64,000 nucleotides of DNA. Origin: Macrostomum lignano (taxonomy: Eukaryota). The stretch is from contig NIVC01001526.1 in NCBI GenBank assembly GCA_002269645.1, forward strand, positions 209,594 to 273,593, in the 5' to 3' direction. Both the position numbers and the translations under genes were made by a program. The notes beneath the pieces are model-generated. The model ran no database searches. It saw only the letters and a list, made by a program, of their open reading frames with translations, and had not been told where the DNA came from. The first letter of the stretch is position 1, and every line of letters starts with the position of its first letter. Positions 1 through 64,000 of this stretch are shown here, piece after piece.

Positions 1-312
1 ATAAAGGATGAGGCAGCCTACGGAATGGAGATAAAGGATGAGGCAACCTACGGAATGGAGATAAAGGATGAGGCAACCTACGGAATGGAGATAAAGGATG
101 AGGCAACCTACGGAATGGAGATAAAGGATGAGGCAACCTACGAAATGGAGATAAAGGATGAGGCAACCTACGGAATGGAGATAAAGGATGAGGCAACCTA
201 CGGAATGGAGATAAAGGATGAGGCAACCTACGGAATGGAGATAAAGGATGAGGCATCCTACGGAATTGAGATAAGGGATGAGGCAACCTACGGAATGGAG
301 ATAAAGGATGAG
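1..312 (+). repeat. 30-bp minisatellite (GGAGATAAAGGATGAGGCAACCTACGGAAT) in intron 1 of the PQ-loop gene
   Basis: About 10 near-identical tandem units are visible. They produce the MEIKDEATYG pseudo-ORF. Confidence 0.95.
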
Positions 313-347
313 GCAAATCTTCCAGAGTATCCAGGTAAGCCGCTCAC

Positions 348-493
348 CACCACAGCTCCAAACTGAGTCCAAGAACGTCCAATCCTAGTGTCGATCCGTT
401 GGCGATAACTTTACTAACCTGCGGTATTCGCTGAACAATGCACAGCAGAATGACCGCCAAATTTACAGCCTGCAATGCAGCCGCCGAGTCCAT
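348..493 (-). CDS. SLC66A3: Exon 1 of PQ-loop repeat membrane protein (SLC66A3/PQLC3-like); gene continues beyond the left edge of the window
   Basis: ATG at 493 gives MDSAAALQAVNLAVILLCIVQRIPQVSKVIANGSTLGLDVLGLSLELW, followed by a GTGAG donor at 347. It matches, from recall, the PQLC3 N-terminus pattern (short N-tail, TM, K/R-x-PQ, S-x-x-GLS...LEL). Confidence 0.8.
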
Positions 494-1286
494 GACAACT
501 GAGATGGCGGTTTGTATGGAACTGACGGTTTGATTCCTCTCTTGAGCTTTGTGTAGCTGTGAGTAGGGCCTATTTATTGCCCAGAGCAGAATGTATGTTA
601 ACATGGAAGCGGTCGGCATGTGCTCATATTTCATTTATTGGATGTACATTTCTGAGCTATATAGTTCAGCTCTTTGATCCAGTCATCTTGCTTCACCCTC
701 TCTTCCCCTTCATTTAGTTAATCCTATGTAAAATGCACTGCGTGGGAGATTAACAGGCAGGATTTCTCTCCCCCTATAGCTCTAGCCAAAGCCTTAGAAT
801 TATAGGAATGCATTATTGACCATTTAGCCAATCCATAAGCTTGAAGCTGTATCAGATTTCTCACTGCAGATTTCAGGGGAAGATTAAGTATTAGCAAATT
901 CCATTGATTCATTTAGAGACTAATGGCTTTTTTGAGTTGCGATCAGACTGCATCATTACATGGTTAGTATGAAAGGACTTCTTTATATGGCTGAGACTGG
1001 ATGCATAGAGTTGAGTTGAGAAAGGAGAGTTGGTTAGTCAATTTTATAATCTACATGCATTATTTTATTGCAACTTATTGCATGCAGTGCAGTGACGTCT
1101 CAAAGACAGTCACAGACAAAATGTGATGTACCAACGACAGTTTTCAAATATATAGTGCGACACCCTGATATTTGATACAACGCAGCGTGAACGGACCTTG
1201 CATAAATTCTACTCTATAAGCTACTAGCTGCAGTATTTGTCAAAAATCTGCTTGTTTTTTTTACTTTTGTCCCACGATCAATGCAA

Positions 1287-4200
1287 ACTACGTAATGTGC
1301 AGATTCTGCCGGGTTTTCAGAATTCTGACGCAAAAAACGCAAATTATACTACTATCTGAAAATGAAGTAAGTAGTATACAAAAACGCTATCCTAAGCGTG
1401 ATATGGCAATATGTAGTCGTAATAATCCATGTGCTCATATTAATTCCATGTACATTAATCCCTATCTATCTCAAATTGGATATGTACATTAATTCCATGT
1501 ACATTAATCCCTATCTATCTCAAATTGGATATGTACATTAATTCCATATCCCAAATTGTCTATCCCCAATTCTATATGTACACTTACATTAATCTACAGT
1601 GTCATCCCCAGCGCGCGCGCACCAAAATTACATGTACAATACTACATGTACACAGAGGTGAGAATTACTAATCTCATCTACTACCAAATGAGTCAACATT
1701 CAAGTTTTAAAAACCACGTTATATACATATTCCTATTTATATGTCAATTATTCAAAACCTACATGTAGCGGATTACACTACTACCTTTAGTAGAGTTACA
1801 AATCAAGATTCTATTGAAAAAGACTGTATTCATATAGTTTTCACATTGGAAAAGCGTATATTTTCATTTCAATAATTGAAAAAGAGAGCAAAAACAGTAA
1901 GGAGACAACAGCAAGTTGAGACTTAATTATAGCCTGTACTACCAAACCCTCCTGCACCGCGAATTGAGTGGGTGTGGGAGGCCTCCTCATCGCCATTCCC
2001 TCTAGTATATCCTCACCCCTCGAAGCCCCTATACTGAATGTTGAATCACCCTTTAACTCGGACCATAGTCAAATTCAACCCTGTTCGAAAACAGCCACCC
2101 CTCCGATGTTCACCAGACACAGCGCAGACCCCATAACAAATCGAGCTAAATTTTAACACTCGCCCCTGTTTTCTCTGTCCCCCCTTCTAAATGCCAAGGA
2201 ATTTCGACCCTCTCTCCATTTTCAGTGTACAGACAGACCTTTCCACAGCACAGACCATATATTAAACTTCAAAACCCCTCTCTTCTCCGATTACGTCATC
2301 CATGCCGCCCCAGTTAGCAAGAAACCAACTTTTAATGCACACATCAACCCCCGCGAGCAAATCCGAGTCCGCCTACCTCTACCTGCATTGACAAACCCCA
2401 GCTGCATTTGTAAATGTACACAGCCTATGTATGAATCAGTGTCTCCACCGCATGCAATTCTGATTTACTTGATCTAAACTTTGTAAATTGTATAAGTCAC
2501 CCTTGCGTTATACTAGAAGTAGTGAAGTCCACATATTTAAATACGTGAGGCTATTCAATTCTGCCTCTCCGCATCCCCTACCTTCTCACTTCAAGCTTTC
2601 AGACCTGGTCTTTGAGACGGTTTAATCTGTTAGAAGCAGGAATGAATCATGCACTGACCTCTCCATACAAAGTAAAGTTGGAATTTCAGACAAGAAATTT
2701 GGTTATTTTAAAAGCTAAATGACTAGAAATGCACATTTTTTTCATTAAAATGCAGCTTTTCACAGTTTTTTAACGATTTTAACCTTAAAATGCTGACTTT
2801 GTTGATCAAAATCAGTAGTTTCATCACTAGAAACCATACTTTCAACAGCTAATTTGTCCAAATGTCGCTTTCAACTTGACCTTAGACTGCTTTTAAGCAG
2901 GAATGAACCCCACACAAACATCCACAAGCCAGCCCAAAATCATCCAAAGACATGGCTATTGAAGCCTAAATTGCTAGAAATGCGCATTTTTTCATAAGAA
3001 AATACAAATTTTCACAGTTTTTATGCATTTTTACGTTAAAATGCAGACTTTATTGATCAAAATCAGTAGTTTCATCACTAGAAACCATACTTTCAGCAAC
3101 TAATTTGTCCAAATATCGCTTTCAACTTGACCTTAGACAGCTTTTAAGCAGGAATAAACCCCCCACGAACATACACAAGCTAGCCCAAAATCATCCAAAG
3201 ACGGCTGTTGAAGACTAAATTGCTAGAAATGAGCATTTTTTCATAAGAAAACACAAATTTTCACAGTTTTTACGCATTTTTTACGTTAAAATGCAGACTT
3301 TATTGATCAAAATCAGTAATTCATCACTAAAAACCACAATTTTAACACAAAATTATCACAAATGCTACTTCTGGAACTCTGAGACAGCTTTGAGCAGGAA
3401 TTATAATCGCACATGGATTACCCGAGCCAGTCCAATATTCCACTGAAGCCAGGGTTTTTTAAAGCTGAATTGTTAGAATTGCTCATTCTTTCGTTTAATA
3501 AATGACAATTTTCACAGTTTTATTATTTTCTAACGTTAAAATGCGAAATGTATTGGTCAAACTTAGTAGTTTCATCCCAAAAGCCATAATTTCAACCGCT
3601 AATTTGTCCAAATGCTGATTCAAAGTTGGCAAGAGACAGCTTTCGAGCAGGAATGAGTCACACACTGATCTCCATATGCACACCCCGGCCCAAGTTGGAA
3701 TTCCACCCAAGACATTTTCATTGAAAGCTAAATTACTAGAAATTGCACATTTTCGTTTTAAAAAGGTCAATTTTCACAGTTTTTACTCTTTTTAACGTTA
3801 AAATGCTGACTTTATTGAACAAAATTAATCACTTCATCAGCAGAAACCATAATTTTTACAACTTAATGCTGTTTCATCATTCAAATGTATGTATTTGGTA
3901 CGTGTAATACCCCTCAAGAAGTCAGGGAAGGGATTATTCTTGAATATTGGGTTAAAACGTACAGTTTGCTATAAACCTAGCTATAATAATTTTAACATAT
4001 ACAGTCTGCGAAGCGGTCCGTTGATTTCGATTGACATTTAAACTGTCCCTCCCAGACCTCTCTCTCTCCTTCTGCACCCACCGAGAAAAGTGACTCATGC
4101 GGCAATCAGCTGGACAGGTTTTATTACTGAATTGGCAAAACAGCCAACACACAATGTTCATTAGACTCGTCTTCACAGCACAGACCCATGTAGAACAGAA

Positions 4201-7200
4201 CCACTCGTCCCTGTCTCTCTGACCTTACCATTTCTAACTGTCAAGGAATTCCGACCCTCCCTCTCCAATTTCAGTGTACAAACAGATATTTTCACAGCAC
4301 AGACTCATATATTGAGCCTCCTCCAACCAAAACCCTATCTTGATTACGTCATCCACCTCCCCCATAGGAGCAGTTAGCAAGAAACAAAATTTTTCGATGC
4401 ACATATGAACACTGTGAACCATGCAAAATCGCACATCTACGGGTCGATTTTGATTGACAATTTAATACCTTTTGTTGATGCTGCTGTGTACAGTAGTCTT
4501 ATTTCCGAAGCTCCTAGCAGTCATCTTTTAGATGTGGTGAATCAGTGTTGTTTTTGCCAACTTTACATCTTGATTCATCCTCCAAATTCTTCAACTCTGA
4601 CCATATTCAATAATTTAACCCATGCAAGTAGATTTGCCAATTCGCCAAATTAGCCAATACGAATGGGGCCAGAGGACCCACCCAAATCGAGCCCTTGTCT
4701 CTCTCAGGCCTCTCTCTCCTACACATACCCCAGAAAAGTGACTCATGAGGCAATCAGTTTAACAGGTTCAGTATACTGAATTGGCAAAACAGCAAACACC
4801 CAATGGTCAATGGACTCGTCTTCGCAGCACAGACCATTTTGAATAAAGCCAAAACACACATACACCCCTATTCTCTGACCAAACCTTTCCATTTCTAGTT
4901 GTCAACGAAATTCGACCGGCCTCTCTCTCAATCCCAATGTACATTTTGACGAAGCAAGCAGATCTTTTCACAGCACGGACCCAGCCTCCCCCAACCAAAG
5001 CCCTATCTCTGATTACGTCATCTATACATCCCCATAGAAGCAGTTAGCAAGAAAAAAATTCGATGCGCATATATGAACAATGCGAACCAAGCAAATCCGC
5101 GCGTCTACCAAAGCCAACCCTACCCTGCGTGCTGTAATTGCATTTGTCAATGTACACACCCTATGAATCAGTGTCTCCTTCTTTGGAACACACGAAGGCA
5201 TTAGTCAGAAAGTTTGGATGCAATTAAAAACTCTCTCGATGCTTTGCGTATAAACGAGTAATCGATTGAATCAATTGTACACTTGACACATTTAATTACG
5301 TGCTGCCATGCAACGGAAAGACAGGATAATGGGGTGGGTGGTCACGCAGCCTCATTCTCTCTTTCCTACTGATTTTTCATTATCTATCAATCTCAGCTCT
5401 TTCCGGGGCAACTCGCGCATTTGTGCATAGTTCCTCATCAGATTTACCACATGTTCATTTACATGTGATGTACATATGCAAGCGGCAGCCGATTTAAACC
5501 TGAGAAATGGTTGAAGCACTCCCCCGACTATGACTAAATGCACGTACGTTCAGTCAAATACAGGAAAATTTGACACCCGTAGTATGAAGATGAAATCTTC
5601 ACGAAAGCTTCACATGTTTATCTTTCTCTGTGGAAATGACGATAGTTTCTCAATAAAAATCTGTCATAGGCCCAATATAGCAGTTTAAATATTTTCACGA
5701 AAATGTCGCATTATTCAAAGAACTGATTTTTGCAAACTCTACTGTCAGTAGGAAGATGAGTTTTCATAGAGACATTTTGTAAAACATAGACTAAACTTTC
5801 AAATCATTCGTTTACACGACCAACTGTCTATATTAATGGTGGGGTTATTATTACTTTACAGAAAAACGCATGTCCTGTGTTACGACACTGCCTAGCAACC
5901 GTATAATTTTTGCAGGTCAAGGAGCATTAATACATGAACTAACACTCCTATTTTACATTCATTGAGAGGCGGCGGCAGCGGGCGGAGGGTGGCCGGACCG
6001 TGACTGTGTGCAGCACAGTCCCTGTCTCTACTGCTGCCTCCGCCCGCTGCCGCCGCCTCTCAATGAATGTAAAATAGGAGTGTTAGTTCATGTATTAATG
6101 CTCCTTGACCTGCAAAAATTATACGGTTGCTAGGCAGTGTCGTAACACAGGACATGCGTTTTTCTGTAAAGTAATAATAACCCCACCATTAATATAGACA
6201 GTTGGTCGTGTAAACGAATGATTTGAAAGTTTAGTCTATGTTTTACAAAATGTCTCTATGAAAACTCATCTTCCTACTGACAGTAGAGTTTGCAAAAATC
6301 AGTTCTTTGAATAATGCGACATTTTCGTGAAAATATTTAAACTGCTATATTGGGCCTATGACAGATTTTTATTGAGAAACTATCGTCATTTCCACAGAGA
6401 AAGATAAACATGTGAAGCTTTCGTGAAGATTTCATCTTCATACTACGGGTGTCAAATTTTCCTGTATTTGACTGAACGTACGTGCATTTAGTCATAGTCG
6501 GGGGAGTGCTTCAACCATTTCTCAGGTTTAAATCGGCTGCCGCTTGCATATGTACATCACATGTAAATGAACATGTGGTAAATCTGATGAGGAACTATGC
6601 ACAAATGCGCGAGTTGCCCCGGAAAGAGCTGAGATTGATAGATAATGAAAAATCAGTAGGAAAGAGAGAATGAGGCTGCGTGACCACCCACCCCATTATC
6701 CTGTCTTTCCGTTGCGGGCAGCACGTAATTAAATGTGTCAAGTGTACAATTGATTCAATCGATTACTCGTTTATACGCAAAGCATCGAGAGAGTTTTTAA
6801 TTGCATCCAAACTTTCTGACTAATGCCTTCGTGTGTTCCAAAGAAGGAGACACTGATTCATAGGGTGTGTACATTGACAAATGCAATTACAGCACGCAGG
6901 GTAGGGTTGGCTTTGGTAGACGCGCGGATTTGCTTGGTTCGCATTGTTCATATATGCGCATCGAATTTTTTTTCTTGCTAACTGCTTCTATGGGGATGTA
7001 TAGATGACGTAATCAGAGATAGGGCTTTGGTTGGGGGAGGCTGGGTCCGTGCTGTGAAAAGATCTGCTTGCTTCGTCAAAATGTACATTGGGATTGAGAG
7101 AGAGGCCGGTCGAATTTCGTTGACAACTAGAAATGGAAAGGTTTGGTCAGAGAATAGGGGTGTATGTGTGTTTTGGCTTTATTCAAAATGGTCTGTGCTG

Positions 7201-10200
7201 CGAAGACGAGTCCATTGACCATTGGGTGTTTGCTGTTTTGCCAATTCAGTATACTGAACCTGTTAAACTGATTGCCTCATGAGTCACTTTTCTGGGGTAT
7301 GTGTAGGAGAGAGAGGCCTGAGAGAGACAAGGGCTCGATTTGGGTGGGTCCTCTGGCCCCATTCGTATTGGCTAATTTGGCGAATTGGCAAATCTACTTG
7401 CATGGGTTAAATTATTGAATATGGTCAGAGTTGAAGAATTTGGAGGATGAATCAAGATGTAAAGTTGGCAAAAACAACACTGATTCACCACATCTAAAAG
7501 ATGACTGCTAGGAGCTTCGGAAATAAGACTACTGTACACAGCAGCATCAACAAAAGGTATTAAATTGTCAATCAAAATCGACCCGTAGATGTGCGATTTT
7601 GCATGGTTCACAGTGTTCATATGTGCATCGAAAAATTTTGTTTCTTGCTAACTGCTCCTATGGGGGAGGTGGATGACGTAATCAAGATAGGGTTTTGGTT
7701 GGAGGAGGCTCAATATATGAGTCTGTGCTGTGAAAATATCTGTTTGTACACTGAAATTGGAGAGGGAGGGTCGGAATTCCTTGACAGTTAGAAATGGTAA
7801 GGTCAGAGAGACAGGGACGAGTGGTTCTGTTCTACATGGGTCTGTGCTGTGAAGACGAGTCTAATGAACATTGTGTGTTGGCTGTTTTGCCAATTCAGTA
7901 ATAAAACCTGTCCAGCTGATTGCCGCATGAGTCACTTTTCTCGGTGGGTGCAGAAGGAGAGAGAGAGGTCTGGGAGGGACAGTTTAAATGTCAATCGAAA
8001 TCAACGGACCGCTTCGCAGACTGTATATGTTAAAATTATTATAGCTAGGTTTATAGCAAACTGTACGTTTTAACCCAATATTCAAGAATAATCCCTTCCC
8101 TGACTTCTTGAGGGGTATTACACGTACCAAATACATACATTTGAATGATGAAACAGCATTAAGTTGTAAAAATTATGGTTTCTGCTGATGAAGTGATTAA
8201 TTTTGTTCAATAAAGTCAGCATTTTAACGTTAAAAAGAGTAAAAACTGTGAAAATTGACCTTTTTAAAACGAAAATGTGCAATTTCTAGTAATTTAGCTT
8301 TCAATGAAAATGTCTTGGGTGGAATTCCAACTTGGGCCGGGGTGTGCATATGGAGATCAGTGTGTGACTCATTCCTGCTCGAAAGCTGTCTCTTGCCAAC
8401 TTTGAATCAGCATTTGGACAAATTAGCGGTTGAAATTATGGCTTTTGGGATGAAACTACTAAGTTTGACCAATACATTTCGCATTTTAACGTTAGAAAAT
8501 AATAAAACTGTGAAAATTGTCATTTATTAAACGAAAGAATGAGCAATTCTAACAATTCAGCTTTAAAAAACCCTGGCTTCAGTGGAATATTGGACTGGCT
8601 CGGGTAATCCATGTGCGATTATAATTCCTGCTCAAAGCTGTCTCAGAGTTCCAGAAGTAGCATTTGTGATAATTTTGTGTTAAAATTGTGGTTTTTAGTG
8701 ATGAATTACTGATTTTGATCAATAAAGTCTGCATTTTAACGTAAAAAATGCGTAAAAACTGTGAAAATTTGTGTTTTCTTATGAAAAAATGCTCATTTCT
8801 AGCAATTTAGTCTTCAACAGCCGTCTTTGGATGATTTTGGGCTGGCTTGTGGATGTTTGTGTGGGGTTCATTCCTGCTTAAAAGCAGTCTAAGGTCAAGT
8901 TGAAAGCGACATTTGGACAAATTAGCTGTTGAAAGTATGGTTTCTAGTGATGAAACTACTGATTTTGATCAACAAAGTCTGCATTTTAAGGTTAAAATCG
9001 TAAAAAAAACTGTAAAAAGCTGCATTTCAATGAAAAAAATGTGCATTTCTAGTCATTTAGCTTTTAAAATAACCAAATTTCTTGTCTGAAATTCCAACTT
9101 TACTTTGTATGGAGAGGTCAGTGCATGATTCATTCCTGCTTCTAACAGATTAAACCGTCTCAAAGACCAGGTCTGAAAGCTTGAAGTGAGAAGGTAGGGG
9201 ATGCGGAGAGGCAGAATTGAATAGCCTCACGTATTTAAATATGTGGACTTCACTACTTCTAGTATAACGCAAGGGTGACTTATACAATTTACAAAGTTTA
9301 GATCAAGTAAATCAGAATTGCATGCGGTGGAGACACTGATTCATACATAGGCTGTGTACATTTACAAATGCAGCTGGGGTTTGTCAATGCAGGTAGAGGT
9401 AGGCGGACTCGGATTTGCTCGCGGGGGTTGATGTGTGCATTAAAAGTTGGTTTCTTGCTAACTGGGGCGGCATGGATGACGTAATCGGAGAAGAGAGGGG
9501 TTTTGAAGTTTAATATATGGTCTGTGCTGTGGAAAGGTCTGTCTGTACACTGAAAATGGAGAGAGGGTCGAAATTCCTTGGCATTTAGAAGGGGGGACAG
9601 AGAAAACAGGGGCGAGTGTTAAAATTTAGCTCGATTTGTTATGGGGTCTGCGCTGTGTCTGGTGAACATCGGAGGGGTGGCTGTTTTCGAACAGGGTTGA
9701 ATTTGACTATGGTCCGAGTTAAAGGGTGATTCAACATTCAGTATAGGGGCTTCGAGGGGTGAGGATATACTAGAGGGAATGGCGATGAGGAGGCCTCCCA
9801 CACCCACTCAATTCGCGGTGCAGGAGGGTTTGGTAGTACAGGCTATAATTAAGTCTCAACTTGCTGTTGTCTCCTTACTGTTTTTGCTCTCTTTTTCAAT
9901 TATTGAAATGAAAATATACGCTTTTCCAATGTGAAAACTATATGAATACAGTCTTTTTCAATAGAATCTTGATTTGTAACTCTACTAAAGGTAGTAGTGT
10001 AATCCGCTACATGTAGGTTTTGAATAATTGACATATAAATAGGAATATGTATATAACGTGGTTTTTAAAACTTGAATGTTGACTCATTTGGTAGTAGATG
10101 AGATTAGTAATTCTCACCTCTGTGTACATGTAGTATTGTACATGTAATTTTGGTGCGCGCGCGCTGGGGATGACACTGTAGATTAATGTAAGTGTACATA

Positions 10201-10488
10201 TAGAATTGGGGATAGACAATTTGGGATATGGAATTAATGTACATATCCAATTTGAGATAGATAGGGATTAATGTACATGGAATTAATGTACATATCCAAT
10301 TTGAGATAGATAGGGATTAATGTACATGGAATTAATATGAGCACATGGATTATTACGACTACATATTGCCATATCACGCTTAGGATAGCGTTTTTGTATA
10401 CTACTTACTTCATTTTCAGATAGTAGTATAATTTGCGTTTTTTGCGTCAGAATTCTGAAAACCCGGCAGAATCTGCACATTACGTAGT
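1287..10488. mobile_element. Giant non-coding palindromic (foldback-type) element: arms 1287-5988 and 6037-10488, 48-bp spacer, 6-bp TSD ATGCAA
   Basis: Mirror-image ORF pairs (e.g. 5352-5543- / 6482-6673+, 1968-2156+ / 9619-9807-). Termini are ACTACGTAATGTGCAG...CTGCACATTACGTAGT. ATGCAA lies directly outside both ends (1281-1286 and 10489-10494). Confidence 0.85.
2630..3860 (+). repeat. ~250-bp tandem array (5 units) inside the left arm; 4 units in the right arm (~8165-9150)
   Basis: AGCAGGAAT recurs near 2635, 2896, 3146, 3392 and 3645, each followed by the shared CTAGAAATG...TTTCACAGTTTTT...AAAATGC.GACTTT...ATCAAAATCAGTAG block. Confidence 0.85.
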
Positions 10489-10512
10489 ATGCAATATGTG
10501 TTACACAATGTC

Positions 10513-10953
10513 GACAATATGAGTAGCATGATGTAGACAATATGAGTAGCATGATGTAGACAATATGAGTAGCATGATGTAGACAATATGAGTAGCATGA
10601 TGTAGACAATATGAGTAGCATGATGTAGACAATATGAGTAGCATGATGTAGACAATATGAGTAGCATGATGTAGACAATATGAGTAGCATGATGTAGACA
10701 ATATGAGTAGCATGATGTAGACAATATGAGTAGCATGATGTAGACAATATGAGTAGCATGATGTAGACAATATGAGTAGCATGATGTAGACAATATGAGT
10801 AGCATGATGTAGACAATATGAGTAGCATGATGTAGACAATATGAGTAGCATGATGTAGACAATATGAGTAGCATGATGTAGACAATATGAGTAGCATGAT
10901 GTAGACAATATGAGTAGCATGATGTAGACAATATGAGTAGCATGATGTAGACA
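10513..10953 (+). repeat. 23-bp minisatellite (GACAATATGAGTAGCATGATGTA)
   Basis: About 19 identical tandem units starting just outside the right end of the palindrome. Confidence 0.95.
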
Positions 10954-11791
10954 ATATTTGTCACACAATGTCGAGAATATTCGTCACACGATGTAGACAA
11001 TATGTGTCACACGATGTAGACAATGTGTCACACGATTACTCTAACAACTGCCTAACAGCTTTTTTTCCAGCGTTACATTCTCAACTTTGGCGTATACTAT
11101 AAGTAGTATTCGAGCGACAAAATCAGTTTGTTTTCTTGCATTCCGAATCGAGACAACAATTTCGAATACATTTAGATATTCTTCCCGGCTGTACAATCAA
11201 TAGGAAGTCGCTAAGAATGCGGGAGTTCTTCCTCCTATTGCGGGTCGATATCTGCCTAAACACGTACCTACCCCTGACACTGTCAATGCAATTTCTCTCT
11301 TCCCTTGCTTTTTTTCCTGAGCTCTTTCTTTCAATTTCTGCTCTTTTCTCTCTCTCTCTTTCTCTCCCTTCTCTGTCTAGCAACAGAGCTAAGCTATTAG
11401 GAGGTGGTCAACGAGTTGACTTGTGTAACCAACTCTTGTGCACATATCGTGAGTTCGCAATATTCACTGCGTGACACCGCTAACACACACACGTTAACGC
11501 GCTATATATACTCACAGTCAGAGTTGAATATATAATTTTAAACTTGTCAATTGGACGATCGTTCATTCACAGTTGCAACTTCAGTCAGACCCCCGTCAGT
11601 GCACGGCCACTAACAGCTGCTAGGCGGGAGCTTTTCGATCCAATATTCCTATAGCTCTGTTGTTAAGGAAGAAGCTACGCAACTATAACGACTATTCCAT
11701 ACTAGCATTGTAGCTCCGGCGTTGGGGTTGGCGGTGACGGTTGCGTCTTCCTATCGTGTCTTTTCACTTCAATAATAAAATAAAAGCAGCA

Positions 11792-20400
<8,609 letters not shown>

Positions 20401-20591
20401 TTGACATGCGCGGCTTATTGAGAAATTGGTCTTCAAAACTTTCCAAACCTTGGTTGAATTTTTTTAGTTTGCTAAATAATATACTTGTAAATAATTTTTT
20501 GCGCGTATTTTATTGATTCAGCATGGCACCTGAGTTGTACGTACATGTATGAGGCTTTATTTTTGACACATGCGACAAATTTTTAGGGCTG

Positions 20592-21580
20592 CAATGACAC
20601 TACTTTTAGCGGACCTAATGACATTAATTTTAGCACCCCAATGACACTAATTTTAGCACCCCAATGACACTAATTTTAGCACCCCAATGACACTAATTTT
20701 AGCACCCCAATGACACTAAATTTAGCGGACCAATGACACTAATTTTAGCACCCCAATGACACTAATTTTAGCACCACAATGACACTAATTTTAGCACCCA
20801 AATGACAATAATTTTAGCACCCCAATGACAATAATTTTAGCACCCCAATGACAATAATTTTAGCACCCCAATGACAATAATTTTAGCACCCCAATGACAA
20901 TAATTTTAGCACCCAAATGACAATAATTTTAGCACCCCAATGACAATAATTTTAGCACCACAATGACACATTTTGGCGGACCTAATGACACTACTTTTAG
21001 CGGACCTAATGACACTAATTTTAGCGGACCTAATGACACTAATTTTAGCGGACCTAATGACACTAATTTTAGCGGACCTAATGACACTAATTTTAGCACC
21101 CCATTTGACACATTTTGGTGGACCTAATGACACTAATTTTAGCGGACCTAATGACACTAATTTTAGCGGACCTAATGACACTAATATTAGCGCTCCAATG
21201 ACACCAAATTTTAGCACCCCAATGACAGTAATTTTAGCGGACCTAATGACACTACTTTTAGCGGACCTAATGACACTAATTTTAGCGGACCTAATGACAC
21301 TAATTTTAGCGGACCTAATGACACTAATTTTAGCGGACCTAATGACACTAATTTTAGCACCCCATTTGACACATTTTGGTGGACCTAATGACACTAATTT
21401 TAGCGGACCTAATGACACTAATTTTAGCGGACCTAATGACACTAATATTAGCGCTCCAATGACACCAAATTTTAGCACCCCAATGACAGTAATTTTAGCG
21501 GACCTAATGACACTACTTTTAGCGGACCTAATGACACTAATTTAAGCGCCCCCAATGACACTAATTTTAGCAGACTCAAT
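20592..21580 (+). repeat. 20-21-bp minisatellite (AATGACACTAATTTTAGC + ACCCC/GGACCT) with a 261-bp higher-order period
   Basis: The variant CTACTTTTAG recurs at 20991, 21252 and 21513. Confidence 0.92.
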
Positions 21581-22735
21581 GACACTAGCTTTGCCTGTAT
21601 CTAACTTGCCTATAGCTAGACTACACGTGTATGAAGACTGAGCTACAGACACTATAAAAAGTCTTTGTTTTTATAGTGTCTTTTTTTCTTTCGCTTTTAC
21701 CTTTTCTTTTCCTTAATAAGCGAATTCGTCTACTTTAAGTAAAAATAAAAGCAAATAAAACAGGAAATAAGCGTTAGCCGACTAATAAAATTTGATCAGT
21801 ATACCCTTGGAGTTCATTAACTTACTTAGCTGACTGTAGTTACTAACCAAGGCAGATTAAACATTGGATTTTGTATTTTAAGCTTATAAAACTTATTATT
21901 CTTACAGCTGTATAGCGTGTAGAGTGTTGGAGACACTTAGAGTTGCATTAGTGATAGGACAATAAATAATTAAATAAATGCAGTTTATGCACAGGAAACC
22001 CACTATTTAGTAACAGCATTTAGCATTATATTAGTTATTAAAACTCAAATCATTACAAAACTACTAATCATTACAAGTTTACATAAAACACACAACTTTT
22101 CTACGCAAATTAGTAATCAAATAAATTGAAATTGCAAAATGTATTACTGTAAAGATTCAAACTAAAAAAGGATACATAAAGCAAATTAATATTTACAGCA
22201 ATAAATAACTCTTAGCATAAATTATTACACCCCAAAGATAAAAACGCAGACAACAGGTAAAACAAAACTGATAGTTGATATTTTTAGATTACATTAAAAC
22301 AAAAATACATTAACTAAAACACTGATATAGCAAACTACTGTAAGTAGTAAGTAACGCATAAGATTCAATTTGCACAATTAAACTACAATTATGTAAATGA
22401 GGAATTTTGTGCCCCGTTTAATAAATTAAATGCCAAGCCATTTGGTTTCGGCCATAGACAAAATATTGAATCAGACGCATCTTAATTATTAATTAGTATT
22501 TAACTAAGTTATGAGTTTATCCCGGTAATTTTCATTAAGTGTTTTCGTTAAGTAAACAATTAAACATGTTTTAGATATTCAGGGCATTAAACCATTTCAA
22601 TATTTTAATTTTAATCAACAGTGGAAACGAAAAACGGAGAATAAAAAGAATGGCAACCCAGATTACTTCGATGGATACACAGTATATAAAAAACGCTCAT
22701 AAACGACATATAAAACCACGCCTATAAAACCACCA

Positions 22736-23176
22736 TTAGAATCGCACCTAAACCTCCCCTAGAATCGCCACTAAACCTCCCCTAGAATCGCCCTAAACCT
22801 CCCCTAGAATCGCACCTAAACCTCCCCTAGAATGGCCCCTAAACCTCCCCTAGAATCGCCACTAAACCTCCCCTAGAATCGCACCTAAACCTCCCCTAGA
22901 ATCGCCATTAAACCTCCCCTAGAATCGCCCTAAACCTCCCCTAGAAACGCACCTAAACCTCCCCTAGAATCGCCCTAAACCGATTCCCCTAGAATCGCCC
23001 TAAACCTCCCCTAGAATCGCCACTAAACCTCCCCTAGAATCGCCATTAAACCTCCGATAGAAACGCCCCTACACTTTCCTAAAATCGCCTCTAAACCACT
23101 CTTAAAATCGCTCCTAATCAATAGATAGAATCGCACCTAAACCTCCCCTAGAATGGCCCCTAAACCTCCCCTAGAA
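22736..23176 (+). repeat. ~21-22-bp minisatellite (TAAACCTCCCCTAGAATCGCCC)
   Basis: Tandem units downstream of the PPM1D stop codon. Confidence 0.9.
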
Positions 23177-23376
23177 TCGTTGCGATCTCAAAACTTGGCC
23201 ATAGCAATCAGGATGCGTCGAAATCCTGTTTTGCATTTCCACTGTTCCGCTAGGCCCAACAGAAGCAAATATTATTGCAGAAAGCAGAAAGCTGTATTGT
23301 AACGCGATAGAATGAATGCAATAGACAAAAGTTAAAAAAATATTATTACGATTAGCAGCAGAAGTCCGGGAAACCG

Positions 23377-26300
23377 TTAGCGCACACTCTTTCGCTTACG
23401 AAGCCGTTTTAAACAGCTTTCAACAGCCGAAGCTCCCGGCACCGAGGAGCCCATTGACAGGCGCCGGCGTTTAGCAGCAACCGGTGTTGCAGAAGTGGAA
23501 GCAGCAGCAGCAGTAGCAGCAGCAGCGGCAGAGCCGGACTTTTTCAGCTTCAATTGTTGCTGCTTTTGCTTTTGCTGTTTCTGCTGCTTTTTACCAGCAG
23601 GACTTGACGGCGCGGCGGCGGCAGCAGCAGCAGCAGCAGGAGACGCCGCGGTAGATCGAGTCTGCCGCTTTGCCGACGGAGAAGTAGAATCAATTGTTGG
23701 AGTCGTTGGCAGGTAGAAGCTGACGCCAGCAGCCTGCGATGCTGGAGCCGACGCTGTCGCCGAGCCCGACAACGGGGGCGGAGCCGGGGAACGTTTGAAG
23801 CCGGGCGAGAACAGGGTCCGATCGCTGCCGGCCTGCCGTTTCACCATTGCCTGGCCAGTCAGCTTGCCGCTCGGCTCGACGGCGGCTGCCGGCGCGTGCC
23901 TGGCGTGGCCGTGAGCGTTGGCGCCGGGCCTGTTGGCGTTCTGCCATTTGTCGCACTGGACCAACAGATCGTGCAGGCGAAGCGGCTGCTGCTGCTGACT
24001 CTGCTGTCGTTCGGCATCGTCTGAGAAGCCGCCTTCAACTACAGTCGGCGACTCTCGCTGCAGTCCCAGCCTGGCTAGCGTCAAGTCGCGCTGTTCGCTG
24101 CGCAGCTGCGACATGGGCCTGCCCGGCGGGTCCAGCATCACCACCAGAGCGGTGATGTTGTCAGCCCGCAGGTCGGCTCGCATCCAGCGTTGCATCGCCA
24201 TCTGAACCAGGCTGCCGCTTGGATTGTAAAAGAAATTCTGCGGCACGTCCGGGTCGGTGAATACCTGCGGCAGGGAGGGCGGCAGACAAAGAGGTTTAAT
24301 CTCTGAATGTCTTTGTCTCTTAATTCTTAAACAGAAACTTTGTTTCTTAAAATGGTCCCCGCTTTTTTAAATGGATATTTAATTTGTTAAAACTCTGTCC
24401 GAGTTTCTTAGAACAGTAACTCGGTTTCTTAGATTAAATAATACAGACCCAGTTTCTTGGAATAGCAGCTCTGTTTCTTAGAATACAGACCCAGTTTCTT
24501 GGAATAGCAGCTCTGTTTCTTATAATACAGACCCAGTTTCTTGGAATAGCAGCTCTGTTTCTTAGAATACAGACCCAGTTTCTTGGAATAGCAGCTCCGT
24601 TTCTTAGAATACAAACCCAATTTCTTGGAATAGCAGCTCTGTTTCTTAGAATACAGACCAAGTTTCTTGGAATAGAAGCTCTGTTTCTTAACAGACCCAG
24701 TTTCTTGGAATAGCAGCTCTGTTTCTTAACAGACCCAGTTTCTTGGAATAGCAGCTCTGTTTCTTAACAGACCCAGTTTCTTGGAATAGCAGCTCTGTTT
24801 CTTAGAATACAGACCCAGTTTCTTGGAATAGAAGCTCTGTTTCTTAGAATACAGACCCAGTTTCTTGGAATAGCAGCTCTGTTTCTTAGAATACAGACCC
24901 AGTTTCTTGGAATAGCAACTCTGTTTGTTAGAATACAGACCCAATTTCTTTGAATAGCAGCTCTGTTTCTTAGAATACAGACCCAATTTCTTGGAATAGC
25001 AGCTCTGTTTCTTAGAATACAGACCCAGTTTGTTGGAATAGCAACTCTGTTTGTTAGAATACAGACCCAATTTCTTGGAATAGCAGCTCTGTTTCTTAGA
25101 ATACAGACCCAGTTTTTGGAATAGCTCTGTTTCTAAGAATACAGACCCAGTTTCTTGGAATAGCAACTCTGTTTCTTAGAATACAGACTCAGTTTCTTAG
25201 ATTAGGAGTCTCATTTGTTTAAAATGGCGTTCAGTTAGTAAAACAATCTTATAGCCACATTCAGTTTTTGTTTAAATTGGCAAACTCAATCTTATAGAAC
25301 AAAGCAAATTCCAATAACAATACCTTATTCTCTGTGGATCTCTCGCAGATGTGCACCATCTCAACGGCGCTATCGGGGGCAACCATATTCCACAATCCGT
25401 CGGAACCCAATATGAGGCACTTGTGCTTGCTATAATCCAAATTGATGCACTGCACGTCCGGCTCTGGGGAAACGTGGAATTCCGAAGAGTTTTTATCATA
25501 GGACCATAAATCGCCCAGGGAACGGGCTACGGCTAGGAATGGCACCGATTCAAATAACTGGCGCTGCTGCTGTTGCTGAGGAGACGAATCGGCGCCGCTC
25601 GACTGAGCTGGCCGGCGCCACACAACCCGATAGACGCCGCCTTTGCGCATCAGACTGCCACCGGCCCGTTCGATACGCTCTCGCTCCTTCGGGTTTGACG
25701 GCTTGTGCTCAACCGTGAGTGCTTGAGCGTGCCACAGGTCGCGGGATTGTTCGCGGGTGTCCCGACAGCCCAGCACAATGGCCGAGTCGCCAACGTGGCC
25801 AGTGTAGAGTTTACGATTGCGCACAATAGCAATGGAGGCTGTGGTGCCGGCTGTGCTGTCTAAACCGCGCGAAGTCTTGGCCCAGTTGCCTGGCGGGTTG
25901 TTGTAGGGGACAATTGTGGGTGCGTCACGTGACTCTGTGGCTATTCAACATTGATTGGTTAACTATGTTAGCCTATCTTAAGCTTGATTTTTATAGAGAT
26001 TCTAAATTGGTCAAGAAATATTCTTCCGCATTTAAGAGTTCAGCTCGGTTCATGGGGACTCTAAGCGGTGATTCTAGTGGGGATCAAGGGCGATTCTAAA
26101 GGGAGATTAAGGGCAATTCCTGGGGTGGATCAAAGCCAATTCTATTTGGGGGATTAGGGGCGATTCTTGAGGTGGATTACAGTGATTCAAATGGGAAGAT
26201 TAGAGGCGATTTCTGGTGGATTAGAGTGATTCTTGTGGTGGATTAGAGTGATTGTTGTGGTGGATTAGTGATTCAAATGGGGAGATTAGGGGCGATTCCT

Positions 26301-27449
26301 GGTGGGTTGGGAGTGATTATTGGGGTGGATTAGAGTGATTCTTCTTAAGGTGGATTAGAGTGATTCTTCTTAAGGTGGATTAGAATGATTATTGGGGTGG
26401 ATTAGGGTGATTCCAATGGGGGATTAAGAGCGATTGTAATGAAGAATTAAGGATGATTCTTGGGATCTATAAGGGCAATTTTAGTGAGTGAGTCTTAGCA
26501 ATAATTGTAATAAATTAGAGTTTTTTAGTGAATTTAGGGCTATTTCTAGGGTGGATTTGCAGCAATTCTTTCAATAGATTTGGGACCTCATAGTTAGCCT
26601 CAGCAATTTGAAGGTGATTGTTCATTAGAATTGGCAATTTTTGGGGTAGATTAGTTGCTATTTTTAGGATAAATTAGGGAAATAATTGTAATAGATTTGT
26701 AGGCAGTTAGAAGAAAGAAGAACAATAGAAAAGGAATAATACATTAATACATCATAATATACTATCCGTCAAAAGTTCCCAAACCCTTGCTACGATGTCT
26801 TCTAGCAGACATAATTTCAGTCCGTTTTAATTGTAACTTGATTCAAATGAAAGCTGCGGATCTTAGCTCCATGATGTGGTCAAGAAAAAGTTTATTCGAA
26901 GGAGTGCGTGTGAACAGGCCAGTGTTATGTACATAAAGGTTAGAGAAAAAAGTGAGGAAAAGACAAACAAGCAATTGTCTATTGATTGGAACTAACATTT
27001 TTATATCTTAAAATAAGCCTTATAAAATGCAAAAAGATTTAGCCAAAAAGATTTGGCCAATGCTAGGCCTATTGGCATTTTTTAAACAAAAATTAAAAAT
27101 TAGTATAGAGCTTACCTCGCTCATTCCACATTGCTTTGTGGGTATTAATGAAGCCTTGTCTTATAGCTTCAAGAACAGCATTGTCATCATTTGACCAAAA
27201 GCCATCAATCTTCTTTATTTCACTCAATAGATGAGACTTAGCAAATTTAGCTGCTTCAGCTCCACCATGACCATCAAAAACACCAAAGTAGGCAAATTTA
27301 ATGCGATCAGATTCAGGCTTGTCTGGGCACTTTTCAAAGTAATACGTTGCAAAATCTTCCATGTATGCACGCATACCCTGATTCATGCATTCTGTTACTC
27401 GCAGGTTGATGCCTATTTCAAAACTCTGCATTCTAGAATCAATAGGCAT
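23377..27449 (-). CDS. PPM1D: PP2C-family phosphatase Wip1/PPM1D; exons 27449-27116, 25889-25324, 24264-23377
   Basis: QGMRAYMED, YFGVFDGHGG, STAGTTAS, HVGDS, VEHKP, FLAVARSLGDLWSY, HVSPEPDV, LILGSDGLWNM, ADNIT. The WRRP and DLWSY motifs are PPM1D-specific. Junction phases 1 and 0 are consistent. An in-frame alternative acceptor ~45 nt upstream of exon 2 is possible. Confidence 0.93.
24420..25200 (+). repeat. 42-bp minisatellite (AATACAGACCCAGTTTCTTGGAATAGCAGCTCTGTTTCTTAG) in PPM1D intron 2
   Basis: Tandem units visible; they give the LGLYSKKQSCYSKK pseudo-ORFs. Confidence 0.93.
26060..26470 (-). repeat. Degenerate ~21-bp array (GGGGATTAGGGCGATTCT-like) in PPM1D intron 1
   Basis: Recurrent GGATTAG(A/G)G(C/T)GATT. 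It resembles the reverse complement of the 22736-23176 unit. Confidence 0.6.
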
Positions 27450-28046
27450 ATGGAAATGCTATCTATGTAGATAGACTAGTTTATTCGGTTTTAAGACAAT
27501 GACAGCAAAAACAAACCTGCAAGGGCTTACTGCTAGGCTTGTTCGGAAAGCAAAAAATAGGCCTAAGCCTAAGGCAGACAGAAGACAGTCAAACAGTGAA
27601 ACAGATTCTATAGACTATACAAAATGCAGATGCATTAGTAATAATAATAATAAATGTATGCTAAAAATCAATATTTTAATTAAAAATTAGACAAACACGG
27701 ACTTCAGATACGAATACAGTTAAAGCAGTGTAGTCTACTTGGTAATTATTATTATTAATTATTAATTATTACTATTTAGAAACATTTCTTGGAAAGCAAA
27801 TTTCCTCAAAAAGTAATAAAACAACTTTCTCAAAATGTTAAATTGTCCAAAAGGTAAATAACTACAAATTGAATAAAAATATTTTTAACTCTTTATTAAC
27901 AAGACAAATTCTTGAACAAGCAAATAAGTATAGATTTCAAAACTACATTTTTCTACGAAAGACTTAAATATCTCAAATTGAGTTATCGCGCCTCATCGAT
28001 TTGCTAAGTGCTGAAGTCTTTTGTGTCTAGTTAGAACCACAGGTTT

Positions 28047-28433
28047 TTTTATTAGAGGCAGAGGGGTTGTGTGCACTCTGGCGCACTTTAAGCGACATAG
28101 GCACACAACCGGCGAGAAGCATTATTGCCCATTCCACCGACTCCCCAGTCCCCTGAGCAGGCATACAAGCGCGCGGATACGTACGCAGTCACACACTCAC
28201 TCACACAGAAGTGTACAGCGGCCCTAAACTTTATTTTATCGTTAGGAATGTACACTTCACTGCGCTTTGGGGGGGGGGTTGGCTCTCAAGGCCGTTAATT
28301 GCACGAGCAGAGCCAAGCCGAGATTCCAATTCAGCCCCAAATTAATGTGACTGCACTTGGAATCGAGCATGGGTCGCTGGCACACAAGAGCCTCAAAGCC
28401 TGCGCTAGACCGCTGGGCTACGCCCCCCCCCCT
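28047..28433 (-). mobile_element. Full-length tRNA-derived SINE (~390 bp) with 13-bp TSD GAACCACAGGTTT
   Basis: The minus-strand head GGGCGTAGCCCAGCGGTCTAGCGC...ATGCTCGATTCC carries A-box- and B-box-like motifs, and there is a short A-rich tail. TSD at 28034-28046 and 28434-28446. Partial copies lie at ~12045-12150, ~30585-30660 and ~44625-44822. Confidence 0.8.
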
Positions 28434-29467
28434 GAACCACAGGTTTATTCATAGCATGATTTTTAAAAATTTTGATGCAAATATTGCGCTTTTTGAATAC
28501 TCTTCAATTATCCAAAATTTTTGAGCAAAGGACTCAATGACAATAATAATATCACAATCTATTCCTAATTTTCTAGTTTTTCGACTAGATAATAGCTAAC
28601 ATATGTAAATCTAGCTGAAAAAAATTAAGTGTTCTTTATTTAACTTAGACTTCAATTGACAAAGAAATATCTTGGCTTAGGTTAAATTTAAATTTTTTGG
28701 TAATTAAGGTTGGACTTGGACCTACCTAGAAAGTTTTTTCTGGGGGAGGGAAGCTATACCAATCAACTAGAACAGGCAAAATAAGGTAAAAAATACAAGC
28801 CAAAGAAATTATGATCTATTTCTGGCCATAGCAAATGGGTCCTTAGTCCCCTTGGCCTCTATACTCAAGGTCTACCTCTGATATATTGTATCATAATATT
28901 TTTTAGCCTAGGCTTAAGTCTTAAAATAAGAAATAGCATGTTTTATGGATAGTTTGTTGGTAATTTTTGTTATAAAATATATGAAATAAAATTCACAATT
29001 AAACTAAAATCAAGATAGCATTACTTCTATGTGATTTTTAATTTCTTAGATGGAATTTGTTTTTCATTATTTGTACTCTAAGCTATGAACTATGGTCTAC
29101 TAATAATTCCATAGCAGGCCTAGAGATTTCTAAAACTAATTTCTAAAAGTTTTATATCATTTTAAGCAGCAGAAATAAATAAAATAATTTGTACTTTTTG
29201 TGTTTACTGTTTAATATCATTAAAGTACATTTTATTTATAAATAATGACAATGAAAAATATAAATTGTAAAGATCAATTTTACTGCTAAGGTTTAACTTT
29301 ATTACAACCGTGATATTAACATATGTCTTTTATGATTTCAATTTTTTGCAACTTGTATACAAATATAATTTTTAAATATAGAGAAAGACTTTAGCTTTCA
29401 CCGAATTTATCACAGATAATTTATGGTATGAATTATTTCAGGGCAGGGAATCTCTCTCTGGTCCACA

Positions 29468-32400
29468 ATGACATCATCATCCATGTACTACAAAAAGCTA
29501 CTGCAGGATTTAAGTAAGTAGCAGGTTTTTTCAAAACCCTATTTAATTTTAAAGTAATAGTTTTAGTTGGATCTGCAATTAGCGTTCTATCCTCATGCAA
29601 CTCAAACAGAACAGTCCCAGCTAGATCGCATCCGTTTCGCCGCCTATCGAACAGCAATGAAACTGCGCTTCATCCAACGTCGAGTCAGCCTCCACCTGGT
29701 TGACCTGTACACCTTGATCGAATGCTTCAGACTGGCCCATTTTCACGTGCTCGAATATGATGCCGAGCTGAGCCCGGAACAGCTCGAACAGTTGCTATGC
29801 ACCCTGTACGATCAGTTGAACAAGCGGCTCGGGCTGGCCAACTCAGCCGAAGTGGCTGGCGCTCACGAGAACTACCTGCAGGAACTGGCCGGCATGCTGC
29901 ACGCTTGGCTGTTTGCCAGATCGCAGTTCGGCTTCGGCCAGCGAATGACCGCACTAGGCGCTAAAGTGGCCATGTCTGTACTGTGCAACGCTAAGCCTAT
30001 TGATAAATTGCGCTATCATTTCACGCTCATATGCGACCCGGTTACTGGGGTGCTAGATCGCACTAAAGCCCAGGCTTACACCATCGAACTGCTATCCTTA
30101 CCTGCCGGAGTATTCGAACAGAATAATTTCTATTACCAGCCGGACACCTGCTGCTTTCTGTCTCAGTGCGCCGGTCTGTTGCATTTCTTGGAAATTCTTC
30201 TAGCCGAAGACGCCGCTCCACAGCCGCTGCTCTGGCTGACGACATTTCATCGGCTGCAGACTACCGCCAGCCATCCAGTGAGGTGCTCGGTGTGCGGCCA
30301 GGAGCCGATATTGGGCTTTCGGTACAAATGCCAACAGTGCATCGGTTCGTTTAACCTGTGCCAGGAGTGCTTCTGGACCGGGGCGACTGCTGGCGGGCAC
30401 ACGCTCAACCACGAGGTTAAGGAGTACACCAGCTGGGTGAGTGGCGCTTGGCCAGCAGGTTGCTCGAAGTTTACATAAAGTGGGTTATGCCCAGCGCTAA
30501 GGGAATTCTGCTCATTCCGCTGACACCTGAGCGCACATACATGCGCGCCAGTACACATACATGCGCGCCAATACTGTACTTAGGCGCGCACTCAAATACA
30601 CACGCTCACACAGGGTGTACAGCGGGCCCTTTGACTTTCTAGTCGTCAGGCATGTCTGTACTCTCTCGATGCCTGTGTTTCAATTTAGAAACTCCATTGC
30701 GTCGATTATTGTAATCCCCTAATCGTAGTCTCAGAAAACAATTAAATTTATTAATTAACCTCCATCTAAGATCTTAGAGGCTGCAGAAAAGCAGAAATTT
30801 CAATTACAATTGCAGCAACATCCCAGTATCGATCAAAATGGCCCCCATATCGATTGAAGCAACCCCCAGTATCGATCGCAGCAACCCCCACCCATATCGG
30901 TCGTAGCAACCCCCATATCGATCGCAACAACCCCCATATCGATCGCAGCACCCCTATATCGATCGCAGCAACCCCCACCCATATCGATCGCAGCAAACCC
31001 AATATCGATCGCAGCAACCCCGACCCATATCGATTGCAGCAGCCCCCACCCATATCGATCGCAGCAACCCCCACCCATATCGATCGCAGCAACCCCATAT
31101 CGACCGCAGCAACCCCCACCCATATCGATCGCAGCAACCCCCACCCATATCGATCGCAGCAGCCCCATTATCGATTTTAGCAACCCCCACCCATATCGAT
31201 CGCAGCAACCCCCACCCATATCGATCGCAGCAACCCCAATATGGATTGTAGCAACCCCCACCCATATCGATCGCAGCAACCCCAATATCGATTGTAGCAA
31301 CCCTCACCCATATCGATCGCAGCAACCCCATATCGATCGCAGCAACCCCCACCCATATCGGTCGTAGCAACCCCCACCCATATCGATCGCAGCAACCCCC
31401 ATATCGATCGCAGCAACCCCCATATCGATCGCAGCAACCCCCATATCGATCGCAGCAACCCCCACCCATATCGATCGCAGCAACCCCCACCCATATCGAT
31501 CGCAGCAACCCCCATATCGATCGCAGCAACCCCCACCCATATCGATCGCAGCAACCCCCAAATCGATCGCAGCAACCCCACCCATATCGATCGCAGCAAC
31601 CCCAAAATCGATCGCAGCAACCCCCACCCATATCGATCGCAGCAACCCCCACCCGTATCGATCGCAGCAACCCTCATATCGATCGCAGAAATTCTAATCT
31701 CGCTATGAATAAAGTATCAGTTCTTCATAGAACATTTCTCTATTTTATATGCCTTCCAGTGATCAATAAGTCCTTTGAGCTACCGTATTGGTATAAATCC
31801 TATAGCAGCAGTTCATATAACGCTTGGAAACATGCCATGAACTTTGTTTGCATTGGCAGAGCTTGGGGATGAAGCGAGTACGTGTCGGAGACGAGATTGA
31901 GGATCAGTCAGCCACGTGATTGCTTTTTTTGTGGAGCTTTAAGTGGACATTCAATCGCTAAATTTGCGGTGTGTATAAAGTGCAGCAACTCTTGAAAAAA
32001 TGAGAATGAATGAACCGCGTCCTCGCTCAACAGGGCGGTTGGTTTAATACTATGTAGTTGGGCACTTGTAAAGTCCTAGAATAGAATGAATAAGCTGTAA
32101 ACCTTTTAAGCCTATGCTCCACTTTTATCCGCATGGGACTCGGTATAAATATTTATACACAGCAAACATTGCTGTTCCGCTTGCTAGGCCTGTTGCTCTG
32201 TGCTTTTCCATCCATCTCGTTCATCGGTTTTGCTTCATAGCTACTGTTTCTATGCTTTTATATTGCAGGCATTTTCTTCTTTTAGTTTGGCTAACTATTC
32301 ATTGTTTGCGAATCAGTTGTTTTTGGAATAATTTTAACATCCGTTTACTGAAATGTTATCAGAGACTCTTCGAATTGGATCTGTGCATTTGAATAGCCTG

Positions 32401-33502
32401 TGTGAAGTGTCAGGGGGCAGAGCAGTTCTACTCTGACTGACTGACTGACTGACTGACTGACTGACTGACTGACTGACTGACTGACTGACTGGCTGACTGA
32501 CTGACTGACTGACTGACTGACTGGCTCACGCATATTAATTGAAAACACGTGTTAGAATCCGTTACACATACAAGCATATAAAAGCTCTACTAAGCCCAAA
32601 GTTTCCCTTCGTTTACCTTTCATATCCGGATCGCTTATCTTATCTCCTTGACGTTTCTCTCTTCCTCTCTCCAACTTCATAGGCATAAGGTTTATAGGGA
32701 AAATCTTTCCCGTTGTACAGGGGGTGTTGCTAAGGTAGTTGGGGATAATTTAGAATGGCGAAGAAGGTGGAGGGGAGCTGCAGGGGGGTGGGGCTACCGT
32801 TATTGGGCCCGAATGTTCGAACCGTGCAGGTCCAGCAAGAGCCAGATGGTGGGTTTCTGCGTGCAACTTTTTTTACCTGCACCAGATTCAGTTAGAGTGA
32901 GGGTGTTGCTGGGCAAGGCTTCTACATCATTTCTTTCTTCGGTGTCTTCCCGTTTTTTCTGTCTCTCCGACCTGCACAGTCAGCTGGCTGTATAGAAAGG
33001 GGATAAAAGCTGGCGGAGGGGCGACTGGCTGCCGGGACACACAGACGCAAAACTTCAGTCCCGTTTAAATCGAGAGATTCTGCAGCTTTCTATTTAATCT
33101 GTCCAAAAGCAGATCATGCCAAATAAGGAAGGTAAAACTTCTGTAGTGGTTAATCCCAGCGATGAAGCTTTCCCAGCTTCTCGCGCCGCAGTTGTCTGCC
33201 CGCGCTGCTTGAAGACCCGGCCGTCTCCGCCTTCTCTGCCGCAATCTTTTTCGGCTGTTTTGTCTTCTTCCGCATCGAATTCTTCTGCTTTTTCTGCGCC
33301 GCAATCCGCCGAACAGAAGCAGCAAAACAGCCGGCCACCGCCGCGTCCGGTTAAACGGTCGGAGAGCTTCACCTCCCGCCTCACCTCAATGCTGCTGCCC
33401 CGCTCCGTGAGTGCCGCTTCTGTGTGTCTGTCTGTCTGTGTGTGTCTGTCTGTTTGTGTCTGTCTGTCTGTCTGTGTGTCTGTCTGTTTGTGTCTGTCTG
33501 TC

Positions 33503-33547
<45 letters not shown>

Positions 33548-36500
33548 TTCTGTCTGTCTGTCTGTCTGTCGGCCTGTCTGTCGGCCAGTCTGTCTGTCTG
33601 TCTTTCTGTCTGTCTGCCTTAGTGTCTGTGTGTGTGTCTGTGTGTGTGTGTCTGCCTGTCTGTCTTTTTGTCTACTCAGTTTGTCGGTTCGTGTTGCCAT
33701 TTTAATGTCTTAAGTCTGTCTCAGCCATATTATCCGCCAATCTACAAGCCAGCCTCTCCCAATAGCAATCTCACTATATCCATAGTGGTCTCTCTTCACC
33801 CGTTGGCAGTGTTAACTGTCTCTACAGTCAAGCTCTTGAGCACTTTACTGTCGCTCACTGAGTTGTAACCGGAGCTCCTCTTCAACCAAGGCCCCTTAGT
33901 CTGTCCTGCTCAATTAGTGCAAAGCGCCACCCCGGATGCCCATAGATATATTTGATAACAGCTCTTGCCTATCGAGATATCTATCTACGGTTACGGTGTA
34001 GTAAGATGCACTGAAACGACTGAAACAAAATGCAAGGCATATAGTATTGGTTTTGTCAGCCTAACTGAGAATAAAGCCATCCAAAGTGAGAATCCTGCCT
34101 ACGCTGACTGCGAAGGGCCTGGCTGCGTGCAGCCTTAGTCTATGGGCCATAGACTATAAAGGACAAGCAAAGTGATAAAAAGCCATCCAATGTGAGAATC
34201 CTGCCTACGCTGAATACGAAGGGCCTAGCTGCGTCCAGCCTAGTCTATGAGCCATAGACTATAAAGGACAAGCAAAGTTTTAAAAAGAAATCATCCAGTG
34301 TGTTCCTGTTTCCGTTATTCCGTTCAAGCTATTGGCTAGTCATATGGCTCAGAAGGTATAAAAATAAAAGAATACGACGCATAGACCAATCGGTTCTCAC
34401 TTTGGATGGCTTTATTCTCAGTTAGGCTGACAAAAGCAATACTGCTTACTGTCTGTGTGTGTGTTGTGTGTGTGTCTTATTAGGGCCAGTTGAAAATGCC
34501 GTGTCTTTGCCAATCGATTTCTAGCTGTTCCACTCATCTTCGGGTGTGTGTTTTTTTACACACGAAGCTTCTGTACTTTTATAGTCGTTATTAAATATAG
34601 TATTATGGGTTAGCGGCTTAGTATAATTTCCATGTTATTTATTTTTGTATCTAATTATAATTATGAGACTTTCATTGACCGGCTCTACGCTCGTCTGTCT
34701 ATTCGCTCTACTCGTTTTTTAAGGGCCTTGGTTGCTAGATGGCATGCAGCCTATGTAATTAACTAATCTGCTGTATATCCCTTAGTCTTGAAGCTCACAT
34801 TATACTCGTAGAAATGATGCAAGCTTTCATAGGATTCTCGATCAAAGTCTTCCTTATAAGTACCCAAGCTGTGATGGAAATTTACTCCAATCTGTGATAG
34901 AATGTTTTTTTCCAATTACAATAAATTATTTACAAGTTTCAAATAGAATTCCCCAGATTTACAGTAGAATTTCCCAGTTTTAAGTAGAATTCCCCAAGTT
35001 TCAATAGAATTCCTCAATTTTCCGTAGAATTCTCTAATTTTTAGTAAAATTCCCAAACTTTAAGTAGAGATCCCTAATTTTTAATAGAATTCCCCAAGTT
35101 TCTATAGAATTCCCCAGCTTCTAAATGGATTCTTAACTCTACCCGAGTTCACTGGTAATGGCATCCTTCTTTCCCTGATAACTATATGTAAGTATTAAGG
35201 AAGCATTTGTGTGTGTGGGGGGATTTCTCGTTTTGCAGATATCGCTGCTAGGGAGGGGGAGCAAGGGGATATGGGATCTATGAGCCCCCCGGGAGGGGGG
35301 GGGGTTAAGGCGCTGCGCCACTCTATTTCCCATATTTTTCGCTTTCTCGCCTTCCTGGGAGATTTTTATAGAAAGGCTTATAGCTATATATATATTATAT
35401 GCCTGTATTGATGGAGAGGCGGGCGATGGGGTGGGGGAGGCTGCAACTGCAGCTGCTGCTGCTGCATCGAACAATTTAGCGTCATGCTGTGTGGATACAG
35501 TATGTGCGCGCCGCTTGCTGATCGAGAGAAAGACGAGAGAAGTTAACATCTATTCTAGACAAACGGATCTAGATAGACTGACTGACTGACTGAGACGGCA
35601 CAAGTCAGACAGACAGCTCCGCCATTTACCCCGGGGGAACTATTATGATCTGTCTAAATAACTCGCCCCTGATGCCTTTGCCTGGCCTGCAAGTATAAGT
35701 AGAGAGCAAAAAAAATGAGGATGTTTCTCTTCTTATTAGCTTTTAAAATCCCAAGAGAGTTGGTTGCTGATGAGAGAGGGAGACAGTGCCTGACTGTAAT
35801 GAGTGAAAGACAAACTTTACTGCAGAGTGATGAGCTTGCTGTTTTGGAATGAGGCAGTACGGATCCTCCGTCTTACACTGCGCATTTTGGTCAATTTGGC
35901 GCTTGTGACAGACAGTTTGGCGCCTTAGTGACAATTTGTCGGCGCCTTGTGGAAAATTTGTTGGCACCTTAGTGGACAATTTTTCGGCGCCTTAGCGGAC
36001 AATTTGGCGGCGCCTTAGTCGACAATTTGTTGGCGTCTTAGAGGACAATTTGGCACCTTAGTAGACAATCTGTTAGCGCCTTAGTGGACAATTTAGCGCC
36101 TTAGTGGACAATCTCTTAGCGCCTTAGTGGACAATTTAGCGCCTTAGTGGACGATTTAGCACCTTAGTGAACAATTTAGCGCCTTAGTGGACAATTTAGC
36201 GCCTTAGTGGACAATTTAGCGCCTTAGTGGAGAATTTAGCGCCTTAGTAAACAATTTGGCGCCTTAGTGGACAATTTGGCGCCTTAGTGGACAATTTGGC
36301 GCCTTAATGGACAATTTGGCGCCTTAGTGGACAATTTAGCGCCTTGGTGGACAATTTGACGCTTTAGTGTACAAATGTATCGCATTGGCACCCTGACAGT
36401 GTCTTATGCTTTTTTTACATTTTTTATCTTCTAGAAGCAGCCGGGCAAGCAATCCAGCTTGGCTTCAACTCTGCGACGCGGTTTTCACTCGGGAGCCGCC

Positions 36501-36629
36501 GCCTCGTCCGCTTCGCCTCACCAGGGCCGCAGCCGCCACTTCAGCGGCCAACCGACGGCGTCTCTGGAGCGCTCGGCGTCCGTCCGAGGGCGCGGGCACG
36601 GCGCCGCTCCGATGATGTTGATGGGCGGC

Positions 36630-36671
<42 letters not shown>

Positions 36672-39600
36672 ACGACGGCCGCGGCGCTGTTGGATCCACA
36701 GGACAGCGGCCCGATGCTTGACCTGACTCACATTGTACCGCCTCCGCCTCCGCCCGCGTCAATGAACCAGAGTCTGACTGCCACTGGTGAGGCTGATGGA
36801 GAGGGATCTGGGAGATTTGGGATGACTATAAGGGGATTCGGGAGATTTCGGATGACTATAAGGGGATTCGGGAGATTTCGGATGACTATAAGGGGATCTG
36901 GGAGATTTGGGATGACTATAAGGGGATCTGGGAGATTTGGGATGACTATAAGGGGATCTGGGAGATTTGGGATGACTATAAGGGGATTCGGGAGATTTCG
37001 GATGACTATAAGGGGATTCGGGAGATTTCGGATGACTAGAAGGGGATCTGGGAGATTTGGGATGGCTAGGAGGGGATCTGGGAGATTTCGGATGGCTATA
37101 AGGGGATCTGGGAGATTTGGGATGACTAGAAGGGGATTCGGGAGATTTGGGATGACTAGGAGGGGATTCGGGAGATTCGGGATGACTAGGAGGGGATTCG
37201 GGAGATTTGGATGGCTAGGAGGGGATCTGGGAGATTTAGGATGACTAGAAGGGAATGTGGGAGATTTGGGATGACTAGAAGGGAATCTGGGAGATTTGGG
37301 ATGACGAAGGGAATCTGGGAGATTTGGATGGCTAGGAGGGGATCTGGGAGATTTGGGATGACTAGAAGGGAATCTGGGAGATTTGGGATGACTAGAAGGG
37401 AATCTGGGAGATTTGGGATGACTAGAAGGGAATCTGGGAGATTTGGGATGACTAGAAGGGAATCTGGGAGATTTGGGATGACTAGAAGGGAATCTGGGAG
37501 ATTTGGGATGACTATGAAGGGATCTGGGAGATTTGGATGGCTAGGAGGGGATCTGGGAGATTCGGGATAACTATGAGTTATGAGGTACTCTATCCATCCC
37601 GCAGCTAAAATGCACTATTTACTGTCAATCGCCCTGTCCCAAAGGGCTAATGAAGCGGTGCACAGTCTCAAAAAAGTGATTTGTTAGCCCCATGGCTGCG
37701 GTTGTGGCAGTGTCGCTCAGAGTTGCAGTAAATTGAATTTCTCCGAATTCCTCTCTCACCCCCTGTCTCTCCTTGATTTCATTACGAATGCTTGACTTTG
37801 CTGGGCGTTTGCTTTTATAGTTTTGGGTGAAAATTGAGAACTATCCATATGCATTATATATATATATATGCATGCATAGTCTAAGACTGTGCTCTAATGC
37901 AATCCAAGTACTGTCAATAATAAAGTGCAGATATAGACTGATGCACCCTCTCCTATTTTCCTTAGTTACATCAGATTTTCTAAGTTTAAAACTAGTCCTC
38001 TGACACCCTACCTGGAATCGAACCCGGGTCCTCTGACACCCTACCTGGAATCGAACCCGGGCCCTCTGACACCCTACCTGGAATCGAACCCGGGCCCTCT
38101 GACACCATACCTGGAATCAAACCCGGGCCCTCTGACACCCTACATGGAATCAAACCCGGGCCCTCTGACACCCTACCCGGAATCAAACCTGGGTCCTCTT
38201 ACGCCATATCTGGTATCGAGCCCGGGTCCTTCGAAATTAACGAGGAATCGAACCCGGGGCCTCCCCCCCACAACCACCCGCAGGAGGCAGCCTGGGCAGA
38301 CCCGGCAAGCTCACCCAGCTGTCGCACAGTCTGCAGCATGTTGACGGTGGGACTTCAGCAATGCCATCAATTGCTGCTACAGCTGCTTCTGTTAGTATTG
38401 CGCCTTTTTCTGCGGCTTCAATAGCTCAGCCAATGATGTCGGATGGGCTGGCTATGCAAGCAGTGCAGCATCAGCAGCACCAGCAGCAGCAAGGGATTAA
38501 CGCGTGGGCTCCAGCAAGTCTCGCTACTGGTGCACTGACTGTGACTACGAATGCCTTTGTGTCTGGGCAGCAGCAACAACAACAGCAGCAACAGCGATTG
38601 GATGACGAACATCGGTTAATTGCCAGGTAGGGGGTCAAAAATTACTCTCTTCTTGACCGTGTTTCTTGAAGACCAACCTGAGTCTCTTTTTGAAGGTTTA
38701 ATATCGACAAAAAGTAATGTTTTTTTTAAATAGAGCAAGTCGTTTCTTTTTTTATAAAAATTTCGTTGTTTCAAAAACAGCTACAATATTATTAGAAAGT
38801 TTTGTACTAAAAATGTTCTTAAAAATGGAGTTAATTTTAAGAACTAAGCTTTATTCTTAGAAAACAGATGTCATTCCTAGAAATAGACGTCGTTTCTAAA
38901 AACAGACGTAATTCTTAGAAAATAGACATCATTCTTAGAAGCAGACGTGATTCTTAGAAACAGGTGATTCTTAGAAAATAGACGTCACTCATAGAAACAG
39001 ACGTCATTCTTAGAAACAGGCGTCATTCTTAGAAACAGGCGTCATTCTTAGAAACAGGCGTCGTTCTTAGAAACAGGCGTCATTCTTAGAAACAGGCGTC
39101 ATTCTTAGAAACAAGCGTCATTCTTAGAAACAGGCGTCATTCTTAGAAACAGACATGATTCTTAGAAAAAAGACGTCACTCATAGAAACAGACGTCATTC
39201 TTAGAAACATACGTAATTCTTGGACTAGACGTAATTCTTATAAACAGACGTGATTCTTAGAAACAGACGTGATTCTTAGAAACAGACGTAATTATTATAA
39301 ACAGACGTGATTCTTAGAAACAGACGTGATTCTTAGAAACAGACGTGATTCTTAGAAACAGACGTGATTCTTAGAAACAGACGTGATTCTTAGAAACAGA
39401 CGCCATTCTTAGAAATAGACGCCATTCTTAGAAATAGACGCCATTCTTAGAAAACAGACGTTCTTTTCTGATGAAGCCCCCTCGGCGCCAACCCTCAAGG
39501 TACGCGGCCGCTCTACAATTAAATGGCGCAGCCGGCGCCAATTCCGGCGCTTTTCCAGTCGGCGCCATTGGCGGCGATGGCGGCGCGGCCGCTTTAGCCG

Positions 39601-39967
39601 CTTCGGCTGCCGATCTGGCGCAGGCGCGAGCTCAGGAGCGCAAAATTCGCGACTTGGAACGTCAAAACGAACGCATGCTTGCAGAGATTGAACAGTTAAA
39701 ATTGCAGTCGGCTCAGCTGCGGGAACAGCAGAGTCACAGCCAGGATCAGCTGATCATAAATCAGAACAGCCTCCTTGGCGAGTTGCGACATCTCAGACAG
39801 CGCAAAGATCAACTTGAGGACAGGATGGGCCGTCTGCAGGAGTCCAGGCGAGATCTTATGCAGCAGCTTGAACAGCTGATGGCCAGACTGTCTATGGCCG
39901 ATACCTATTATCGGGCTCAGTCTGCCGCGGCCGCCTCGCGTTCGGTGCCAGCAGCTCTGCCAAACAT

Positions 39968-39999
<32 letters not shown>

Positions 40000-40226
40000 C
40001 ACAATATCCTCATTATTATGCCCAGCAACAGCAGCAGCAGCATCCTTACCATAGTTTGCAAATTATGCATCATCAACATCATCAGCAACATCAGCAACAA
40101 CAGCAACAACAGCATCAACAGCAAGACCCAGTGCGGCATCTGTTCCATGCCGCGGACGATGTGTCCACTGCGATTGGTGGCCTAGTTGAAGAATTACAAC
40201 AGCTACAGTATTCTACTGTGGATTGA
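29468..40226 (+). CDS. DTNA: Dystrobrevin; exons 29468-29513, 29610-30436, (33113-33406 optional), 36435-36786, 38284-38626, 39500-40226
   Basis: [19 protein letters not shown] (EF-hand region), ZZ finger CSVC...GFRYKCQQC...LCQECFW...[31 protein letters not shown] and C-terminal coiled coils ([37 protein letters not shown]). All junctions are phase-consistent. The alpha/beta paralog label is not meaningful for an invertebrate. Confidence 0.93.
30845..31688 (+). repeat. ~19-25-bp minisatellite (CCCATATCGATCGCAGCAACCCCCA) in dystrobrevin intron 2
   Basis: Tandem units with a palindromic ATCGAT core. Confidence 0.94.
32423..32524 (+). repeat. (GACT)n microsatellite
   Basis: Direct observation. 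Confidence 0.95.
33113..33406 (+). CDS. Putative cassette or alternative exon of dystrobrevin (98 codons, phase 0-0)
   Basis: CAG acceptor, open frame [20 protein letters not shown]...[23 protein letters not shown] donor, GC-rich against its flanks. Confidence 0.55.
33420..33666 (+). repeat. (GTCT)n/(GT)n compound microsatellite
   Basis: Direct observation, just after the 33407 donor. Confidence 0.93.
34043..34443. mobile_element. ~400-bp MITE with 50-bp TIRs and an internal ~110-bp direct duplication carrying AGTCTATG(G/A)GCCATAGACT palindromes
   Basis: 34043-34092 (AGTATTGGTTTTGTCAGCCTAACTGAGAATAAAGCCATCCAAAGTGAGAA) matches the reverse complement of 34394-34443 with one mismatch. No clear TSD. 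Confidence 0.7.
35905..36368 (+). repeat. ~21-bp minisatellite (GCGCCTTAGTGGACAATTTAG)
   Basis: Tandem units that become more homogeneous toward the 36434 acceptor. Confidence 0.92.
36803..37570 (+). repeat. 30-bp G-rich minisatellite (GGGGATCTGGGAGATTTGGGATGACTATAA)
   Basis: About 25 units starting just after the 36787 donor. Confidence 0.94.
37996..38260 (-). repeat. 33-bp tandem array containing a tRNA T-arm/B-box motif (CCCGGGTTCGATTCC) in each unit
   Basis: Plus-strand unit CCTCTGACACCCTACCTGGAATCGAACCCGGG(T/C); about 7-8 units, degenerating toward 38260. Confidence 0.85.
38870..39460 (+). repeat. ~20-bp minisatellite (AGACGT(C/G)ATTCTTAGAAAC)
   Basis: Tandem units in the last dystrobrevin intron. 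Confidence 0.92.
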
Positions 40227-40269
40227 GCTCTTTGTTATAGAGGGTATGCGCGTATTATACTACTGCTCT

Positions 40270-40600
40270 GGTGTCATAAAATATCCCCTTTATAGTATAA
40301 TGGGATTATAGTGTCATAAAGTATCCCTTTAAAATATAATGGGATTATAGTGTCATAAATTATCCCCTTTAAAGTATAATGGGATTATAGTGTCATAAAA
40401 CATCCCCTTTATGGTAAAATGGGATCATAGCGTCATAAAATATCCCTTTAAAGTATAATGGGATTTTATTGTCATAAAATATCCCCTTTATAGTATGATG
40501 TGATTATAGTGTGATGAAGTATCCCTTTAAATTATAATGGGATTATAGTTTCATAAAGTATCCCTTTATAGTATAATGGGATCAGTGTCATAAAATGTCC
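40270..40600 (+). repeat. ~40-bp minisatellite (GTGTCATAAAATATCCCCTTTATAGTATAATGGGATTATA)
   Basis: About 8 diverged units just after the dystrobrevin stop codon. Confidence 0.88.
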
Positions 40601-41777
40601 CCTCAGGAGACCTCACTTCTTCGCACCTAACCAGATTATTACAACTATTTACCTCTTCAGACCCATTGACAGCTCGAATTTCTGCCCTCCTTCCGAGACG
40701 AAAGCGAGTTGCTGCATTTTTATAATTTGGCTTACAGGACTCACCCTTGACAGAGAGCTGGACCAGCATGCCAGAGCACTGTGCACTTCTGTTATTTCAT
40801 AGTCTATTGGTAGATTTGCGCCGATCTCACAAAGTCAATGCAATTCACGATTTTCTGTTATGCACAGCATTCTATTTTTCACTTTAAGTATTGCGTATTT
40901 ATTGCGCTCGAAGAACACTATAAACATATGTGCATAATATACTACTGAATCATCGCTTGCAATTGCACACTTTCAAATTGTTCAAATTTCATATCGTAAA
41001 TAAATTTATTTTTGTTTAAACTAACGTTTTAAGCTGTATCACAAACTATAATTAATGATATTAATTTCTTCCTTTTTATATATTCGAGGAATTTTCACTG
41101 TTAGTAGTATGATAGGCGCTTGAATTCTGAATTGTTTTTTTACTGAATTCTTAATAGATTAGTATATTTCTCAAATCTAGTCCATATATTGTAATAATAG
41201 TAGTCTATATGTATCTTGTAAATCACCAGATTCTCATAATATCAATCTAAACTACTGCTGTGCCACAGCACTAAGTAGTATTTTATGTTGTTCTAAATTT
41301 AGAAAAAAATAAATATCACTAATTGCTAAAATTAGCTGATATCGTTCTGTTGTATTTTTATTTTCTCAAATATTTTTGTATCGCATTTTTCATTTTATTG
41401 CTAAGCTATTTTTCCTTGCTATTTTGGAATCAACATTTTTCAGATAGCGTAATTAATATTTATTGTTTTGCGGTTAAAATTCTTGTTAACACGCGAATTA
41501 TATTGCACACAAGTAGTACAGTATGTGCATACGATACAATTAGCTATTTTCATTCCTGCCCTTAATTTTCTCTGTTCGCTGCTGGGTAGGTTGTAATTAA
41601 AAAGTATATCTTATTTTTTAAAGCTCTTTTTGTGATTCTCCTTGTTGAGACCCCTATAGGAAATTATCTATAAAGTAAACAAAATTTTAGTGGATAAATT
41701 TAATTTTGCTTTGATAATGTTTATATCAAATTTAAGCGTGCCTTGATTTAAAACATTTGACTTTTCCTTTGAGAACG

Positions 41778-42730
41778 TCTCCTGACCCCCGGGTCTCCTG
41801 ACCCCCGGGTCTCCTGACCCCCGGGTCTCCTGACCCCCGGGTCTCCTGACCCCCGGGTCTCCTGACCCCCGGGTCTCCTGACCCCCGGGTCTCCTGACCC
41901 CCGGGTCTCCTGACCCCCGGGTCATTTGACCCCCGGATCTGTTGACCCCCGGGCCATTTGACCCCCGGATCTGTTGACCCCCGGGCCTGTTGACCCCCGG
42001 GTCTGTTGACCCCCGGGTCTGTTGACCCCCGGGTCTCCTGACCCCTGGGTCTCCTGACCCCCGGGTCTCCTGACCCCTGGGTCTCCTGACCCCTGGGTCT
42101 CCTGACCCCTGGGTCTCCTGACCCCTGGGTCTCCTGACCCCTGGGTCTCCTAATCCCCAGGTCTCCTAACCCCCGGGTCTGTTGACCCCCGGGTCTGTTG
42201 ACCCCCGGGTCTGTTGACCCCCGGGTCTGTTAACCCCGGGTCTCCTGACCCCCGGGTCTCCTAACCACCGGGTCTCCTGACCCCCGGGTCTCCTGACCCC
42301 CGGGTCTCCTGACCCCCGGGTCTCCTGACCCCCGGGTCTCCTGACCCCCGGGTCTCCTGACCCCCGGGTCTCCTGACCCCCGGGTCTCCTGACCCCCGGG
42401 TCTCCTGACCCCCAGGTCTCCTGACCCCCGGGTCTCCTGACCCCCGGGTCTCCTGACCCCGGGTCTCCTGACCCCCAGGTCTCCTGACCCCGGGTCTCCT
42501 GACCCCGGGTCTCCTGACCCCCGGGTCTCCTGACCCCCGGGTCTCCTGACCCCCGGGTCTCCTGACCCCCAGGTCTCCTGACCCACCGGGTCTCCTGACC
42601 CCCGAGTCTCCTGACCCCCGGGTCTCCTGACCCCCAGGTCTCCTGACCCACCGGGTCTCCTGACCCCCGAGTCTCCTGACCCCCGGGTCTCCTGACCCCC
42701 GGGTCTTCTAACCCCCGGGTCTTCTGACCC
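41778..42730 (+). repeat. 15-16-bp minisatellite (GACCCCCGGGTCTCCT), each unit self-complementary
   Basis: Direct observation. Confidence 0.96.
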
Positions 42731-43447
42731 ACGGGCTCATTATGAAATCAACTGACGTTGAAATGCACCCAGTTTAGCAGACAAAATTCTAAATTCACTT
42801 CTTTAGCTGCAGAACTTCTTGGCCTCATCAATACGTGTTAACGAATTTGAGCCTGCACTGTTTCTCACTGTTGAGATAAAATTGCACCTGTTTAAAATGT
42901 TGAGCGAAGCAGAGTACAGAGTACATTGACGAGACAGTTAAAATGCAGCTTCATCGGGCAGTCAGTATCTTAATTTTCATATTTTCTCAGGCCTGTTGCT
43001 TAGGACCTAACCTGCCGCTCTGTGACGCCAACCCACCTCCCCTCCCAGCTCTGCCCAGCAACTGCAGGTAGCTCGAATGAAAACCGACAAACCGTCATAT
43101 TGTCATTCCGCTCTCTCGCCTAGGCTCCATGCAAAGAATTAACCCCCCTTGCAGCAAGCATAGGTTTCTATTGTTCTTTTTTGTCTAGCTATCAGATATA
43201 TTTCTTAAACTCTGTGCAGTTTACAGTCCCTCTCTCTCCGCCTCTCTCCCAGTTTCTCCTTCATCATGCCTCTAGCTCTGATTGGCACTAAATTCTGAGG
43301 ACCGTTTTCTTCTGAAGCTCTGCTGTCCCTAAAACCTGCCGTAGCCGTAGCAGTAGCCGTAGATAAAATTATAAGCTGATATATAGAGCAGTGCTTAGAG
43401 GACTAATTAGTCTAATTAACCTAACTGGAATAATTCTCGAAAAAGGC

Positions 43448-46400
43448 ATGAGCAGTGGAATTCAACGGCCGAAAACTGCCGGCCCGAGTGGAGTTGGCTT
43501 GCAGCAGCGAACTGAGGCTGGCGGGCTGCCGAGAAGGTAAATGCATGTACAGTTGGTTTGGTCTTAAGTCAACTGTCTTAGATAAGTAAGCGTCAATTAT
43601 CTTAGAATTGTAAGCACCGACTGTCTTAGAAATGTAAGCGCTAAGTGTCTTAGAAGTGTAAGCGCCAAGTGTCTTAGAAATGTAAGCATCAACTGTCTTA
43701 GAAATGTAAGCATCAACTGTCCTAGTAGTGTAAGCATCAACTGTCTTAGAAATGTAAGCGTCAACTGTGGTAGAAATGTAAGCGTCAACTGTCTTAGAAA
43801 TGTAAGCATCAACTGTCTTAGAAATGTAAGCGTCAACTGTCTTAGAAATGTAAGCTTCAACTGTCTTAGAAATGCAAGCATCAACTAAGGTAGAAATGTA
43901 AGCGTCAACTGTCTTAGAAATGTAAGCGTCAACTGTTTTAGAAATGTAAGCGTCAACTGATTTAGAAATGTAAGCGTCAACTGTCTTAGAAATGTAAGCA
44001 TCAACTAAGGTAGAAATGTAAGCTTCAACTGTCTTAGAAATGCAAGCGTCAACTGTCTTAAAAATGTAAGCGTCAACTGTGTGGTAGAAATGTAAGCGTC
44101 AACTGAGGTAGAAATGTGAGCGTCAACTGTCTTAGAAATGTAAGCGTCAACTGTGGTAGAAATGTATGCAGCAACTATCTTAGTAATATAATTAGCAGCA
44201 ATTTTCTTAGAAATGCAGGCGCTAAGTGTCTTAGAAATGTAAGCTTCAACTGTCTTAGAAATGCAAGCATCAACTGTCTTAGAAATGTAAGCATCAACTG
44301 TCTTAGAAATGCAAGCATCAACTGTCTTAGAAATGTAAGCTTCAACTGTCTTAGAAATGCAAGCGCTAAGTGTCTTAATAGTGTAAGCGCCGACAGTGAA
44401 TATTGAGTTGTAAAGTTGCGCTTCTATCTCAAAGATTTCCTGGAATCCTACATTGAATCCTGCCTCTAGCTTAGAATATTGCACTTTAGTTCTGAGACCA
44501 TGCAGCTCCAATTTCGTAGACAGTTTTTGTTTAAACACGGCATTGCTCAAACAGAGGTCCATAGCTGCAGTCTAGACTTTCACTTCGCTTAATGAGTTGG
44601 ATTGGGTTTTGAATTTATTTAACCAGCAGGCACTCTCATACACGCGCTCACACAAGGTGTACAGCTGCCCACTGACTTTTTAATCGTCAGTCATGTACAC
44701 AATCTGTGCCTTGGGGGGTTGGCCCTCAAGGCCGTTAATTGCACGAGCAGAGCCAAGCCGAGATTCCAATTTAGCCCTAAATTAATGCGACTGCACTTGG
44801 AATCGAGCCTGGGCCGCTGGCATGGTATATCCCGCACCCTCTGCTAGCAGTAAGCTATTGCTGAGTCATCGTGTTGCACTTTTCCCCACTCCAGATCCGG
44901 ATCCCAGATGTCGCTGAGATCCACCGCGGACGCCTCCTGCTGGCCGCAGTACGTGCCCATCCGGCGGGCGCCCAGCGCGATGAAGAGAAATATGGAGATT
45001 CAGGTAGGGTGTGATGAGAAGCGGATCTTCTGATGATTTTCTAGTTTTCGATTCCTTGGGTTTTTTCGGTGAGAATTTAAGTCGCTATTCGATAATCACC
45101 TGGATTTCCTAACTCTCTCTCTCTTCGATAATTATCCGGATTCTAAAAATTCTCTGTAAGTCGAGAGTTCAACCAGCAACATATTCGCATATCTGAATTT
45201 CAAAAATCAAATTAGGTAACCATAATATTTAGTGAATTAAACTCTTATACTACTAATAAACTCAATTTACTAAGTAGTTAATCCCCGCTATAATAATTAA
45301 TTAAACGCAGACCGACGCGGCCCTGCCGCCGGCCATGGGTGTCAGCGCCGGCCAGGGCACCGAGGCTGATCAGCCGGGCGGCCTGGCGTCAGGCGGTGGC
45401 ACCCTTTTCTACCCCTACTATGTGCCTGGAGTTCAGAGCGGACCGACTGCTGGCAACGGACAGAAGCAGCAGCAGCCATTCGTGCTCTTGTCTCCATGGC
45501 AACTGCCCGGCTACCAGACCCTACCGGTGCTGGACCCGGCTCAGCTGCGCCTCCTTGAGCCGGCGCTGTCGCAGTCGCGCTCGCAGCAGCAGGCGCATCC
45601 ACTGGATGGATCGCCGGTGTTTCGTTCGGGTCGAAACGGCAGCTGCTGGCGACACGTGCGGCAGTGCACCGGCAATTTGGGCAACAATATCATGTTTATT
45701 GACGGTGAGTGGCGCTGCCTCTACCTACCGGGTTTGTGTGCGAAGATATGAAAAGATGACACTGATATCTGACCTCTGACCTCTGACATCTGACTTCTGA
45801 CACTGACATCTGACCTCTGAAACTGACATGTGACCTCTGACACTGACATCTGACCTCTGAAACTGACATGTGACCTCTGACACTGACATCTGACCTCTGA
45901 CACGAACGTCTGACCTCTGACACCGACATCAGACCTCTGACACCGACACCTGACTTCTGACACTGACATCTGACCTTTGACACCGACATCAGACCTCTGA
46001 CACCGACACCTGACCTCTGACACCGACACCTGACTTCTGACACTGATATCTGACCTTTGACACTAACACCTGACTTCTGACACCGACATCTGACACTGAC
46101 ACTGACCAACATCTGAAACTGACACTGACACTGACCGACATCTGACACTGACACTGACACTGCACGGCATCTGACACTGACACTGACATCTGACTTCTGA
46201 CACTGACATCTGACTTCTGACACTGACATCTGACTTCTGACACTGACATCTGACACTGATATCTGACTTCTGACACTGATATCTAACCTTGGACACTGAA
46301 ATCTGACTTCTGACACCGAAACCTGACTTTTTACACTGGAATTTTTCAGCATATTTATCGAATCTAATTAAAATGGGCAACTACTATTAGTAGCAAAAAG

Positions 46401-47644
46401 TCACAGTTTCAGCAGCAACTCACCCCCCCCCCCGACCAGGCAACGTCAAGGAGGACGACTGTCGCCGCTTTCCTCCGCACGGCTACCCGGGAGCTGCCGG
46501 GTTCGGCGGCCTCAGCGTCAACAGCCGCCTGGCGCCAAAGGTGCAGCCGCGCAACGCCGCCGGAATCCCGCTGGGCTCCGCCAGCCGAGGCGATTTGTAC
46601 AGATCGCAGGCGCTGCAACGTGCCAAAACTGGAACCAAGTACTGGTTCGAAGATAGGCAGCCCGCACCGCGTGAGCTGAGGGGGGAGCTGTGGTTAAGGG
46701 GTCAGATCAGGCCCATGCATTCATAACCAACTGCTTCCGGGTAGCTTAGTCAGTGTGTCTAACAGGAATTTTCTCATGTCTCTAGCAGGTAGCTTCTCAT
46801 GTCTCTAGCAGGTAGCTTCTCATGTCTCTAACAGGTAGCTTCTCATGTCTCTAACAGGTAGCTTCTCATGTCTCTAACAGGTAGCTTCTCATGTCTCTAA
46901 CAGGTAGCTTCTCATGTCTCTAACAGGTAGCTGCTCATGTCTCGAACAGGTAGCTGCTCATGTCTCGAACAGGTAGCTGCTCATGTCTCGAACAGGTAGC
47001 TGCTCATGTCTCGAACAGGTAGCTGCTCATGTCTCGAACAGGTAGCTGCTCATGTCTCGAACAGGTAGCTGCTCATGTCTCGAACAGGTAGCTGCTCATG
47101 TCTCGAACAGGTAGCTGCTCATGTCTCGAACAGGTAGCTGCTCATGTCTCGAACAGGTAGCTGCTCATGTCTCGAACAGGTAGCTGCTCATGTCTCGAAC
47201 AGGTAGCTGCTCATGTCTCGAACAGGTAGCTGCTCATGTCTCTAACAGGTAGCTACTCATGTCTCTAACAGGTAGCTACTCATGTCTCTAACAGGTAGCT
47301 TCTCATGTCTCTAACTGGTGGCTTTCTCATGTCCCTAACAGGTAGCTTTTTATATCTCTAACAGGAAGCTTCTCATGTCCCTAACAGGTAGCTTCTCACC
47401 TTCACTATGTAGCTTGTCATGTCTAACTGTTCTTTTCATACAGTCCTATTCAAACAGGCTTCTAGAGTCGCGTTCTATTCAAGTAATTAGCAAAGTTTCT
47501 ACTGATAGTAATGGAAGAAGGGCATGGTTATAATAGAAATTTATTATCACAAGAATCCGTAATTTATAACGATAATTTCTTCGCATTCCAGTCGTGCCCA
47601 ACACAATCCAAGGCAGAATAATGAAGTCTGGTTCGGCCTACTGA
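43448..47644 (+). CDS. Uncharacterised ~300-aa protein; exons 43448-43536, 44895-45003, 45311-45704, 46413-46670, 47592-47644
   Basis: Five GC-rich segments joined by GT-AG junctions with consistent phases (2,0,1,1) give a 903-nt open frame MSSGIQRPKTAGP...SRGDLYRSQALQRAKTGTKYWFEDRQPAPLVPNTIQGRIMKSGSAY*. No recognised domain. Confidence 0.7.
43570..44390 (+). repeat. 24-bp minisatellite (AACTGTCTTAGAAATGTAAGCGTC)
   Basis: Tandem units in intron 1 of the orphan gene. Confidence 0.93.
44625..44822 (-). mobile_element. Truncated copy of the tRNA-derived SINE
   Basis: Shares GCCGTTAATTGCACGAGCAGAGCCAAGCCGAGATTCCAATT...GACTGCACTTGGAATCGAGC with 28280-28370. Confidence 0.8.
45757..46336 (+). repeat. 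~20-bp minisatellite (TCTGACACTGACATCTGACC)
   Basis: Direct observation. Confidence 0.92.
46772..47395 (+). repeat. 23-bp minisatellite (CTCATGTCTC(G/T)AACAGGTAGCT(G/T))
   Basis: Direct observation. Confidence 0.95.
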
Positions 47645-48299
47645 ACCGGAAGACGCAAGAAGAAAATCTCTGAAAAAATGAATACTTTTTTTGCGATGAC
47701 AGTCGTTGCAAAGGAATATAGCTAATTAACTATGCCTTGGGTTCTATTATTACGCTAGTGCTGTAATAGACAGCCCTTTAAAAGCGCATGTCCTCTCAAC
47801 AAGCGATTAAGTGATAGCGTTTCACGTATTTTTTGGTAGAAAAAATATATAGACTTTTTATTGCTTTGAATTTGGAATCCAGAAAATGTTTCGATAAAAT
47901 TTAGATAGGGTAATTTTCCGGAATGAAAAGTGCTGTTTTTACGAAATCTAGTTTCTTTTTCAGAAGGTAGATCTTCAACGCTAATACGGTAGAAATGTGC
48001 ACGCGCACTACAATTTGTCTAGTTTTTGCGCCTTGACTTCCCCTACCTGACAGAATTCTATCCTTTAATAAACATGCAGTTAAGCAAAAATCAAAAATCA
48101 CATAACTGAGTTTTCTTGATTTTTTCGCCCTTGTCTCTCAGGCTGCCTTTGAGTTTTGTGTCGCATTGTCTGTCATTATCTGTTCGGTTAGACCTCAGTC
48201 TGACGCAAATGGCTATTGTGTTTGAGGGAAGATTCTGGAAAATATGAAGTCAATATGATTGCAGTACATGTAGGAAATTACTTTGACTTAATTAGGGCC

Positions 48300-49326
48300 T
48301 ACTTGACACTCTTGAGTAACTTCTGTGTGCCACTCTTGAGTGACTTCTGTGTGACACTCTTGAGTGACTTTTGTGTGCCACTCTTGGGTGACTTCGGTGT
48401 GACACTCGCGAGTGACTTCTGTGTGACACTCTTAAGTGACTTTTGTGTGCCACTCTTGGGTGACTTCTGTGTGACACTCGCGAGTGACTTCTGTGTGACA
48501 CTCTTAAGTGACTTTTGTGTGCCACTCTTGGGTGACTTCTGAGTGCCACTCTTGAGTGACTTCTGTGTGCCACTCTTGGGTGATCTGTGTGCCACTCTTG
48601 GGCGATCTGTGTGCCACTCTTGGGTGATCTGTGTGCCACTCTTGGGTGATCTGTGTGCCACTCTTGGGTGATCTGTGTGCCACTCTTGGGTGATCTGTGT
48701 GCCACTCTTGGGTGATCTGTGTGCCACTCTTGGGTGATCTGTGTGCCACTCTTGGGTGATCTGTGTGCCACTCTTGGGTGATCTGTGTGCCACTCTTGGG
48801 TGATCTGTGTGCCACTCTTGGGTGATCTGTGTGCCACTCTTGGGTGATCTGTGTGCCACTCTTGGGTGATCTGTGTGCCACTCTTGGGTGATCTGTGTGC
48901 CACTCTTGGGTGACTTCTGTGTGACACTCGCGAGTGACTTCTGTGTGACACTCGCGAGTGACTTCTGAGTGCCACTCTTGAGTGACTTCTGTGTGCCACT
49001 CTTGGGTGATCTGTGTGCCACTCTTGGGTGATCTGTGTGCCACTCTTTGGGTGATCTGTGTGCCACTCTTGGGCGATCTGTGTTCCACTCTTGGGTGATC
49101 TGTGTGCCACTCTTTGGGTGACTTCTGTGTGCCACTCTTGGGCGATCTGTGTTCCACTCTTGGGTGATCTGTGTGCCACTCTTTGGGTGATCTGTGTGCC
49201 ACTCTTGGGTGATCTGTGTGCCACTCTTGGGTGATCTGTGTGCCACTCTTTGGGTGATCTGTGTGCCACTCTTGGGTGATCTGTGTGCCACTCTTGGGTG
49301 ATCTGTGTGCCACTCTTGGGTGATCT
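48300..49326 (+). repeat. 22-24-bp minisatellite (CTCTTGGGTGATCTGTGTGCCA)
   Basis: Direct observation; source of the 269-361-aa pseudo-ORFs. Confidence 0.96.
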
Positions 49327-49748
49327 GTTTGCGTGCACTGCTAAGTGAACTTTGGAGTAAAATCTGTGATCGAAGCTGTGTCATTTGCGATAAATGAAAA
49401 GTACTGCATGTGCTTTTAAAAGCCGGAAGTGACCTCCGTTGTAGTCAAAAGAAAAAATCAGTGAATGCTCAACTGAAGTGAGGCAATAGGTCCCCGACTC
49501 GGGGCCTACAACATGGCTAAGCAAAATCGCCAGTACACGGGTTTATTTTTCTGTCTAAAGTTGAACATTACTCAGCTTCTACAGTCGCTATGGATACGCT
49601 GGTCTAAGTTTAAGCGAGACGGAGCTAGCGAGGATGGTTAATAAAATAGCTGTCAGCAAGCAACACTAAGGTTAGTTAAAAACCTGTTTGCCAATTAGAC
49701 GATCAATAATTGAGTAGAGCCTCAACTATTTGATAGATGTTCTCAATC

Positions 49749-50541
49749 TCAACCGGTGCGAAGCATGTCGAACATCGTCCGAATCTTCTTCATTGACATT
49801 GTGCCAGAGTGGCGCTTCCGCAGCTCCTGATTGCTCGGCGATTGGCCCCGATGATGGAGCAGGAAGCTGCGAATCTTCTGCATCAGCTCACGACGCTGGA
49901 ATCGGATTATTGAATTGGCTTCTTATGTTTCTTGCTATTTTACATACCAAAGGCCCTAGAGTTGAGGCTCTCTACGAACTGTTTGAAGAGTTGAGGCTCT
50001 CATCGTAATGGAATTACGGAGATTTCAGGAGATTTTCGAAAAATCGACAGACAGAATTTTCACTCTCCATTTACTTTGAGGCTCTCGACGCTCTTACATT
50101 TATGTAGACCTTATTTAGGCTCCTACTTCTTTGCAAGACGAATCTTTCTACGCGTTGAGGCTCTCTATCTATAAACATCTCTAATAGCTGCAACAAAAGC
50201 TCTCGACGAAGCCTCCAAAAGTTTTGGACTCCTACGAGTCTCCCAAAAAATCGGGGCTCTCCACGATCGAACCTTTAGAGAGTTTAGGCTCTCGCCTGTT
50301 CTGTAAATCTACGATGATGCACGTAATACGCTCGTATTAGAGGCTCTCTACGAACCCGCCTGAGTAAAACTATTTTACTCACGCGCTCGAACTGGTCGTC
50401 AGTCGGAACAGAGCTAGCAGCGTCCGAGAAGTCGCCCTCGTTTTCAAAGTCGACTACGTTCGAAGCGCCATCTCGACTCTGCTGCGGCAGAGCCAGACAG
50501 GTAGCTGAGATAAAGCTCATGATGAGCAAAGAAGCAATCAT
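49749..50541 (-). CDS. Putative neuropeptide prohormone; exons 50541-50383 and 49895-49749; predicted amidated peptide HSGTMSMKKIRTMFDMLRT-NH2
   Basis: Signal peptide MIASLLIMSFISATCLA, acidic spacer, GTGAGT donor after FER (phase 0), CCAG acceptor. Exon 2 reads RRELMQKIRSFLLHHRGQSPSNQELRKR-HSGTMSMKKIRTMFDMLRT-G-stop. In-frame upstream ATGs also exist. Confidence 0.72.
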
Positions 50542-50654
50542 GATGACGCATCCCGTGCCGCTTTTGTGTTGCTGACCGAGCATTCTTGCAAAGTTCAGAT
50601 CCTGCATCAACGAAAGCATAGTGCAAGCGTAAGTTTGTGTCTCTTAAGGCCACC

Positions 50655-51270
50655 TACCCCCATTGATTTCAGGTCCTTCCTTTGAAGTGCCTACAACCCC
50701 CCATTGATTTCAGGTCCTTCCTTTTATGCGCCGACAGCCCCCTCATTGATTTCAGATCCTTCCTTTTATGCGCCGACAGCCCCCTCATTGATTTCAGGTC
50801 CTTCCTTTTATGCGCCGACAGCCCCCTCATTGATTTCAGGTCCTTCCTTTTATGCGCCGACAGCCCCCTCATTGATTTCAGGTCCTTCCTTTGAAGTGCC
50901 GACAATCCTATAGATTTAAGGTCCTTCCTTTAATGGGCCGACAACCCCCATTGATTTCAAGTCCTTCCATGTGCTGACAACCCCCCATTGATTTCAAGTC
51001 CTTCCTTTAATGTGCCGACACCCTCCCATAGATTTAAGGTCCTTCCTTTGAAGGGCCGACAACCCCCATTGATTTCAAGTCCTTCCTTTAATGTGCCGAC
51101 AACCCCCATTAATTTCAAGTCCTTCCTTTAATGTGCCGAAAAACCCCCATTGATTTCAGGTCCTTCCTTTGATGTGCCGACAACCTCCCATTGATTTCAG
51201 GTCCTTCCTTTGATGTGCCGACACCCTCCCATTGATTTCAAGTCCTTTGATGTGCCGACAACCCCAATTG
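50655..51270 (+). repeat. ~42-bp minisatellite (CCCCTCATTGATTTCAGGTCCTTCCTTTTATGCGCCGACAG)
   Basis: Direct observation. Confidence 0.92.
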
Positions 51271-54200
51271 ATTTTCAATTCTTCTTTTAAAGGACTCCAT
51301 GTTTTTCTTGCATTTTGCATCCTTTCAGACACCCACCGAATTCATGTAAACGAAGCGTAAAATTTCAAGTGTACTGTAGCTAAAAATCTGAGAAAAATTT
51401 CGATAACAAAACGCTAAACAAAGCCACGAGCTTCACAGCACTCAGCTGAGAAACAAAAAGTTTCTTACATAGTTGGTAACTGTTCCACTAATGTTTAAAG
51501 CATATCTGGGCAAAAATTTTTACTTTTAAGCTGGTTCTGCAAGCGGCTTAGGCCAAACTCAACTGCAAGAAATTGATGCAAGAAAAATAACTAGAAGCAA
51601 CAAGAAGGGGCCGGACCGGCCTGTCCATTGCACTTGTGGCAGCTGGTCCCCTCTGTAATCCCCCCCGGATAATGGCAATTGATTTGATCGCTTAAACCGC
51701 TTCTGTTTCTTTCCCAGACTCTGTCAATCAATACGGATTGGAATTTGAAAATAAGCAGACAGATGCAAGTAATATGCTTCATCGCTCCAGAAGAGACAAA
51801 AAAGCATATGCAAAAGTTCTAAATCAAATCCGCCTTGTCAAACTTACCAATAAGAAAATGGTCCACAGGATTATATTGGGTAAAGATCGAGAATTCAGTA
51901 ACGATTGCTCAGATTTTGTCTTGTACTGTCAAGAGTCGGCGTCTCTAAAGCGAGATTTTCTAGCATGCTTTTTATAGAGAGACTAGCTGATAGATATAAT
52001 TGTCAGCAAGGCGTGGCCCTGACCAATGGGGATTGAGATCTGGGACTGGGATCGAAGGCGGCTCGTATTTTCTATTACTAAATTAGGCAAAGAGACTGTC
52101 GCAGGTTTTGCACAGGATTCACAGAAAATATTCTGACTATAGTATCCTATTAATCCAGATTTTTTAAATTTAGGAAAACTTATAAACGCTCATATTTTAA
52201 AAAAAGACTTGATCTTTTAAAAAATTAGGTAGGATTTATCAAAACATATTTTAGAGTTTTCCACTAGGGATTTCTGAGAGAAAATCCACGATTCTTCTTA
52301 GAAAATCGTTTCTAAGAAACGACTCGGGTTTTCTGAGGAAAAACGTTAAACTTAGAACATAAGTTTTTCTAAGAATTTTAATTGGCTTTCTAAGAGACCG
52401 TCGATTTTTAATGACGTTATTATGATTTCTAAGAATAATAGTGGATTTATTACAAAAGTTCCACAGTTCTTTAAAACGCATTATATGCCTGCTAAGAGAT
52501 ACGACGTCGGTCTTGTGATAAAGTATCCGCATGATTTCTAAGAAATATCGGTAGGTTTTCTATGAAATAATATCCCGTTAAAAAATAATCGCTAACTTTT
52601 CACGAATAATCCCGAGGTTTCGATGCAGTATCTTGGGCCTTCTTACAAAAAAGCATCATCGGGTTTCAATGAAGTATCTAAGGATTTCTAAGAAATATGC
52701 TGGGTTTTCTAAGAAGCATCGTAGACAGTTGAAGAGATATCACCCGGTTTTGATAAGGTTTCACTGGATTTCTCCATGGGGTTTTCTAAGAAGCACCGCA
52801 GGTTTCCAATTTACAAGATAACACTGTGGTGTTGTATATTGTAACGGTAACTTCCAGTGGTCCTTAGTTCGAAGTTTGATTATGTATACTTAGGCTACCT
52901 CCTTTTTCCTTAATGAATCTTTATCAGCGGTTATTCAGACTACGGTTTCTCAGCGCCCACTGCTCAACAAGTTAATTAGCATATACTACTGTTCTCCCGA
53001 AAATGCAAATAAGCCCAACCAATCTGCACTCAGTCTGAATGAAGCTCAGCTGCAGCCTCGTCCTACTCAAAACAATTCTCGAGTGACAAGATGCCACTCA
53101 GTCAGATTAAAATTCGAATTCGATCTTGTAGTTGTCGGCATCAATTCGAAGAAAATTTCTGAAGACAGTCTGAAATTCTGTTTGACAGAATGTTAATTAT
53201 AGGCAGAACTTCGAGTCTTACCTGGGCTCAAACAGTCTGTAATTATATGACCGCTACATGCAGAAGGCAGAAGGAAGGCTGTCTGCAAAATCGTTGCAGC
53301 AAATTTTGCGACAATAGCCGGGGCCATTGCTATTCAGGAAGAAACAACAAGCGAGCAGCAGTTCCTAGGAAAATTGCTAAATTATAGTCATGCAGAACGC
53401 ATCTTCGCAAAGTTGAGGCGCCCGCAATGCACCTGCTCAGATGCCACGTCTCATTATAGTTTACGCTTCAAGTTGAAGCAGTCAGCATACCTGCCTAGAG
53501 CTGAGATCCCACAACTCACTGCTCAAAGTTTAAAATTTATTAAATCGATAAAATTTGGATCAGATAGAGTTTAGATTTACAGGTTCGAAAGCTATTTTTG
53601 ACAACAAAGCAGTGCGCCAATGCAGTGCCAAAACATCCGGCCATATTTAGACGTGAGGACATGACATGAGCCAGACAGCTCAGAGACTGAGTTTGCGTGC
53701 GTGCTGAGATCAAACAATTGAGCAATCAAGTTATCAGCTCGTGCTGCCTTTTACATTCCTTACTTGAACTGAGCATTCGGCTCTTTGATGCAAAGGTTTG
53801 ATGCAAAGCAAATCAGATATCGTCACACAGCACCATGCAGTGCCTTGGAGGGGTTTGGCTTTCATAGCTGTGAAGTCCGGATTGTTGCTGCAAAATGTTG
53901 ACAGAAATTGCTGTTTTGATTTAACAATAACTAGAACACATCTCACCGTGAACTGAACTTGCAAATAGGTTGACAAAACACACAGTTCTTCAGTTTACAA
54001 TTCAGAAGTTTAATAAGGTGAAGCTATAGGCAGTTCGGCTTCGTAATGCTAAAAAAGGAACTGAAAATTTCCGAAATCTCGATAACTAATTTTACAACGT
54101 CCTTAGCTTCTGGCTTATTTTAGTTGGCCCACGGGCAGCATCCCGTCTGTCACTGAGCCCGTTTAGCCAGAGCCCATGGAACAAGCCGCTGTGCTCATGT

Positions 54201-54373
54201 TAACAATGTCTGATTTATTATTAACTAATGCGTAACCGACTCCCGATCGCGGTGCAGCGGCCATAATAACAGTTTTGGAGGTCGTAAAACACGGCAGAAA
54301 TTTCTTCACCAACCGTGCATTATGCATGGCTGAGGTGAAGCGAACCTCTCGCTGACTGTGCGCCTGCAGTTCG

Positions 54374-58532
<4,159 letters not shown>

Positions 58533-58769
58533 CTAAAATTATTCTAATACTAGAATTCTCAGTGTTTGCTTGCGGAAAAAATGCTTTATAAGAACAACAA
58601 CCGACTTACCATAGACTATAATACTCCTGGATAATAAAAATCAGAAATTCTTTCAGAAGTTTAAACAAAACAGTATAGTACGAAACTTAGAAAGAGACCA
58701 GATCCAGCTACTCAAAAAGATGGCATCAAAAAGTCTCAAAGTCTCAAACTGTCGACAATGGTACCAGAG

Positions 58770-60340
58770 GCAATTGACAGTGACACCGTGTAGATCAGAC
58801 ACAATCGACAGTGACATTGTGTAGATCATGCACAATCGACAGTGACACTATGTAGATCAGACACAATCGACAGTGACACCGTGTAGATCAGACACAATCG
58901 ACAGTGACATTGTGTAGATCATGCACAATCGACAGTGACACTATGTAGATCAGACACAATCGACAGTGACACCGTGTAGATCAGACACAATCGACAGTGA
59001 CATTGTGTAGATCATGCACAATCGACAGTGACACTATGTAGATCAGACACAATCGACAGTGACACTGTGTAGATCAGACACAATCAGCAGTGACACTGTG
59101 TAGATCAGACACAATTGACAGTGACACTGTGTAGATCAGACACAATTGACAGTGACACCGTGTAGATCAGGCACAATCGACAGTGACACTGTGTAGATCA
59201 GGCACAATCGACAGTGACACCGTGTAGATCAGGCACAATCGACAGTGACACTGTGTATGTAGATCAGACACAATCGACAGTGACACCTTGTAGATTAGAC
59301 ACACTGTGTAGATCAGACACAATCGACAGTGACACCTTGTAGATTAGACACACTGTGTAGATCAGACACAATCGACAGTGACACCGTGTAGATCAGGCAC
59401 AATCGACAGTGACACTGTGTAGATCAGGCACAATCGACAGTGACACTGTGTAGATCAGACACAATCGACAGTGATACTGTGTAGATCAGACACAATCGAT
59501 AGTGACACTGTGTAGATCAGACACAATTGACAGTGACACTGTGTAGATCAGACACAATCGACAGTGATACTGTGTAGATCAGACACAATCGACAGTGATA
59601 CTGTGTAGATCAGACACAATCGATAGTGACACTGTGTAGATCAGACACAATCGACAGTGACACTATGTAGATCAGACACAATCGGCAGTGACACTGTGTA
59701 GATCAGGCACAATCGACAGTGACAGTGTAGATCAGACACAATCGACAGTGACAGTGTAGATCAGACACAATCGACAGTGACACCGTGTAGATCAGACACA
59801 ATCGACAGTGACACCGTGTGGATCAGACATAATCGACAGTGACACTGTGTAGATCAGACACAATTGACAGTGACACTGTGTAGATCAGACACAATCGACA
59901 GTGACACTGTGTATGTCGATCAGACACAATCGACAGTGACACCTTGTAGATTAGACACACTGTGTAGATCAGACACAATCGACAGTGACACCTTGTAGAT
60001 TAGACACACTGTGTAGATCAGACACAATCGACAGTGACACCTTGTAGATTAGACACACTGTGTAGATCAGACACAATCGACAGTGACACTGTGTAGATCA
60101 GACACAATCGGCAGTGACACTGTGTAGATCAGGCACAATCGACAGTGACAGTGTAGATCAGACACAATCGACAGTGACACTATGTAGATCAGACACAATC
60201 GACAGTGACACTGTGTAGATCAGACACAATCGGCAGTGACACTGTGTAGATCAGACACAATCGACAGTGACACTGTGTAGATCAGACACAATCGGCAGTG
60301 ACACTGTGTAGATCAGACACAATTGACAGTGACACCGTGT
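58770..60340 (+). repeat. 31-bp minisatellite (GACAGTGACACTGTGTAGATCAGACACAATC)
   Basis: About 50 tandem units. Confidence 0.96.
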
Positions 60341-60700
60341 AGATAGATGCAGATAGAACCATTAGGACATGTTGGTCTCATCAAAAAAATCTGAAAATTT
60401 TGTGAAAAAAGATTCGACAGAGTCTTATAGAATGAATCAAGGCAGGTTAATAAGAACTCGGAGAAGATGAGCCGATTTTAACGGTTCTGAGAAAGTAAGG
60501 GAAGTACGTTGTAAGTACGCTTGTAAGCAAACTAGTTCGAGTCTTTTGAAGGCTTGAATTAATGAAACATTTCTTGAGCACCTGCGAACTCCCAAGTGAA
60601 GAAAATTGAGCATGCCTGAGGCCATCTCGAGTGGAACTCTATGAGCAATTTTGAGACGCACAATCAAACTAGCCGTTCCTAAGAGCAGCCAGCTAGTTAC

Positions 60701-60920
<220 letters not shown>

Positions 60921-61804
60921 AGAAGACTTATTAATAAAGGATTTGCTATCTTTGAAAAGCGGTGGTTTTTTAAATTCCCTAGTCTGAGATGGATTAGAAG
61001 CATCAGGCTTTGGATTTTTAGAGAAGGAGAATTCCCTACTACCTAAGGACAGAAAAATCTCCTCACAGCCCACTCTCATCCCGTGTTCAAAGCTTTCATT
61101 AACTCCAGAACCAATCACGATCGGTTGGCATCAAATCCAGTTCAGTCGTTTCATTCTCTCAAATTTTGTTATTGAAAGCTTATAACAGCTCGAGACGCAG
61201 GTCCTCCAGCGGCACGAAGCGGGTTTTTAGTCCAGAACTTCTCTTGAACTGGAGCTTGTCTCAACGTACTAACAGGTAAGTTTTGCTGATATATATTGAA
61301 TGTTATAGAAAGATCAACAGAGCATATTAATACATGCTCTCAGACAGGCTGCATCATGAAATTCGCTCAGTTTTTCATAGCTGCAAAAAATTCGCGCTTT
61401 AGGCGGCAAATAAATCAAATTATTTGATATTATCCAAGCCAGCAGCTTGAGTTCCCTTGAGGCTTGATGGAGCATGGATTAGCATAATGGATTCAGTTTA
61501 GTGCTTGCTAGATCGAACTGGTCGTAGTGACGCGGTCTCAAATTCGATAGATTAGAAAAACAAGAGCAAACATAAAAATGATTTTTCCTATTAATCGGTG
61601 ACGCACCGCGAGCCATACGGCATATGGCACATTGGCATATTTTACCGACTCTCTCATTAAATATGCACCCCACAGGATTAAGTTGTAAAATATAAGCTGC
61701 GAGTAAGTAAATCTAGCCACCATTTCCTTCTTAACAACAGCAACATCCACACGAAGGATTAACTACCGCGTGCACCTTGAGATATCGTTGACGCTAATTC
61801 AAGC

Positions 61805-62395
61805 ATGGTGCGTTATGGAACGGCTTTTGCTATGGCAGTCATTGCCGTTGTCTGCTTCTTGACGGTCGAGGCTCACGAAAGCAAGCGACGCTACAACTAC
61901 CTGAGGGACGCCATGCTGAGCAAGCGAGGCTACAACTACCTGAGGGACGCCATGCTGAGCAAGAGAGGCTACAACTACCTGAGGGACGCCATGCTGAGCA
62001 AGAGAGGCTACAACTACCTGACGGACGCCATGCTGAGCAAGCGAGGCTACAACTACCTGAGGGATGCCATGCTGAGCAAGCGAGGCTACAACTACCTGAC
62101 GGACGCCATGCTGAGCAAGCGAGGCTACAACTACCTGAGGGATGCCATGCTGAGCAAGAGAGGCTACAACTACCTGAGGGACGCCATGCTGAGCAAGCGA
62201 GGCTACAACTACCTGAGGGACGCCATGCTGAGCAAGCGAGGCTACAACTACCTGAGGGACGCCATGCTGAGCAAGCGAGGTTACAACTACCTGAGGGACG
62301 CCATGCTGAGCAAGCGAGGTTACAACTACCTGAGGGACGCCATGCTGAGCAAGCGAGGCTACGAATACCTGCATAAAGCAATGAGAGAAATCTAA
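61805..62395 (+). CDS. Multicopy neuropeptide precursor: signal peptide, then 12 x (G/R)YNYL(R/T)DAMLS and 1 x GYEYLHKAMREI, separated by KR
   Basis: Hydrophobic signal AFAMAVIAVVCFLTVEA. Every 13-aa unit ends in dibasic KR. Several differences between units are synonymous (CGA/AGA, GAC/GAT, GGC/GGT). A diverged terminal unit precedes the stop. Confidence 0.9.
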   Translation: MVRYGTAFAMAVIAVVCFLTVEAHESKRRYNYLRDAMLSKRGYNYLRDAMLSKRGYNYLRDAMLSKRGYNYLTDAMLSKRGYNYLRDAMLSKRGYNYLTDAMLSKRGYNYLRDAMLSKRGYNYLRDAMLSKRGYNYLRDAMLSKRGYNYLRDAMLSKRGYNYLRDAMLSKRGYNYLRDAMLSKRGYEYLHKAMREI

Positions 62396-63176
62396 ATCTG
62401 GCCAAAGTTCAATAAGTTTGGCTTGGCTTTGGCTTGATACCAATATATTGGCGTATCAATAAAGTTGATGAAACCTATACGATATAAACTAAGATTTATC
62501 AAGAAACAGTTCTTGTATTTTTCGATTTAAAATTACACAATATGCAGCCACTATTTGCTCTGAATTTATAATTTTAATCTGATCAGAGGAATAACTAATG
62601 AGTTCGCGAGATCCCCTACGGCTGTCTCTGATATATATAATAAAATATTTATTAAAGCCTATAGGCCAAGCCTTGCAATCCTTTGATTTTCACTCTGCTT
62701 TCTGTTTCTTATTAAGTTTTTCGGTAAGAAAGACGGATTCTGCAGTGCAGGGTAGCAGAGTTATTATCGATTGATTGATCCACCATAAAATAACTGGCTT
62801 AGTGGGATGAAATTTGCAATGATTTTTGACGTAAATAAAGCTCATATTATAAGAACTGATTCTACTGTTCAAATTTTGGCTTGTACTTTTTTAATGCAGA
62901 TTTGTGTATAGTTAAGACTAAGCTATTTCGAAAAGATAGTATAGAGATGATTCACTTTTATGATATTTATCACATCTAGCCGAAAAATCTCTTATATTTA
63001 GCAGGGAAGATCTCACAACCTATGGAAGATATTATCAAGCAAGGAAACTTCATATTTTCAGAAGCATTTTACATCTAATACGTTTATCAACAAATTCCTA
63101 TATCCAACAGAGATCATAGCACAGAAGATCTGGATCTGGATACGGTGACCGCAAGAACAACAGGATACACTACATG

Positions 63177-63943
63177 GGGCCCATCACAAGCTCGAAAAAT
63201 CACATCGTCGAAAAGCATCCACCATCACAAGCTCGAAAAGTCATAAGCTCGAAAAATCATATTGTCGAAAAGTTTAGCAACCACCATCACAAGCTCGAAA
63301 AATCATAAGCTCGAAAAATCACATCGTCGAAAAGTTTAGCAACCACCATCACAAGCTCGAAAAGTCATAAGCTCGAAAAATCATATCGTCGAAAAGTCCA
63401 GCAACCACCATCATTAGCTCGAAAATTCACAAGCTCGAAAAGTCACATCGTCGAAAAGGTTAGCAACCACCATCACAAGCTTGAATAGGGTTAGGGTTAG
63501 AGCTTGTGCCTTAGGGTTAGGGCTTAGGTTAGGGTCGGGGTTAGAACTAGTGCCTTTAAGTTAGGGTTTAGGGTTAGGTTAGGGTTATGGTTCAGGGTTA
63601 GGCTAGGGTACTGGTGCCTTAGGGTTAGGGTTAGTGCCTTGGGGTTAGGGTTAGAGCTTGTGCCTTTTCAAGCTTGTGATGGTGTTTGCTAAACTTTTCG
63701 ACGATGTGATTTTTCGAGCTTATGACTTTTCGAGCTTGTGATGGTGGCTGCTAAATCAGTTTTCGACGATGTGATTTTTCGAGCTTATGACTTTTCGAGC
63801 TTGTGATGGTGGTTGCTAAACTTCTCGACGTTATGATTTTCGAGCTTATGACTTTTTCGAGATTGTGATGGTGGTTGCTAAATCAGTTTTCGACGATAAT
63901 GATTTTTCGAGCTTGTGATTTTTCGAGCTTATGATGGCGACCC
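63177..63943. mobile_element. Mutator-like foldback MITE: tandem-repeat TIRs (CCATCACAAGCTCGAAAA...) around a degenerate TTAGGG core; 9-bp TSD CACTACATG
   Basis: The left array 63177-63483 is the inverse of the right array 63668-63943. Termini are GGG...CCC. CACTACATG lies at 63168-63176 and 63944-63952. (GGGTTA)-rich core at 63487-63655. Confidence 0.78.
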
Positions 63944-64000
63944 CACTACATGTGTATTATATATATATGCATGCAAGCTTTCGGACTGCTCCAAGTGTAT

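What the first reader, a model, noticed from the sequence alone, without database searches (positions are those of the whole stretch)
1281..10494. 9.2-kb self-palindromic element with a 6-bp target-site duplication and no coding capacity
Seen: bases 1287-5988 are the reverse complement of 6037-10488, with only 48 bp unpaired. The hexamer ATGCAA sits immediately outside both termini (ATGCAA|ACTACG...CGTAGT|ATGCAA), the signature of an integration event. No transposase, integrase or polymerase ORF is apparent. Known: among eukaryotic TIR elements a 6-bp TSD is typical of Polintons/Mavericks (retroviral-type integrase), whereas classic foldback elements (Mutator-type, Galileo/P-type) make 7-11-bp TSDs. 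Polinton termini are usually 5'-AG, which this element lacks. Inference: this is a mobile giant hairpin, perhaps a copy-back (snap-back) non-autonomous derivative of a linear protein-primed or integrase-mobilised element, i.e. one end copied back on itself and reinserted. It may define an undescribed non-autonomous class. If transcribed it would give a ~4.5-kb dsRNA.
Basis: partly seen in the sequence, partly recalled or inferred. Interest (0 to 1): 0.92.

Follow-up and report, generated by a model that had tools for sequence, protein, structure and literature searches.

The report
Giant non-coding foldback transposon copy
A 9.2-kb stretch of an animal (probably flatworm) genome is a nearly perfect, gene-less DNA hairpin bracketed by a duplicated 6-base target site; it looks like an unusually large copy of the already known 'foldback' kind of jumping DNA, not a new class of element.

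Summary
Bases 1287-5988 and 6037-10488 are reverse complements around a 48-nt centre. They differ by six substitutions, three 1-nt indels and one 251-nt tandem-repeat unit. ATGCAA lies directly outside both ends (chance about 3e-4). Six-frame Pfam scans of an arm find nothing.

Each arm has the layout described for foldback (FB-like) transposons: a unique flanking domain, a ~250-nt tandem array, an inner domain and a tiny middle domain.

The window is eukaryotic and about 32% tandem repeats. It is probably from Macrostomum: a retrotransposon tail is 87% identical to an M. lignano sequence. A second, small foldback-like element with a 9-bp duplication lies at 63177-63943.

Best reading: a real, young, non-autonomous foldback-type insertion of unknown superfamily.

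The Polinton/copy-back idea has no support. There are no gene remnants, the termini do not fit, and the size and repeat lengths are wrong. IS3EU/GingerRoot also make 6-bp duplications, and 6 bp lies within the 4-10 bp quoted for IS256/MuDR.

An assembly artefact is unlikely, because the flanks are not palindromic and the arms differ by clustered substitutions.

Only one copy could be seen. No accessible collection holds this genome, so copy number, empty sites and read support remain untested.

The parts
1281..1286 (.). Left copy of the 6-nt direct repeat ATGCAA (putative target-site duplication)
   Evidence: Identical to 10489-10494. Chance about 2.7e-4.
1287..5988 (+). Left arm of the palindrome (4702 nt), starting ACTACGTAATGTGCAG
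   Evidence: No Pfam family in six frames apart from one sub-threshold match at E 0.54. No similar sequence elsewhere in the window.
1287..2714 (+). Flanking (outer, mostly unique) domain of the left arm. It holds a 49-nt x 2.2 tandem at 1439-1547 and a partial copy (2157-2446) of the ~650-nt unit.
   Evidence: 100% identical to its partner up to position 2746.
2715..3863 (+). Array of about 4.6 tandem units of ~250 nt, 72-92% alike. The left arm has one unit more than the right arm.
   Evidence: (families D4-D9). The 251-nt indel and clustered substitutions are shown.
3864..5988 (+). Inner domain of the left arm. It holds two diverged copies (~74%) of a ~650-nt unit (about 4044-4440 and 4696-5178) and a G+C-rich last 30 nt.
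   Evidence: (D11-D14, D18).
5989..6036 (.). Middle domain (loop), 48 nt, asymmetric. A 7-bp mini-hairpin at 6002-6020 is flanked by a 13 x 16 nt internal loop.
6037..10488 (-). Right arm of the palindrome (4452 nt), the mirror image of the left arm. Its ~250-nt array lies at about 8162-9060 and its 49-nt tandem at 10228-10336.
10489..10494 (.). Right copy of the 6-nt direct repeat ATGCAA
10508..11024 (.). Neighbour, not part of the element: a 23-nt minisatellite (22.5 units). Its degenerate first unit seems to span the insertion point: joining the flanks with a single ATGCAA gives a 23-mer that matches the unit at 14 of 23 positions.
   Evidence: The 14/23 count was made by eye on the sequence, and it is weak evidence.

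Best explanation
This is a genuine copy of a non-autonomous class II (DNA) transposon of the foldback type, in an animal genome that is probably a Macrostomum flatworm. The element (1287-10488) consists almost wholly of two very long terminal inverted repeats. Each repeat is built as flanking domain, ~250-nt tandem array and inner domain, and the two are joined by a 48-nt middle domain. It encodes nothing. It would have been inserted by an enzyme supplied in trans that recognises the AC...GT termini and cuts the target with a 6-nt stagger. Repair of that stagger produced the ATGCAA duplication, at the edge of a 23-nt minisatellite about 1.9 kb upstream of the nearest coding-like ORF. Shown: the structure, its bounds, the direct repeat, the absence of coding capacity, and the fact that the arms are distinct copies. 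Inferred: that it was mobile, that the enzyme is a DDE transposase or integrase, and that the event is recent. The age inference rests on a contrast: the arms are ~99.9% identical, while repeats within an arm are 8-28% diverged. So the arm sequence is old, but the two arms were copied from each other, or homogenised, very recently.
For: The exact 6-nt direct repeat directly outside the last complementary base pair comes, with a chance of about 3e-4. The flanks beyond the repeat are unrelated to each other and not complementary, as expected for an insertion and not for a fold-back join. The arm layout equals the flanking / tandem ~220-bp / inner / middle layout described for foldback elements. 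Copy-number differences of the tandem unit between arms are also typical of that class. There is no coding capacity, as in Tetris and most Tm1 copies. The same window holds a second, small foldback-like element (63177-63943) with an exact 9-nt direct repeat, so this genome carries such elements. Clustered substitutions plus a whole-unit indel between the arms show two physical copies.
Against: Only one copy was seen. Nothing else in the 64-kb window resembles the arms or the termini. Searches of the metagenome, viral, plasmid and phage collections found nothing, but none of these collections is expected to hold this genome. Mobility, family membership and a consistent duplication length are therefore untested. 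The 6-nt duplication differs from the 8-10 nt of described foldback families. The AC...GT termini match no superfamily whose termini I could check. The TGCA core of the repeat is palindromic, which slightly weakens the duplication argument. Arms of 4.5-4.7 kb are far longer than those cited for foldback elements (up to 1.7 kb in Tetris).
Confidence: 0.55

Rival explanations
1. Palindrome made in place. An ordinary transposon with short terminal inverted repeats, already flanked by its 6-nt duplication, sat at this site. A break inside it was then repaired by fold-back (snap-back) synthesis. The 3' end primed on a short inverted match at the G+C-rich inner end, copied the left half back to its terminus, and rejoined through the homologous right terminal repeat. 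The present 9.2-kb hairpin would then never have moved as such.
For: This explains the near-identity of the arms alongside old internal repeats. It also explains the short asymmetric 48-nt spacer next to a G+C-rich stem and the intact duplication. It needs no family of giant hairpins, which fits the fact that only one copy is seen. Comparable inverted rearrangements of resident transposons are known from general knowledge, for example the Mu killer locus of maize.
Against: No trace of a different right half or of coding sequence remains. The arm layout already looks like a mature foldback element with a tandem-repeat domain. The mechanism requires two precise steps.
Confidence: 0.2
2. Assembly or read artefact. 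A fold-back chimeric long read (template and complement read as one molecule, or a missed adapter) was built into the contig, so one arm does not exist in the genome.
For: Fold-back reads exist in long-read data and can tangle assemblies. The likely source genome was hard to assemble, was built from noisy PacBio reads with Canu and Pilon, and is rich in repeats. Two of the three 1-nt differences between the arms lie in homopolymer runs, as read errors would.
Against: A fold-back read gives flank-arm-arm'-flank', so the palindrome should run on into the reverse complement of the same flank. Here the two flanks are unrelated, and each abuts a terminus with the same 6-mer in direct orientation. 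The arms differ by a whole 251-nt repeat unit and by four substitutions clustered within 48 nt that resemble neighbouring units. Two strands of one molecule would not differ in this way. The 48-nt centre is unique, G+C-rich genomic-looking sequence, and the arm plus centre had no match in the plasmid collection.
Confidence: 0.1
3. A local inverted segmental duplication of ordinary, non-mobile DNA, made by replication template switching. The ATGCAA repeat would be coincidental.
For: Inverted duplications with a short spacer are a known product of template switching (general knowledge). The TGCA core is palindromic, so part of the direct repeat comes for free if the palindrome is extended by 5 nt with one mismatch. 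ATGCAA is about twice as common in this window as expected (34 occurrences).
Against: The exact 6-nt direct repeat at the boundary has a chance of roughly 3e-4 to 1e-3. Template switching predicts microhomology at the joins, not a direct repeat of the flank. It also usually leaves a duplication-triplication pattern rather than a cleanly bounded hairpin.
Confidence: 0.07
4. One reading: a copy-back, non-autonomous derivative of a Polinton/Maverick or another protein-primed or integrase-mobilised virus-like element.
For: The 6-nt duplication lies within the 5-8 bp (usually 6) reported for Polintons.
Against: No remnant of polymerase, integrase, capsid, ATPase or protease was found in six-frame Pfam scans at E<=1. 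The size (9.2 kb) and repeat length (4.5-4.7 kb) fall outside 13-25 kb and 100-1500 bp. The termini are AC...GT. There were no matches to viral contigs or phage records. Other superfamilies also give 6 bp.
Confidence: 0.03

Closest known systems
Foldback (FB-like) transposons, e.g. Tetris of Drosophila virilis, FB of D. melanogaster, Galileo of D. buzzatii (PMC4079207)
   Same: The element is almost entirely long inverted repeats. Each repeat is modular: an outer flanking domain, a domain of ~220-250-nt tandem repeats whose copy number varies, and an inner domain. The middle domain is short and non-coding. There is no ORF, and the element is flanked by a direct duplication.
   Different: The duplication is 6 nt here, against 8-10 (Tetris), 9 (FB, general knowledge) and 7 (Galileo, as stated in the finding). 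The arms are 4.5-4.7 kb, against up to about 1.7 kb. The middle domain is only 48 nt. The arms are ~99.9% identical. Only one copy is seen, so family status is unproven.
Tm1 Mutator/Foldback family of root-knot nematodes (PMC3169594)
   Same: Composite inverted repeats of variable length with internal repeat motifs. Most copies are non-coding. Repeat-motif copy number differs between arms.
   Different: Tm1 has 8-10 (mostly 9) bp duplications, defined 7-bp terminal motifs, on average 93% identity between arms, and a known transposase-encoding relative. None of these is shown here.
Polinton/Maverick elements (PMC10748475; PMC10045372)
   Same: A duplication of about 6 bp, and terminal inverted repeats.
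   Different: Polintons are 13-25 kb with 100-1500-bp repeats, and they carry protein-primed polymerase, integrase and capsid genes. Here there are no such genes or remnants, the termini are different, and the element is a near-complete hairpin.
IS3EU / GingerRoot DNA transposons (PMC10045372)
   Same: They usually make 6-bp target-site duplications.
   Different: Their complete families have TA..TA (occasionally TG..CA) termini. This element has AC..GT and no transposase.
Fold-back artefacts of long reads and palindromic chimeras of whole-genome amplification (PMC12870357; PMC6218980, listed)
   Same: A near-perfect palindrome of several kb, with little or no sequence between the halves.
   Different: Artefacts mirror the flank as well, and their two halves come from one molecule. 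Here the flanks are unrelated, a direct 6-mer brackets the structure, and the halves differ by a repeat unit and by clustered substitutions.
Hairpin-RNA (hpRNA) loci and inverted transposon rearrangements such as Mu killer (general knowledge, not checked in a paper here)
   Same: A long inverted repeat that would give double-stranded RNA if transcribed.
   Different: No transcript, small-RNA or target evidence is available. No other sequence in the window is homologous to the arms.

Membership tests
Foldback-type (FB-like) non-autonomous DNA transposons (structural class) | Long terminal inverted repeats make up most of the element, with a short non-coding middle domain | tested here: met
   Arms of 4702 and 4452 nt and a middle domain of 48 nt. 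No Pfam family in six frames apart from one sub-threshold match at E 0.54.
Foldback-type (FB-like) non-autonomous DNA transposons (structural class) | Modular repeats: flanking domain, tandem-repeat domain, inner domain | tested here: met
   1287-2714 is mostly unique, 2715-3863 is a ~250-nt array of about 4.6 units, and 3864-5988 is the inner domain.
Foldback-type (FB-like) non-autonomous DNA transposons (structural class) | Flanking target-site duplication | tested here: met
   ATGCAA on both sides. The length of 6 nt differs from the 8-10 nt of the Mutator-type foldback families.
Foldback-type (FB-like) non-autonomous DNA transposons (structural class) | Repeated in the genome, with copies at different sites each carrying its own duplication | not testable with these tools
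   No other copy in the window. The source genome is in none of the searchable collections.
Mutator-superfamily foldback elements (FB, Tetris, Tm1) | 8-10-bp (mostly 9-bp) target-site duplication | tested here: not met
   The direct repeat is exactly 6 nt, and the bases outside it differ. IS256/MuDR together are quoted at 4-10 bp, so the superfamily is not excluded, but the described foldback families are.
Polinton/Maverick | 5-8-bp (usually 6-bp) target-site duplication | tested here: met
   6 nt.
Polinton/Maverick | Protein-primed DNA polymerase B, retroviral-type integrase and capsid-module genes, or their remnants | tested here: not met
   The six-frame Pfam scan of an arm at E<=1 returned only a sub-threshold CCCH zinc-finger match at E 0.54. 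The longest open stretch is 106 codons.
Polinton/Maverick | 13-25 kb long with 100-1500-bp terminal inverted repeats; 5'-AG...CT-3' termini (as stated in the finding; general knowledge) | tested here: not met
   9.2 kb long, repeats of 4.5-4.7 kb, termini AC...GT.
IS3EU/GingerRoot | 6-bp duplication together with TA..TA (rarely TG..CA) termini | tested here: not met
   The duplication length fits, but the termini are AC...GT. Shifting the boundary to obtain TG...CA destroys the direct repeat.
Long-read fold-back artefact | The second half maps to the same place as the first on the opposite strand, so the flank is mirrored too, and both halves derive from one molecule | tested here: not met
   The flanks are unrelated. 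The arms differ by a 251-nt unit and clustered substitutions. Read-level support itself could not be tested.

The most novel reading that the evidence does not exclude
The element is the first seen member of a family of giant, almost loop-less hairpin transposons that make 6-nt duplications. Its arms would be re-templated from one another at each round of copying (which would explain ~99.9% arm identity despite old internal repeats), and it would be mobilised by an integrase-type or otherwise unassigned enzyme. That would be a foldback lineage outside the Mutator and P superfamilies, possibly derived from a larger virus-like or self-synthesising element.
Probability: 0.07. Interest if true: 0.75.

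Novelty: new member of a known kind. Interest (0 to 1): 0.35.

Why it matters
If real and repeated, this would be one of the largest and most perfect foldback-type elements described. It would also be the first with a 6-bp duplication, which would add an independent origin of the foldback architecture in a flatworm. That would support the view that foldback structure arises repeatedly in different transposon superfamilies. Long perfect palindromes are fragile, recombinogenic and a potential source of double-stranded RNA. One sitting about 1.9 kb upstream of a coding-like ORF could therefore affect local stability and expression. For genome builders, it is a useful test case for telling true palindromic insertions from fold-back read artefacts using sequence features alone: unrelated flanks, a direct duplication, and arm-specific differences. 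As it stands, with one copy and no read, population or expression data, it is a well-formed but ordinary-looking repeat feature.

Tried and rejected
1. Other copies inside the window. blastn of an arm against the rest of the window (E<=1e-3) and a 16-mer terminal search with up to 3 mismatches found nothing beyond the two termini.

2. Copies elsewhere. Exact terminal 24-mer and 20-mer searches and a 29-mer from the 250-nt unit, run against metagenome and viral contigs, gave 0 hits. The arm plus centre against plasmids (near) and phages (distant) gave no match. These collections are not expected to contain an animal genome, so the negatives say little.

3. Finding the source contig or an orthologous locus through exact-product look-ups of window ORFs, including the 91-aa ORF in the tandem array. 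None is on record.

4. Host identification.
- I guessed that ORF 14747-15052 was GRAMD4-like. It found no homologue at all and gave only a weak PRT_C match, so I dropped the guess.
- The dystrobrevin-like exon hit only ~40%-identical proteins of fish, coral and millipede, which does not identify the host.
- The retrotransposon tail gave the only close hit: 87% identity to a Macrostomum lignano entry. That protein's contig is not on record.

5. Moving the 251-nt gap within the tandem array, to see whether the clustered substitutions vanish. They do not: 18 or more mismatches for the alternative placements against about 5.

6. Reading the boundary as TG...CA (LTR- or Ginger-like termini) by including the TGCA core. 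No flanking duplication remains, so I rejected it.

7. Reading the centre as a hairpin-telomere or concatemer junction. The 48 nt are asymmetric (a 13 x 16 internal loop), and the 7-bp mini-hairpin is 1.5 nt off the axis, so this is not supported.

8. Rfam and tRNA scans of the window found nothing.

9. A literature search for foldback elements with 6-bp duplications, and for Macrostomum DNA transposons, found nothing specific.
Full report
**1. The observation**

The inverted repeat is real and sits at the stated coordinates.
- The repeat finder reports four collinear blocks of 99-100% complementarity that together pair 1282-5988 with 6037-10493.
- A global alignment of 1287-5988 against the reverse complement of 6037-10488 shows six substitutions, three 1-nt indels and one 251-nt indel. 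Two of the 1-nt indels lie in homopolymer runs.
- The arms are therefore 4702 and 4452 nt. The extra 251 nt in the left arm is one unit of a ~250-nt tandem array.
- Four substitutions and one 1-nt indel cluster within 48 nt of the first tandem unit, and some match the state of neighbouring units. Moving the gap does not remove them.
- The 48-nt centre (5989-6036) is asymmetric. As a single strand it folds into the long stem, a 13 x 16 nt internal loop and a 7-bp mini-hairpin.

ATGCAA lies at 1281-1286 and 10489-10494, directly outside ACTACG...CGTAGT, and the direct repeat is exactly 6 nt. The per-base match probability in this window is 0.254, so a 6-nt match at fixed positions has a chance of about 2.7e-4. 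ATGCAA occurs 34 times in the window, which gives a similar figure.

The TGCA core is itself palindromic, so the palindrome can formally be extended by 5 nt with one mismatch. That reading needs a mismatch next to 1460 nt of perfect pairing and does not explain the identical outer bases. I therefore read the hexamer as a target-site duplication.

An arm has no coding capacity. The longest open stretch is 106 codons. Six-frame translations gave no Pfam family apart from one sub-threshold CCCH zinc-finger match at E 0.54.

**2. Context**

The window is eukaryotic.
- It carries PP2C exons (25261-27449, minus strand) and a dystrobrevin-like exon with EF-hand_2, EF-hand_3 and ZZ domains (29567-30478).
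- About 32% of it is tandem repeats, in more than 30 different minisatellite arrays.
- There are no Rfam families or tRNAs.

The dystrobrevin-like exon is only about 40% identical to anything in the protein collection. The C-terminal ORF of a degenerate non-LTR retrotransposon (17229-17942, minus strand) is 87% identical over 82 residues to a transposon fragment inside a UniRef entry of Macrostomum lignano.

This fits the published description of that genome: more than half repetitive, 15% simple and tandem repeats, and a difficult PacBio/Canu/Pilon assembly. I take the host to be Macrostomum or a close relative. This is an inference from a single hit.

**3. Anatomy of the element**

Each arm has three parts:
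- An outer, mostly unique 1.4 kb. It holds a 49-nt x 2.2 tandem and a partial copy of a ~650-nt unit.
- An array of about 4.6 units of ~250 nt, 72-92% alike.
- An inner 2.1 kb. It holds two ~74%-identical copies of the ~650-nt unit and ends in a G+C-rich stem.

This is the flanking-domain / tandem-repeat-domain / inner-domain / middle-domain plan described for foldback transposons such as Tetris.

The repeats within an arm are old (8-28% diverged), whereas the two arms are ~99.9% identical. So the arm-to-arm copy, or the last homogenisation, is very recent. The intact duplication agrees with a recent event.

**4. What it is**

An insertion is the simplest account of a cleanly bounded hairpin with unrelated flanks and an exact direct repeat.

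Joining the flanks with a single ATGCAA gives a 23-mer that matches the unit of the adjoining 23-nt minisatellite (10508-11024) at 14 of 23 positions (sequence). This is weak support for the flanks once having been contiguous.

The same window holds a second, small foldback-like element at 63177-63943:
- two inverted arrays of a 62-nt unit;
- a centre of degenerate TTAGGG-like repeats;
- an exact 9-nt direct repeat, CACTACATG, on both sides.

So this genome does carry foldback elements, with a different duplication length.

My best explanation is a non-autonomous foldback-type DNA transposon copy. It would be mobilised in trans by an unidentified enzyme that makes 6-nt staggered cuts (confidence 0.55).

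**5. Rivals**

(a) The palindrome formed in place, by fold-back repair inside a resident conventional element (0.2). This explains the arm identity, the short asymmetric spacer and the single copy. It cannot be separated from the main model without other copies.

(b) Assembly artefact (0.1). Fold-back reads exist and can tangle assemblies. But such a read mirrors the flank as well, and its halves derive from one molecule. Here the flanks are unrelated, a direct 6-mer brackets the structure, and the arms differ by a repeat unit and clustered substitutions.

(c) Inverted segmental duplication with a chance hexamer (0.07).

(d) A Polinton/Maverick copy-back derivative (0.03). Only the duplication length fits. 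Gene remnants are absent, and the size, repeat length and termini do not fit.

**6. Comparison with known systems**

Six-base duplications are not specific to Polintons:
- IS3EU/GingerRoot usually make 6 bp, but have TA..TA termini.
- LTR-type integrases make 3-6 bp.
- IS256/MuDR are quoted together at 4-10 bp.

Described foldback families have 8-10 bp duplications (Tetris, Tm1). [quoted passage not shown]

The element therefore works like, and is built like, a foldback element. It fails the duplication-length criterion of the Mutator-type foldback families and the terminal-motif criteria of Polinton and IS3EU. Its superfamily is unknown.

**7. What could not be done**

No accessible collection holds this genome:
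- Exact-product look-ups failed.
- One exon ORF had no homologue at all.
- Pattern scans of metagenome and viral contigs were empty.
- Plasmid and phage searches were empty.

Copy number, consistency of the duplication, empty sites, read support and expression are therefore all untested. They are listed as descriptive next steps.

**8. Verdict**

I rate it a new member of a known kind (foldback-type non-autonomous transposon), notable for its size, its near-perfect arms and its 6-nt duplication. Interest is 0.35. The most novel reading not excluded is a distinct lineage of self-templating giant hairpin elements, at a probability of about 0.07.

Noticed in passing
window 63168-63952: A small foldback-like element at 63177-63943. 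It has two inverted arrays of a 62-nt tandem unit (63183-63485 and 63654-63937, 90-95% complementary) around a ~170-nt centre of degenerate TTAGGG-like telomeric repeats. An exact 9-nt direct repeat, CACTACATG, flanks it at 63168-63176 and 63944-63952, the duplication length typical of Mutator-type foldback elements.
   Followed up: partly
window 1-64000: About 32% of the window is tandem repeats. More than 30 unrelated minisatellite arrays (units of 13-62 nt, 0.2-1.6 kb each) lie between and inside genes, roughly one every 1-2 kb. This fits the repeat-rich Macrostomum lignano genome described in PMC5730564.
   Followed up: partly
window 17229-17942 (-), with 17558-17845 (-): A degenerate non-LTR retrotransposon fragment. 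Its C-terminal ORF, with a Cys/His motif, is 87% identical over 82 aa to a transposon piece inside a Macrostomum lignano UniRef protein. An RNase H-like stretch lies in a different frame, so there is at least one frameshift and the 5' part is missing. This is the only clue to the host.
   Followed up: partly
window 16251-16885 (+): Two overlapping ORFs. The second has a weak tyrosine-recombinase (Phage_integrase) C-terminal match at E 6e-4, below the Pfam cut-off. It may be a Crypton- or DIRS-like remnant, lying next to the retrotransposon fragment.
   Followed up: no
window 34043-34443: A MITE-like element with 50-nt terminal inverted repeats (98% complementary) enclosing 301 nt, including a 106-nt x 2 tandem repeat. 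I saw no clear flanking duplication.
   Followed up: no
window 37997-38263: A 33-nt (99-nt higher-order) tandem repeat whose unit contains GGAATCGAACCCGGG. This looks like the reverse complement of a tRNA T-arm, so the array may be tRNA- or SINE-derived. ARAGORN finds no tRNA there.
   Followed up: no
window 25261-27449 (-) and 29567-40226 (+): Host genes. There are PP2C phosphatase exons. There is also a dystrobrevin-like gene whose EF-hand_2, EF-hand_3 and ZZ domains sit in one 303-codon exon, only about 40% identical to the best database proteins. A glutamine-rich coiled-coil exon lies at 39471-40226. The sequence between the exons is packed with minisatellites.
   Followed up: partly
window 33419-33673 and 60701-60917: (TCTG)n and (ACAG)n microsatellites in inverted orientation 27 kb apart. 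They account for most of the long-range 'inverted repeats' reported outside the element and are not a structure of interest.
   Followed up: yes

What the first reader, a model, noticed from the sequence alone, without database searches (positions are those of the whole stretch)
49749..50619. Cryptic two-exon prohormone yielding a 19-aa amidated peptide
Seen only after splicing: signal peptide, acidic spacer, RRR, a 23-aa peptide ELMQKIRSFLLHHRGQSPSNQEL, RKR, then HSGTMSMKKIRTMFDMLRT-G-stop. The two predicted peptides share an M(Q/K)KIR(S/T) core. Known: basic cleavage sites plus a terminal Gly are the prohormone convertase/PAM signature. I cannot assign it to a known family. Inference: a possibly undescribed helical neuropeptide.
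Basis: partly seen in the sequence, partly recalled or inferred. Interest (0 to 1): 0.72.

Follow-up and report, generated by a model that had tools for sequence, protein, structure and literature searches.

The report
Orphan amidated-peptide precursor gene, Macrostomum
This is a real two-exon gene of the flatworm Macrostomum lignano, already in GenBank as a hypothetical protein, that has the build of a small secreted hormone or neuropeptide precursor; the peptide matches no known family and nobody has shown what it does.

Summary
On the minus strand, exon 1 (50619-50383) joins exon 2 (49895-49749) through a GTGAGT...TTCCAG intron. The product is 127 aa: hydrophobic leader, acidic spacer, RRR, a 23-aa peptide, RKR, a 19-aa peptide, then Gly-stop.

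It is not cryptic. The window is Macrostomum lignano contig NIVC01001526.1, and GenBank holds the same splice as hypothetical protein BOX15_Mlig009841g1. That annotation was built from RNA-seq. Two more copies exist in the assembly, with exon 2 identical in all three.

Shuffling shows the layout is non-random. Two tribasic runs plus a terminal Gly occur in 0.11% of shuffles, and the charge segregation in 0.14%.

The best reading is a lineage-restricted precursor of an amidated secreted peptide. Neither the cell type nor the products are shown. The products could be a 19-mer amide plus a 23-mer, or one 45-mer amide.

UniProt automatically labels one copy "CRF domain-containing". I could not reproduce this with Pfam, two custom family HMMs or hhalign. 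No homologue turned up among 1.84 billion representative proteins, so conservation in orthologues is untested.

Support for a helix and for the shared core is weak (p about 0.08 and 0.03). Verdict: a new member of a known kind, of moderate interest.

The parts
50583..50619 (-). Upstream in-frame ATGs (Met1 at 50619, Met5 at 50607) ahead of the annotated start Met13 (50583-50581). TTGATGCAG|G around 50601 looks like a 3' splice or trans-splice acceptor.
   Evidence: codon map. The GenBank CDS starts at Met13. The acceptor reading is my inference from the sequence.
50491..50583 (-). Predicted signal peptide, Met13-Ala43: n-region MLGQQHKSGTG, h-region CVIMIASLLIMSFI, c-region SATCLA, predicted cut before LPQQ.
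   Evidence: Kyte-Doolittle 11-residue means of 1.9-2.7 over residues 21-43. AlphaFold helix over P0001 residues 10-30. Small residues at -3 (C) and -1 (A). SignalP was not available.
50386..50490 (-). Acidic spacer Leu44-Glu78 (LPQQSRDGASNVVDFENEGDFSDAASSVPTDDQFE), net charge -8.
50383..50385 (-). Last codon of exon 1 (CGC, Arg79), the first Arg of the RRR site; the intron splits the cleavage site.
49896..50382 (-). Intron, 487 nt, GTGAGT...TTCCAG, GC 0.42. It carries six sense-strand copies of GAGAGCCT[CA][AT]A.
   Evidence: The intron length matches the annotated gene span. The paralogues have 491 nt.
49890..49895 (-). Arg80-Arg81, which complete the RRR tribasic site at the start of exon 2.
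49821..49889 (-). Peptide 1, ELMQKIRSFLLHHRGQSPSNQEL (23 aa, no amidation signal); or the N-terminal half of a 45-aa peptide.
49812..49820 (-). RKR tribasic site (Arg105-Arg107). Whether it is cleaved is not known.
   Evidence: Internal basic clusters in annotated ELH/DH44 peptides.
49755..49811 (-). Peptide 2, HSGTMSMKKIRTMFDMLRT (19 aa), predicted to be C-terminally amidated; neutral monoisotopic mass 2269.1316 Da as the amide.
49749..49754 (-). GGT TGA: Gly127 (amide donor) and the stop codon.
49542..49748 (-). 3'UTR of about 200 nt, ending in AATAAA at 49547-49542; nearly identical in the two paralogous loci.
50657..51274 (.). 41-bp tandem repeat (15.3 copies) ending about 40 nt upstream of the first ATG. 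It leaves almost no unique 5' flank and is also present upstream of both paralogues.

Best explanation
Window 49749-50619 (minus strand) is copy g1 of the Macrostomum lignano gene Mlig009841. It is a transcribed two-exon gene for a 115-127-aa secretory precursor. Shown: the reading frame, the splice, the public RNA-derived gene model, three near-identical genomic copies, and a non-random prohormone layout. Inferred: the leader is removed after Ala43. In the regulated secretory pathway, PC2-type convertases cut after RRR (79-81) and probably after RKR (105-107). A carboxypeptidase trims the basic residues. Peptidylglycine amidating enzymes convert ...LRT-Gly into ...LRT-amide. The bioactive product is then the cationic C-terminal peptide HSGTMSMKKIRTMFDMLRT-NH2, released with ELMQKIRSFLLHHRGQSPSNQEL, or the uncut 45-mer amide. 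It most likely acts as a lineage-restricted neuropeptide or peptide hormone on a GPCR. It belongs to no family that sequence methods can recognise.
For: The sequence and splice are confirmed. P0001 (PAA66841.1) is an identical spliced protein, with two further copies as P0002 (PAA57451.1, PAA82544.1). The GenBank annotation of NIVC00000000 derives from a genome-guided RNA-seq assembly made with StringTie, TACO and TBONE (PMC5730564). Exon 2 is 147/147 identical in all three copies. The only amino-acid changes within the annotated protein lie in the leader (SL to CF). The intron shows 10 mismatches and 4 gap positions in 491 columns. A hydrophobic leader is followed by the charge split -8 / +10. 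Two tribasic runs plus a terminal Gly occur in 0.11% of shuffles. GC content separates exons from intron, and AATAAA lies 201 nt after the stop. AlphaFold places helices over both peptide cores. M. lignano has a PC2 homologue expressed in the nervous system whose knock-down is lethal (PMC4490696). A predicted amidated NPF-type precursor from M. lignano is on record.
Against: There is no evidence of the tissue of expression and no detection of any mature peptide. No orthologue was found: the only hit among 5.8 billion clustered and 1.84 billion representative proteins is the gene itself. Conservation of the RKR...G-stop frame is therefore untested. The three copies are too similar (about 2% intron divergence) to show purifying selection; about 3 changes would be expected in exon 2 and 0 were seen. 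The hydrophobic stretch (residues 24-44) is long enough to be a membrane anchor instead of a cleaved leader. Amphipathicity (p = 0.08) and the internal repeat (p = 0.034) are marginal.
Confidence: 0.6

Rival explanations
1. RKR is not cut. The product is one 45-residue amidated peptide, ELMQKIRSFLLHHRGQSPSNQELRKRHSGTMSMKKIRTMFDMLRT-NH2. It would be a very derived member of the CRF / DH44 / egg-laying-hormone family and would act on a secretin-type (class B) GPCR.
For: UniRef names A0A1I8HJI8 (copies g2/g3) 'CRF domain-containing protein'. The stretch between RRR and Gly-stop is 45 aa, at the very C-terminus of the precursor and amidated, as in CRF-family peptides of 36-47 aa. Family members carry internal basic clusters within the peptide as annotated: oyster ...AHRKRF..., Aplysia A-peptide ...ARRRC..., Lottia ...NKRRE.... 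Many lophotrochozoan members end in ...LLRL-amide or ...LLSL-amide, against ...MLRT-amide here. Flatworms have secretin-type receptors resembling diuretic-hormone and PTH receptors (PMC3261222).
Against: Pfam gives no hit at E <= 10. An HMM of 32 nemertean, annelid, mollusc and arthropod DH44/ELH peptides scores 2.7 bits, and 690 of 5000 shuffles do as well. A vertebrate CRF plus insect DH HMM scores 0.4 bits, with 1052 of 5000 shuffles as high. hhalign probability is 0.4%. The family's best-conserved feature, the N-terminal (L/F)S(V/I)xxxLxxL(A/S)D motif, is absent. phmmer against the PDB, which holds CRF and urocortins, finds nothing. One caveat: true mollusc and annelid members also score only -1 to 13 bits against the vertebrate+insect HMM, so these tests have low power across phyla.
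Confidence: 0.12
2. The peptide is a non-neuronal secreted effector, such as a host-defence (membrane-active) peptide or a gland or seminal-fluid peptide. It would be made from the classic 'leader - acidic propiece - basic site - cationic amidated peptide' precursor.
For: The acidic propiece (-8) neutralises a cationic C-terminal part (+10 including the sites). The 19-mer has net charge +3 (one more as the amide) and 7 of 19 hydrophobic residues. Its best 14-residue window has a hydrophobic moment of 0.53. Orphan status is typical of fast-evolving defence and reproductive peptides.
Against: Amphipathicity is not significantly above shuffles (p = 0.08). Methionine-rich, Thr/Ser-interrupted sequence is not typical of lytic peptides. 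Nothing links the gene to glands or gonads.
Confidence: 0.13
3. The gene is a small orphan protein (secreted whole, or anchored by its hydrophobic N-terminus). Its basic clusters and terminal Gly are not processing signals, so no bioactive peptide is made.
For: No family, no orthologue and no expression data. The hydrophobic segment of about 21 residues could span a membrane. Among the three copies the whole locus is equally conserved, 3'UTR included, so nothing singles out the peptide region.
Against: The combination of two tribasic runs and a terminal Gly is seen in 0.11% of shuffles, and the charge segregation in 0.14%. The intron sits inside the first cleavage site, so exon 2 is exactly RR + peptides + Gly + stop.
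Confidence: 0.15

Closest known systems
CRF / diuretic hormone 44 / egg-laying hormone peptide family (Pfam PF00473; lophotrochozoan DH44/ELH precursors in Thiel et al. 2021, PMC8557429)
   Same: A peptide of about 45 aa at the C-terminal end of a small precursor, released at a basic site and ending in Gly (amide). Predicted helical segments. Internal basic clusters are tolerated in the family. The C-terminal ...MLRT-amide loosely recalls ...LLRL-amide. UniProt carries an automatic 'CRF domain' label.
   Different: The conserved N-terminal LS(V/I)...L..L(A/S)D motif and the NR..L..(I/V/L)-amide end are absent. No support comes from Pfam, two custom HMMs or hhalign. A Gly-Gln-Ser-Pro-Ser break sits in the middle, and there is a full RKR site.
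Flatworm npp/spp prohormones (Collins et al. 2010, PMC2953531; McVeigh et al. 2009 and Koziol et al. 2016, neither held in the library)
   Same: Small, lineage-restricted precursors with a leader, basic sites and an amidation Gly. The same processing machinery applies (PC2 homologue in M. lignano, PMC4490696).
   Different: The motifs LRTG, KIRS, KIRT and MLRT are absent from the supplements of Collins 2010 and from the neuropeptide collections of Thiel 2021. The McVeigh and Koziol lists could not be read, so prior naming as an npp cannot be excluded.
Pigment-dispersing-factor-type precursors (my recollection of the family; not aligned here)
   Same: Overall plan: leader, associated peptide, basic site, an 18-20-aa amidated peptide as the last element of a precursor of about 100 aa.
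   Different: No sequence resemblance and no Pfam hit.
Cationic amidated host-defence peptide precursors of the temporin/dermaseptin type (architecture only; from my own knowledge)
   Same: Leader, acidic propiece, basic processing site, short cationic peptide, Gly amide donor.
   Different: No homology. Amphipathicity is only marginal. A second peptide and a second tribasic site are present.

Membership tests
Peptide prohormone / neuropeptide precursor (generic class) | N-terminal cleavable signal peptide | tested here: met
   Heuristic only. There is a basic n-region and a hydrophobic core with Kyte-Doolittle means of 1.9-2.7. AlphaFold models it as a helix. The c-region is C-L-A before LPQQ. 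SignalP was not available, and a membrane anchor is not excluded.
Peptide prohormone / neuropeptide precursor (generic class) | Peptides flanked by di- or tribasic convertase sites | tested here: met
   RRR (79-81) and RKR (105-107). At least two tribasic runs occur in 1.8% of shuffles.
Peptide prohormone / neuropeptide precursor (generic class) | C-terminal Gly as amide donor | tested here: met
   ...LRT-GGT-TGA. Tribasic runs and terminal Gly together occur in 0.11% of shuffles.
Peptide prohormone / neuropeptide precursor (generic class) | A spliced mRNA with this frame exists | tested here: met
   Indirect. The GenBank protein PAA66841.1 uses the same junction, and that annotation was built from RNA-seq (PMC5730564). 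I did not see the reads themselves.
Peptide prohormone / neuropeptide precursor (generic class) | Peptide region and processing sites conserved in relatives | tested here: inconclusive
   The three in-genome copies have identical exon 2, but the whole locus is 98% identical. No orthologue is in the databases.
Peptide prohormone / neuropeptide precursor (generic class) | Expression in neurons or endocrine cells, and detection of the processed, amidated peptide | not testable with these tools
   No expression or peptidomic record was found.
CRF / DH44 / ELH | Match to the family profile (Pfam PF00473 or a profile of family peptides) | tested here: not met
   Pfam: nothing at E <= 10. Custom HMMs: 2.7 and 0.4 bits, within the shuffle range. 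hhalign probability 0.4%.
CRF / DH44 / ELH | N-terminal (L/F)S(V/I)xxxLxxL(A/S)D-type motif needed for receptor activation | tested here: not met
   The motif is the consensus of alignment A1, xxxLSxxxxLxxLxD. The peptide instead starts ELMQKIRSFLLHH.
CRF / DH44 / ELH | A 36-47-aa amidated peptide at the C-terminal end of the precursor | tested here: inconclusive
   Met only if RKR stays uncut (45 aa).
CRF / DH44 / ELH | Activates a CRF/DH44-type class B receptor | not testable with these tools
   Only the literature shows that flatworms have class B receptors resembling diuretic-hormone and PTH receptors (PMC3261222).
Secretin/glucagon/PACAP and PTH peptide families | Profile or pairwise similarity beyond the N-terminal His-Ser (or the FLLHH string) | tested here: not met
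   No Pfam family. phmmer of the 46-aa C-terminus against all PDB chains at E <= 10 gave nothing.

The most novel reading that the evidence does not exclude
The uncut 45-residue amide (or the His-Ser-initiated 19-mer amide) is the missing ligand of one of the orphan secretin-type receptors of flatworms, those resembling diuretic-hormone or PTH receptors. It would be a CRF/DH44/ELH-type or other class B hormone so derived that only an automatic SMART/InterPro-type label hints at it. That would put a class B peptide system in an early-branching flatworm that can be manipulated genetically.
Probability: 0.08. Interest if true: 0.7.

Novelty: new member of a known kind. Interest (0 to 1): 0.35.

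Why it matters
Macrostomum lignano is a transgenic, regenerating flatworm model, and the neuropeptide catalogues of flatworms are incomplete. A confirmed amidated peptide with no relatives would add one signalling molecule to test, by RNAi and receptor pairing, for roles in behaviour, reproduction or regeneration. All three gene copies share an identical exon 2, so one dsRNA would hit them all. If the weak CRF/class B lead were true, it would help to fill a gap in the evolution of secretin-type signalling in Spiralia. As it stands, this is a plausible but unproven orphan precursor that is already in the public annotation. Its value is as a candidate, not as a surprise.

Tried and rejected
**Homology searches**
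- The word-indexed search of 5.8 billion clusters found only the gene itself.
- Exhaustive phmmer against 1.84 billion representatives also found only the gene itself.
- No orthologue or distant relative could therefore be aligned.

**Family assignment**
- Pfam hmmscan of P0001, P0002 and the 46-aa C-terminus gave no family at E <= 10.
- phmmer against the PDB gave nothing.
- Two resemblances recalled from memory were treated as chance, because searches give no support: His-Ser-Gly-Thr against the HSxGT start of secretin-family peptides, and FLLHH against FFLHH of PTHrP.

**Motif look-ups**
- LRTG.., KKIRT, QKIRS and MLRTG were absent from Thiel's neuropeptide collections.
- The same kinds of motif were absent from the Collins 2010 supplements.

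**Literature**
- 'Mlig009841' appears in no main text, nor in the supplements of PMC5816591 and PMC12896417.
- McVeigh 2009 and Koziol 2016 are not held.

**Other tests**
- The selection test across the three copies lacks power, because intron divergence is only about 2%.
- The bacterial promoter/terminator scan is irrelevant for a eukaryote and showed nothing.
- I ran no further search on class B receptors. The word index would return arthropod and vertebrate receptors first, and M. lignano hits were unlikely to be listed.

Full report
**What is in the sequence.**
- An ATG lies at 50619, and exon 1 ends with CGC at 50383.
- The intron is 487 nt, from GTGAGT (50382) to TTCCAG (49896).
- Exon 2 runs 49895-49749 and ends GGT TGA.
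- The 384-nt CDS encodes 127 aa: MLSLMQDLNFARMLGQQHKSGTGCVIMIASLLIMSFISATCLA | LPQQSRDGASNVVDFENEGDFSDAASSVPTDDQFE | RRR | ELMQKIRSFLLHHRGQSPSNQEL | RKR | HSGTMSMKKIRTMFDMLRT | G | stop.
- The intron falls inside the first tribasic site (R|RR), so exon 2 is precisely RR + peptides + Gly + stop.
- Without splicing, the frame stops 32 codons into the intron.
- GC content is 0.53 (exon 1), 0.56 (exon 2), 0.42 (intron) and 0.39 (first 200 nt of the 3'UTR); GC3 is 0.67. An AATAAA lies 201 nt after the stop, at 49547-49542.

**Where it comes from, and whether the gene is known.**
- A search of 5.8 billion protein clusters returned one hit: P0001, 115 aa, 100% identical from Met13 onward. It is 'hypothetical protein BOX15_Mlig009841g1 [Macrostomum lignano]' (PAA66841.1, UniRef A0A267EZB9).
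- Its contig, NIVC01001526.1 of assembly GCA_002269645.1, matches the window at 100% identity across the 10,835 bases fetched around the gene.
- The annotated gene span of 835 nt, less 348 nt of CDS, gives the same 487-nt intron.
- The genome paper states that the GenBank annotation was derived from a genome-guided RNA-seq transcriptome (StringTie, TACO and the TBONE boundary pipeline) (PMC5730564).
- The splice therefore rests on RNA data rather than ab initio prediction, although I did not see the reads myself. The gene is not 'cryptic'.
- Two further copies, g2 and g3 (P0002: PAA57451.1, PAA82544.1), lie on contigs NIVC01002487.1 and NIVC01000463.1.
- In a three-way alignment, exon 2 is 147/147 identical in all copies. 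Exon 1 differs at 3-4 positions: two non-synonymous changes in the leader (SL to CF), one synonymous change, and one upstream of Met13. The intron shows 10 mismatches and 4 gap positions in 491 columns.
- This fits the known redundancy of the DV1 genome. It gives no usable test of selection: about three changes would be expected in exon 2, and none was seen.

**Is the layout more than chance?**
- The hydrophobic leader has Kyte-Doolittle means of 1.9-2.7 over residues 21-43, with a small-residue C-L-A motif before LPQQ.
- It is followed by a spacer of net charge -8 and a C-terminal part of net charge +10.
- In 200,000 shuffles of the 84-residue pro-region, at least two tribasic runs appeared in 1.8% and a terminal Gly in 6.0%. 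Both together appeared in 0.11%, and an equally extreme charge split in 0.14%.
- The shared core M(Q/K)KIR(S/T) is real but weak evidence of an internal duplication (score 21; p = 0.034).
- The hydrophobic moment of the 19-mer is 0.414, against 0.238 +/- 0.117 for shuffles (p = 0.08).
- A single-sequence AlphaFold model (mean pLDDT 64) places helices over the leader, over DDQFERRRELMQKIRSFLLHH, over NQELRKR and over MKKIRTMFDMLRT. The pLDDT is about 82-85 in the two peptide cores.
- 'Helical' is thus plausible but not established.

**What it most likely is.** The best explanation is a small secretory precursor processed by prohormone convertases and amidated at its C-terminus.
- Shown: the gene, its splice, its copies and its non-random anatomy.
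- Inferred: leader removal after Ala43, cleavage after RRR and RKR, carboxypeptidase trimming and amidation. These steps would give HSGTMSMKKIRTMFDMLRT-NH2 (2269.13 Da) plus ELMQKIRSFLLHHRGQSPSNQEL (2747.43 Da).
- The machinery is present. An M. lignano PC2 homologue is expressed in the nervous system and is essential (PMC4490696). A predicted amidated NPF-type precursor from this species is on record.
- That the producing cells are neurons is an inference from the class of gene. No expression record was found.

**The CRF lead.** UniRef names the g2/g3 entry 'CRF domain-containing protein', an automatic label. If RKR were left uncut, the product would be a 45-aa amide at the precursor's C-terminus, which is the format of CRF, insect DH44 and molluscan egg-laying hormone.
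- I collected 32 mature DH44/ELH peptides of nemerteans, an annelid, molluscs and arthropods from the supplement of Thiel et al. 2021 (PMC8557429).
- Several of them carry internal basic clusters within the peptide as annotated (oyster ...AHRKRF..., Aplysia A-peptide ...ARRRC..., Lottia ...NKRRE...). An RKR is therefore no proof of cleavage.
- The similarity tests, however, are negative:
  - Pfam gives nothing at E <= 10.
  - The 32-peptide HMM scores 2.7 bits, and 690 of 5000 shuffles do as well.
  - A CRF plus insect DH HMM scores 0.4 bits, with 1052 of 5000 shuffles as high.
  - hhalign gives a probability of 0.4%.
  - The family's N-terminal LS(V/I)...L..L(A/S)D motif (consensus) is missing.
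- A control shows the limits of such tests. Genuine mollusc and annelid members score only -1 to 13 bits against the vertebrate+insect profile.
- I therefore do not file the peptide in this family, but keep 'one long class B-type hormone' as a rival at about 0.12.
- Flatworms do have secretin-type receptors resembling diuretic-hormone and PTH receptors (PMC3261222).

**Other rivals.**
- The plan 'leader, acidic propiece, basic site, cationic amidated peptide' is also that of host-defence and gland peptides (about 0.13).
- The gene could be an orphan small protein whose basic runs are not processing sites (about 0.15).

Both are separable from the main reading by in situ hybridisation and peptidomics.

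**Comparison with what is known.**
- No relative exists among 1.84 billion representative proteins.
- There are no motif matches in the neuropeptide collections of Thiel 2021 or in the supplements of the planarian prohormone study (PMC2953531).
- The two flatworm catalogues most likely to have named it, McVeigh 2009 and Koziol 2016, are not held. Prior description as an 'npp' cannot be ruled out.

**Verdict.** It is a new, unassigned member of a very familiar kind of gene, already present as a hypothetical protein in public annotation. Interest is 0.35.

**Seen in passing.**
- About 11 kb away, at 61805-62395 on the plus strand, lies a cleaner candidate that is not in the public protein collections. 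It has a 23-residue leader (MVRYGTAFAMAVIAVVCFLTVEA) followed by 12 tandem copies of KR-GYNYLRDAMLS and a divergent last copy.
  - The repeat unit is 39 bp, 96% matched.
  - Seven synonymous against three non-synonymous codon differences separate the copies from their consensus.
  - AATAAA lies about 65 nt after the stop.
- The intron of the main gene carries six sense-strand copies of GAGAGCCT[CA][AT]A. Eight matches occur in the window against 2.4 expected.
- A 41-bp tandem array abuts the 5' end of the gene.

Noticed in passing
window 61805-62395 (+): An unannotated ORF of 196 aa with a signal-peptide-like start (MVRYGTAFAMAVIAVVCFLTVEA), then 12 tandem copies of KR-GYNYLRDAMLS and a divergent last copy (GYEYLHKAMREI). 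The unit is 39 bp at 96% matches. Seven synonymous against three non-synonymous codon differences separate the copies from their consensus, and AATAAA lies about 65 nt after the stop. It looks like a multi-copy, non-amidated peptide precursor. The exact sequence is not in the 15-billion-protein collection, and only an irrelevant weak hit was found. Its motifs are absent from the neuropeptide collections searched. It was probably dropped from GenBank because transcripts overlapping repeats were filtered out.
   Followed up: partly
window 49896-50382 (-), intron of the gene: Six sense-strand copies of GAGAGCCT[CA][AT]A within 487 nt. The whole window holds 8 matches against 2.4 expected, and no shuffle reached 8. 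They sit in a loosely repeated context...TTCGTAGAGAGCCTCAACTCT..., and are almost fully kept in both paralogues. This may be a degenerate intronic minisatellite or a regulatory motif; its function is unknown.
   Followed up: partly
window 50657-51274: A 41-bp tandem repeat (15.3 copies, 87% matches) ends about 40 nt upstream of the first ATG. The gene therefore has almost no unique 5' flank. The same array lies upstream of both paralogues, with different copy sequences.
   Followed up: partly
window about 50596-50610 (-): CTTTCGTTGATGCAG|GATCTG resembles a 3' splice or spliced-leader acceptor between Met5 and Met13. This could explain why the public CDS starts at Met13 rather than at the first in-frame ATG. 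About 39% of M. lignano genes are trans-spliced.
   Followed up: no
window 48292-49384, 54163-55612, 10283-11000, 30766-31677 and others: Long ORFs that are open in several frames on both strands are products of short tandem repeats (22-bp unit at 49000-49332; 10/20-bp unit at 54493-55491), not genes. The genome is reported to be about 15% simple and tandem repeats.
   Followed up: no
window about 44749-47644 (+) (L001 7940-10835, minus in the locus): A called gene with a 291-aa product converges tail-to-tail on the peptide gene. The same neighbour (291-292 aa) follows both paralogous copies, so the duplication covers more than the peptide gene.
   Followed up: no

Follow-up and report, generated by a model that had tools for sequence, protein, structure and literature searches.

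Does an open reading frame (ORF) built almost entirely of a 39-bp tandem repeat, and translated into near-identical peptides set apart by dibasic sites, represent a gene for a secreted multicopy peptide precursor, or is it one more minisatellite that happens to be translatable? The question is raised by positions 61805..62395 (+ strand) of a 64,000-nucleotide stretch of Macrostomum lignano DNA (the whole of which is referred to here as the window) that reaches the end of contig NIVC01001526.1 in assembly Mlig_3_7. M. lignano, a transparent flatworm amenable to transgenesis, serves as a model in the study of regeneration, of stem cells and of sexual conflict. A first-pass annotation of the window, made from the letters of the DNA, had proposed that the locus encodes a precursor for a family of non-amidated YNYL peptides, perhaps a new neuropeptide or pheromone. 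Our analysis leads us to favour the view that the ORF is a genuine, intron-less and apparently lineage-restricted M. lignano gene that encodes a secreted multicopy propeptide, whose likeliest role is that of a signalling peptide; the narrower proposition, that a processed and secreted peptide is encoded by a real gene here, we regard as highly probable. The YNYL gene is new and apparently lineage-restricted, and it is of a well-known kind rather than a new kind of system.

Organization of the YNYL precursor

The coding sequence (61805..62395, + strand) is a single exon that starts with an ATG and codes for 196 amino acids plus a stop codon; stops in the same frame are found upstream of the ATG at 61805. 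Cut at KR, the translation gives MVRYGTAFAMAVIAVVCFLTVEAHESKR, one copy of RYNYLRDAMLSKR, nine of GYNYLRDAMLSKR, two of GYNYLTDAMLSKR and, ahead of the TAA, a terminal GYEYLHKAMREI. The first 23 residues, MVRYGTAFAMAVIAVVCFLTVEA (61805..61873, + strand), form a predicted signal peptide with the n-region MVR, a hydrophobic core of about 16 residues (approximately residues 6-21; 7-residue Kyte-Doolittle means of 2.7-3.5 over residues 7-21), and Val and Ala at positions -3 and -1, respectively. The cleavage site, before His24, was placed by eye with the (-3,-1) rule, which is a heuristic and not a trained predictor. The linker HES and the first KR site, which reads KR-R with the next residue, follow at 61874..61888 (+ strand), as seen in the translation. 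Then comes the array proper, delimited with TRF and by translation, of 12 units of 39 bp, each coding for an 11-mer plus KR (61889..62356, + strand), and finally a diverged terminal unit, GYEYLHKAMREI, recognized by translation and unit comparison and ending with the TAA stop (62357..62395, + strand). The HES linker and each of the 12 units are followed by a KR, which makes 13 such sites. None of the units has a Gly before KR and no spacer peptides separate them; lacking a Gly in that position in any unit, the precursor is not expected to yield an amidated product. In all of these respects, from the predicted signal peptide, the counts of nine, two and one and the terminal unit to release at KR with zero spacers and zero amidation Gly, the translation is exactly as first described. 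The precursor thus combines features by which prohormones are recognized: an N-terminal signal, identified by heuristic, dibasic sites that flank every peptide copy, and paracopies, in the form of 12 near-identical 11-mers whose core is kept in the terminal unit.

On either side of the coding sequence lie a possible TATA box, TATAAG (61691..61696, + strand), 109-114 nt 5' of the ATG, and an AATAAA polyadenylation signal (62458..62463, + strand), 63 nt 3' of the stop, both identified as motifs only. The TATAAG hexamer is the same in a diverged third genomic copy of the gene (see below), in which the closest substitutions are at -107 and -69, and the AATAAA is also intact there, with flanking substitutions at +52 to +57 and at +69.

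By TRF the repeat extends over 61880-62371, with a period of 39, 12.6 copies, 96% matches and 0% indels. Unit 1 is RYNYLRDAMLS, units 4 and 6 are GYNYLTDAMLS and the other nine are GYNYLRDAMLS. A comparison of the 12 units shows five variable columns, three with synonymous variants (GGC/GGT, GAC/GAT and CGA/AGA) and two with non-synonymous ones (Arg for Gly in unit 1, and Arg/Thr). Variants recur in units that are neighbours or that alternate (ACG in 4 and 6, GAT in 5 and 7, GGT in 11 and 12), which suggests that the array grew by duplication of one- and two-unit blocks, and the near-identity of the units in DNA suggests that it is either young or homogenised. The terminal unit differs from the consensus unit at 18 of 39 nt and yet keeps G-Y-x-Y-L-x-x-A-M; one of its changes, GCC to GCA, is synonymous, and the unit closes with the stop.

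The YNYL array and the minisatellites of the window

The rest of the window consists mostly of minisatellites, which fits the tandem-repeat content of the M. lignano assembly, 15% (PMC5730564). Two other genes, both of ordinary metazoan character, were seen in it, one for a PP2C phosphatase (25.2-27.5 kb, - strand) and one for a dystrobrevin/dystrophin-like protein with EF-hand plus ZZ domains (29.6-30.5 kb, + strand); Rfam and tRNA scans of the window returned nothing.

A setting of this kind brings up the possibility that the YNYL ORF is a non-functional minisatellite that by chance follows an ATG and a run of hydrophobic codons, that yields no more than background transcripts and that was called as a gene from its open frame only. 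The window is indeed packed with minisatellites, many of which are homogeneous, free of indels and open in several frames: the arrays at 1-316, 10508-11024 and 46754-47398 are as homogeneous as the YNYL array (96% matches, 0 indels), several arrays have periods divisible by 3, and the YNYL array is itself open in four of six frames. Moreover, three other minisatellite ORFs in the window also translate to repeat peptides that bear dibasic sites. Since neighbouring minisatellites have them too, an open frame, 96% unit identity and the absence of indels are no proof of coding, and we have dropped this combination as coding evidence. The near-identity of the units, a sign of recent expansion, and the failure of our searches to find homologues (see below) are likewise what a non-functional array would give.

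Other features set the YNYL ORF apart. Of the 133 ATG-initiated ORFs of at least 50 amino acids in the window, seven contain four or more dibasic pairs at a density above 0.04 per residue; the YNYL ORF is alone among these in having a strongly hydrophobic N-terminus, with a 10-residue Kyte-Doolittle maximum of 3.17 as opposed to at most 0.89 in the six others. The GC content at the three codon positions of the YNYL frame is 0.46/0.38/0.83, while the other open frames peak at codon position 1 or 2, and the exons of the PP2C and dystrobrevin-like genes, with a GC3 of 0.63-0.65, are skewed in the same direction as the YNYL frame. It is the combination of a signal peptide, a KR in every unit, a stop-bearing terminal unit in which GYxYLxxAM is kept, and a GC3 skew specific to the frame that argues against a non-functional array, a reading we consider improbable. 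The contrast drawn earlier between this array and the surrounding minisatellites was nevertheless overstated, inasmuch as homogeneity and frame-keeping periods are shared; what stands of it are the signal peptide and the GC3 skew, and the capping of the array by a predicted signal peptide and a diverged last unit is as claimed. Put differently, the YNYL array resembles the non-coding minisatellites of M. lignano in its homogeneity, in its internal block duplications and in a unit number that varies between copies, and differs from them by its signal-peptide cap, its stop-bearing unit, its codon-position structure and a bias towards synonymous variation.

Three genomic copies and signs of constraint

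Mlig_3_7 contains three copies of the gene, with 12+1 units in two of them (the window and NIVC01000463.1) and 7+1 units in the third (NIVC01002487.1). The frame is intact in all three despite the differing unit number, also in the copy with five fewer units, and this again speaks against a non-functional array. The guess, made from the window alone, that the copy number of the peptide may vary is borne out by the difference between 12+1 and 7+1 units, with the frame kept. In the second copy (NIVC01000463.1; L001) a single synonymous base separates the ORF from that of the window, and identity in the flanks within 1 kb is 99.5-100%; as the flanks are nearly identical as well, this copy is uninformative on selection, and the identity of its protein was dropped as a sign of it. 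In the third copy (L005) the true ORF is of 131 amino acids. Its first 84 nt are the same as those of the window at all 84 positions (61805-61888, signal peptide and HESKR linker), its seven units are RYNYPRDAMLS and six GYNYLRDAMLS, its terminal unit is identical (39 of 39 nt), and its flanks diverge from those of the window by 2-4%. The outermost units carry the same variants in the different copies, with CGC in the unit that opens the array and GGT in the unit or units just ahead of the terminal one; unit number changed within the array, and both unique ends were kept.

Two tests bear on constraint. First, the array variants found across the three copies are of four synonymous and two non-synonymous types; random changes would be synonymous in 22-29% of cases, and the probability of four or more synonymous types out of six is then 0.025-0.063, according to the transition bias assumed. 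Second, the 123 coding bases outside the repeat do not differ between the window and the third copy, although about 3.7 differences would be expected (P(0) = 0.024) from the 20 (3.0%) in the nearest 660 flanking bases. Both tests agree in direction and both are of marginal significance, with few events behind them; moreover, the non-repeat part could also look conserved as a result of gene conversion between copies. The claim that the units vary mostly at synonymous sites is accordingly sustained as to direction, by three of five columns and by four of six types across copies, at p values of 0.08 for the columns, which is weak alone, and 0.025-0.063 for the types. If the array were a null minisatellite, its variants would be blind to codon position and its unique ends would not be conserved; the locus departs from this model on both counts, if by tests that are marginal. 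The excess of synonymous types, together with the absence of substitutions from the non-repeat coding part versus 3% in the flanks, nonetheless adds to the evidence against a non-functional array.

Annotation, probable transcription and database status

The identical 196-residue product is called as a gene on two contigs of GCA_002269645.1. The annotation calls the YNYL ORF and no other gene in the 10 kb upstream, despite the far longer minisatellite ORFs present there, and in thus passing over the longer ORFs it also counts against the idea that the locus is a non-functional repeat. Because the annotation of M. lignano was built solely from RNA-seq-derived transcript models (PMC5730564), we infer that the YNYL gene is transcribed.

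The record of the third copy leads in the same direction. It is a "hypothetical protein", BOX15_Mlig028694g1 (PAA57452.1 / A0A267E9S5; P0012 in our searches), whose model of 53 amino acids joins unit 1 straight to the terminal unit over a gap of 234 nt, the length of exactly six units. Unit 1, where this gap starts, contains no GT dinucleotide and hence offers no GT donor. A gap of six whole units with no GT donor points to an artefact, in which a repeat-collapsed transcript was aligned to the genome and the entry was mis-modelled in consequence; by the same token, a collapsed transcript implies that a transcript existed. The entry also illustrates how repeat-bearing peptide genes become collapsed or truncated in annotations derived from short reads.

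As to novelty, the peptide is outside the planarian prohormone catalogue, and in this sense it is new; the gene, however, is already present in GenBank and UniProt as an uncharacterised protein. The 4-mers YNYL, AMLS, DAML and YEYL are all absent from the supplements of Collins et al. (2010), a flatworm catalogue of the kind with which a comparison had been suggested, and the supplements of Collins 2010, Brand 2020 and Wudarski 2017 contain neither the peptide strings nor the gene ID. The gene ID, Mlig028694, and the peptide strings were found in no searchable full text, a scope that leaves outside the flatworm catalogues of McVeigh 2009 and Koziol 2016. One PC2 knock-down study aside, no published prohormone catalogue for M. 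lignano was found in the searchable literature.

Search for relatives

An exhaustive HMMER search of 1.84 billion representative proteins gave 97 matches, of which the sole true relative is the entry for the third copy (P0012), the match that led to that copy; no homologue of the YNYL precursor beyond this copy of the gene itself was found in that set, and the collapsed form of the entry, used as a query, matched itself only. The remaining matches are unrelated repeat proteins with a period of 13 residues and a few analogous KR-delimited precursors with other peptides. A word-indexed search with the full precursor returned a single match (P0001, E = 2e-3), which we rejected as due to chance: it has RGYNF repeats, has neither a signal peptide nor KR sites, and comes from two Logan runs. 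For a query as repetitive as this one the word-indexed search is in any case unreliable, because it missed P0012 although this entry is in the database. Matches to Pfam families (YqbF, zf-NOSIP, DUF559 and others) were likewise set aside as spurious, since they sum weak repeat matches with no single stretch passing. The gene thus appears, provisionally, to be restricted to the M. lignano lineage; the restriction is provisional because an orthologue collapsed to one or two units in short-read data, with a diverged signal peptide, would escape detection.

The closest parallels in architecture are the pedal-peptide-like prohormones Smed-PPP-1 and Smed-PPP-2 of the flatworm Schmidtea mediterranea, described by Collins et al. 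2010 (PMC2953531), whose peptides, for example SYFDKIGSDLL and RYFDKIGSEML, were confirmed by mass spectrometry and fall in level on pc2 RNAi (PMC2953531). As in the YNYL precursor, a signal peptide is followed by spacer-free, non-amidated 11-12-mers parted by KR or KRR, the peptides have a G/S/R plus aromatic start and a hydrophobic end, and the last unit is diverged. The YNYL precursor differs in that its copies are more numerous and nearly identical in DNA, in that it is known from sequence alone, and in that its peptide is without the FDxIG...LL signature. By architecture alone, the YNYL precursor may be regarded as a candidate parallel to precursors of the pedal-peptide type.

Could it then belong to the pedal-peptide/orcokinin family after all, as a strongly diverged orthologue or paralogue of planarian ppp-1/ppp-2 in which [FY]-D-x-I-G...LL has drifted to Y-N-Y-L-R-D-A-M-L? 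The build of this family, in which dibasic sites part non-amidated peptides of about 11-15 residues arranged in tandem, is that of the YNYL precursor, down to the signal peptide and the spacer-free, KR-delimited, non-amidated 11-12-mers; there is a register that aligns aromatic-D/N-x-I/L ... M/L-L; and three pedal-peptide-like precursors (P0046, P0084 and P0096) are among the weak HMMER matches, with E values of 1.6e-7 to 7.6e-4 that are inflated by periodicity. That they are inflated is indicated by the far better scores of unrelated 13-residue repeat proteins, and it is the 13-residue period and the KR that drive these matches. The family signature, [FYL]-D-x-[IVL]-G ... with a hydrophobic C-terminus, is not present: Asn replaces the conserved Asp, and the Gly-rich centre is absent, with no central Gly. 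In ungapped BLOSUM62 comparisons with 22 peptides (from Smed-PPP-1/2 and the three precursors found by HMMER), the best score of GYNYLRDAMLS was 16, a value reached by 14% of shuffles (p = 0.14). Ten comparisons among the reference peptide sets gave scores of 16-41, nine of them at least 21. With peptide similarity at chance level, membership of the pedal-peptide/orcokinin family was rejected, and we consider even a highly diverged relationship very doubtful. Smed-PPP-1, used as a query for canonical pedal-peptide genes of M. lignano, found two Logan proteins and no Macrostomum entry, and it missed its own database record as well, so that this result carries no information on such genes. That the motif was not recognised as a named family agrees with its chance-level similarity to pedal peptides and with its absence from the planarian catalogue.

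Precursors restricted to a species or a clade are themselves a recognised and common class, and this is the general class of the YNYL gene. In xenacoelomorphs, 16 multicopy peptide precursors are each known from a single species (Thiel et al. 2018, PMC6188537). Like the YNYL precursor, they are multicopy and have no orthologues beyond a species or small clade, and some are non-amidated; unlike it, they were derived from transcriptomes, the YNYL precursor being known from the genome plus the deposited annotation. If the YNYL gene proved to be lineage-specific and functional, it would add to the evidence that multicopy peptide signals arise often and locally.

The parallel may be drawn more widely. 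The fungal pheromone precursors of the yeast alpha-factor type are processed by Kex2 and contain repeats whose copy number varies among alleles and species; in alpha-factor the units also include spacer dipeptides, which a dipeptidyl aminopeptidase removes. As in the YNYL precursor, a signal peptide precedes tandem copies delimited by KR for a kexin-type protease, and the product of alpha-factor is an extracellular signal. The two belong to different kingdoms and show no sequence relation, and the analogy is one of mechanism only.

Proposed processing, products and role

A homologue of PC2 (RNA815_2403.2) is expressed in the nervous system of M. lignano, and its RNAi is lethal (PMC4490696); the literature thus provides a processing enzyme of the appropriate kind in this species. 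From the established prohormone pathway and this neuronally expressed PC2, we infer the following route. The precursor would be imported into the ER and its signal peptide removed after VEA (Ala23). In the secretory pathway, a subtilisin-like proprotein convertase of the PC2 or furin type would cut after each KR, and an enzyme of the carboxypeptidase E/D type would then trim both basic residues. Without a C-terminal Gly the products would escape amidation and end in a free Ser. Their proposed role is that of a signalling peptide, a neuropeptide or peptide hormone, that would be released from regulated secretory cells.

Whether the product is neuronal or endocrine we regard as close to an even question, leaning if anything slightly to the negative. 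The other possibility to be weighed is that of an exocrine product, made in the prostate or in a seminal-fluid, cement, adhesive, pharyngeal or epidermal gland, cut by a furin-type enzyme and released outside the body as a pheromone, a partner-manipulating ejaculate peptide or a defensive peptide. The architecture of the precursor fits a gland product equally well, and planarian prohormones are also expressed in glands and in the copulatory apparatus (PMC2953531). Moreover, orphan status and turnover of the array between copies are typical of fast-evolving reproductive or secreted genes, and reproduction-related genes are reported to evolve fast in Macrostomum (PMC7336406). Conversely, the gene ID is absent from the supplements of an RNA-seq study on Macrostomum reproduction, although ID schemes differ between studies, and the computed net charge of 0 (pI 5.8) of GYNYLRDAMLS speaks against a cationic antimicrobial role. 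That the product is exocrine, as a pheromone, seminal or gland peptide, we hold to be possible but rather unlikely, and the same applies to the reading as a whole.

A further possibility is that the gene is very young and arose perhaps de novo, when a minisatellite expanded behind a signal-peptide-like start. As each unit happens to encode a convertase site, every slippage event would then alter the dose of peptide. We regard such an origin as unlikely. If it were true, the difference between 12+1 and 7+1 units among the genome copies of this neopolyploid species would amount to a live example of how a multicopy neuropeptide precursor originates and is tuned.

Under the favoured reading, that of a genuine gene for a secreted signalling peptide, the number of units would likewise set the peptide dose per transcript, and it would change by unequal exchange or slippage in the array; the difference in unit number between genome copies indicates that the dynamics of tandem arrays can change peptide dose. 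Each precursor molecule encoded by the window allele would yield nine GYNYLRDAMLS ([M+H]+ 1302.61), two GYNYLTDAMLS (1247.56), one RYNYLRDAMLS (1401.69), replaced by YNYLRDAMLS (1245.59) should cleavage occur after KRR, and one GYEYLHKAMREI (1509.75); for the third copy a further product of 1385.66 is predicted. A clean, high-copy, non-amidated orphan peptide whose mass can be predicted exactly makes an easy experimental target.

Gene copies and downstream structure

The third genomic copy of the YNYL precursor gene, the more diverged one, lies at 3001-3396 of L005 (from NIVC01002487.1) as a genomic ORF of 131 aa with 7+1 units. Its GenBank/UniProt entry, PAA57452.1 / A0A267E9S5 (53 aa), is a wrong gene model of this copy, in which a 234-nt "intron" without a GT donor removes six repeat units. 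The next annotated gene in L005, 2 kb downstream (5387-6396), codes for a cytosolic phospholipase A2-like protein with C2 and PLA2_B domains; the equivalent position falls beyond the ends of the window and of L001, the second genomic copy. Downstream of the YNYL gene in the window, two 62-bp minisatellite arrays stand in inverted orientation (63183-63937; arms of 81-105 nt, 89-95% complementary), with a degenerate telomere-like TTAGGG/TAGGGT tract between them (63486-63654). The 13-unit gene is present on two contigs, each of which stops 1.6-2.3 kb further downstream, and this inverted structure therefore seems to be the point at which the assembly breaks.

Dibasic repeats within and outside the window

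Three minisatellite ORFs of the window, at 1-256 (-), 37211-37570 (+) and 50669-50872 (-), also have translations with regular dibasic pairs, and were used as internal negative controls for the YNYL precursor. None of the three has a signal peptide, and they show that in the M. lignano genome dibasic periodicity by itself comes about by chance. Among the database matches outside the window, seven unannotated, unnamed proteins from metagenome and Logan assemblies (P0046, P0084, P0096, P0025, P0045, P0058 and P0099) look like genuine multicopy neuropeptide precursors; their peptides include the pedal-peptide/orcokinin-like GLDHIGSSLLD, PFDPLGSGFIS and MLDPIGDSLL, the W(x)6W-amide-like GWQDMQGNWG, and SYVVDPILG.

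Other features of the window

The unit of a 33-bp minisatellite (37997-38263) includes GGAATCGAACCCGGG, the complement of a tRNA T-arm consensus, an indication that the array may derive from a tRNA or SINE; over the entire window, ARAGORN and Rfam found no intact RNA gene. At 16463-16882 (+) and 17232-17990 (-) lie a region that weakly matches the tyrosine recombinase (Phage_integrase) family (E = 7e-4, under the Pfam cut-off) and an adjoining ORF. A 19-residue stretch of this ORF, with no Pfam match, is RNase H-like by eye, and together the two are probably a decayed mobile element, the remnants of a Crypton or retroelement. Ordinary metazoan genes are represented by exons of a PP2C-family phosphatase (25264-25944 and 27096-27458, both -) and of a dystrobrevin/dystrophin-like protein with EF-hand_2, EF-hand_3 and ZZ domains (29567-30475, +), around which minisatellites fill the introns and intergenic DNA.
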